Notes under the pieces: generated by a model
Told to the model about the DNA's origin: nothing
Database searches by the model: none
What the model saw: only the letters and a program-made list of their open reading frames with translations
Shown: piece after piece, positions 1 to 32,000 of the stretch
Layout of the letters: each line of letters starts with the position of its first letter
How positions within the stretch are numbered: position 1 is the first letter of the stretch
Translations under genes and position numbers: made by a program
Source of the DNA: Lamprocystis purpurea DSM 4197
GTDB lineage: Bacteria > Pseudomonadota > Gammaproteobacteria > Chromatiales > Chromatiaceae
Assembly (NCBI RefSeq): GCF_000379525.1
Contig: NZ_KB902522.1
Location: 17,265 to 49,264 of the forward strand
Length of the DNA stretch: 32,000 bases
Direction of reading: 5' to 3'

Positions 1-555
1 CTATTGTGTCTGATCGCCGCACGGCCTGGTCGGCTTCCGGCGACGATCCGCAGCCGCTGTCAATTGCTTGGGGTCGCGATCCCACCGGAAGCTCAGGCAC
101 TTGCCTGGCTGACCCCGCGGCTGGGCGACACGGCGGCCATGCGTCTGCGGCTGGCCGCGGGTGCGCCCTTGCGTGCGCTGGATGAGCTGGATCAGGCGAC
201 GCTGGACCAATGGGAAACCCTGGTCCGCAGTCTGATCGGCATCAGCCGCCGTGAGTTGGACCCGGTGACTGAGGCGGCGGCTTGGAACGGGGTGGGCACA
301 CGGCTATCATTGGAGTGTCTCGCGGTTTGCCTTTGTGACCTGTTGCGGTTGGCAGTGTCCGCGCGGCCGCCGCGTCTCGCCGATCCGGGGTTGCGCGCCA
401 GGCTGGGTGAACTGGCCAGGCGCGTCGATCCACAGCTCGGTCATCGCCTGTTGCGGCGGGTATTCGAGGCCAGGGGGCAGTTGGAGTCCAACCTCAATCC
501 GCTGATGCAATTGGAGTCCTTGCTGATCGATTGGGGTCGTGTCAGTCAGCATTGA
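1..555 (+). CDS. holB: DNA polymerase III delta-prime subunit, C-terminal part (5' end lies outside the window)
   Basis: Frame is open to the window edge. The LPATIRSRCQ box is typical of HolB. It is followed by pilZ and a tatD-family gene, as I recall for Pseudomonas. Confidence 0.8.
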   Translation, partial: LLCLIAARPGRLPATIRSRCQLLGVAIPPEAQALAWLTPRLGDTAAMRLRLAAGAPLRALDELDQATLDQWETLVRSLIGISRRELDPVTEAAAWNGVGTRLSLECLAVCLCDLLRLAVSARPPRLADPGLRARLGELARRVDPQLGHRLLRRVFEARGQLESNLNPLMQLESLLIDWGRVSQH

Positions 556-608
556 GGGCTACGGCGCTGTCCGCCGACAGTCTCGTCTTAACTTAAGGAG
601 TGTGTGCG

Positions 609-980
609 ATGAGTACCCCAGTGAATCCGGCCGGCTCACTCGGAGGCCAGCAGCGCATCCTGAGCTTCGCGATCAAGGACAAGACCGCGCTCTACGCCTC
701 GTTCATGCCCTTCATCCGCAATGGCGGGCTCTTCATCCCCACGACCAAGCGTTACCAGCTCGGCGACGAAATCTTTCTGCTGCTGCAACTGATGGAAGAG
801 CCCGATCGCATCCCGGTTGCCGGTAAGGTGATCTGGGTGACTCCGCCCGGTGCCGAGGGCAACCGCGCGGTCGGGGTTGGGGTGCAGTTCAGCGAGCAGG
901 ACAAGGGGGTGGCCAGACGCAAGATCGAGGAATATCTGGTCGGCGCGCTGAGTTCCGAGCGGCCGACGCATACCATGTAG
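609..980 (+). CDS. pilZ: Type IV pilus assembly protein PilZ (PilZ domain)
   Basis: AAGGAG at 595-600 sits 8 nt before the ATG at 609. The product (…FIPTTKRYQLGDEIFLLLQL…VAGKVIWVTPPGAEGNRAVGVGVQF…PTHTM) is collinear with my recollection of P. aeruginosa PilZ. It lies next to holB. Confidence 0.85.
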   Translation: MSTPVNPAGSLGGQQRILSFAIKDKTALYASFMPFIRNGGLFIPTTKRYQLGDEIFLLLQLMEEPDRIPVAGKVIWVTPPGAEGNRAVGVGVQFSEQDKGVARRKIEEYLVGALSSERPTHTM

Positions 981-1002
981 GACACGGTTTAGTGGAGAAG
1001 TG

Positions 1003-1809
1003 ATGTTTGTTGATTCTCACTGCCACCTCGATCGGGTGGATCTGAGTCCTTACCAGGGCGATTTTGGCCGATTGATGGCGGCGACTGCCGCGGCAGGCGT
1101 GACCCATGTGCTGTGTGTCTCCATCGATCTGCCGCGTTACCCTGCCATGCGCGCCATGATCGATCCTTATCCGCAGGTGGCAGTGTCGGTCGGGGTGCAC
1201 CCGAACGAGGGGTCGGCGACCGATCCGGAGCCGACGCTCGAGGATTTGGTGCGTCTGGCGGCGGACCCGCGCAATGTCGCGATCGGCGAAACCGGCCTCG
1301 ACTATTTCCGTAGTGAAGGGGATGTGGAGTGGCAGCGCGCACGCTTTCGCACCCACATCGCGGCGGCACGGGCCTGTACCAAACCCCTGATCATTCACAC
1401 CCGTGAAGCCAGGGAGGACACCATCCGCATTCTGCGGGAGGAGGGCGCGGAGCGGGTCGGCGGGGTCCTGCATTGCTTCACTGAAGACTGGGCCATGGCC
1501 AAACAGGGCCTGGACCTGGGTTTCTATGTCTCCTTCTCCGGCATCGTGACCTTCAAGATGGCCGCGTCATTGCGTGAGGTCGCTGCCCAAGTCCCCCTGG
1601 ACCGCCTGCTGATCGAGACCGATTCGCCCTATCTGGCGCCGGTCCCGTATCGCGGCAAGTCCAACGAGCCCCGCTATGTTCCGCAGGTGGCCGCCTGTAT
1701 CGCCGCGCTGCGCGGGCTGCCGCTGGAGGAACTGGCACAAGCCACCAGCGAAAATTATTTCCGGTTGTTCGGGGTGGAACGAGAGGTCTATGGTCAGGCG
1801 TTGGCTTGA
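1003..1809 (+). CDS. TatD-family metal-dependent hydrolase/DNase
   Basis: MFVDSHCHLD N-terminus, GETGLDY, and HTREA…LHCF…ETDSPYL motifs are typical of the TatD/YcfH family. GGAG lies 5 nt upstream of the ATG; GTG at 1000 is an alternative start. Confidence 0.85.
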   Translation: MFVDSHCHLDRVDLSPYQGDFGRLMAATAAAGVTHVLCVSIDLPRYPAMRAMIDPYPQVAVSVGVHPNEGSATDPEPTLEDLVRLAADPRNVAIGETGLDYFRSEGDVEWQRARFRTHIAAARACTKPLIIHTREAREDTIRILREEGAERVGGVLHCFTEDWAMAKQGLDLGFYVSFSGIVTFKMAASLREVAAQVPLDRLLIETDSPYLAPVPYRGKSNEPRYVPQVAACIAALRGLPLEELAQATSENYFRLFGVEREVYGQALA

Positions 1810-1877
1810 CTTAGCATCCCCCAATGGACTTGTTCAATTTATTCGTGAACCGTTCCTGACCGCTTTATCTGCGCGCA

Positions 1878-3038
1878 TCAGTCCCGCGCGGGCGGGGTCT
1901 CCGTCTGGGCCTGGGTGTCGGCGCGCTCGGCGCCATCCGCCGGCGCCATGCCTGGTCCGCCGAGGAACGTGAGTTGGCTCCTGGGTACCTGCTCGTCGAT
2001 CCATTCCCGCCACACCGCCAACAGCACGGCGATGACGATGGGTCCCAGGAAGAGTCCCAACAGGCCGAATGCGGCGATGCCGCCCAAGACGGCAAACAGC
2101 ACCAGGATGTAGGGGATGCTGGTGGCGCTGCTGATCACGAAGGGGCGCAGCAGATTGTCGATCTGGCTCACCACCAGGGCGCCCCAAATGGCTAAACCAA
2201 TGCCGGCCCAGGTGTCGCCGCTCGCTGCGAGCCACACGCTCACCGTCCCCCAGACCAGGGGTGTCCCGAAAGGAATCAGCGCCAGGATGACGGTCACCAT
2301 GCCGAGCAGGACCGGTGCCTTCACTCCCGCCGCCCAATACCCCAGTCCGGCCAGAGCGCCCTGAGCGAGCGCGGTCAGCACCAGGCCGTACAGGACCGCC
2401 CGAATGGTGCCGCCGATGGCGAAGAGATAGGCGTTGGCGCGGGCACCGATCAGTCCGTACAGGAGTCGTCTGACTTGCTCCAGCAGTGACTCACCGTCGC
2501 GGTAAAAGAAGAAGGCGGTGAGCAGCGCAAAGGCGAATTTGAAAGCGCTGAACCCAATGTCGCCAAGAATTTTGAGCGACTGATCCACCCATGGATTCAC
2601 CCACTGAACCACCTGTTGACGCAGGGCGGCCGGGTCCTCGGCAGAGAGCGCCATGACCCGTTGCACCTCGTTGCCCAGCCAGGGTAACCGGGCGATGGCG
2701 GGGGGCACCGCATCGGGTCCGCTCAGGAGTATCTCGACCGCGCGGTTATAGGCCGTCGGCACTTCCGCCCGCAGCATGTTGACCATCGAGAGCAGCGGCA
2801 GGCCGAAGGTGAGCGTCAGGAACAGGGTCATCAGCAGGGCACTGGTGTTGACCTTGCGGCCGAGCAAGTGGCGCAGTCGACCGTAGATGGGCCAGGTCAC
2901 ATAGACCAGGATGACCGCCCAGGCCACGGAAATCAGGAACAGGTTCAGGACCTGATAGCTCAGATACAGCAGTCCGACAACGAACAGCCCGAGCGCGATG
3001 CGGGCGCCGAAAACATTGGTAAAGTTGGTGTTGGACAT
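1878..3038 (-). CDS. AI-2E family (PerM/YhhT-like) membrane transporter
   Basis: Multi-TM protein with the family-typical N-terminus and a C-terminal GLLGLFLGPIV region. Start taken at the internal Met (MSNTNF…) rather than at ORF start 3101. Confidence 0.75.
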   Translation of the reverse strand: MSNTNFTNVFGARIALGLFVVGLLYLSYQVLNLFLISVAWAVILVYVTWPIYGRLRHLLGRKVNTSALLMTLFLTLTFGLPLLSMVNMLRAEVPTAYNRAVEILLSGPDAVPPAIARLPWLGNEVQRVMALSAEDPAALRQQVVQWVNPWVDQSLKILGDIGFSAFKFAFALLTAFFFYRDGESLLEQVRRLLYGLIGARANAYLFAIGGTIRAVLYGLVLTALAQGALAGLGYWAAGVKAPVLLGMVTVILALIPFGTPLVWGTVSVWLAASGDTWAGIGLAIWGALVVSQIDNLLRPFVISSATSIPYILVLFAVLGGIAAFGLLGLFLGPIVIAVLLAVWREWIDEQVPRSQLTFLGGPGMAPADGAERADTQAQTETPPARD

Positions 3039-3170
3039 AAATCGCGGTGGCTTGCGCCGGACAAGAGCAACGAAGCAGTGATCGCACGTCAGGGGGCGCA
3101 CGGGTCGCCCATATTACCCTTAATTCAGGTAGGGCTGTGATGCCGATGAAGTCAGGGCCGCGCGTCGGTG

Positions 3171-3593
3171 TCAGTGCCCCAGACGGGAGGCACGGGTCAG
3201 GTCTGAGAAGCGCACCCCTTTGAGACCGCCGATCTCCAGGCTGATCCGCTCGATTTCCGCGGGCTGCCCACGGATGATGATGGTTTCAAGGCAATTGTGG
3301 TGGTCCAGGTGCACATGCGTGGTCGCGACCACATGAACGAATTGCCGGTGCTGAATGTCCAGGATGTGCTGGGTCAACTCGCGCTGGTGATGATCGTAGA
3401 CGATGGTCAGGACGCCGGCCACCTCCGCGTCACCGCGCTCCCAGGTTTCCTCCACCAGACGTTCGCGGATCAGGTCGCGTACCAGTTCGGAGCGGGAGGC
3501 GTAGCCCTTGCTGACGACCCGGCGATCCAGCTCATCAAGGAGTGGCCGCGGCAGTGAGACGCTGAAACGGATGGTATCGTCGGGAGTGGACAT
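3171..3593 (-). CDS. nikR: Nickel-responsive regulator NikR (ribbon-helix-helix plus ACT-like metal-binding domain)
   Basis: N-terminal RHH ([16 protein letters not shown]…[14 protein letters not shown]). The C-terminal His/Cys ligand block [12 protein letters not shown] parallels E. coli NikR HVHINHDDCLE. Confidence 0.88.
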
Positions 3594-3705
3594 CGTGGCT
3601 CGCCTGCAATTCGGCGCTCACGTTGAGCGCTGAGGCGCTAAGCATAGCCTTCCGGACTCCAATTTTCCGGTCATCGCTCAAGAACGCGGGGGAAACTGAC
3701 GATCC

Positions 3706-3741
3706 AAAAAACAAGGCCCCGGTGCCGTGGGCATCGGGGCC
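3706..3741 (-). terminator. Rho-independent terminator downstream of the small ORF
   Basis: On the minus strand: GGCCCCGATGCCCACGGCACCGGGGCC stem-loop followed by TTGTTTTTTGG. Confidence 0.7.
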
Positions 3742-3768
3742 TGGCGGGCCTGCATGGCCGGCTGGCGG

Positions 3769-3942
3769 TCAGAGTCCGAACTCGCCGGATTGGTGAGTCG
3801 CATCCGTCTGAATGGCCTGGACCTCGACCACCGGGGTCTTAGTCTCTTCCGCGACAAGACGGTCGCCTTCACTCAGCACCATCGTGGTCTGAACGCCGCC
3901 GATCAGCAAGGCAACAGAGGCAAGTATACCGAGAATACCCAT
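3769..3942 (-). CDS. Small (57 aa) membrane-anchored protein, function unknown; below the ORF-track size cut-off
   Basis: Hand-translated: MGILGILASVALLIGGVQTTMVLSEGDRLVAEETKTPVVEVQAIQTDATHQSGEFGL. AGGAG lies 7 nt upstream of the ATG. It has its own strong promoter and terminator, and an N-terminal hydrophobic helix. Confidence 0.5.
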   Translation of the reverse strand: MGILGILASVALLIGGVQTTMVLSEGDRLVAEETKTPVVEVQAIQTDATHQSGEFGL

Positions 3943-3990
3943 GGAACAGCTCCTAACAGGACAGGTGGGTTGACGCTCTAAGTAGTCATC

Positions 3991-4018
3991 ATTATATAAT
4001 CATTCTCTAATTTAGCAA
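3991..4018 (-). promoter_or_regulatory. Sigma70-type promoter for the small ORF
   Basis: Minus strand reads TTGCTA, 16 nt, TATAAT in an AT-rich island. The -10 is embedded in the 10-bp palindrome ATTATATAAT. Confidence 0.5.
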
Positions 4019-4073
4019 GTGCTAATTTTTGATCCTGTCCCCGCGGCATGGGGCTGCCGGCCCGACACGGTGT

Positions 4074-5306
4074 TCAGAGCCAGCCGCCGCGCCTGAAGCG
4101 CCACAACATCACCCCGGCGATGGTGATGGCGACGACCCAGAACACGGCGTAGCTGTAAGGCCATTCGTTCTCGGGGATATACATGTTCATCCCGTAGATT
4201 CCGACCAGGAAGGTCAGCGGCATGAAGATGGTGCCGATGATCGTCAGGACCTTCATGATCTGGTTGGTTCGGTACGAGGTCATGGACACGTAGGTATCGG
4301 CGAGCTCGGAGGCGATCTCGCGGTAGGTCTCGAGCAGGTCGATGACCTGCACACAGTGGTCGTAGACATCGCGGAAGTAGGTCTGGGCGGCGTCCGACAG
4401 GCACTCGTGCCGCTCCCGCTGGAGCGCGGCGATCAACTCGCGCATGGGCCAGGCGACCCGCCGGATCAGGACCAGTCCGCGCTTGATCTGGTGGATCGCT
4501 TGCAGGGTGTGGGGCCCCGGGTGGTCGAGGACGTTTTCCTCCAGTTCCTCCAATTGCCCTGAGGCGTCTTCCAGGACCGGGTAGAAGCAGTCGACAATGG
4601 TGTCCAGCAAGGCATAGAGCAGGAAGCTCGCGTCGTTCTGGCGCAACCGTGAGCGCGGGCTTTCGATGCGATGACGCACCTGATCGATCGCCTGACAGGG
4701 GCTGACCTGAAAACTCAGCAGGGTATGGCGCCCGAGGAAGAAGCTCGCCTGTTCGGCGTGGAGCACGCCGTCCTGGATCAGGACGCGCCGTGCTGCCACG
4801 AACAGCCGTCCGGGCAGGTCCCCGCTGCCCGGATAGTCCTCCGTCTTGGGGCGCTGCTGCCCGTCGAGCGCGTCTTCGATCGCCAACGGGTGCAATTGAT
4901 ACTTTTCCGCCAGGGCGCGGATGGTGTTCTGATCCTCGATTCCCTCGACATGGATCCACCGCACCTCAGACCACTCCGGGCGATGGAGCGCCAGGAAGGC
5001 GGCCATGTCCTCGACCTCCTGGATTTCCCATTGATCCTGGGAGTAGTCGGTGCAGATCACCCGGCCGCGCCTGCTGGCCGGGGTCTGGATCAGTTCGTGA
5101 TACTCGATCCCCGCGGGGGTTCCGGGTGGTGGTTGATTCAGCCGCGGGACGCGCGACTTCGGCCGCCAGGGCGCGTGGCGGTGTTTGGTCCGTTTCTGCG
5201 CGGCGGGACGCCGCGGCTGCGGGTCGGTCGCGGTTCGCGGCGACTGCGCGGTGTCAGCGCGCGTCGGCGGTGTCGTCGGCACGGTCGCGTTGCGGGGGTC
5301 TGGCAT
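4074..5306 (-). CDS. corA: CorA-family divalent metal (Mg/Co/Ni) transporter with a Pro/Arg/Thr-rich N-terminal extension
   Basis: Two C-terminal TM helices with the YGMN signature (GIYGMNMYIPE). The start is uncertain: the ATG at 5306 overlaps the upstream gene by 53 nt, and GTG at 5282 is an alternative. Confidence 0.85.
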   Translation of the reverse strand: MPDPRNATVPTTPPTRADTAQSPRTATDPQPRRPAAQKRTKHRHAPWRPKSRVPRLNQPPPGTPAGIEYHELIQTPASRRGRVICTDYSQDQWEIQEVEDMAAFLALHRPEWSEVRWIHVEGIEDQNTIRALAEKYQLHPLAIEDALDGQQRPKTEDYPGSGDLPGRLFVAARRVLIQDGVLHAEQASFFLGRHTLLSFQVSPCQAIDQVRHRIESPRSRLRQNDASFLLYALLDTIVDCFYPVLEDASGQLEELEENVLDHPGPHTLQAIHQIKRGLVLIRRVAWPMRELIAALQRERHECLSDAAQTYFRDVYDHCVQVIDLLETYREIASELADTYVSMTSYRTNQIMKVLTIIGTIFMPLTFLVGIYGMNMYIPENEWPYSYAVFWVVAITIAGVMLWRFRRGGWL

Positions 5307-6156
5307 GGTTCGGCTCGGTCGGTCGGTCGCCCGCGTTGCCCCAGTCGGCGAGGGCCAGCATGATGCGATTGACGATGGTGCGGGTGGGTTCGATATTGTC
5401 GGGGTTGTGCAGCAGCAGGTCGCGGTTGATCTCGATCGTGAAAGGGTGTTTGCCGCGCAGATCCTGGGGGTCGAAGCGGCTCAGCGAGTTGATCCCGGTG
5501 TAGGGGTGATTGAAACGCAGCACGTCACAGAAGTTGAAGTCGACGTCCAGGTCGCCGATGCTGGTCTCCACGATCTCGGCCAGCGTCAGCAGGAGTTCGC
5601 GCGCGGCGAAACAGTCATTGGGCGGATGCCCCTTCTCGTCGCCGGCATTGCCGAACATGAACAGCGGCCGCAGTTCCCCGCGATCCGCCGAGCTGCCGGT
5701 GCCGATCCCCGGCATGGTGTGGCAAAAGACGACTTTTTCGATCACCGGGCTCAGCAGCAGTTCGGCCAGCCGCTGCCGATGCGGGCGGATGTAGCGGTCG
5801 ATCACCTGCTGGCGGACTTGCTTGGGCAGGCCGCGATCCGACTGATAAATCTTGATGCCCTGACTGGTGAGGGTCTTCACCGCCCCGTCGGCGTCCAGAT
5901 CGTCGCAGGTCCGGTTGGGATCGGCATGCGCCCGCCAGATCAGAAAGCGCAGAATGTGCGGGGCGGCGGGCAGGTCCAGATAGATCTCGTCGGAGAACTC
6001 GTCGGAGTCTTCGCGGCGGTCCCCGGGGGTGAACTTGGGGTGCAGGTAGGACTTGACCTCATCCGGTGTCAGGTGGCCGCCGTGCGGTAACTCCAGGAGC
6101 ACGGGGATCCTGCCTGGGGTGTACTCGAATGGATGGACAGCGAAGGGCTGACTCAC
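5254..6156 (-). CDS. N-formylglutamate amidohydrolase (FGase) family hydrolase
   Basis: LELPHGGH…, RAHADPNR and CHTMPG motifs match the metal-ligand and DxNR pattern of the FGase family as I recall it. The start overlaps the ATP-grasp stop (ATGA at 6153-6156). Confidence 0.65.
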   Translation of the reverse strand: MSQPFAVHPFEYTPGRIPVLLELPHGGHLTPDEVKSYLHPKFTPGDRREDSDEFSDEIYLDLPAAPHILRFLIWRAHADPNRTCDDLDADGAVKTLTSQGIKIYQSDRGLPKQVRQQVIDRYIRPHRQRLAELLLSPVIEKVVFCHTMPGIGTGSSADRGELRPLFMFGNAGDEKGHPPNDCFAARELLLTLAEIVETSIGDLDVDFNFCDVLRFNHPYTGINSLSRFDPQDLRGKHPFTIEINRDLLLHNPDNIEPTRTIVNRIMLALADWGNAGDRPTEPNHARPPQRDRADDTADAR

Positions 6157-7466
6157 AACGCGATACCTGCAACCAAGTGCTTCGATTCGAAGGATGCCAG
6201 GAGGCCGGCATGGGTTTGCGGGTCCCCGTCACTGGCGACCGCGGCGTAGAGGCGCGTGATGCCGTCCGCGCGTGGATCATAACAGGCCCCGACCGGGATC
6301 AGCTCGCGGCGATGGATCTCCTGCCGGAAGTGATCGAGCAGTTCGGTGGGGGTGCCGGGAAAGCAGAAATAGCCGGTCGTGAGTTGCGGCCGGCGATGGC
6401 GGGTCGCCAGATAGTCGCCGAGCAGGAAGAAGGGCGTGGAACCGTTGAGACGGAAATTGGGGTCGATGAACCAGACCGCGCCGGCTCCATCCTCGAGCAG
6501 GTCCAGGCCGCAGACGCCATACCAGCCCAGTGCCGCGGCGGCCCGCGCCACCTGATCGCAGATCCGCGCGACCGGCGCTGGGGGCAGCCAGGCCAGATCG
6601 ATGAGGTTCCCCGCGTAGCGCCCGGCCGCCACCCGCTGTACCGAGCCGCCGATATAGCGAATGTGCCCGCGCCGGGTCACCTGTAACTGGACGTTGTAGT
6701 TGTGGCGGATGGACTCGATCAAGGGCTCGACTTTCACCGGACGGCCGCGCAAGCGGTGTTGTGCCTCGCGGACCTGGGTCTCGCGCCGACACAGCACCAC
6801 TCCGTCGCCGCCGCCGCTGGGTTCGGTCAGCTTGAGTACGAACGGCAGTTCCCAGCGCTCACGCCACTGGCCGTCGGCGAAGGCCTGGGCGTCCAGGGTC
6901 TCGTGGCGCAGCACGTGCGGGGTCAGTTCCGCGATGCGGCCTTTGTCGTTGAGCCGCACCACGAGGTGGGGATCGGCGAGATAATAGCGCTCGGCCGGGA
7001 GATGGGCGCTGTCGAACGGGTGGGGGGAGACGATGCGGTGGCGGGGGAATTCGGCCGCGCGCTGCCGGTAGCCGGTCGCTCCGGCATAGCGGATGACGGG
7101 GCCGAACTGACCCAGGAAATGCTCCCTGAAATAGCCGTTCCAATAGTCGGAAAGGTCCGTGGTCAGGTCCACCCCGGCAGCGTCGGCCAGGGTCAGAAAC
7201 TCCCCGCCCAGCAGCATGAAGCGCGCGGCCTGGCAACTGGCATAGCGCGGTCCGCGCAGAAAGAAGTAGTCGAAATCGCCGCGGCGCGGCTCATCCGGGG
7301 TGTAGAGCGGATAGCGCGGCAGATGCAGGGCCGGGCCGGGGAGGGCATAGAGGTCTGAAAAGGTCCGCCCGGTGAATCGGGGCCACGGGAGCCCCGGGCC
7401 CAGGGGTAACCGGGTCGCGTGTCGGCGGCGGTCTGCTTGGCCTTGAGGTCGGCGCGGGGTGTCCAC
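6153..7466 (-). CDS. ATP-grasp-fold protein (predicted amide/peptide ligase)
   Basis: The C-terminal half has an ATP-grasp-like pattern: VLKLTEPSGGGDGVVLC, YGVCGLDLLEDGAGAVWFIDPNFRLNGS. The N-terminal third is unassigned. Confidence 0.55.
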   Translation of the reverse strand: MDTPRRPQGQADRRRHATRLPLGPGLPWPRFTGRTFSDLYALPGPALHLPRYPLYTPDEPRRGDFDYFFLRGPRYASCQAARFMLLGGEFLTLADAAGVDLTTDLSDYWNGYFREHFLGQFGPVIRYAGATGYRQRAAEFPRHRIVSPHPFDSAHLPAERYYLADPHLVVRLNDKGRIAELTPHVLRHETLDAQAFADGQWRERWELPFVLKLTEPSGGGDGVVLCRRETQVREAQHRLRGRPVKVEPLIESIRHNYNVQLQVTRRGHIRYIGGSVQRVAAGRYAGNLIDLAWLPPAPVARICDQVARAAAALGWYGVCGLDLLEDGAGAVWFIDPNFRLNGSTPFFLLGDYLATRHRRPQLTTGYFCFPGTPTELLDHFRQEIHRRELIPVGACYDPRADGITRLYAAVASDGDPQTHAGLLASFESKHLVAGIAL

Positions 7467-7654
7467 AATGGGCCCTCCGTCCGCTTAGGGTTACGTCAGG
7501 ATGGGCGGATCTTTCAGCGGTTGGCGGGTCGATGCAACCTTTTTTTCCCGCGTAAGAGCGTTTCGTGTAGCAACTTGCGAGTGGGTGGACAGGACGAAGT
7601 ACCGGTGTCCACTGTGCTGACGCGGCGCGGTATGGTCCGAGCACCCGCGCGCGA

Positions 7655-9040
7655 GTGGCGTATACTCGCGAACATTCGCTAACGGCGGGCAGGGGGCAGT
7701 TGGTGGCGCAAGACGACGGTCCAAGAGACGTCGCTGATCGGATCGCCCGCACCTGGGCCGCCGATAGGTCGCTCCAGCTCGACCGGGAGCGGCTCGCTTA
7801 TTTGAGCGGCATCCATGCCTTCCTGGAACTGAATCCGGACCCCGTTCTCACCGAGGAGCAGTTGCGCGATATCTTCGGACTGCTCAACGACATCGTGCAA
7901 GGCGAGACCGGGGCGGTCGCGCAGCGCGCCACTTATGCGATCGACGCACTGTGCGCACAGTACCTGCTCGTCCGGTCCGATTTCGGTGGTGTTTCGACGG
8001 CGGGCGAGTTTACTTTGAGCCCCTTGGGCAAGACCCTGGCTGAATGGTTTGGAGCGCAAGAGGGCCTTGATCGCGAGGGGCTGGAAGTGATGCTCACGCG
8101 TATCCGTGGGGACCTCGCCGGGGTCCGTCAGGCCGCGCTTCTGGGCGGGGACGAGACCCATTGGCGCGCCCGGGTGGTGAGCCCACTGAAGCTCACGGTC
8201 GCCGGACTCGTTGAGATGATCGACCGTCGCCAGCGGGGGATGGATGTCCAGCAGCAAGAGATCCGCGAGCAGATCGGCCAGTTGTTGGAGGCCCAGTGGT
8301 TCGAGGCCATTGCGCGTTGCGAGACGCTGTTGCAGAACACCGGTGTGACCCTGCAGGAGCTGAACCATACCCTGATGTCCGAGACTGAGGGGGTCGCGAA
8401 TTTGCTCAACGAGATTTTCGAGGCTGCCGACGATGCCGATCAGGACGCTGCGCTGGATGCCGTCAGCTATGTCCGTACCCAGATCGAGCGGGTCGCCGCC
8501 TGGGGTGACAGCCGATTTCAGTCGTGGTCAGCCTACTATCAGAACGTGCATGAGTTTATTCGCACGATCGTCCGGGTCGACCGCGATCGGGCCCTGCGGG
8601 CGCGCTTGCGTGATGGGCTCAAAAGCTACACCGAGTTACCCTGGCATCTGCGTTGCGCCGCCCAGACCCCCTATCGCCACCTGCGGGAGCCGGAGTCCGG
8701 TCTGGACACCAAGGCCGTGGTTCGTCGGCGGACTGAGCGCGACGATAGGCTCGTTGACGCGTTAGCCGAAACCGATCCGCTGGAGCGGGTCTTTGCTGCC
8801 CTGCATGCACAGATGAACCAGACTGGCCGCCTCGACCTGTGGGATCTGTTGCACGAACGGCTTCCCAGCCATTCGGACGAGGAGCTGTTTCTGATGGCGG
8901 GTGCGTTGGTTAGATGGATGTTGGCGCAGGGGGAGCCGCTGCCGCCCCAGGGTTGGCAATGGATACCGCTCGGCCGCCGTCTGGAGGTGCAGAATCTGGT
9001 CGTCGAGCGGACCGCCAGGGAAGCACAGCGCGATGGATGA
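7655..9040 (+). CDS. MukF-like kleisin (JetA/MksB-type subunit of a Wadjet-like condensin)
   Basis: Blocks collinear with my recollection of E. coli MukF: GGDETHWRARVVSPLKLTVAG, QQQEIREQIGQLLEAQWFEAIARCETLL, NVHEFIRTIVRVDRDRALRARLRDGLKSY. The GTG start at 7655 is uncertain; GTG at 7703 is an alternative. Confidence 0.8.
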   Translation: MAYTREHSLTAGRGQLVAQDDGPRDVADRIARTWAADRSLQLDRERLAYLSGIHAFLELNPDPVLTEEQLRDIFGLLNDIVQGETGAVAQRATYAIDALCAQYLLVRSDFGGVSTAGEFTLSPLGKTLAEWFGAQEGLDREGLEVMLTRIRGDLAGVRQAALLGGDETHWRARVVSPLKLTVAGLVEMIDRRQRGMDVQQQEIREQIGQLLEAQWFEAIARCETLLQNTGVTLQELNHTLMSETEGVANLLNEIFEAADDADQDAALDAVSYVRTQIERVAAWGDSRFQSWSAYYQNVHEFIRTIVRVDRDRALRARLRDGLKSYTELPWHLRCAAQTPYRHLREPESGLDTKAVVRRRTERDDRLVDALAETDPLERVFAALHAQMNQTGRLDLWDLLHERLPSHSDEELFLMAGALVRWMLAQGEPLPPQGWQWIPLGRRLEVQNLVVERTAREAQRDG

Positions 9041-9743
9041 CGATCGTTATCACAGTCTTGAGTCCGTAATCTCAGACCCGCTGTTTCCCTGCATTGACCA
9101 TCGCCTGCGCTGCGGCTTTCATGTGGACAGCGACGACATCGCCGATTACGAGTTCTTGCTCTACGCGGCGGACTGGTTGCAAGGCTTTTACGCCGGCTAT
9201 CAGTGCCGTTTGATTCAAGCCCCTGAAGGTTATTGGTATCTGCGCTCGGAGGGCGAATTGCTCGGACACCGCCGGCTGAGCTTGGCTGAGATGCTGGTTG
9301 GTCAAGTGCTGGCCTTGATGCACATGGACCCGGTCTGGCTGAGCCAGACTGGGTGGATTCCGCGTACCAAGGTCCTGGAAACCCTGGAACATCTGCTCGG
9401 GCGTGAGCGCCTGGCGGCGCAACTGGCCCCGCGCAGCCGCGCCCGTGAACACCACGCGGACGACCGCCGTATCCGCGAAGCGGTGGACAAGGCCCTCAAC
9501 GGGCTGGAGGCACTGGGTTTCGTGCGCCAGCGGCGCGATACGGCCGAATTGTTGCCCCGGCGGCCACTGATGCGCTTCGTCGCCGCGGTCCGCGGTTCCG
9601 CCGATCCGAGGGAGGCGTTGGAGCGATTGGTATTGGAAGGAGAGGTGGAATTCGGCGATCCCGCGCGGGATGCCTCCGAGGCCCCGGATGACCCCGCCGT
9701 CGCCGTGCTCCCCGACGACGGCGAGGACCCGGATGAGCGTTAG
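9033..9743 (+). CDS. MukE-like KITE subunit (JetB/MksE-type)
   Basis: SDPLFPCIDHRLRCGFHV…FYAGYQCRLIQAPEGYWYLRS and VRGSADPREALERLVLEGEV parallel E. coli MukE blocks; acidic C-tail. The ATG overlaps the upstream stop (ATGGATGA). Confidence 0.85.
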   Translation: MDDDRYHSLESVISDPLFPCIDHRLRCGFHVDSDDIADYEFLLYAADWLQGFYAGYQCRLIQAPEGYWYLRSEGELLGHRRLSLAEMLVGQVLALMHMDPVWLSQTGWIPRTKVLETLEHLLGRERLAAQLAPRSRAREHHADDRRIREAVDKALNGLEALGFVRQRRDTAELLPRRPLMRFVAAVRGSADPREALERLVLEGEVEFGDPARDASEAPDDPAVAVLPDDGEDPDER

Positions 9744-12700
9744 GGCACGGATCAGCCGGCTGCTGTTGCTCAACTGGAAAGGGTTGTTTTTTCAGCCCTT
9801 CGAGCTGCACGAAGCGGTTACCGCACTGGAAGGCGAGAACGGGGCCGGCAAGACCACGGTCATGATTGCCGCCTTTGTCGCGCTGTTACCGGATCCGCAA
9901 CGGCTGAGTTTCCGCAATATCGGCGAGGGTGAGGGTAGCGGTGACGGTGATCGGGGCATCTACGGCCGTCTGGGTGACAAGGGGCCAAGCTACAGTCTGC
10001 TCGATCTGCGCACCGGCGACGGTGCCCGCGTCGTAGCCGGGGTCTGCCTGCTGCGTGGCGCCTCGCCGCATATCGAATTCAAGCGCTTCGTGGTTGAGGG
10101 TCTGTCGGTGGACCAGGACTTGGAGGCCTTGGTGCTGCTGCGAGACGGGGACAACGAGCGTATTCCTGATCTAGTTGAACTGCGCGAGGCGTTCGCCCAA
10201 ACCGGCGCGAGCATGCGCCTCTACGAGACCGCCGGACGTTACTGCGGACATCTGCACGAATTAGGCATCCTGCCCATGCGTATGGAGCAGTCGCAAGACC
10301 GCCAGCGTTTCCACCAGATGCTGCATACCAGCATGTACGGCGGCTTCTCCGGGGCACTGCAAAAGGGCTTGCGCGACTATCTGCTCAACGAAGACGAACG
10401 TCTGCGCAACCATGTCGTGCGCATGCGCGAAAACCTGGACGCCTGTCGCATCACCCGTCGGCGTATTGCCGAGGCCGACGCACGCTATCGGCTGATCGCC
10501 GAGGTCTTTCGGTTCGGGTGGGGTATGGTGGAGGCCGCTTTCCACGGTACCCGGCTGTTCGCCGAAACCCGTCGGGTGAGCGCCGCTGAGGCCCGTGCAG
10601 GCCATCGGCACTGTCGCCTGCTGCTCAGGGAGGCAGCGTTGGAGCATGAGCGGCTGATCCGTCGTCAGGCGGAGATTCAGCGCACCTTGGTGCCCCTGCA
10701 GGCGGCGGACCGAGAGACCGCCGAGCTGTTGGAGCGCTGCCAACGGGCGCGCCGTCTACGCACCGAGTTGGACAACCTGAAGCCCCGTCGCGTGGCGCAG
10801 GAGCAAGCCCTGGCGTTGACCGAGCACGCCTGTGAGGCCGCCCAATCTGCGGTGGCAAACGCCCGTGAGCGCCATCGGCACGAACAACAGGAGCGCGACG
10901 TGCTGACGGGCAACCTGGCCAACGCCCAGGACGCGTTCGCGGCCATCGCCTCCAAAGTGGGGCAGTACCACGCCGCCTTGACCAGTCTGAACGACGCCCG
11001 CGCCGCGCTGCCCGACCGGGAGTTGGATCCCGACCGGCTGGACGGCGTGCTCGTTGAGTGCGAGGACCAGTGGCAGACCGCCCTGACGGCGGTGTCGAGC
11101 ACGCAGCAATCGTTGGACGGTGCTGAAACCCGCCGCCAGCGGTTTGATACGTTACTCGCCGTCCTGGTCCGTCAGGCGGGGCATGCAGTGGCTGAGCACG
11201 AAGCCGCGGCCACCGCGTGTCAAGTGGATGCGGAACTGCGGGACCTGGAGGAGCGCGTGGCCCGTGCCCAGGATCTGCCGGAGCGCATCCAACAGGCCGA
11301 GGTGCGGGCACGCACCCAAGCCGACCTGCGTCGGCAACTTCAGCATCTGGTGCCCAGGTGTGGCCCACTGGATCGCGCCAATCAGGTGCGCGAGGCGCAT
11401 GCGCTGCAGGCCCGGCGCAGCCGTGCATTGGGCGTCGAGTTGGGCGATCTGAGCGCGCGTTGCGCGGAGCATCGCCGCGTGCGCGACCTGGCTGGCCAGC
11501 GCACCGAGACCCTGGAGCGGGACCTGGAGACTTGGCGCGGGGTCCAGACCCTGGCCGATGAACTGCGGGCTCTAGACGAGTGGCTGATCGATGGGTCAGA
11601 GACTTTGGAACTCCTTCGGGTCGAGTTGGTGCGGCAGGACGACGCGCTCGGCAGTCGGCTGAGAGAACTGGACGAGCAGCGTAAGCAGTTCGTTGAAGAA
11701 GCGGAACAACTGGAGTTTGGCGGCGGACGGCTCGACGAGTCGTTGGCCAGTCTAGCCGACCGGCTCGACGGCCAATTGGTGGCTGAGCGCTTCGATGCCG
11801 TACCGGCCGCGGAGGCGGCCATGATCGAGGCGCGCCTCGGTCCCCTGCATTCGGCCGTGCTGGTCTACGACATCGCCGCAGCCGCAGCGACCGCGGTCGG
11901 GGTGGAGCGGCGCCCAGAGCATCTGTGGCTGGTCCCAGCCGGGGAGCTGGCCGGCCCCCCGCCGGGGCAGACCCTGGGTGACAGTGAATTGGTGCAGATG
12001 GGAACTGTCTGGCGTCTGAGTCGGCAGCCGCACCATCCGGTGGTGGGCCGGGTGGCGCGCGATCAGGAGATCGCCCGCTTACGTACGGCAGTCCAGGTGT
12101 GCGAGGCGGAGCGCGACGGGCTGCGTGGCAAGCGCGTGCGCTTACGCGGTCATCTCCAGCTAGTCGGGCGGCTAGCCGCCGAGGTGCGCTGGCTCATGCT
12201 GCCGTCCCCGGAGATGGAACTGCGCAATCAGCGCCGGATTGCAGGCGAGCGCGGCCAACAATTGCAGCGCGACGAGGCCGCCCTGGCGGCACTGAAGCTC
12301 GAACGGACCCTGGCCGAGGAGATCGGCGTGGCTTTGGAGCGCTGCCTCCCCGATGCCGGTCTGCTCGACGAGGAAGACTGGTCGACCATTCTCCTGGTGC
12401 TACGCCGGGAGCGCGAGGCGGTCCAGGCGGCGCGGGCGCTGCTGGAGCGGTCGCAAGCCGACATCAAGACCCTGCGCGAGGGCTTTCTGGAGTTGCAGCA
12501 AGCCCCGCCCGATTGCGCCTACCTGGAGAATCTGCATCGGCGACAGACCGCCGCTCGGCAGATACTCGACTATTGGTCCAAGGCGAGACACCTGCTCAAG
12601 GACCTTGCCGAGCGCCGACTCCATTTCGCCTATGCCGACCAGGAGCCGCTGCTCAGGGAGCAGGATGGTGCACTAGGGGAATTGCGCGAGATGCTCGATG

Positions 12701-14133
12701 CGCTCCGGCAGCGGGTCGCCGTTCTCGAAAAAACGAAGGACCAGGCGGAACAGTCTCTGGAGCGGGCGCGCGCGGCGCACAACAGCGCAGACGCCGCGCT
12801 CAAGGCCACGGCTGCAAGCTGGGACGAACGAGCGAACCAACTCGCTGAGACCGGCGAGGATGGTTCGGCCGAGGGTCTGGCGGCGGCCGAGCGGCTGCGC
12901 GCCGACGCGGCGGCCGAGCTGGCGCAGGCGGATCGCGAGGACCGTCAGCTCCATGCGGATGTAGCAGTCGCTGCAAACTGTGTCGATCAGGCCGACAAGG
13001 AGCAGGCAAGGACTCGTGACGCCTGGCGCAAGACTCTGATAGAACTGCGCCCCAATTGGCGTAACTGGATCGGTTTGCGGCGCGAGGCCGCCCGGCTCGG
13101 CGTGTTGGACCGCCTCGTACGCGTAGCCGAGAGCTATCAGGCTTTGGGTCCGCCCAATGTCATGGGGCTGGCCAGCGAGCGCCGCGGCCAGTTGGGAGAA
13201 GCCGTGAAGAACGCCGACGGCGGGATGGATCTGGCACAGCAGCTCGCGCGGGGTCCGGGTGCCGCATCCGCCGAAGGTACGGCTGGACTTCGCGATCTGC
13301 GTGCTTGGGGTCTCGTGCGCGGGTTTCTGGAGCAAAGCATACCGCGCGACATCGCTCAATCGGACGACCCCCAGGTCGCGCTGGAGCAGATTGGCCAGCA
13401 CCTCACGCTGTTGCGCGAGCGACTGCTGGACCAGGAGCAGTCGCTACGGCACAGCACCGAAGAAATCGCCAACAGCATCCAGGTCAAGATCCGTCGGGAG
13501 GAGGCGCGGATCCACGGCCTCAATCGGGGGCTTGCGCGCGTGCGCTTCGGGTCCATCAGGGGGGTGCGCATCCATCTGGAGCGACAGCCCATGATGCTGA
13601 AGCTGCTCGACGCCATGCGCACTCAACCCGACCTGTTCGAGCAAGACGCCCCGCTGGAGGATGCACTCGCTGCCGTCTACCAACACCTAGGCGGCGGTCA
13701 GATTCAGGGCGAGCATCTGCTCGACTATCGCCAATACATCCGCATTGGCGTACAGGTGCAGCGCCTCGGCCGCGACGCCTGGATGGAGGCCCGCGCCGGA
13801 GCACTCTCCACCGGAGAGTCGATCGGTGTGGGTGCCGCCGTATTGGTGGTCATCCTTGATGCCTGGGAGCAGCAGGCGGCGCTGCTCAAGGGGCGCAAGG
13901 GCGGGCAGGCATTGCGCTTCCTGTTTCTCGACGAGGCCAACCGGCTGAGCCCCGAATCGCTCGACACGCTGACCGAGCTATGCGAACAGATGCAGGTTCA
14001 ACTGCTCGCCGCCGCGCCCGCAGCCGATCGTGGCCGCCGCGGACATATTTACCGCCTGGTTCGGCGCACCGACAGTACAGGTGCGGAGGAAGTCATCGTG
14101 CGCGGCCGGCGGATGCGTGACCTCGATCCATGA
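9733..14133 (+). CDS. MukB-like SMC-family ATPase, 1466 aa (JetC/MksF-type)
   Basis: N-terminus LLLLNWKGLFFQPFELHEAVTALEGENGAGKTTVMIAAFVALLPD, with Walker A at 9832-9858. It has a long Arg/Glu/Leu/Ala coiled-coil middle. The C-terminus carries ALSTGESIG, Walker B FLFLDEA (13918-13938) and LCEQMQVQLLAAAP. Size and motifs are close to MukB. Confidence 0.9.
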   Translation: MSVRARISRLLLLNWKGLFFQPFELHEAVTALEGENGAGKTTVMIAAFVALLPDPQRLSFRNIGEGEGSGDGDRGIYGRLGDKGPSYSLLDLRTGDGARVVAGVCLLRGASPHIEFKRFVVEGLSVDQDLEALVLLRDGDNERIPDLVELREAFAQTGASMRLYETAGRYCGHLHELGILPMRMEQSQDRQRFHQMLHTSMYGGFSGALQKGLRDYLLNEDERLRNHVVRMRENLDACRITRRRIAEADARYRLIAEVFRFGWGMVEAAFHGTRLFAETRRVSAAEARAGHRHCRLLLREAALEHERLIRRQAEIQRTLVPLQAADRETAELLERCQRARRLRTELDNLKPRRVAQEQALALTEHACEAAQSAVANARERHRHEQQERDVLTGNLANAQDAFAAIASKVGQYHAALTSLNDARAALPDRELDPDRLDGVLVECEDQWQTALTAVSSTQQSLDGAETRRQRFDTLLAVLVRQAGHAVAEHEAAATACQVDAELRDLEERVARAQDLPERIQQAEVRARTQADLRRQLQHLVPRCGPLDRANQVREAHALQARRSRALGVELGDLSARCAEHRRVRDLAGQRTETLERDLETWRGVQTLADELRALDEWLIDGSETLELLRVELVRQDDALGSRLRELDEQRKQFVEEAEQLEFGGGRLDESLASLADRLDGQLVAERFDAVPAAEAAMIEARLGPLHSAVLVYDIAAAAATAVGVERRPEHLWLVPAGELAGPPPGQTLGDSELVQMGTVWRLSRQPHHPVVGRVARDQEIARLRTAVQVCEAERDGLRGKRVRLRGHLQLVGRLAAEVRWLMLPSPEMELRNQRRIAGERGQQLQRDEAALAALKLERTLAEEIGVALERCLPDAGLLDEEDWSTILLVLRREREAVQAARALLERSQADIKTLREGFLELQQAPPDCAYLENLHRRQTAARQILDYWSKARHLLKDLAERRLHFAYADQEPLLREQDGALGELREMLDALRQRVAVLEKTKDQAEQSLERARAAHNSADAALKATAASWDERANQLAETGEDGSAEGLAAAERLRADAAAELAQADREDRQLHADVAVAANCVDQADKEQARTRDAWRKTLIELRPNWRNWIGLRREAARLGVLDRLVRVAESYQALGPPNVMGLASERRGQLGEAVKNADGGMDLAQQLARGPGAASAEGTAGLRDLRAWGLVRGFLEQSIPRDIAQSDDPQVALEQIGQHLTLLRERLLDQEQSLRHSTEEIANSIQVKIRREEARIHGLNRGLARVRFGSIRGVRIHLERQPMMLKLLDAMRTQPDLFEQDAPLEDALAAVYQHLGGGQIQGEHLLDYRQYIRIGVQVQRLGRDAWMEARAGALSTGESIGVGAAVLVVILDAWEQQAALLKGRKGGQALRFLFLDEANRLSPESLDTLTELCEQMQVQLLAAAPAADRGRRGHIYRLVRRTDSTGAEEVIVRGRRMRDLDP

Positions 14134-15116
14134 GCGCGCTCAGCTGGCAGGACCCGGATCTGCAATGGACCTTGGTCACACTGCTCGAGTTCGGCGAGAT
14201 CCGGCGCAATGCCGCCAATGCAACCCTGGTGGACTGGTTGCGCGAGGCCGGATGGGTTGGTCAAGGTTCGCGTCGGGATCTGTTTCTGCTTCGTCCGGCC
14301 AAGCGGGCGGCCGTGGCGGTCCGACTGGCCGAAGGCTGGCCCGACTGGCAACGCGATCTGGCCGCTTTGGCAGCCGCGGGCCTTCCCTGCGACGCGGCCG
14401 GGCTGCGTCAGTTGCGCCGGTGCGGAGTACCCCTGGCCGCGCTTCCGCCGCGATTGCATCGCAAGACCTGGATGGCCCGCTTCGGGGCTCATTCCAAGGC
14501 GGGTACACCGGATGCGCTGCCGCCGCCGACTCTGGTGCTCACCGATGACGACCTGCTGCGGCTGCGCCCGAATCGGGGGCTGGCGCTGCGCTTCGCCGAC
14601 GGGGAAGTACGTGACTGCGACGATTGGGTACGCCCGCTTGGTGAGTTGGTTATCCCCCAGCGCGCCCTGTGCGATGGTCTCTCCCTGTGCGGTACCCTTC
14701 CCCGATGGGTGATGACGGTCGAGAATCTGGGTGCCTACCTGGATCTGCCGGCGCCGTCCCAGGCCCTGGTGGTCCATCAACCGGGTTGGAACTGTCGGCT
14801 CGCCCGGCACCTGATCGGCCTGCTGCCGGCGGAGGTCTCCTGGTGGCATTTCGGCGATCTTGATCCCGAAGGGCTCGCGATCTTCGCGGCGCTCGGCGGC
14901 GAACTGCGCCGTCCGCGCTTATTTCTGCCGGATTGGTGGAGCGACTATCTGGACACGCACGCGTTGCCGCTCGGACCGGGACAGGGTTGGCCCGGAACTG
15001 AGTCCGACCGGGGTGCCGGACTACTTGCACTGCTGCGGCGCCGCGGCCGGTGGCTCGAACAGGAGGCGATCCTGCTTGATCCGCGGCTGCCGGACAGCTT
15101 GGCGGGCATCACCTAG
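14130..15116 (+). CDS. JetD/MksG-type Toprim (DUF2220-like) nuclease subunit, 328 aa
   Basis: Toprim signature: acidic E in VMTVENLGAY (GAG at 14721-14723) and HFGDLDPEGLAIF (DxD at 14857-14865), then WLEQEAIL near the C-terminus. The ATGA start overlaps the jetC-like stop. Confidence 0.8.
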   Translation: MSALSWQDPDLQWTLVTLLEFGEIRRNAANATLVDWLREAGWVGQGSRRDLFLLRPAKRAAVAVRLAEGWPDWQRDLAALAAAGLPCDAAGLRQLRRCGVPLAALPPRLHRKTWMARFGAHSKAGTPDALPPPTLVLTDDDLLRLRPNRGLALRFADGEVRDCDDWVRPLGELVIPQRALCDGLSLCGTLPRWVMTVENLGAYLDLPAPSQALVVHQPGWNCRLARHLIGLLPAEVSWWHFGDLDPEGLAIFAALGGELRRPRLFLPDWWSDYLDTHALPLGPGQGWPGTESDRGAGLLALLRRRGRWLEQEAILLDPRLPDSLAGIT

Positions 15117-15131
15117 CCGGTGTCGTCAACC

Positions 15132-16919
15132 TCAGAACTTCCAGACCAATGGCACCAGCAGCACCGTCACCGTACCCACCAGCAGGGTCAGTGGCGCACC
15201 CACCCGAGTGAAATCCAGGAAGCGGTAGCCGCCGACGTTGAAGACCATGAGATTGGTCTGATAGCCGATCGGGGTGGCGAAGTCGGCCGAGGCGGCGACC
15301 ATGATGGTCAACATGAAGGGTAAGGGTGAGACCCCCATCCCGGCCGCGGTCTGCAGGGCGATCGGGAACATCAGGACGGCGGCCACGTTGTTGGTCGCAA
15401 AGGAGGTCAGGAGCGAGGTGGTCACATAGATCAGGGCCAGGCTGGTCCAGGGATCCTTGGCGGCGAGCCCGACCAGCCCGCCCGCCACCAGGCTGGCGGC
15501 GCCGGTTTTCTCCAGGGCGGCGCCGATGCCGAAGGAGGTGGCGATGACGATCAGTACCTGCCAATCCGGCGCCCGACGGGCGATACGGCCGTCGGTACAG
15601 CCGGTGATGATCATGAGCCCGGCCGCCAGCAGGGAGGCTTCCAGCATACTGAACCAGCCGATGGTGACCACGGCCACCATGGCCGCGGCGATACCGATGG
15701 CCAGCGGGGCGCGCCGATGGTCGACCGGGTGCGAGTCGCCGATGCGGCTGACCAGCAGGAAATCGCGTGAGTTCTTCTGCTGTTCCACGAAGTCCGGCCG
15801 GGTTTCCAACAGCAGGGTGTCGCCGGCGGCGAGTTCGATATCGCCGATCTTGCGGTCGATCCGCGCGCCGTTGCGGGCCAGGGCGATGATCACCGCGTCA
15901 TAGCGATTGCGGAACCGGCCGGCGCGTACGGTATAGCCGACCAGTGGGCATTTGTCGGAGAGCACGGCCTCCACGAAACCGCGCCCGGGTCTGGGGGTAT
16001 CGAGCTTGAAGACCTGATCCGTGGCCGGAATCAGACCGCGGGTAAGCTGCAAATCCATCACCGAGTCGACGATGCCGACGAACACCAGCCGGTCATCGGC
16101 GTGCAGGATCTCCTCCGCCGAGACCGCGGGCAGCACCAGGTCGCCACGCTCGATCTCCGCCAGGAAGAGCCCCGGCAACTGGCGCAGTCCGGCGGCCTCG
16201 ACACTCTTGCCCACCAGCGGACTGCCGGGTTCGACCAGCATCTCCGCGGTGTACTGGCGCACGTCTTCATAGCTGTCGGCGGCCGGACGGCGGCGCGGCA
16301 ACAGCCAGTGACCGACGGTGAGCAGATAGATGAAGACGGCGATGGTGACCGGTACGCCGATCCACGCGGGCTCGAACAGGCTCAAGCCTTCGCCGCCCAC
16401 CCGTTGTGCATACAGCGAATTCACGACCAGATTGGTGCTGGTACCGATCAGGGTGCAGAGACCGCCGGCGATGGTGGCGTAGGACAGCGGAATCAGGAGT
16501 CGCGACAGCTCCAGCCGATTGCGTTTGGCCCAGTCCTGGACGGCGGGGATGAAGATGGCAACGACCGGCGTGTTATTGAGAAAGGCACTCAAGACTGCCA
16601 CCGGCGCCATGACCCGCAGTCGGGCGTGGGTCTCGCCCTTGGGTCGGCCGAGCAATCCCTGGCCGATCCAGTTGACCGCACCCGTCTCGGTGAGACCGGA
16701 GACCACCACGTAGAGGACGCCGACGGTGAGCATCCCCTCGTTTGAGAACCCGATCAGCGCCTCGTCGGCCGTGAGGATGCCGGTCACCAGCAACAGCGTC
16801 AGGGCGGCGGCGGTCACCAAATCCGGTGCCGCGCGCGTGCCGATGAAGAGCGCAAAACAGCAGGCGACCAACCCGAGGCTGAACCAGCCTTGCCATCCCA
16901 AGTGCAGTGCCGCGTCCAT
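15132..16919 (-). CDS. SLC13/DASS-family permease with two central TrkA-C (RCK_C) domains
   Basis: Polytopic N- and C-terminal halves flank two repeats of a TrkA-C-like unit: …VEPGSPLVGKSVEAAGLR…DDRLVFVG… and …LSDKCPLVGYTVRAG…GDTLLLE…. Start taken at the internal Met (MDAALHLGW), 4 nt after the upstream gene's stop. Confidence 0.8.
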   Translation of the reverse strand: MDAALHLGWQGWFSLGLVACCFALFIGTRAAPDLVTAAALTLLLVTGILTADEALIGFSNEGMLTVGVLYVVVSGLTETGAVNWIGQGLLGRPKGETHARLRVMAPVAVLSAFLNNTPVVAIFIPAVQDWAKRNRLELSRLLIPLSYATIAGGLCTLIGTSTNLVVNSLYAQRVGGEGLSLFEPAWIGVPVTIAVFIYLLTVGHWLLPRRRPAADSYEDVRQYTAEMLVEPGSPLVGKSVEAAGLRQLPGLFLAEIERGDLVLPAVSAEEILHADDRLVFVGIVDSVMDLQLTRGLIPATDQVFKLDTPRPGRGFVEAVLSDKCPLVGYTVRAGRFRNRYDAVIIALARNGARIDRKIGDIELAAGDTLLLETRPDFVEQQKNSRDFLLVSRIGDSHPVDHRRAPLAIGIAAAMVAVVTIGWFSMLEASLLAAGLMIITGCTDGRIARRAPDWQVLIVIATSFGIGAALEKTGAASLVAGGLVGLAAKDPWTSLALIYVTTSLLTSFATNNVAAVLMFPIALQTAAGMGVSPLPFMLTIMVAASADFATPIGYQTNLMVFNVGGYRFLDFTRVGAPLTLLVGTVTVLLVPLVWKF

Positions 16920-16923
16920 GGTG

Positions 16924-17517
16924 TCAGTCCACGCGTCCGCGTTGCAGCGCCTCGTAGCGCGTCTTGAATGCCTCTTGACGGAGCCTGGCGGCCTCGGCCT
17001 CGCTGGCGGCGAGCGGGGCGTCCTGCCAGGTCTGGCTTTCGTGGTCGAAGACGGAGAAGCGCCAGCCCTTACCGACCTTGAAGACCTTGGTGACATCATT
17101 GCCGGCCTGCTCCATGGCCGCGAGCTTGCTCAGGCCGCCGCGCGGAGCGCTCGCCGTCCGGACCGGGGTCGGCGCCGCGGCCGCCGGCTGGTGGTCGGCC
17201 AGGTTGAAGCGGTTGTTCTGGATCTCGCCATGGATGTCCAATTCGACCGACTCCACCCCGGGCAGGCGGGAGAGGATGTACCCGGCCATGAGCCGGCCGA
17301 GTTTGTCGTTTTCCTGCTCCAGCGCGGTCAGGAGCTTGTCCGCAACGATCTGGCACCGCTGCACGCGATCGGGTGCGCCGACCCACTCCCGGCTCATCTG
17401 CCGGCCCTGGTCCATGTCGCGGTCCAGTTGCGCAAAAAAAGGCCCGGCCGCGGCGAGCAGCGCATCGGGTACGTTGAGTTCGTAGACTTGATCGTCGATG
17501 ATGGCTTTGAGAATCAT
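16924..17517 (-). CDS. Hypothetical protein, 197 aa, co-oriented with and tightly linked to the SLC13 permease
   Basis: Clean ORF with a non-repetitive sequence and a 4-nt gap to the downstream gene. I recognise no family. Confidence 0.5.
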   Translation of the reverse strand: MILKAIIDDQVYELNVPDALLAAAGPFFAQLDRDMDQGRQMSREWVGAPDRVQRCQIVADKLLTALEQENDKLGRLMAGYILSRLPGVESVELDIHGEIQNNRFNLADHQPAAAAPTPVRTASAPRGGLSKLAAMEQAGNDVTKVFKVGKGWRFSVFDHESQTWQDAPLAASEAEAARLRQEAFKTRYEALQRGRVD

Positions 17518-17629
17518 CCGGTCACTGCGCGGGTAGTTGGCTTGGCGTCGATTCTACCGCCGATGGGTCGCGATAGGTCGCGCTGCTTCGGCGTTCATTT
17601 GCGGCTCATCGCTCTTCGGGACCTGACTT

Positions 17630-18304
17630 ATGCTCCTGACCATCCCCGGGCTGCTGAATGCGGCCCAACTCGCCAAGATCCACGCCACTCTGGAAGGCGC
17701 CGAGTTCGTCGACGGCCGGCTCACCGCCGGGTTTGCCGCCGGTCGGGTCAAGCACAATCTGGAGCTGCGCCCCGAACCGGAGCGGATGCAGCGCCTGATT
17801 CGCATTCTCATGGCCAGTCTCGGCCACCATGAGACCTTCCGCTTCGCCTGCCTGCCCCATCGGGTAGCCGATCCGATCTTCGCCCGCTATACATCGGGGA
17901 TGCGCTACGGTGACCACGTGGATGATGCGATCATGGGCACCCAGGGGCCGCGGTTTCGCACCGATGTCTCGCTGACCTGCTTCCTCAACCCGCCGGATGC
18001 CTACGACGGCGGTGAACTGGTGATCCGCACCCCCTTCGGTGACCGTCAGGTCAAGCTCCCCGCGGGCGATGCGGTCGTCTATCCGTCGTCCAGCCTGCAC
18101 CGGGTGGCGGAAGTCACACGCGGTGAGCGGCTGGTGGCCCTGACCTGGGTGCAGAGTTATGTGCGGGACCCGGCGCGCCGCGAACTGCTCTACGAACTCA
18201 ACCTGGCGCGGGAGGATCTGCTGCGCGCGGCTCCCGGCACCGCGACTACCGGTTATGTGGACCGTTCCTATGCCAACCTGCTGCGCATGTGGAGTGACCT
18301 GTGA
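17630..18304 (+). CDS. PiuC/YbiX-like Fe(II)/2-oxoglutarate-dependent hydroxylase
   Basis: N-terminus MLLTIPGLLNAAQL…FVDGRLTAG and the HVDDA…SSSLHRV facial-triad pattern are typical of PKHD-type hydroxylases. Confidence 0.8.
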   Translation: MLLTIPGLLNAAQLAKIHATLEGAEFVDGRLTAGFAAGRVKHNLELRPEPERMQRLIRILMASLGHHETFRFACLPHRVADPIFARYTSGMRYGDHVDDAIMGTQGPRFRTDVSLTCFLNPPDAYDGGELVIRTPFGDRQVKLPAGDAVVYPSSSLHRVAEVTRGERLVALTWVQSYVRDPARRELLYELNLAREDLLRAAPGTATTGYVDRSYANLLRMWSDL

Positions 18305-19203
18305 CGGCGCACCTCGCGGCATTGCGCGGCGTGGTCGCCGTCGGCGGGGGGACGGGATTGGGGCGTACCCTGCGCGCCCTGAGCTTCCTCGGGCCGCGGC
18401 TTACCGGCGTCGTGGCCACCACCGACAACGGCGGTTCGACCGGTTGGATTCGCGAACAGGCGGGCGGGATCGCCTGGGGGGATATCCGCAACTGTCTCAA
18501 TCAGGTGGTGGATCAACAGACCCTCGGGAGCCTGCTCCTGGAGTACCGCTTCGTCGATGCCGGTGAACTGTCCGGACACAGCCTGGGCAACCTCATCATG
18601 CTGGCCCTGGATCAGCTCTCGCCGCGTCCGCTGCTTGCCATCGACCTGATCCGCGAATTGCTGGAGGTCGAACTGCGGCTCGTTCCGATGTGCGAGACCG
18701 GGTCCCATCTGGCGGCCCGCTATGCCGACGGCCGGCCGGTTCGCGGTGAGTTGCACCTGGACGCCATGACCGAGGTCCCGACGGGGGTTTGGCTCGACCC
18801 CGTGGTCGCCGCCACCCCGGAGGCGTTGCAGGCGGTGCTGGGTGCGGATTTGATCCTGTTCGGGCCGGGGAGTTTCATGACCAGCATTCTCCCCGCCCTG
18901 TTGTTGCCCGACTTTCGGGCGGCTGTTGCCGCCTCGCCGGCGCAGCGCGTCCTGATCGGCAACCTGCACCCGGAGTGCGGCCCGGTGGGTCTGCTCGATC
19001 CGGCGCAACTGCTGCGCTGGACCCGGGAGGTCCTGGGTGCCCAGGTGTTCGATACGCTGCTGTGGCCCGAGTCCCGGCCGGTACCGGTACCGGAACCGGA
19101 CGGGATCAGGGTGGTGATCGCCGACGTGGCGACGCCGGATCAACTGCGTCACGACCCGCAACTGCTGGTCGGGGCAATCGAGCGTTGTTTAGGAGGTTGC
19201 TGA
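18301..19203 (+). CDS. YvcK/CofD-family (UPF0052, 2-phospho-L-lactate-transferase-like) protein
   Basis: VVAVGGGTGLGRTL and VVATTDNGGSTG motifs. The GTG start overlaps the upstream stop (GTGA). Confidence 0.75.
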   Translation: MTAHLAALRGVVAVGGGTGLGRTLRALSFLGPRLTGVVATTDNGGSTGWIREQAGGIAWGDIRNCLNQVVDQQTLGSLLLEYRFVDAGELSGHSLGNLIMLALDQLSPRPLLAIDLIRELLEVELRLVPMCETGSHLAARYADGRPVRGELHLDAMTEVPTGVWLDPVVAATPEALQAVLGADLILFGPGSFMTSILPALLLPDFRAAVAASPAQRVLIGNLHPECGPVGLLDPAQLLRWTREVLGAQVFDTLLWPESRPVPVPEPDGIRVVIADVATPDQLRHDPQLLVGAIERCLGGC

Positions 19204-19204
19204 G

Positions 19205-21439
19205 ATGTCCCCTGGTCATAGCGCCGTCTGGCTGGTCTGCGGTCTTGCGTTGTTTGCCCGGGTCCCGCACGCCGCGCCGGAGGCGGCGTTGGACGATGAT
19301 TTCGCCGCGGTCTGCCGCAGCGCCTTCGCGTTGGCGCAGGAGGCCTATCAGACGCCCGTCTCGGTCGATCTGCCGGCCTTCGACGCACCGGGCGACGGGA
19401 ACAAGGGGGGCCTGGGGTTGGTGTATGAGGAGTATTTGAAGATCACCGCGCGGCAGCCGCTGTTCGACGACGGCACCCTCTGGGTGCGGTCACGTCCGCG
19501 GGGCGGTGTCGAGCGGTTCCCGCTGGAACTGTGGTACACACCAGCGGTGGGTGCCGCCTATCGCAGTCGGCCGTACCGTGCGGACGATTTCGACTATTCC
19601 TCACCGGTGATCGAGCCGCCGCTGCCGACGCCGGTGCCGGCGGCCGCCGGGGTGCTGACGGCTCTGGAAATCGGGCGGCGGCTGGCGGAGTCCAAACGGT
19701 GGCCGCAGGTCATGTATCTCGGGGGTAATGCCTATGGCCGGCTGAGCGGGCTCACGTCGGTCTTTGGTTCGAGTCTGCGTCTGGCGGCCTTCGATGTCGG
19801 GGGCGAGGAGGTCAAGCCGCGCCTCACCCGGATCTATGTCAAGGCCCTGCCGGATGCCCGCCTGGCCCTGTTCGGCGTGATCGAGAGTGCTCCGTTCAAC
19901 GGCTGCGTCCAGGCTCTGGTGACCCCCGGCTTAGCCAGCCGGATGCAGGTGAGTCTCAAGTTCTATCCGCGCCCGGGCGTCGCGGTTGCTCCCGCGGCCA
20001 GGGTGAGCCCGCTGGCCATCAGCAGCATGTTCTGGAAGGGCGAGGCGGCGACCCCCGCCGATCCGGCGGATGAAGCTCATGACGCGGATCAGTTCCTGGT
20101 GTGCGGTCAGGGCGCCCTGGGCATCGAGGGCCTGGTACCGGCGCACCATGAATCGCCGGATCAGTTTCGCCGTTTCGACGCTGCACCCTGTTTCGGGTTG
20201 ATGCAACGTGATCGCGCGCCGGCGCACTATGGCGCCTACGCCATTGCCGGATATGCGCGGCGCGCCAGCTTCTGGTTCGACGAACTCCAGTCCGATCAAC
20301 CCTTTTCGATCAATCTCTATACCCATGGCACGACCTACGAGGGTGAGGATAACGTGGTGGCCTACGTGGCCTTCCGCGATGCCCTGCCGCCGGCGCCCAC
20401 CGCGGCGGCAGGCACCCGTTTCAGCTATACGCTGACGGCGACACTGGCCCCGCCGCCTGTGGGGGCGGAGGTGGCGCCGGTCCCCGCGGCTGAAACGCCG
20501 CTGTGGTCTGCTTCGACCCTGATGTCCGCCGACGCGCGGCGGGCGGATCTGGTGCTGGATTTCGGCTCCGCGGGCCTCTGGCAGTGGCTCAACGACACCC
20601 AATGGAGCCAACTGTCCGAGACTGCGTCGGACGGCCTGGTGCTCGGCGACTTCGATGGTGACAGCGTTGCGGATCTGGTCGTCGACCGCGGTCCCGCGGG
20701 GCTGCAACGTCGACTGAACCAGGGTGCCGAGGACGCATTCGAACCACGCCCGGCCCGCCAACTGCTGAGTGGCGATCTTGACGGCGATGGACGCGCCGAG
20801 GTGCTTGCCGACTTCGGCGCGGGTGGTCTTGCGGTGCGCAAGCCCAACACCGGCTGGGAAGTCATCCCGGCGCCGCCGGGCGGCGTGCCCCCGACCAACC
20901 TGGCGCTCGGCGACCTCGACGGCGATCAGCAGGCGGACCTGGTGGCCGATTTGGGTCCGGCGGGTCTCTGGGCCCTGCTGCATCAGTTGAACGGAACCGT
21001 GTGGGTCAAACTGCACTCGGCCGCGACCCAGGGCCTGCTCATTGCCGATATCGACGGCGATGGTCTGGGCAATCTGGTCGCGAATCGCGGCGCCGATGGC
21101 GTCTGGATTTCCCGCGATCAGCGATGGGAGCGTCTGCACCCCGGCCCGCCGAAGCACATGGCGGCCGGCGATTTTGACGGCAATGGACGGCTCGACCTCG
21201 CCTTCGATCTGGGCGGCGACGGCCTCTGGTTGTGGATGAATGACGGGGTCTGGAGCCGCGTCGACACGATGAGCGCGGATCTCCTGCTGACGGTCGATCT
21301 GGACGGCAATGGCGCCGACGACTTGCTGCTGAGTCAGGGAGCGGCTGGAACCAATGTCTGGATGAACAACCAGACGTGGCGGCACCTTCACGACCGTCCG
21401 GTCCGGTATGCGGCCGCGGGCCATCGCGATGGGCAATGA
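19205..21439 (+). CDS. Secreted fusion protein: OpgG/MdoG-like glucan-binding domain plus a C-terminal seven-unit FG-GAP/VCBS-like repeat region
   Basis: Signal peptide present. Blocks ISSMFWKG, CFGLMQRDR and GEDNVVAYV…RFSYTLTA parallel E. coli OpgG. The C-terminus has six DxDGD/N loops (GDFDGDSVADL, GDLDGDGRAEV, GDLDGDQQADL, ADIDGDGLGNL, GDFDGNGRLDL, VDLDGNGADDL) plus one degenerate unit. Confidence 0.7.
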   Translation: MSPGHSAVWLVCGLALFARVPHAAPEAALDDDFAAVCRSAFALAQEAYQTPVSVDLPAFDAPGDGNKGGLGLVYEEYLKITARQPLFDDGTLWVRSRPRGGVERFPLELWYTPAVGAAYRSRPYRADDFDYSSPVIEPPLPTPVPAAAGVLTALEIGRRLAESKRWPQVMYLGGNAYGRLSGLTSVFGSSLRLAAFDVGGEEVKPRLTRIYVKALPDARLALFGVIESAPFNGCVQALVTPGLASRMQVSLKFYPRPGVAVAPAARVSPLAISSMFWKGEAATPADPADEAHDADQFLVCGQGALGIEGLVPAHHESPDQFRRFDAAPCFGLMQRDRAPAHYGAYAIAGYARRASFWFDELQSDQPFSINLYTHGTTYEGEDNVVAYVAFRDALPPAPTAAAGTRFSYTLTATLAPPPVGAEVAPVPAAETPLWSASTLMSADARRADLVLDFGSAGLWQWLNDTQWSQLSETASDGLVLGDFDGDSVADLVVDRGPAGLQRRLNQGAEDAFEPRPARQLLSGDLDGDGRAEVLADFGAGGLAVRKPNTGWEVIPAPPGGVPPTNLALGDLDGDQQADLVADLGPAGLWALLHQLNGTVWVKLHSAATQGLLIADIDGDGLGNLVANRGADGVWISRDQRWERLHPGPPKHMAAGDFDGNGRLDLAFDLGGDGLWLWMNDGVWSRVDTMSADLLLTVDLDGNGADDLLLSQGAAGTNVWMNNQTWRHLHDRPVRYAAAGHRDGQ

Positions 21440-21448
21440 CGCATCGCC

Positions 21449-21770
21449 ACCGGCCGTCTTGGCAGTCCGAGCGTCCGTGCTAGACTCCCTGTGAACCGCG
21501 CCGTTCAGGCGCCACGCTGCCGCGAGGGCATCACTATGGGCTTTACCCCGGATTTGCCGCGGGTGGACCTGCGCGTTCCGCCCGCTGTCAGATTGGATGA
21601 CGCGCTGTTCTTTGCCATCTGTCAGGCCAATCGGGAGTACCGGATCGAGCGCAGTGCCAGAGGAGATATCCGCATCATGCCGCCAACGGGAGGGATCACG
21701 GGGAAACGCAACTCGGATCTGATCATTGATCTGGGTCTCTGGGCCAGACAGAACGGTCGCGGTGTCGTGT
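21449..21770 (+). repeat. Direct repeat R1, copy 1 (Uma2 promoter region plus the 5' 235 bp of the gene)
   Basis: Aligns by eye over about 320 bp with 23459-23779, roughly nine in ten positions identical. Confidence 0.9.
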
Positions 21771-22141
21771 TCGATTCGTCGACCGGTTTTGTGCTGCCGA
21801 ACGGTGCCGTACTTTCACCTGATTGCTCCTGGGTACTGCGCGAGCGATTAGCGCGGCTGAGTGACAAGGAAAAAAAGCAGTTTCTGCCCCTGGCTCCGGA
21901 CTTCGTTATTGAATTGGCATCGGTGAGCGATCACCGGACCGAACTCATTGCCAAAATGCGCGAATACCGGGCGAATGGCGTGCGGCTCGGCTGGCTGATC
22001 CTGCCGACAGCTCGGCAGGTCTATCGTTTTCCCGAGCAAGGGGCGGAGGAGTGCCTGGATGACCCTGGTACCCTAACCGATGAGACGGTCCTGCCGGGTT
22101 TCCGGCTGGATCTGTCCGGGGTCTGGGCGGAGGGGTTCTGA
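21536..22141 (+). CDS. Uma2-family (DUF820) putative restriction-type endonuclease
   Basis: …GDIRIMPPTGGITGKRNSDLI… and the PD-(D/E)xK-like core APDFVIELASVSD…K…Y…GVRLGWLILP. Start taken at the internal ATG (MGFTPD). Confidence 0.8.
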   Translation: MGFTPDLPRVDLRVPPAVRLDDALFFAICQANREYRIERSARGDIRIMPPTGGITGKRNSDLIIDLGLWARQNGRGVVFDSSTGFVLPNGAVLSPDCSWVLRERLARLSDKEKKQFLPLAPDFVIELASVSDHRTELIAKMREYRANGVRLGWLILPTARQVYRFPEQGAEECLDDPGTLTDETVLPGFRLDLSGVWAEGF

Positions 22142-22161
22142 GCGGCTCGATTGCGTTCTGC

Positions 22162-22286
22162 GGCCTTGATCGTAATCCCGGCCGGCGGCGTGCGTAGTCA
22201 GGGCTTCCAGCCCTGACGGTGTCAGGCCAGGATGGCCTGACTACGCACCCGGCGAGCCCAAGTGGCCGGAATCTTGATTGAGGCCC
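22162..22286. repeat. Structured 125-bp palindromic element R2, copy 1
   Basis: Imperfect terminal inverted repeats (GGCCTTGATCGTAATCCCGGCC / GGCCGGAATCTTGATTGAGGCC) enclose two adjacent hairpins: GTCAGGGCttccaGCCCTGAC and GTCAGGCCaggatGGCCTGAC. A near-identical copy lies at 23880-24004. Confidence 0.85.
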
Positions 22287-22338
22287 GTTCTGCCGCGTGG
22301 CTGTCACCATTCATCGTTAGGCTTGGAATTCACGTCAC

Positions 22339-23397
22339 ATGAGTCGCATCGGTCGAGCCATCTCCCTGGCGCCGCTGTTGGTTGCGCTGGTCTGCACTCC
22401 CGCCTCGGGCGAGGTGTTCAAGTATCAGGACGCCGACGGCAGTTGGCATTTCACCGATCGTCCCCCGCCGGGGGCGCGAGTGCCCCAGCCGTCGCCCGCG
22501 GCGGCCGATCAACCCGCTGCGACCCGCGACTTGGCGGAACGGCTGGCCGCCCGCTTTGGCGGCGGTACCCCGGTGCAGCAGGCGACGCTGGCGACCGTTG
22601 CGATCAAGGCGCAGTCCGGTGAGGGCGCCGGGTTTTTCATCAGGGAGAACGGCTACATCCTGACGAATCGGCATGTGGTGCGCCCGACAATGGAGCCGGG
22701 CGATGACGAGCAGCGGTTGTTCAATGAGATGGAGCGGCGCCTGCGGACGATGGAAACGGAACTCGCGGCGCGCCGTAAGCGTGCGGACGGTGCCGCGGCC
22801 CAGCTTGCCGAACTCAAGCGGCAGGGTCAAGGCGGCAGCGCTCAGTCGCGCGCGCTTGCGCGTGAAGCCGAGTACTTCAAATCGGCGACCGTCGACCTGG
22901 CGGCCGAGGTGGAAGAAGGGCAGCGCATGCTGAACAAGGCCAAGCTGGACAACAGCGTAAAGAACAGCAGTGCGATGGTACAAAGCACCTTCACCATCGT
23001 ACTGAAAGACGGAGAGCAACTCACGGCCCGCCTGATCGGCGTCAGCGAGCCCCACGATCTGGCGCTCCTCAAGCTCGATGGCTATCGAACGCCGGCACTG
23101 CCGGTCGCCGTTCAGCAATTCCCGGGGCAGGGGGATGCCGTCTATGCCATCGGCAATCCCCTGGGGGTCTCCGACAGCGTGACCTCCGGCCGCGTGACGC
23201 GACTGGGAACCGAGCAGATCCTGACCGATGTCCAGTTGCTGCCCGGCAACAGCGGCGGCCCACTGGTCAATGAAGCGGGGGAAGTCATCGCCGTCAACTT
23301 CGCCAAGCTCACCCAGGGCGGCGATGCCAACTACCAGGGGTTCGGAATGGCGATCCCGATTGCGATTGCCCGCGCTGCCTTTCCGGAGTTGCGCTGA
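22339..23397 (+). CDS. Secreted DUF4124-domain plus trypsin-like (S1/DegP-type, no PDZ) serine protease
   Basis: Signal peptide, then a DUF4124-like VFKYQDADGSWHFTDRPP. Catalytic triad contexts TNRHVV, HDLALLKL and GNSGGPLV. About 100 aa of charged, coiled-coil-like sequence is inserted between the His and Asp. Confidence 0.8.
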   Translation: MSRIGRAISLAPLLVALVCTPASGEVFKYQDADGSWHFTDRPPPGARVPQPSPAAADQPAATRDLAERLAARFGGGTPVQQATLATVAIKAQSGEGAGFFIRENGYILTNRHVVRPTMEPGDDEQRLFNEMERRLRTMETELAARRKRADGAAAQLAELKRQGQGGSAQSRALAREAEYFKSATVDLAAEVEEGQRMLNKAKLDNSVKNSSAMVQSTFTIVLKDGEQLTARLIGVSEPHDLALLKLDGYRTPALPVAVQQFPGQGDAVYAIGNPLGVSDSVTSGRVTRLGTEQILTDVQLLPGNSGGPLVNEAGEVIAVNFAKLTQGGDANYQGFGMAIPIAIARAAFPELR

Positions 23398-23458
23398 GCG
23401 GGGGGCTTCGATCGATTCGGCCCGCGCGTCAGGCGCTATTCGCGTCAGGATGAAGTGT

Positions 23459-23779
23459 TACCGGCCGTCTTGGCAGACCGCGCGTCCGTGCTGGACTCAT
23501 CGAATTGCGCTGCTCAGGCGCCACGCTGCCGCGAGGGCATCACCATGGGCTTTACCCACGATTTCCCGCGGGTTGATCTACGCGTCCCGCCCGCTGTCAG
23601 ATTGGATGACGCGCTGTTTTTCGCCATCTGTCAGGCCAATCGGGAGTATCGGATCGAGCGCAGTGCCAGTGGAGATATCCGCATCATGCCGCCAACCGGA
23701 GGGATCACGGGGAAACGCAACTCTGATCTGATCATCGACCTGGGTCTCTAGGCCAGACAGAACGGTCGCGGTGTCGTGT
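23459..23779 (+). repeat. Direct repeat R1, copy 2
   Basis: See the feature at 21449-21770. Confidence 0.9.
23545..23779 (+). pseudogene. Truncated Uma2-family endonuclease gene fragment
   Basis: Encodes the first 68 residues, nearly identical to 21536…. TGG becomes TAG at 23749-23751. Homology to the intact copy stops at 23779, so the catalytic half is missing. Confidence 0.8.
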
Positions 23780-23879
23780 CTGAGGCGATTTCCGTCAAAT
23801 ATGGGCCATAGCTTCTTGATACCCTGTTCCAAGAGAAATTCTAATCGGGGGAATCGACATGAGCACGCGCCCACAACCG

Positions 23880-24004
23880 GGCCTTGATCGTAATCCCGGC
23901 CAGCGGCGTGCGTCGTCAGGGCTTCCAGCCCTGACGGGGTCAGGCCAGGATGGCCTGACTACGCACCCGGCGAGCCCAAGTAGCCGGAATCTTGATCGAG
24001 GCCC
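23880..24004. repeat. Structured 125-bp palindromic element R2, copy 2
   Basis: Near-identical to 22162-22286, in the same position relative to the Uma2 sequence. Confidence 0.85.
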
Positions 24005-24104
24005 ACGACCGCAACCTACGCTGTACGAACAGCGCGCCTAACCTGACCACGACTGAAGTAGCCGCCGACAGCGCCCTCTAATCACATATTCCGGACGATC
24101 CGGA

Positions 24105-24704
24105 TCAAAGTTCGTCCAAGATAGCCTGCGCCCAGGCGTTGATTGGTCCATAGGTCTTCACCAATTGGCCGTCGGTGGTGCGGAAAAGGAGCCGTGCAAG
24201 GCAATCTTCGACTGAGTTGTCATAGACGTAGGCGCGATTTGCCAGACGCACAGCAACCCCGCAGTTGATCAGCGAACGCTTGTAGCGGTCAATGATCTTG
24301 GCGATCGGCACATCATGGCCGCCTTGCATGACCCGCAAGGCGACGCGCTTGGCGTTGATCGAGGGGTCATCGGTGCCGACGAAAAATACCCGGACGAAAA
24401 ACCCTGCGCCCCGCGCGCGGCGGATGAAATCCAGCTTGTCAGGCATGGACAGCACGGTCTCGAACGCAAGGCTACGTCCCTGGGTCAGACAGGTTTCACG
24501 TATCTCCGCGGCACGGCGCGCAGCCTGGAGCACGGCCGCTGGGGCATTCCAGTCGCCGAACTCGTCCCGCGCAATGTAATCCGGATTCACATACGCGCAG
24601 CCGCCCATCCACTCATGGCGGAGCAGCTGCTCAGTAATAGATGTCTTGCCCGCCCCATTTGGGCCGGCGACCACGATCAGTCGCGGCCTTTCAGGTGCGT
24701 TCAT
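24105..24704 (-). CDS. Zeta-toxin-family / COG4185-type P-loop kinase-like ATPase (putative toxin)
   Basis: Walker A LIVVAGPNGAGKTS, then SLAFETVLS, FFVGTDDPSINAKRVALRVMQGGHDVP and YVYDNS, collinear with the zeta-toxin-like family as I recall it. Confidence 0.8.
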   Translation of the reverse strand: MNAPERPRLIVVAGPNGAGKTSITEQLLRHEWMGGCAYVNPDYIARDEFGDWNAPAAVLQAARRAAEIRETCLTQGRSLAFETVLSMPDKLDFIRRARGAGFFVRVFFVGTDDPSINAKRVALRVMQGGHDVPIAKIIDRYKRSLINCGVAVRLANRAYVYDNSVEDCLARLLFRTTDGQLVKTYGPINAWAQAILDEL

Positions 24705-24939
24705 GTGTCTGCGGGTCAGCCATGGCAGTCGCGAGCCCTGCTTTCAGGCTCGTCAACAGTTCGCTGCGCACCCGCTCGCCCCGGCGGCGCGCCTCTTCGG
24801 CAACGCATTCCATCAGTGCGGCCAGTTGCTCGTCAGTCGGCTCATGCTCAATGTCGTTGAGGTCGAAGTGTGCGGGGTCCATCGTCGGGTCCAGATTGAG
24901 TGGGGTCGCATATTTCGCGTGCATATTTATCCGATACAC
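24691..24939 (-). CDS. Small acidic protein upstream of and overlapping the zeta-like gene (putative cognate antitoxin)
   Basis: 14-nt overlap with the downstream toxin-like gene and a helical, acidic sequence. No family recognised. The start may be the second Met (24924). Confidence 0.45.
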   Translation of the reverse strand: MYRINMHAKYATPLNLDPTMDPAHFDLNDIEHEPTDEQLAALMECVAEEARRRGERVRSELLTSLKAGLATAMADPQTHERT

Positions 24940-24987
24940 CCGAGATGCGAACAGATTGCCTTGTGTATCCGCTTCAACAGGACGATG

Positions 24988-25188
24988 TCAGACGGCTGGG
25001 GCATCATTCCAGGCATCGTCGTCCGGGTTATCCCAGTCCGCCATGGCGCTGTGCTGTGCGATCATCAGGTCGCGGTCCTCCTGTCGGGCCTGGCGCTGTC
25101 GCAGAAACTCAACGAAATTTAGCACTTCCCGCGCAGCCGCGGGATTTAAGGGTTTGACCGATTCGTAGATTTGGGCGGCGAGGTCCAT
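24988..25188 (-). CDS. DUF2281-like small protein (antitoxin-type), 66 aa
   Basis: MDLAAQIYESVKPLNPAAAREVLNFVEFLRQRQ matches the DUF2281 N-terminal pattern usually found in antitoxins paired with PIN toxins. Start taken at the internal Met. Confidence 0.5.
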   Translation of the reverse strand: MDLAAQIYESVKPLNPAAAREVLNFVEFLRQRQARQEDRDLMIAQHSAMADWDNPDDDAWNDAPAV

Positions 25189-25339
25189 GGATTGGCCGAG
25201 GTGAGGCTGGCGGTTGAACGGCAGCGTTACGGTCGTCGATGGTATCACCGGCAGTTGTTCCGGGGCAAAGTCGGCATTGCCGCCAGCAATTCCAAATTTG
25301 GGCGGCAGCATTCAGCGTGAAGCCGTCGGCGGGGCTGAT

Positions 25340-25452
25340 GGTGGATGCGCTGCGCTTATCCACCCTACAAAACCTGCAATTTTGTAGGGTGGATAAGGCG
25401 CGCCGGGCAATATTCGGGATTCAGCACGTCGGTTGTGCGCGCCGCATCCACC
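25340..25452. repeat. REP/BIME-like pair of inverted palindromic units
   Basis: GGTGGATGCGCTGCGCTTATCCACCCTAC faces an inverted GTAGGGTGGATAAGGCGCGCC…GCGCGCCGCATCCACC. The 18-bp perfect inverted-repeat core is CTTATCCACCCTACAAAA / TTTTGTAGGGTGGATAAG. The architecture resembles enterobacterial REP (…CTTATCCGGCCTAC). Confidence 0.6.
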
Positions 25453-25593
25453 ATGGGCCGCAGCGGACTCTCAAATTTGGAATTGCTGTTGCCTCTGGCG
25501 AGTTCTCAACGTGGTATTTTCAATCAGTGATGGTCTTGGTTTCGAGCGCTGAGTGTCGATGTCGGTGAGTCGGCGAATGACCGTGATCGCCAA

Positions 25594-25624
25594 AGAAAAA
25601 GCCCCGCCGAAGCGGGGCTTTTTT
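25594..25624. terminator. Bidirectional rho-independent terminator (ends groESL transcription)
   Basis: AAAGAAAAA-GCCCCGCcgaaGCGGGGC-TTTTTT; reads as hairpin plus U-run on both strands. Confidence 0.8.
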
Positions 25625-25648
25625 GGCTCGCGGGAGAAGCCGGTTCGA

Positions 25649-27669
<2,021 letters not shown>

Positions 27670-27727
27670 AGGGTTATACTCAAAAAGTGGTGTGCGGCCC
27701 GCATTTTTGCCGCGAGCGACGATACTG

Positions 27728-27754
27728 TTAGCACTCATCTTACGCGAGTGCTAA
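27728..27754. promoter_or_regulatory. CIRCE operator (HrcA binding site)
   Basis: Perfect match to the consensus TTAGCACTC-N9-GAGTGCTAA, about 60 nt upstream of the groES start. Confidence 0.9.
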
Positions 27755-27755
27755 T

Positions 27756-27783
27756 AATTTAAGGGAGATTTCGCGGGCGTCAA
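27756..27783 (-). promoter_or_regulatory. Sigma70-type promoter of groESL
   Basis: Minus strand reads TTGACG, 16 nt, TAAATT, immediately followed by CIRCE. Confidence 0.5.
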
Positions 27784-27791
27784 GTCCTATC

Positions 27792-28367
27792 TTAAAACTG
27801 CACCCCAACGCCGCCCCCGATCCCGCCGCCGTACCAGCCGCCGCTGCCGCCGCCGATGCCGATGGACACCCAGGGTCGTGGGGTCCCCGACCCGTCGCCG
27901 TCGCGGACGGTCTCCGGCCAGAGTGTGACCTTGGCGTTGGCGAGCACCGGAAATCGGTAGGGGGCAGTGCCGACCATACCGTCGCGGATGTCGGTGATCA
28001 TGCCGGTGGCGGTGACCAGGCGGTCGGGTCGGTAATCCGCGGGCTCCAGAAAGCCGGGGGCGACGACGATGAAGCGGCCGATGGGTTGCTGTCCGACCCG
28101 CGGGACGCCGCAGCGGTCCAATGGGTAGCCGATGATTTCGAGTTCAGTGCTGTCTTTGAGATTGCGTGTTGCGCCCAGGGCTCCGCCCCAGCGCAGGCGT
28201 TCGCCGGTGTGGCCCTGGGTTGCGCCGACCTGGGCCGGGGTCAAACGGGGGTTGCCGGTCGGTCCGACGCAGTCGGTTGTCGCGCAGCCGGTCAGGATCA
28301 CCGCGCCGATCAGGGTGCACAGGGCGGCAGCGCCGATAGTATGAGCAGGGTGCGATTTCATGGACAC
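27792..28367 (-). CDS. Slp-family outer-membrane lipoprotein with a Gly-rich C-terminal tail
   Basis: Lipobox LTGC. Slp pattern: RLRWGGALGATRN…ELEIIGYPLD…GRFIVVAPGFLEPADY…VTATG…YRFPVL. Tail GIGGGSGGWYGGGIGGGVGVQF. Confidence 0.75.
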   Translation of the reverse strand: MSMKSHPAHTIGAAALCTLIGAVILTGCATTDCVGPTGNPRLTPAQVGATQGHTGERLRWGGALGATRNLKDSTELEIIGYPLDRCGVPRVGQQPIGRFIVVAPGFLEPADYRPDRLVTATGMITDIRDGMVGTAPYRFPVLANAKVTLWPETVRDGDGSGTPRPWVSIGIGGGSGGWYGGGIGGGVGVQF

Positions 28368-28427
28368 TCCACGCTGTGAACAGAAAGTCGGGCGCGATCA
28401 CCACCAGGACGCTGGTCGCTCGCCCCG

Positions 28428-29051
28428 TCAACGATGCCGTGCCCGTCGCGGCGGCCTGAAGTATGGACCATAAGGCCGATACCAGGGGCTGAACCCGGAT
28501 CTGAACCAGGGATCGTACCAGGGGCCGTAAAAGGGCGAGAATCCCGGTCCATAGTAGACATCGGCGCTCGGCGGGGGTGCCGCGGGCCAGAGGTAGCGAT
28601 GTTCGACCCGGACGATGGGGTAGAGATAGGGGTAATCACCCACCGGGCGGGTCTCCGTCCCGGTGATGGGGCCGACCACGGTCAGTTCGCGATCCACACC
28701 AACCTCCGCCGGGTCGAGAAAACTCCCGACGCGTGCGATGAATCGGCCCTGGCCCTCGCTCCCGGCGCGCGGTGCGCCGACGGCGTCCAGGGGCCGGGCC
28801 AGCACCTCGATCTCGGTGTTGTCCGGGTGATTGCGGACGGCGATGATGGTCCCGCCCCAGCGCACCGGTTGCCCGGTGAAGCGCGCCGGGTCGCGCTGGA
28901 CCTGGGCCAGGTCCACCGTGACGGCGGGCGGAGTGCGGATGGTCGCGGGAATCTGCGAGGCGCAGCCGCACAGCGTCAGCACGGCCAGCACGACCGCTGC
29001 GCGTGTCGATGATGGGCGACCAAGCGATACCTTGAGGCGTGTGCTGTACAT
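28428..29051 (-). CDS. Slp-family outer-membrane lipoprotein paralogue with an aromatic/Pro-rich C-terminal tail
   Basis: Signal/lipobox …AVLTLCGC. PVRWGGTIIAVRN…EIEVLARPLD…GRFIARVGSFLDPAEV…YPYLYPIV. Tail YYGPGFSPFYGPWYDPWFRSGFSPWYRPYGPYFRPP. Start taken at the internal Met. Confidence 0.75.
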   Translation of the reverse strand: MYSTRLKVSLGRPSSTRAAVVLAVLTLCGCASQIPATIRTPPAVTVDLAQVQRDPARFTGQPVRWGGTIIAVRNHPDNTEIEVLARPLDAVGAPRAGSEGQGRFIARVGSFLDPAEVGVDRELTVVGPITGTETRPVGDYPYLYPIVRVEHRYLWPAAPPPSADVYYGPGFSPFYGPWYDPWFRSGFSPWYRPYGPYFRPPRRARHR

Positions 29052-29198
29052 AAGTGAACAATCGTTGTCGTTGTCGTTGTCGTAATCGAGTTGACAAAAC
29101 GGCCTTGGATCATCGCCGCGGCCATCGTACACGCTGCATGGTCATTAATCCGCGGCGCGGACCGTACGAATCACTGTTTTCCCATCGGGTCCGCCGCG

Positions 29199-29735
29199 GT
29201 GCGTCCCGGCAAGGGTGCGTCGTCGAGTGGGTGAAAGTCCCACCCAGGTCACCGCTCGCCACTGGCCTGGCAGCGCCTTGCGGCGGGAACTGGCAACAGG
29301 CCGTCGATGCGTCGGCACGAGAGGAGACGCGGTGCTAATGGTAACAGGTGGCGCTGACCGTGAAGGCTTAGGTGATTTCCGGGAAAGGATCTACCGCCGT
29401 GTAGGGGCGAATTCATTCGCCCCTACAACCCAACAGGCTTTCTGCGCATGTCCAGTCGGGATGCCTATTCACGGAAATCGCCTTAAGCCCTGAAATACCC
29501 AAGTTGGAACCGGCCGTCGGTGTCGCCGCACCAGCAGGTAACACCTGTGCAGGCACCTTCAATTCGTCGGCGTGAGCGGCAACTTCCGTTTCCGGAACTT
29601 ACGGAAACCGTGATCCAGATCACGAAGCCCCACTTGCAAAACAGCGGTGAGACGCGGAAAGTACACACCGAGGGGCGATGGACTTCGGCAGGACCGCCAG
29701 CCGATGGGTAGCACCGAGCCACTGGGGGACCCGCG
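29199..29735 (+). ncRNA. Group II (class C-like) intron RNA, ORF-less and probably 3'-truncated; the 3' boundary is uncertain
   Basis: Begins GTGCG directly after a stem-loop (29151-29198). The first ~45 nt (GTGCGTCCCGGCAAGGGTGCGTCGTCGAGTGGGTGAAAGTCCCAC) are collinear with my recollection of the O. iheyensis IIC intron 5' end. Candidate domain-I closing strand at 29649-29676, and a 17-bp long-range helix 29365-29381/29472-29489. No plausible protein coding in any frame. I did not find domain V. Confidence 0.45.
29401..29426. repeat. Perfect 26-bp palindrome (REP-like) inside the intron-like RNA
   Basis: GTAGGGGCGAATTCATTCGCCCCTAC; GTAG/CTAC-bounded like the REP units at 25340-25452. Confidence 0.7.
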
Positions 29736-29737
29736 GC

Positions 29738-29839
29738 AGGGCCCGAAGCGGCCTCAAAAGCGAGCGCGCCCCACGGGGCTCGTGCTAATTCTCAGCGTCA
29801 TCAGTGGCGCGCGCTGCTTTTTTAGGCCGGACGTTAGGC
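29738..29839 (+). repeat. attC-like imperfect palindrome A, ending in GTTAGGC
   Basis: Left arm GGCCTCAAAAGCGAGCGCGCC (29750-29770) pairs, with bulges, to GGCGCGCGCTGCTTTTTTAGGCC (29806-29828). Then GGAC and GTTAGGC (29833-29839). The 3' ~35 bp recur at 31079-31108. Confidence 0.35.
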
Positions 29840-30085
29840 TCGGTAACTTCGGCAACGGAAATACTATGTATCAAGAAATGTGGGTTAGGCTTTACGACTG
29901 CTCCGTAATGCAAAGACGCAGCCATTCCACGAACGAAAAATGCTGGACTTAGGTACCATTTGCGGCTGCAAGAACGCTAACCGCCCGCACCAGCCTGGGC
30001 CGCGCGACGAGTGGGTTCCGCCGCCGCACCGGCTTAATCTCATGTGCAAACGTCGTATTTGCTATCTTGAAAAGAGGATATACAG

Positions 30086-30409
30086 ATGGGCTTATTTGAT
30101 TTTCTAGATCCCGTTCAATCTACAGGTAACTGGGTTGCATCAACTGCTAAGAAAATCACAAGAGGAGATTGGGGAAAGGCTAGAAACGATATTTCGCCAT
30201 TACTAGTCCAAATGGTGCGAACAAGACCAGGAACACCCGCTTCTGTAGAAGCGGAAATATACAAGAATGAGGTAGATTCGCTATCAAAATTGGGGACAGC
30301 TCTACTTATTTCTGAAGCTCGTAGTGTGAATCCTAGCGATATTCCCGGCATTCAAAGTAAGATTTCAAACATATTGAAAGAAAAAGGCATACCGCAAGAC
30401 TTAATATGA
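30086..30409 (+). CDS. Hypothetical protein, 107 aa (low-GC region)
   Basis: ATG preceded by AAGAGGA. Followed by a hairpin and T-rich tract at 30410-30436. No family recognised. Confidence 0.5.
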   Translation: MGLFDFLDPVQSTGNWVASTAKKITRGDWGKARNDISPLLVQMVRTRPGTPASVEAEIYKNEVDSLSKLGTALLISEARSVNPSDIPGIQSKISNILKEKGIPQDLI

Positions 30410-30436
30410 GTCCCGAATTTCGGGGACAGTTTTCTT
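30410..30436 (+). terminator. Possible rho-independent terminator
   Basis: GTCCCGAAtTTCGGGGAC followed by AGTTTTCTT. Confidence 0.45.
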
Positions 30437-30527
30437 AATTCAGGGGCATGGGGTCAGGTTTTGCCTTAAGAACAGAGAGCCTAACTTAGTCATTGTTAAT
30501 AATCTAGTGAATAGTATAGGCAAATAA

Positions 30528-30740
30528 ATGTTAGAGTTGCTAATAGTGCTATTGAGTATCGTGATGCTGATCGGTGGGTACGCAATTGCTCGAGAAACAT
30601 CATTATTTGGGCCTAGGCATGGTTTTCTTATCAATTGGCAAGATCACCCATGGCGTTCTTTCGAGACCGTCTGTGCGTATATCACAACTGCTTTATTGAT
30701 TCTTATAGCTATAAAATGGATAATTGGTTTATTCTTATAA
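30528..30740 (+). CDS. Small two-TM membrane protein, 70 aa
   Basis: Two hydrophobic helices (LLIVLLSIVMLIGGYAI and ITTALLILIAIKWIIGLFL). No family recognised and the RBS is weak. Confidence 0.4.
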   Translation: MLELLIVLLSIVMLIGGYAIARETSLFGPRHGFLINWQDHPWRSFETVCAYITTALLILIAIKWIIGLFL

Positions 30741-30942
30741 ATTCCAAGAAGGCTAAAATAAACCAACATCAAGAAACATAATTCTCGCAGAAAAGGTAGT
30801 CGGCCTAAATAAACGTGCAGAACAAGATTTCCTCGCTCGCCTAGACGCTATGCCGGTTGAGGAAGCTAGAGAAAAAATACTGAAACATGATTTTGGAGTT
30901 TCTCTTGAGCATCCGCACCACCAGCTAGGAATGCAATGCTAG

Positions 30943-31031
30943 TTACGGTGACAGTTTACTAAATGCACTGAATGCGGATGGGCGTTGAACGCAACCCCGT
31001 AATTACTGTATTTAGTAAACTGTCACCGTAA
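30943..31031. repeat. Perfect 22-bp inverted repeat with a 45-nt spacer
   Basis: TTACGGTGACAGTTTACTAAAT (30943-30964) and ATTTAGTAAACTGTCACCGTAA (31010-31031). A related half-site CGGGGACAGTTTTCTTAATT lies at 30421-30440. Confidence 0.85.
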
Positions 31032-31034
31032 TTT

Positions 31035-31108
31035 GAGGCGCGCTACGACCGGCGGAGCAGAACTCGGGCATCGCAGTAGGCGCGCCCGCTTTAGGCGAAA
31101 CGTTAGGC
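31035..31108 (+). repeat. attC-like imperfect palindrome B, ending in GTTAGGC
   Basis: GAGGCGCGC (31035-31043) pairs with GGCGCGCC (31079-31086). The 3' arm GGCGCGCCCGCTTTAGGCGAAACGTTAGGC is a direct repeat of the 3' arm of element A. Confidence 0.3.
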
Positions 31109-31121
31109 CTCTGATCTCCTT

Positions 31122-32000
31122 ATGTCCAATACGGATTCAATCGACCTTAGCTTGCTTGAGAATAGCCATGCCTTCCTCAACGAAGCTGTGGCGAAGGTTC
31201 TGGTAGCAACCTCCGACATTCGGCATTGGCAGTTTGCGATCCTCAATCTTGTGCAGTCACTCGAACTAAGCCTCAAAGCTGCTCTCAGTGCAATTCATCC
31301 GATTCTGGTCTACGAAGACATCGACAACCCGAAAAACAGCCTGAGTTCCATTCGCGCAATTCAACGACTTGAAAACCCAAAGATCGGCGGGTTCACTTTC
31401 TCAGATAGAGACAAGACAAGGATTCGGAGTGCTATTAAAGTGCGGAATGAGGTTACCCATTCGGGCTTCAATTTTACTGGTCAGCACGCCGCAGCAAATT
31501 TCTTCGAGATATTTGCCTTTGTGTCCGATTTCCAACGACGTCGTCTCAACACCGATGTAGCCGATCTAATTCCGTCCGAGAACTTCCAACAGCTTTTACA
31601 GATTCGGAGGCTCCTTGATGAGTTAGTGTTAAGAGCCAAGAACCGAATTGCTGAAGAAGAAGTCGATGGCAAGTTCGTATGGGCATGTCCGAATTGCGGA
31701 GAGGACACCTTTGTCATCGAAGACGGCGCCGATATCTGCTATGTGTGCTCCCATGCGGAGGCTGTAGTTGAATGCGCGCACTGCGAGCAGTTGAATTTCG
31801 AGTCCGCCATGGAGTCGTTTTTCGAGTCTCTCGACACAGACTACGATGAGGGACGGACCGTTATGCATAACTCCTATGGCTACAGCAACTTCGAGGCCTG
31901 CCCCGATTGCGTCTCGAAGATCATGCGAGATATTCAAGAGCAGCGAGTGCAAGAAGAATTTCATCGGCTGGAAGAGGAGTATCACCATAGAAACGCCTAA
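31122..32000 (+). CDS. HEPN-like (RNxxxH) N-terminal domain protein with a C-terminal 4x CxxC zinc-ribbon region, 292 aa
   Basis: Complete ORF, with the stop at the window end. Helical N-domain with IKVRNEVTHSG (Rx4H at 31443-31460). The C-terminal half has CPNC…CYVC…CAHC…CPDC. The family assignment is inference only. Confidence 0.55.
   Translation: MSNTDSIDLSLLENSHAFLNEAVAKVLVATSDIRHWQFAILNLVQSLELSLKAALSAIHPILVYEDIDNPKNSLSSIRAIQRLENPKIGGFTFSDRDKTRIRSAIKVRNEVTHSGFNFTGQHAAANFFEIFAFVSDFQRRRLNTDVADLIPSENFQQLLQIRRLLDELVLRAKNRIAEEEVDGKFVWACPNCGEDTFVIEDGADICYVCSHAEAVVECAHCEQLNFESAMESFFESLDTDYDEGRTVMHNSYGYSNFEACPDCVSKIMRDIQEQRVQEEFHRLEEEYHHRNA

What the first reader, a model, noticed from the sequence alone, without database searches (positions are those of the whole stretch)
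7655..15116. MukF/MukE/MukB-like condensin operon with a fourth JetD/MksG-type Toprim gene (Wadjet-like anti-plasmid system)
Four + strand genes are translationally coupled by overlapping start and stop codons: ATGGATGA at 9033-9040, an 11-nt overlap at 9733-9743, and ATGA at 14130-14133. The first three products are not merely SMC/kleisin-like. Block by block they resemble the canonical MukF, MukE and MukB of enterobacteria. The MukE-like protein has …PLFP…FYAGYQCRLIQAPEGYWYLR…DPREALERL. The MukB-like protein has an N-terminal LLNWKGLFFQPFEL…GENGAGKTT…AAFVALLPD and a C-terminal ALSTGESIG…FLFLDEA…LCEQMQVQLLAAAP, and at 1466 aa is close to MukB length. The fourth gene carries a Toprim signature (VENLG; HFGDLDPEG), as in JetD/MksG, the nuclease of Wadjet systems that cleave circular plasmid DNA. 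MukBEF proper is known as a chromosome-organising complex with no nuclease partner. A MukFEB-proximal set wired to a JetD gene in a high-GC genome is therefore a useful bridge between housekeeping Muk and defensive Wadjet, and its Wadjet subtype is unclear from sequence reading alone. GC content matches the flanks, so it does not look recently acquired.
Basis: partly seen in the sequence, partly recalled or inferred. Interest (0 to 1): 0.75.

Follow-up and report, generated by a model that had tools for sequence, protein, structure and literature searches.

The report
MukBEF-like condensin operon with nuclease
A purple sulfur bacterium carries a four-gene operon whose first three proteins closely resemble E. 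coli's chromosome-folding machine MukBEF and whose fourth is a DNA-cutting enzyme of the plasmid-defence system Wadjet; this is a real but already catalogued, untested relative that shows what MukBEF probably looked like before it lost its nuclease.

Summary
Four overlapping + strand genes (7703/7655-15116) in a Lamprocystis purpurea chromosome encode MukF-, MukE- and MukB-family proteins and a 328-aa MksG/JetD-type nuclease. MukB passes NCBI's MukB equivalog cut-off and aligns end to end with solved MukB. The nuclease model (pLDDT 94.7) has C. glutamicum MksG as its best PDB fold match, and all metal-binding residues are invariant.

The system is not new as a kind, though. The orthologous Thiococcus pfennigii operon is listed as 'FEBG' in Bürmann et al. 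2025 (Data S1). In their tree its SMC sits in an all-FEBG clade that is sister, at bootstrap 100, to E. coli MukB.

My scan found the nuclease family in 165 species genomes across many phyla. It is nearly always fused to F-E-B and sometimes sits in defence islands.

The most likely function is plasmid restriction by loop extrusion followed by cleavage. That is inferred, not shown. PADLOC's type I-III models largely miss the operon, and NCBI labels it 'chromosome partition'.

By-product: Aeromonas, which has canonical MukBEF, keeps an intact orphan nuclease of this family 5-7 kb downstream of mukB.

The parts
7703..9040 (+). Gene A: MukF-like kleisin. It is 445 aa from GTG 7703. The longest ORF starts at GTG 7655 and gives 461 aa.
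   Evidence: Pfam hits are MukF_M 104.7 bits, KicB (MukF winged helix) 42.9 bits and MukF_C 39.9 bits, all above the gathering score. NCBIfam MukF scores 272.9 bits, below the equivalog cut-off of 407. The PDB search returns only MukF chains, E 2.6e-44. Identity to E. coli MukF is 29.6%. NCBI's start is 7703.
9033..9743 (+). Gene B: MukE-like KITE subunit, 236 aa. It overlaps the end of gene A by 8 nt.
   Evidence: Pfam MukE scores 114.6 bits and MksE 85.2 bits. NCBIfam MukE scores 115 bits against a cut-off of 250. The PDB search returns only MukE chains, E 2.6e-29. Identity to E. coli MukE is 33.7%. NCBI names it 'chromosome partition protein MukE', WP_020506932.1.
9733..14133 (+). Gene C: MukB-like SMC ATPase, 1466 aa. 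It overlaps the end of gene B by 11 nt.
   Evidence: The NCBIfam MukB equivalog scores 783.3 bits, above the cut-off of 699, and aligns residues 1-1462 to profile positions 1-1468 of 1486. Pfam hits are MukB N-terminal 192.3 bits and MukB_hinge 91.6 bits. It aligns with the solved P. thracensis MukB over residues 4-1454 against 4-1459, E 1e-121. NCBI names it 'chromosome partition protein MukB', WP_157640342.1.
9832..9858 (+). Walker A motif GENGAGKTT of the MukB-like protein (residues 34-42)
   Evidence: The motif is conserved across the family.
11662..12099 (+). MukB-type hinge domain (residues 644-789 of C)
   Evidence: Pfam MukB_hinge PF16330 scores 91.6 bits. PDB MukB hinge chains 4mn4 and 2wmm match residues 649-789.
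13804..13938 (+). ABC signature motif LSTGE (residues 1358-1362) through Walker B FLFLDEA (residues 1396-1402). The catalytic glutamate is E1401, which aligns with E. coli E1407.
   Evidence: The E1407Q hydrolysis mutant is described in PMC7617805.
14130..15116 (+). Gene D: MksG/JetD-type nuclease, 328 aa, with an N-terminal winged-helix/CAP-like domain and a C-terminal Toprim domain. It overlaps the end of gene C by 4 nt (ATGA).
   Evidence: Pfam JetD_C scores 30.8 bits against a gathering score of 22. PADLOC JetD type I scores up to 30.4 bits. The AlphaFold2 model has pLDDT 94.7 and pTM 0.82. The top Foldseek PDB hits are C. glutamicum MksG 8b7f (E 1.6e-7), Topo VI-A, and P. aeruginosa JetD 7til (E 3e-4). 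The protein is 100% identical to an NCBI 'Wadjet anti-phage system protein JetD domain-containing protein' from Lamprocystis purpurea.
14721..14723 (+). Toprim glutamate E198 (VENLG)
   Evidence: It is invariant in 45 of 45 family members. By motif position it corresponds to MksG E236, whose alanine mutant loses nuclease activity (PMC10123090).
14856..14864 (+). Toprim DxD, D243-L244-D245 (HFGDLDPEG)
   Evidence: It is invariant in 45 of 45 family members. The coordinates are corrected. By motif position it corresponds to MksG D279.
15057..15065 (+). E310-Q311-E312 (WLEQE), the ExE pair
   Evidence: Q311 is invariant and E312 is at least 90% conserved. By motif it matches the two conserved glutamates (MksG E349/E351) proposed as alternative nucleophiles in JetD.
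7467..7702 (.). Upstream intergenic region between the divergent 437-aa unknown gene and gene A. It presumably holds the promoter and 5' UTR.
   Evidence: This is the only sizeable non-coding gap of the unit. The consensus scan found no sigma-70-like site and no terminator anywhere in 7300-15400. That is compatible with a single transcript but does not prove one.

Best explanation
This is an intact chromosomal 'FEBG' operon of Lamprocystis purpurea. It is a Wadjet-group SMC defence system whose motor is of the MukBEF type.

Shown here:
- The four genes encode a MukF-family kleisin, a MukE-family KITE, a full-length MukB-family SMC and a compact MksG/JetD nuclease.
- The SMC has intact Walker A, signature and Walker B motifs, a MukB-type hinge and MukB-length arms.
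- The nuclease keeps all Toprim metal-binding residues.
- The genes are translationally coupled.
- The same module recurs in about 165 species genomes scattered over many phyla.
- The lineage is the nuclease-bearing sister of canonical MukBEF.

Inferred by analogy with E. coli GF4-3 and P. aeruginosa JetABCD, N. vireti type II Wadjet and C. glutamicum MksBEFG:
- A kleisin-bridged dimer of MukB2-E-F motor units loads on DNA and extrudes loops using ATP.
- On a small circular replicon the two motors use up all the DNA and stall against each other, bending the intervening DNA.
- That state recruits or de-represses a dimer of the G nuclease, which makes a double-strand break.
- On the large chromosome extrusion never completes, so self DNA is spared.

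The net effect is restriction of incoming plasmids.

Evolutionary reading, supported: canonical MukBEF of enterobacteria descends from such a system through loss or unlinking of G.
For: Family assignment:
- Pfam, NCBIfam and PDB sequence searches place A, B and C in the MukF, MukE and MukB families.

Nuclease:
- The AF2 model has pLDDT 94.7.
- The best PDB fold match is MksG 8b7f. Topo VI-A and JetD 7til also match.
- E198, D243, D245 and Q311 are invariant, and the ExE pair is conserved, in 45 homologs. They match the residues mutated in MksG.

Coupling:
- The overlaps are 8, 11 and 4 nt.
- The B-G junction overlaps by 1-12 nt in 54 of 65 related loci.
- There are no internal promoter or terminator matches.

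Module conservation:
- A MukB-like gene lies directly upstream of G in 75 of 80 loci.
- F-E-B-G is complete in 52 of 59 loci with enough upstream DNA.

Phylogeny:
- The Thiococcus pfennigii ortholog is listed as FEBG. Its G is P0016, 62% identical to D.
- Its SMC lies in an FEBG clade sister to {Endozoicomonas, E. coli MukB} with support 100.
- My head+hinge NJ tree gives the same topology.

Accessory or defence character:
- The distribution is patchy across Gamma-, Beta- and Alphaproteobacteria, Myxococcota, Planctomycetota, Desulfobacterota, Acidobacteriota and Spirochaetota.
- The flanks differ in other Chromatiaceae.
- Seven loci hold decayed, 5'-truncated copies.
- Defence genes are neighbours in some genomes: Burkholderia pBPJTT (WYL, SAVED, IS21), P. 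ulcerans and S. stutzeri (PDC-S06, 967 bits) and Sorangium (PDC-M15A).

Mechanism by analogy:
- Circular-DNA sensing and cleavage have been shown for type I and type II Wadjet (PMC10889018 and 10.1101/2022.10.04.510915, listed; 10.1101/2025.03.10.642339; 10.1101/2023.11.03.565488).
Against: - No functional data exist for any member of this clade.
- In Lamprocystis the immediate neighbours are housekeeping genes (CorA, a formylglutamate-amidohydrolase-like gene, a CitMHS transporter, CofD), and GC matches the flanks. This copy therefore looks like a settled chromosomal gene set rather than an island.
- I could not determine whether the genome also has Smc-ScpAB, so a chromosome-organising role is not excluded.
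- Canonical MukBEF dimers have a different geometry from type I Wadjet (PMC10586767). It is unknown how a Muk-type dimer would present DNA to G.
- D is too diverged to match solved JetD or MksG by sequence alone.
- PADLOC type I-III models hardly recognise A-C.
Confidence: 0.65

Rival explanations
1. Dual-use complex. FEB acts as a chromosome-organising condensin in Lamprocystis, as MukBEF does in E. coli or MksBEF in P. aeruginosa. The attached G nuclease adds plasmid restriction. This would be a living intermediate of the domestication path.
For: - The MukB-like protein passes the MukB equivalog threshold and has MukB-length arms and a MukB-type hinge.
- The local context is housekeeping and GC matches the flanks.
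- Reviews note that Wadjet motors probably also extrude chromosomal DNA, and that nuclease-less MksBEF helps segregation in P. aeruginosa.
- Part of the AcpP-contact patch of E. coli MukB is retained: W1117 and R1122 equivalents are present.
Against: - The patchy, horizontally scattered distribution and the decayed copies argue that the module is dispensable.
- K1114, C1118 and K1125 equivalents are not conserved.
- Presence or absence of Smc-ScpAB was not tested.
Confidence: 0.2
2. Pure housekeeping MukBEF. The fourth gene is an unrelated or vestigial neighbour with no role in the complex.
For: NCBI annotates B and C as 'chromosome partition protein MukE/MukB'. The same labels, with chromosome-condensation GO terms, appear on the Burkholderia copy.
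Against: - G overlaps the mukB-like stop codon (ATGA), and this junction is conserved in most of 65 loci.
- G co-occurs with the SMC gene in 75 of 80 loci.
- All its catalytic residues are invariant.
- MukF and MukE score far below the NCBI equivalog cut-offs.
- The SMC lies outside the canonical MukB clade.
Confidence: 0.05
3. The nuclease-SMC complex acts on something other than plasmids. Candidates are phage genomes, integrative elements, or chromosome dimers and catenanes. In the last case G would work as a topology-resolving enzyme, given its Topo VI-A/Spo11-like fold.
For: The fold matches to Topo VI-A and Spo11 are nearly as strong as those to MksG and JetD. The target range of this clade is untested.
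Against: - No tyrosine is invariant anywhere in the family, so a covalent topoisomerase-type mechanism is unlikely.
- MksG likewise lacks a 5Y-CAP tyrosine.
- Characterised relatives sense DNA circularity and size rather than sequence or origin.
Confidence: 0.1

Closest known systems
Canonical MukBEF (E. coli, Photorhabdus thracensis): chromosome-organising SMC complex
   Same: - The gene order is the same, mukF-mukE-mukB, with overlapping genes.
- All three subunit families match.
- The SMC is 1466 aa against 1486 aa and aligns end to end.
- It has a MukB-type hinge, the LSTGE signature and a MukB-like Walker B context.
- MukE aligns along its whole length, including the acidic tail.
   Different: - A nuclease gene is fused to the operon.
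- Identity to the E. coli proteins is only 30-34%.
- MukF and MukE score below the NCBI equivalog cut-offs.
- The phylogenetic position is sister to, not inside, the canonical clade.
- The host is a Chromatiaceae, outside the classical MukBEF taxa.
- The AcpP patch is only partly conserved.
FEBG operons of the MukBEF-sister clade catalogued by Bürmann et al. 2025 (Cell; PMC7617805, Data S1): Thiococcus pfennigii, Sulfurifustis variabilis, Massilia sp., Plasticicumulans lactativorans, Sorangium cellulosum, Bradymonas sediminis
   Same: - They share the four-gene architecture and gene sizes. In T. pfennigii MksB is 1467 aa and MksG 315 aa.
- T. pfennigii MksG (P0016) is 62% identical to D.
- Sorangium So0157-2 (L074) and many others appear among my loci.
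   Different: Nothing essential differs. The window holds another member from a different Chromatiaceae genus. Lamprocystis itself is not in their table. The clade is listed there but is neither discussed nor tested experimentally.
Type I Wadjet JetABCD (E. coli GF4-3, P. aeruginosa PA14), type II (Neobacillus vireti) and C. glutamicum MksBEFG
   Same: - They have the same four-component logic: kleisin, KITE, SMC and a CAP+Toprim nuclease.
- The nuclease fold and catalytic residues match.
- They are the presumed source of the extrusion-then-cleavage mechanism.
   Different: - A-C are not recognised by the JetA/B/C profiles. JetA gives no hit, JetB 14.7 bits and JetC 28.5 bits at the N-terminus only.
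- They do not match solved JetA/B/C chains by sequence.
- The arms are MukB-length, about twice those of type I JetC according to 10.1101/2025.03.10.642339.
- The nuclease is shorter: 328 aa, against chains of 368 and 374 residues for solved MksG and JetD.
MksBEF without nuclease (P. aeruginosa)
   Same: It is a MukBEF-like SMC complex found in a genome outside the enterobacterial group.
   Different: It lacks G and is much more distant from MukB. Here G is present, and the core is of the Muk type.

Membership tests
Wadjet group (JetABCD / MksBEFG) | Co-directional operon encoding a kleisin, a KITE, an SMC ATPase and a Toprim nuclease | tested here: met
   The four genes overlap at all three junctions.
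Wadjet group (JetABCD / MksBEFG) | Nuclease subunit with an N-terminal CAP-like domain and a C-terminal Toprim domain, carrying the acidic metal-binding residues (E ... DxD) and the ExE pair | tested here: met
   The AF2 model has pLDDT 94.7. Foldseek matches MksG 8b7f at E 1.6e-7 and JetD 7til at E 3e-4. E198, D243 and D245 are invariant and E310/E312 conserved. These are compared with MksG E236, D279, E349 and E351.
Wadjet group (JetABCD / MksBEFG) | SMC subunit with intact ATPase motifs | tested here: met
   GENGAGKTT, LSTGE and FLFLDEA are all present.
Wadjet group (JetABCD / MksBEFG) | Placement within the Wadjet/Mks radiation in an SMC phylogeny | tested here: met
   This rests on the ortholog. 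T. pfennigii MBK1700141.1 is in the published tree and is listed as FEBG. In my tree the window sequence clusters with Chromatiaceae and other G-linked MukB-like proteins.
Wadjet group (JetABCD / MksBEFG) | Assignment to type I, II or III by the standard profiles | tested here: not met
   PADLOC gives no JetA hit, JetB E 0.0034, JetC1 28.5 bits over 54 residues only, and JetD1 at most 30.4 bits. Pfam returns the Muk families, not DUF3375, DUF4194 or DUF3584. It is therefore a Wadjet-group system outside the three named types.
Wadjet group (JetABCD / MksBEFG) | Restricts or cleaves small circular DNA in an ATP-dependent manner | not testable with these tools
   This needs transformation or stability assays, or biochemical reconstitution.
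Canonical MukBEF | MukF, MukE and MukB family membership at ortholog (equivalog) level | tested here: inconclusive
   MukB scores 783 bits against a cut-off of 699 and passes. MukF scores 273 against 407 and MukE 115 against 250, so both fail. All three pass the Pfam gathering scores.
Canonical MukBEF | No associated MksG/JetD nuclease | tested here: not met
   Gene D overlaps the mukB-like stop codon. The literature states that MukBEF lacks MksG/JetD (PMC7617805).
Canonical MukBEF | Position inside the E. coli MukB clade | tested here: not met
   It belongs to the sister clade, both in the published ML tree and in my NJ tree.
Canonical MukBEF | AcpP-binding residues of the MukB joint (K1114, W1117, C1118, R1122, K1125; PMC8602292) | tested here: inconclusive
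   In the alignment the W1117 and R1122 equivalents are kept. K1114 aligns with W, C1118 with I and K1125 with A.
Canonical MukBEF | Replaces Smc-ScpAB and co-occurs with MatP, SeqA and Dam | not testable with these tools
   Only the 32-kb window is available.
Topoisomerase VI-A / Spo11 | Catalytic tyrosine in a 5Y-CAP domain | tested here: not met
   No tyrosine is among the invariant or nearly invariant columns of 45 family members.

The most novel reading that the evidence does not exclude
The line between 'housekeeping MukBEF' and 'defensive Wadjet' may be blurred on both sides.

The Lamprocystis-type FEBG would represent the ancestral state of MukBEF and may both organise the chromosome and restrict plasmids.

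Conversely, some canonical MukBEF systems may not have fully lost the nuclease. Throughout Aeromonas, an intact orphan gene of exactly this G family, with all catalytic motifs, lies 5-7 kb downstream of canonical mukFEB on the same strand. Related orphans occur in other Aeromonadaceae and in Motilimonas. If that orphan still works with MukBEF, a bona fide MukBEF would have a nuclease partner.
Probability: 0.2. Interest if true: 0.8.

Novelty: new member of a known kind. Interest (0 to 1): 0.5.

Why it matters
Current reviews describe the origin of MukBEF as unresolved. They list 'domestication of a Wadjet system by loss of the nuclease' as a hypothesis.

This operon belongs to the one lineage that still combines a genuinely Muk-type motor with the nuclease. 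The motor has a MukB-type hinge, MukB-length arms, and a MukF kleisin carrying the dimerising winged helix. That makes it the natural material for testing the hypothesis. Three questions follow:
- Does a Muk-type dimer sense plasmid circularity?
- Can FEB from this clade, with G removed, replace E. coli MukBEF?
- How does arm length relate to the plasmid size limit?

There is also a practical point. The clade escapes the type I-III defence-finder profiles and is labelled 'chromosome partition protein MukB/MukE' by NCBI, even on a Burkholderia defence island. Censuses of both defence systems and condensins therefore misclassify it.

The specific Lamprocystis copy adds little beyond the orthologs already catalogued.

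Tried and rejected
- The phmmer search of D against PDB sequences found no JetD or MksG, only noise at E 0.26 and above. The relationship needed Pfam and a fold search.
- tRNA and Rfam scans of the window found nothing, so there is no tRNA-linked island boundary.
- The promoter and terminator consensus scan of 7300-15400 found nothing.
- My first full-length NJ tree of the SMCs was mis-rooted. Two 'short' sequences (L011, L034) are truncated copies, not true short-type MksB. Long-branch attraction also pulled E. coli MukB towards the outgroup. I rebuilt the tree on head+hinge columns with a clean outgroup. It remains a simple distance tree and is weaker than the published ML tree.
- Retrieving the Thiococcus pfennigii contig through P0016 failed because the protein is not on record. 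The link to the published table rests on matching contig length (32,927 bp), gene length (315 aa) and organism.
- I considered whether the divergent upstream 437-aa gene (6153-7466, no Pfam hit) is a fifth component. I rejected this because it is conserved only in the near-identical MAG L001 and in no other locus.
- I considered a topoisomerase-like role for D and rejected it as the main model, because the family has no conserved tyrosine.
- I could not test for Smc-ScpAB, MatP, SeqA or Dam in the Lamprocystis genome.
- Searches for 'MukBEFG', and for Aeromonas + MukBEF + JetD, found no papers.

Full report
**1. What is in the window**

Region 7655-15116 holds four + strand ORFs of 461 (or 445), 236, 1466 and 328 codons.

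- ATGGATGA at 9033-9040.
- ATGAGCGTTAG at 9733-9743.
- ATGA at 14130-14133.

The quoted peptide motifs are all present. There are two slips. The first gene most likely starts at GTG 7703, behind a GGGGG run, which is also NCBI's start.

GC content is 0.635-0.687 in the operon and 0.656-0.670 in the neighbouring kilobases. A consensus scan found no promoter-like or terminator-like site inside the unit.

The window is Lamprocystis purpurea (Chromatiaceae). Proteins B, C and D are identical to NCBI proteins of that species.

**2. Identity of the four proteins**

Pfam results:
- A: MukF_M, KicB and MukF_C.
- B: MukE and MksE.
- C: MukB N-terminal and MukB_hinge.
- D: JetD_C.

NCBIfam scores against the equivalog cut-offs:

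| Protein | Model | Score (bits) | Cut-off (bits) | Result |
|---|---|---|---|---|
| C | MukB | 783 | 699 | passes |
| A | MukF | 273 | 407 | fails |
| B | MukE | 115 | 250 | fails |

C aligns with the MukB model along the whole protein.

Against all PDB sequences, A, B and C hit only MukF, MukE and MukB chains. They hit no JetA/B/C or other SMC chain. C aligns over residues 4-1454 with residues 4-1459 of Photorhabdus MukB. Identity to the E. coli proteins is 29.6%, 33.7% and 29.6%.

The ATPase motifs are intact and of the Muk type: LSTGE and LFLDEA.

PADLOC's Wadjet models nearly miss A-C. JetA gives no hit, JetB 14.7 bits and JetC 28.5 bits over the first ~55 residues. They touch D only weakly, with JetD type I at 30 bits or less.

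D has no sequence match among solved structures. An AlphaFold2 model built on 45 homologs is confident, with pLDDT 94.7 and pTM 0.82. Its best PDB fold matches are:
- C. glutamicum MksG (8b7f, E 1.6e-7).
- Topo VI-A.
- P. aeruginosa JetD (7til).
- Spo11.

E198, D243, D245 and Q311 are invariant in the family, and E310/E312 are conserved. By motif these correspond to the MksG residues E236, D279, E349 and E351 (PMC10123090). No tyrosine is conserved. D is therefore a hydrolytic MksG/JetD-type nuclease, not a topoisomerase.

**3. Surroundings**

The flanks are ordinary chromosomal genes:
- Upstream: holB-like, tatD, an AI-2E transporter, corA, a formylglutamate-amidohydrolase-like gene and an unknown 437-aa gene.
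- Downstream: a CitMHS/TrkA-C transporter, a 2OG oxygenase, cofD-like, an MdoG/FG-GAP protein, a Uma2 endonuclease, a trypsin-like protease, a zeta-toxin-like kinase, groEL and two Slp lipoproteins.

There are no tRNA genes and no Rfam matches.

Only the near-identical MAG L001 shares these flanks. Three other Chromatiaceae or gammaproteobacterial MAGs carry the operon at 59-77% protein identity elsewhere in their genomes.

**4. Distribution of the module**

A scan of one genome per species (185,579 species), using two motifs of D, found 165 genomes that encode a relative.

Among the best 80 loci:
- 75 have a MukB-like gene directly upstream of G.
- 52 of the 59 with at least 6.6 kb of upstream DNA have F-E-B-G on one strand.
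- The SMC is remarkably uniform in most, at 1465-1480 aa.
- The B-G junction overlaps by 4 nt in 36 of 65 loci and by 1-12 nt in 54 of 65.

Seven loci are decayed, with 5'-truncated SMC genes and no F or E. A minor branch couples the same G family to a short (~1020 aa) SMC in Gallionella, Sideroxydans, Thiobacillus and others.

The hosts span Gamma-, Beta- and Alphaproteobacteria, Myxococcota, Planctomycetota, Desulfobacterota, Acidobacteriota, Spirochaetota and more. Within genera such as Pseudomonas the module is sporadic.

In some genomes the neighbours are defence genes:
- WYL, SAVED and IS21 on the Burkholderia pyrrocinia megaplasmid.
- A PDC-S06 ATPase (967 bits) directly upstream in P. 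ulcerans and S. stutzeri TS44.
- PDC-M15A next to the Sorangium copy.

The family is rare on plasmids, appearing in 2 of 72,556 records. One of those two is really an Aeromonas chromosome.

This is the distribution of an accessory, horizontally moving module.

**5. Relation to what is known**

Bürmann et al. 2025 (Cell, PMC7617805) compiled Wadjet-group operons and an SMC tree. [quoted passage not shown]

Their Data S1 lists Thiococcus pfennigii NRSA01000020.1 as an FEBG operon. Its MksG is my hit P0016, which matches on three points: 315 aa, the same 32,927-bp contig, and 62% identity to D.

In their tree file the SMC of that operon sits in a clade with Sulfurifustis, Massilia, Plasticicumulans, Bradymonas and Sorangium. 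Every member of that clade that I looked up is FEBG. The clade is sister, with support 100, to {Endozoicomonas FEB, E. coli MukB AAC74010.1 FEB}.

My own head+hinge distance tree, rooted on the short-type SMCs, gives the same picture. Canonical MukB (E. coli plus Aeromonas) is sister to all long G-linked MukB-like proteins (support 87). The window sequence groups with Chromatiaceae MAGs and a Syntrophobacteraceae MAG (support 100).

The clade, however, is already in a published catalogue. It has not been discussed, named or tested. I found no paper using a term such as 'MukBEFG'.

Reviews still call the origin of MukBEF unresolved and propose domestication of a Wadjet system.

**6. Mechanism**

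Shown:
- The composition of the operon.
- Intact catalytic motifs.
- Translational coupling.
- Conservation of the module.
- Its phylogenetic position.

Inferred: the complex works like characterised Wadjet systems. A kleisin-bridged dimer of SMC motors extrudes DNA. Complete extrusion of a small circle stalls the motors and bends the DNA. The G dimer is then recruited or de-repressed and cuts.

One detail may matter. The MukE-like proteins of this clade share an N-terminal [F/Y]-x-[S/T]-L-E-x-V peptide that E. coli MukE lacks. In type I systems a short JetB N-terminal helix is predicted to bind the JetD CAP domain. This is a lead only.

Unknowns:
- Whether a Muk-type dimer geometry supports the same cleavage state.
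- Whether the complex also organises the chromosome.
- Whether Lamprocystis has Smc-ScpAB.

The AcpP-contact residues of E. coli MukB are only partly conserved.

**7. By-product**

A tblastn search of D against PLSDB hit an Aeromonas caviae replicon that is really a chromosome. An intact 341-aa member of the G family lies 7.1 kb downstream of canonical mukB (59% identical to E. coli MukB), on the same strand. It carries the VENKG, HFGDLD and WLEQE motifs.

The gene is present across the genus in more than 20 named species, diverging to about 50% identity. It lies 7.3 kb downstream of mukB in A. hydrophila and 5.4 kb downstream in A. bivalvium.

In a tree of G proteins it falls inside the long-type family.

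An exhaustive search of 1.84 billion representatives found only 196 relatives. The nearest outside Aeromonas are in Aeromonadaceae MAGs, Pseudaeromonas and Motilimonas. In Pseudaeromonas and Motilimonas the gene is not within 10 kb of mukB.

The published survey inspected only the genes directly flanking nuclease-less operons. Its single Aeromonas entry is an ordinary FEBG Wadjet, not the mukFEB locus.

This may be a relic of the FEBG ancestor retained next to canonical MukBEF. Whether it still works with MukBEF is unknown.

**8. Verdict**

This is a new member of a known, catalogued kind: the Muk-type, nuclease-bearing branch of the Wadjet group.

Interest is moderate. The clade is the best available handle on how MukBEF arose, and both defence-finder and annotation pipelines mislabel it. 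This particular copy adds little that the catalogued orthologs do not already offer, and nothing about its function has been shown.

Noticed in passing
L082 8581-9606 (Aeromonas caviae KAM479, NZ_AP026896.1); L084 10001-10990 (A. hydrophila); L085 and L086 10001-10984 (A. bivalvium): An intact orphan MksG/JetD-like gene of the same family as D (37% identity; VENKG, HFGDLD and WLEQE kept) lies 5.4-7.3 kb downstream of canonical mukFEB, on the same strand. It is separated from mukB by small variable genes, and in A. caviae by an IS200/IS605 element. It is conserved across the genus Aeromonas. It may be a relic of an FEBG ancestor of MukBEF. I found no paper that mentions it.
   Followed up: partly
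L087 10001-10969 (Motilimonas eburnea); L088 10001-11008 (Pseudaeromonas sharmana): The nearest relatives of the Aeromonas orphan outside the genus are also stand-alone genes, but they are not within 10 kb of mukB. In Pseudaeromonas an aspC-like aminotransferase follows directly. From my own knowledge, not checked here, aspC also lies a few genes downstream of mukB in E. coli.
   Followed up: partly
L016, L036, L037, L047, L050, L073, L076 (SMC gene ending next to position ~10000 or its equivalent): The same G family, here with CENLG instead of VENLG, is also coupled to a much shorter SMC (~1010-1030 aa) with LSGGE, plus diverged F and E, in Gallionella, Sideroxydans, Thiobacillus and others. 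This forms a separate deep branch.
   Followed up: partly
L003, L011, L020, L031, L040: These are decayed copies. A 5'-truncated MukB-like gene (about 620-1090 aa, or fragments) is still joined to an intact G gene, with no F or E upstream.
   Followed up: partly
L083 (Burkholderia pyrrocinia plasmid pBPJTT, NZ_CP091309.1, 76461-83855): A complete F-E-B-G operon lies on an 880-kb megaplasmid between WYL and SAVED-domain genes and an IS21. NCBI annotates it as 'chromosome partition protein MukE/MukB' with chromosome-condensation GO terms, and its F as 'hypothetical'. The same labelling applies to the Lamprocystis proteins. This is probably a systematic annotation error for this clade.
   Followed up: yes
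window 9033-9080 (N-terminus of B) and the equivalent region in 24 related loci: The MukE-like proteins of the FEBG clade share an N-terminal [F/Y]-x-[S/T]-L-E-x-V-[I/V]-x-D peptide, for example VFDSLEEV. E. coli MukE lacks the aromatic residue and the LE pair. It is reminiscent of the N-terminal JetB helix or 'IFDR' motif said to bind the JetD CAP domain in type I Wadjet.
   Followed up: no
window 30000-32000: GC content drops sharply to 0.42-0.50, against ~0.65 elsewhere. The stretch holds small unknown ORFs and an ORF of at least 292 aa (31122-32000, running off the window end). That ORF has several CxxC pairs and no Pfam match. It looks like the edge of a horizontally acquired island.
   Followed up: no
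window 21491-22141 (+) and 24105-24704 (-): A Uma2-family putative endonuclease and a zeta-toxin/AAA-kinase-like gene lie 6-9 kb downstream of the operon. They may be toxin-antitoxin or defence-related genes in an otherwise housekeeping stretch.
   Followed up: no
window 6153-7466 (-): A 437-aa ORF is transcribed divergently from the operon. It has no Pfam match and is conserved only in the near-identical MAG L001, not in other FEBG loci.
   Followed up: partly

What the first reader, a model, noticed from the sequence alone, without database searches (positions are those of the whole stretch)
29151..29735. ORF-less group IIC-like intron RNA inserted directly after a stem-loop
A GC-rich hairpin (CGCGGCGCGGACC, 24-nt loop, GGTCCGCCGCG; 29151-29198) is followed without a gap by GTGCG, the group II 5' consensus GUGYG. 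The next ~40 nt (TCCCGGCAAGGGTGCGTCGTCGAGTGGGTGAAAGTCCCAC) run parallel to my recollection of the O. iheyensis class C intron (GUGUGCCCGGCAUGGGUGCAGUCUAUAGGGUGAGAGUCCC). Further on, motifs common in domain I appear (GGTAACAGGTGGCG, CGTGAAGGC). There is a 17-bp long-range helix (29365-29381 with 29472-29489). GAGACGCGGAAAGTACACACCGAGGGG (29649-29676) can close domain I by pairing GACGC with GCGTC and CCG(A)GG with CCCGG, mirroring the O. iheyensis arrangement. Insertion right after a hairpin is the hallmark of class C introns. However, no frame encodes a reverse transcriptase, a REP-like palindrome interrupts the RNA at 29401-29426, and I could not find a canonical 34-nt domain V or domain VI. 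It therefore looks like a decayed, truncated or trans-dependent intron. It sits exactly at the boundary between core high-GC DNA and a low-GC cassette-like region.
Basis: partly seen in the sequence, partly recalled or inferred. Interest (0 to 1): 0.65.

Follow-up and report, generated by a model that had tools for sequence, protein, structure and literature searches.

The report
Truncated group II intron stub
The first ~170 bases of the reported region are the 5' end of a group II intron, but the catalytic domain and the reverse transcriptase are absent, so it is a broken remnant at the edge of an integron-type gene-cassette array; its only oddity is that the remnant is unusually well conserved.

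Summary
GTGCG at 29199 follows a GC-rich hairpin and opens a class-C-type 5' signature that occurs in 0 of 100 shuffles. The same pattern retrieves more than 119 loci elsewhere, mostly multi-copy class C introns.

Rfam gives only a sub-threshold domain I hit (RF02005, 27.4 bits against a cutoff of 49, E=1e-5). However, window 29199-29366 is 74% identical (E=6e-19) to a second element, E2, in the same strain's cassette array. E2 passes the Rfam cutoff (62.2 bits), and four base pairs differ from E1 by compensatory changes. The first ~170 nt are therefore genuine group II domain I.

The remaining ~380 nt show no detectable intron homology and no covariation. Domain V/VI is absent by RF00029 and by an independent structural scan, both validated on real introns. 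There is no RT or maturase remnant. The element is a 3'-truncated fragment, not an ORF-less ribozyme.

The low-GC DNA to its right is a one-directional attC cassette array with no integrase in view. The stub is co-oriented with the cassettes, unlike IIC-attC introns.

One result is unexplained. The stub differs at 1-2 of 162 positions between three haplotypes, whereas four-fold degenerate sites in the flanking genes differ by 10-12%.

The parts
29150..29199 (+). GC-rich palindromic hairpin directly upstream of the intron 5' end: 13-bp stem with one bulge and a 24-nt loop. It belongs to a palindromic repeat family.
   Evidence: Sequence. Fold -25 kcal/mol, but z=-0.14 against shuffles. Homologous palindromic element in the Thiodictyon plasmid, L137 7555-7640.
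29199..29366 (+). E1: the 5'-terminal ~170 nt of a group II intron domain I (GUGCG, class-C-type 5' motif, two RF02005 hairpins including a GCAA-capped stem).
   Evidence: 5' signature in 0 of 100 shuffles. 74% identity to E2 (L125 7616-7777), E=6e-19. E2 passes RF02005 at 62.2 bits. 4 compensatory pairs between E1 and E2. z=6.3 against a Bacillus class C intron.
29234..29360 (+). Sub-threshold Rfam match to RF02005 (group-II-D1D4-6).
   Evidence: 27.4 bits against a gathering score of 49, E=1.1e-5. Model positions 114-217 are skipped. The score is 27.4 in haplotypes A and B and 26.3 in L125 (haplotype W).
29365..29489 (.). Inverted-repeat helix (arms 29365-29381 / 29472-29489). It encloses a REP-like perfect palindrome (29401-29426) and an 18-nt insertion (29379-29396) present only in the window's haplotype. 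It could be an inserted small element rather than intron structure.
   Evidence: No similarity to genuine introns.
29649..29676 (+). Candidate domain I closing segment, GAGACGCGGAAAGTACACACCGAGGGG. Unconfirmed.
   Evidence: It resembles the closing segments of genuine introns: Thiodictyon AGAGACGCUGGAGAACCGGG and Bacillus GACTGTACTCTTACCCGGGG. The CC->TT change in haplotype B keeps G-U pairing. It is not in the MFE, and the alignment z-scores are <=1.1.
29719..29745 (+). First ~27 nt of a repeated cassette-end module ('unit A'). Collinearity between the three haplotypes ends at 29745.
29746..29839 (+). First attC-type site of the array ('unit B'). The L''/L' box and R' (GTTAGGC, 29833-29839) are present, but the R'' box is missing and replaced by the end of the conserved block.
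   Evidence: Homologous sites in L001, L125 and the Thiodictyon plasmid pTs485.
29834..31102 (+). Cassette 1 (low GC), with ORFs at 30086-30409 (107 aa) and 30528-30740 (70 aa) and a 93-nt palindrome at 30941-31033.
31022..31108 (+). Second attC-type site, ending in TTTAGGCGAAACGTTAGGC.
31103..32000 (+). Start of cassette 2 (ORF 31122-32000, 292 aa, zinc-ribbon-like). L125 shows that the array continues for about 2.4 kb beyond the window.

Best explanation
Window 29199 to about 29366 is the 5' end of a group II intron. It has a class-C-like 5' motif and an RF02005-type domain I. I infer that the intron retrohomed immediately 3' of a palindromic stem-loop, as class C introns do. The copy has since lost everything needed for activity: the rest of a recognisable domain I, domains V and VI, and the reverse transcriptase/maturase gene. 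It therefore cannot splice, cleave or move, and it is a fossil fragment.

The following ~380 nt (29367-29745) are other non-coding DNA. They contain a REP-like palindrome and an inverted-repeat element, and possibly some unrecognisably altered intron sequence. [quoted passage not shown] The stub plus the array is a lineage-specific insertion upstream of slp-slp-groES-groEL in a Chromatiaceae bacterium.

Shown: homology of the 5' 170 nt, absence of D5/D6 and RT, the attC array, and the strain-level mosaic. Inferred: the insertion history and the lack of present function.
For: - The 5' signature is unique in the window and absent from 100 shuffles. The same pattern retrieves multi-copy class C introns.
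- RF02005 hit with E=1e-5.
- 74% identity (E=6e-19) to E2, which passes Rfam's cutoff. Homology starts exactly at GTGCG. There are 4 compensatory, 1 wobble and 14 unchanged pairs.
- RF00029 is absent at E<=10 in the window and in haplotype A, and at E<=1 in six whole loci. The same search finds D5/D6 at 45 bits in a genuine intron.
- An independent D5 structural scan finds all four control D5s and none in any version of the element.
- No RT or maturase by Pfam or tblastn.
- Other 3'-truncated stubs after hairpins exist: L082, L039, L054.
- E1 positions 171-547 give z<=1.4 against genuine introns, with no compensatory changes and a covariation term of +2.13.
- No other copy of this subtype turned up in the metagenome scan, only this locus.
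- attC array.
- Relatives have ppx or ppk directly upstream of slp, with no element.
Against: - A dead fragment should drift. Yet 29199-29360 has 1 (W-A) or 2 (W-B) substitutions in 162 nt. Adjacent non-coding DNA differs by about 4%, and four-fold degenerate sites of the flanking genes by 10.4-12.4%. Poisson P is 0.009 against neighbouring non-coding DNA. My own calculation from the rates gives about 2e-4 against slp2 four-fold sites.
- The boundary of the conserved stretch coincides with the boundary of intron homology.
- The closure-like motif at 29649-29676 leaves open that more of domain I survives than I can prove.
- The class assignment is uncertain. Genuine Bacillus class C introns hit RF02001/RF01998, not RF02005.
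Confidence: 0.72

Rival explanations
1. The conserved ~170-nt stub has been co-opted. It would be kept by selection as a structured RNA leader or insulator for the cassette array, as a DNA site (promoter, regulator or recombinase binding), or as part of cassette genesis. A second co-oriented stub (E2) sits at the far end of the same array.
For: - Very low divergence confined to the intron-homologous part in three haplotypes.
- E1 and E2 lie on the same strand at the two ends of the array.
- IIC-attC introns are known to carry outward promoters in domain I, and the TTGCCA -35 motif is present at the equivalent position, as top-strand TGGCAA at 29291-29296 (PMC3001079).
Against: - No -10 element follows the TTGCCA motif, and no sigma-70-like promoter was found on either strand, even with relaxed criteria.
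- There are no compensatory changes among haplotypes, though only 2 sites vary, so the test has no power.
- E2 is absent from haplotype A.
- There are only three haplotypes, and I chose the segment boundaries after seeing the data. 4.6% of coding windows are equally conserved.
Confidence: 0.15
2. It is a complete but unusual ORF-less group II ribozyme (HYER-like or trans-acting) spanning about 29199-29745. Its domain V would be too divergent to be recognised, or would be supplied in trans.
For: - The size (about 550 nt) matches ORF-less class C ribozymes of 0.4-0.6 kb (PMC11754743).
- The 5' end is intact and follows a stem-loop.
- There is a closure-like motif at 29649-29676.
- The whole block evolves more slowly than four-fold degenerate sites.
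Against: - No D5/D6 by RF00029 or by the structural scan, both with positive controls.
- No D5 upstream (the circularly permuted arrangement) and none at the far side of the array.
- 'Unit A' folds as an attC site, not as D5/D6.
- The interior of domain I is not alignable to any model or intron.
- Two RF02005 pairs are broken in E1.
- The 3' end differs between haplotypes.
Confidence: 0.05
3. It is a remnant of a IIC-attC intron event linked to cassette formation (the Leon-Roy model). In that model an intron behind a hairpin recombines with an intron at an attC site, joining upstream DNA to an attC.
For: - The stub is followed, after ~380 nt, by an attC whose R'' box is missing exactly where the conserved block ends.
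- E2 has the same layout: ORF, stub, filler, attC.
- IIC-attC introns occur in Chromatiaceae and at this attC family in the Thiodictyon plasmid (PMC3001079 Table 3).
Against: - The orientation is opposite to that of all described IIC-attC introns (PMC7923331, PMC3001079).
- There is no TTGT/T junction.
- No intron 3' end is present at the attC.
- The junctions can equally be explained by deletion or homologous recombination between repeated modules.
Confidence: 0.06
4. It is not intron-derived at all: a chance resemblance, or another RNA such as a cobalamin riboswitch.
For: - The Rfam score is below the gathering threshold.
- GGTGAAAGTCC and GCCACTG also occur in cobalamin riboswitches (my own recollection).
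Against: - No cobalamin hit or any other better hit at E<=10.
- The 5' signature occurs in 0 of 100 shuffles.
- Homology to a bona fide RF02005 match, with compensatory changes.
Confidence: 0.02

Closest known systems
Fragmented (3'-truncated) bacterial group II introns of class C, the 'F' entries of the bacterial group II intron database
   Same: GUGCG 5' end directly after a stem-loop, class-C-type 5' motif, recognisable domain I hairpins, no RT, intergenic location. Comparable stubs were seen here in L082, L039 and L054.
   Different: The retained stub is far more conserved between strains than neutral sites. The best Rfam model is RF02005, not the RF02001/RF01998 pair hit by Bacillus class C introns.
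Group IIC-attC introns of integrons (S.ma.I2, Kl.pn.I1, A. vinosum intron; PMC3001079, PMC7923331)
   Same: Association with an attC cassette array; proteobacterial/Chromatiaceae host; TGGCAA motif at about the same domain I position as the P1out -35 box. A classical example lies next to the same attC family in Thiodictyon pTs485.
   Different: These introns lie on the bottom strand opposite to the cassettes, insert at TTGT/T within R'', and carry an IEP and D5/D6. E1 is co-oriented with the cassettes, follows a non-attC palindrome, and has no IEP, no D5/D6 and no predicted outward promoter.
HYER / ORF-less class C ribozymes (Liu et al., Science 2024, as described in PMC11754743)
   Same: No ORF; total length of the conserved block about 0.55 kb; class-C-like 5' end.
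   Different: HYERs are catalytically active and so need the domain V active site. No domain V exists here, and most of domain I is unrecognisable.
Circularly permuted group II introns (bioRxiv 10.64898/2025.12.30.696962)
   Same: D1 begins without a preceding exon-encoded gene.
   Different: These introns require D5-D6 upstream of D1. None was found on either strand of 28950-30100.

Membership tests
Group II intron (functional ribozyme/retroelement) | 5' GUGYG consensus at the intron start | tested here: met
   GTGCG at 29199-29203. Homology with E2 begins exactly there.
Group II intron (functional ribozyme/retroelement) | Domain I matching a curated D1-D4 covariance model at the gathering score | tested here: inconclusive
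   RF02005 scores 27.4 bits against a gathering score of 49, E=1e-5, and only model positions 1-113 and 218-225 align. The homologous E2 reaches 62.2 bits. So homology holds for the first ~170 nt, but a full domain I is not shown.
Group II intron (functional ribozyme/retroelement) | Domain V (34-nt catalytic hairpin) and domain VI | tested here: not met
   No RF00029 hit at E<=10 or at E<=1 in six loci. The positive control scores 45.1 bits. The structural D5 scan finds 4 of 4 controls and 0 hits in the element.
Group II intron (functional ribozyme/retroelement) | Intron-encoded RT/maturase in domain IV (or an evident ORF-less domain IV) | tested here: not met
   No Pfam hit in local ORFs. tblastn with a class C IEP and with a Chromatiaceae maturase finds nothing.
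Class C (IIC) group II introns | Insertion immediately 3' of a stem-loop (terminator, attC or other palindrome) | tested here: met
   Hairpin 29150-29199 abuts GTGCG. The hairpin is a palindromic repeat, not a T-tailed terminator.
Class C (IIC) group II introns | Class C 5' sequence CCCGGCAUGGGUGC...GGGUGARAGUCCC | tested here: met
   There is one extra base after GTGCG compared with all genuine copies.
Class C (IIC) group II introns | Domain I-IV matching the models hit by genuine class C introns (RF02001, RF01998) | tested here: not met
   Genuine copies score 144.7 and 71.6 bits. E1's best hit is RF02005, and neither RF02001 nor RF01998 is reported.
Group IIC-attC lineage | Inserted in the attC bottom strand, opposite to cassette transcription | tested here: not met
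   E1 and the cassette ORFs/attC top strands are all on the + strand.
Group IIC-attC lineage | Insertion at TTGT/T within R'' of an attC | tested here: not met
   The 5' exon is ...GGTCCGCCGCG, part of a non-attC palindrome.
Group IIC-attC lineage | IEP falling in the IIC-attC clade | not testable with these tools
   No IEP is present.
HYER / ORF-less class C ribozyme | Intact catalytic core (domain V) despite lacking an ORF | tested here: not met
Circularly permuted group II intron | D5-D6 located upstream of D1 | tested here: not met
   No D5 on either strand of 28950-30100.
Integron cassette array (context) | Repeated attC sites (R''-L''...L'-R', GTTRRRY core) in one orientation, separating short ORF-bearing segments | tested here: met
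   ACG|TTAG boundaries all point one way, with 0 in reverse. A canonical site folds with R and L boxes, z=-3.5. Array content differs between haplotypes.
Integron cassette array (context) | Adjacent integron integrase (intI) and attI | tested here: not met
   No tyrosine recombinase among the large ORFs scanned in the window or the genes called on the locus contigs. An integron-integrase-like gene exists on an unlinked contig of the same sample series (L139).
Cobalamin riboswitch (RF00174) | Match to the covariance model | tested here: not met
   No hit at E<=10.

The most novel reading that the evidence does not exclude
Group II intron domain I stubs have been domesticated as selected elements of chromosomal cassette arrays. 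E1 lies at the proximal edge and E2 at the distal end, both on the cassette-sense strand, contrary to the IIC-attC rule. They might act as structured RNA leaders or insulators, or as platforms in cassette formation, which would explain the near-invariance of E1 across haplotypes.
Probability: 0.1. Interest if true: 0.7.

Novelty: new member of a known kind. Interest (0 to 1): 0.3.

Why it matters
As a truncated intron fragment, it mainly serves as an annotation marker. It shows that class-C-type introns were active at the edge of a Chromatiaceae cassette array, and it adds a sense-strand case to the intron-integron association. It would matter more if the strong conservation of the stub reflects selection, because that would be an example of a ribozyme fragment reused by its host or by the cassette array.

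Tried and rejected
- Cobalamin riboswitch or any other Rfam family: no hit.
- 'Unit A' of haplotype A as the missing D5/D6: it folds as an attC with R/L boxes and gives no RF00029 hit.
- D5/D6 upstream (circularly permuted) or at the far end of the array, as if the array sat in domain IV: no RF00029 hit in six whole loci.
- Outward promoter (Pout) towards slp2: the -35 TTGCCA motif is present but there is no -10, and nothing was found by strict or relaxed scans.
- Protein-coding explanation for the conservation: ORF 29215-29493 has no Pfam hit. By my own reading of the sequence, the equivalent frame in E2 hits a stop codon early.
- Full-length parent copy: the metagenome scan for the subtype found only this locus. 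The viral scan gave a chance hit in a phage CDS. The plasmid search found only fragments in Thiodictyon pTs485. Full-length Thiodictyon-lineage introns (L138, L140) do not align with E1 positions 171-547.
- My first D5 structural scanner missed the positive controls, so I discarded it. I re-tuned it until all controls were found.
- The exact-protein look-up with the 191-aa Slp ORF failed, probably because of the start codon.
- Covariation among haplotypes: none, but with three close sequences the test has little power.

Full report
OBSERVATION

- A GC-rich hairpin at 29150-29199, with a 13-bp stem, one bulge and a 24-nt loop.
- GTGCG at 29199-29203.
- The run TCCCGGCAAGGGTGCGTCGTCGAGTGGGTGAAAGTCCCAC.
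- A perfect REP-like palindrome at 29401-29426.
- A long inverted repeat, 29365-29381 with 29472-29489.
- A fall in GC content from about 0.6-0.7 to 0.41-0.50 after 30000.

The hairpin on its own is not remarkable. It folds at -25 kcal/mol, but that is no better than shuffled sequence (z=-0.14). It belongs to a palindromic repeat family that also occurs in a Thiodictyon plasmid.

The 5' signature is remarkable. The pattern CCGGCANGGGTGC-N4-16-GGTGARAGTCC occurs once in the window and in 0 of 100 shuffles. In reference genomes it retrieved more than 119 loci, mostly multi-copy class C introns of Bacillota and other phyla.

IS IT A GROUP II INTRON?

At gathering thresholds Rfam finds nothing in the whole window. 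A permissive search of 28950-30100 gives one meaningful hit. This is RF02005 (group-II-D1D4-6) at 29234-29360, with 27.4 bits against a cutoff of 49 and E=1.1e-5, and with the middle 104 model positions skipped. There is no cobalamin hit and no other better hit.

The decisive evidence came from the neighbourhood. L125 is a metagenome contig of the window's own haplotype that extends beyond the window. It carries a second RF02005 match (E2, L125 7651-7835) at 62.2 bits, above the curated cutoff, about 1.9 kb past the window's right end.

E1 (window 29199-29366) and E2 (L125 7616-7777) are 74% identical, with E=6e-19. The similarity starts exactly at GTGCG. On the RF02005 consensus pairs, the two elements show 14 identical pairs, 4 fully compensatory changes, 1 wobble change and 2 pairs broken in E1. 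The first ~170 nt are therefore genuine group II domain I sequence.

WHAT IS MISSING

Domain V/VI is absent.
- RF00029 gives no hit at E<=10 in the window or in haplotype A.
- It gives no hit at E<=1 in six complete loci covering all haplotypes and whole arrays.
- Under the same settings it finds D5/D6 of a genuine class C intron at 45.1 bits.
- An independent structural D5 scan recovers the D5 of L140, L024 and both L013 introns. It finds none in any version of the element. My first, over-strict version failed its controls and was discarded.

No RT or maturase remnant exists.

Positions 171-547 of the block align no better than shuffles with a Bacillus class C intron or with the ribozyme part of a Chromatiaceae intron (z<=1.4). 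They also do not match a full-length intron of that lineage (L140). A consensus fold of the three haplotypes shows no compensatory change and an unfavourable covariation term of +2.13.

The CC->TT change in haplotype B keeps G-U pairing. However, the closure is not in the MFE, and I could not confirm it statistically. I therefore rate it as open.

CONTEXT

The window comes from a Chromatiaceae bacterium. The same locus occurs in MAG ppb02 and in a series of lake metagenome contigs.

To the left, on the minus strand, lie groEL, groES and two Slp lipoprotein genes. In the nearest other genera, slp is preceded directly by ppx or ppk, with no element and no array. The stub plus the array is therefore a lineage-specific insertion.

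Three haplotypes (W, A, B) are collinear up to 29745 and then differ completely.

The variable DNA is a one-directional array of attC-type sites that all end in ACG|TTAG. One site is a canonical GCCTAAC...GTTAGGT site whose bottom strand folds with R and L boxes. The window's first attC (29746-29839) lacks its R'' box, and the conserved block ends where R'' should be.

No integrase is present among the large ORFs scanned in the window or the genes called on the locus contigs. An integron-integrase-like gene sits on an unlinked contig of the same sample series.

The Thiodictyon plasmid pTs485 shows the classical arrangement for the same attC family. There an intron 5' region and a maturase fragment lie on the opposite strand, abutting the attC. 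By contrast, E1 and E2 are co-oriented with the cassette ORFs. They therefore do not follow the published IIC-attC rule of bottom-strand insertion at TTGT/T in R'' (PMC7923331, PMC3001079).

MECHANISM

The best-supported account is that a class-C-like intron once inserted behind the palindrome and was later truncated. The remnant can neither splice nor move. Similar 5' stubs after hairpins occur elsewhere: L082, L039 and L054. Confidence is about 0.7.

THE UNEXPLAINED PART

Between haplotypes, 29199-29360 has 1 (W-A) or 2 (W-B) substitutions in 162 nt. By comparison:
- adjacent non-coding DNA differs by about 4-5%;
- the rest of the block differs by 3.9%;
- four-fold degenerate sites of the flanking genes differ by 10.4-12.4%.

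Poisson P is 0.009 against neighbouring non-coding DNA. My own calculation from the rates gives about 2e-4 against slp2 four-fold sites and about 1e-6 against all four-fold sites.

There are caveats. Only three haplotypes are available. 4.6% of 162-nt coding windows are equally conserved. The rate contrast was noticed after the fact, although the segment itself is defined independently by intron homology.

Possible explanations are selection on an RNA or DNA function, or copy-correction from an unseen master intron. No such copy was found. The outward-promoter idea, borrowed from IIC-attC introns, is not supported. The -35-like TTGCCA is present, as top-strand TGGCAA at 29291-29296, but no -10 follows, and no promoter is predicted on either strand.

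VERDICT

This is a real but ordinary kind of object: a 3'-truncated group II intron fragment, not an ORF-less ribozyme. It lies in an interesting setting, at the edge of a CALIN-like cassette array and on the sense strand. One unexplained property remains, the strong conservation of the stub.

Novelty: new member of a known kind. Interest: 0.3.

Noticed in passing
L125 7616-7813 (about 1.6-1.8 kb beyond the window's right end, same haplotype): A second group II domain I stub (E2; RF02005 62.2 bits). It lies on the cassette-sense strand, 35 nt after the stop codon of the last cassette's 141-aa ORF. It also lacks D5 and RT, and it is absent from haplotype A.
   Followed up: yes
window 29746-32000; L125 3500-8170; L001 2190-7585; L061 1-2120: Integron-type cassette array whose content differs between three haplotypes. 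Haplotype A carries a TIR-domain gene among others. No integrase is in view (CALIN-like). The first attC of the window lacks R'', and the last attC has a degenerate R' (GCCAGGC).
   Followed up: partly
window 30941-31033 and L061 1417-1508: A 93-nt near-perfect palindrome (TTACGGTGACAGTTTACTAAATGCA...) is 98% identical in two haplotypes but sits in different cassettes. It may be a small mobile element or a conserved cassette module.
   Followed up: no
window 29064-29081: The hexanucleotide repeat (GTTGTC)n varies in copy number between haplotypes (3, 1 and 2 copies). It lies 13-30 nt upstream of the probable slp2 start codon (ATG at about 29051, minus strand), so it could be a phase-variable tract.
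   Followed up: no
window 29100-29115 and L125 8283-8297; also L001 837-860 / 2055-2078: The motif CGGCCTTG(G)ATCATCG occurs on both flanks of the stub-plus-array island. It also forms inverted repeats around a PDDEXK_2 (Rpn/transposase-like) gene in haplotype A. It could be an island or transposon end.
   Followed up: no
L125 7814-8045; L001 373-425 and 2318-2425: A small palindromic repeat family (AGCTAAAGGGGTCAGAGCCCTTTAATTCGGCT) is clustered at the distal end of the array. In L125 one copy is interrupted by a ~120-nt element with terminal inverted repeats, which also occurs in Thiodictyon (L137 5463-5612).
   Followed up: partly
window 6153-15116: Genes for MukF-like, MukB-like and JetD-like proteins, which looks like a Wadjet/JetABCD-type system. 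Further right there are a zeta-toxin gene (24105-24704), McrBC homologues in haplotypes A and L002/L003, and two Uma2 endonuclease genes. The region upstream of groESL appears to be a defence-gene neighbourhood.
   Followed up: partly
L139 2438-3598 (JGI Ga0247839_1027387): An integron-integrase-like gene (TIGR02249, 258 bits against a cutoff of 265) lies next to a group II intron RT fragment. The contig is short and comes from the same sample series as haplotype A. Linkage to this array is unknown.
   Followed up: partly
L138 5006-6086 (Thiodictyon syntrophicum plasmid pTs485): Classical IIC-attC arrangement: an opposite-strand intron 5' region plus a maturase fragment abut an attC of the same family as the window's. 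The intron's 5' end reads ...TATAGCGCC instead of GUGYG.
   Followed up: partly
L082 (about 1154-1186, minus strand) and L039 (about 1586-1618): In a Burkholderiales MAG and in Streptomyces yanii, only about 45 nt of a class C intron 5' end remain, after a terminator-like hairpin. This shows that very short 5' stubs recur in unrelated genomes.
   Followed up: partly
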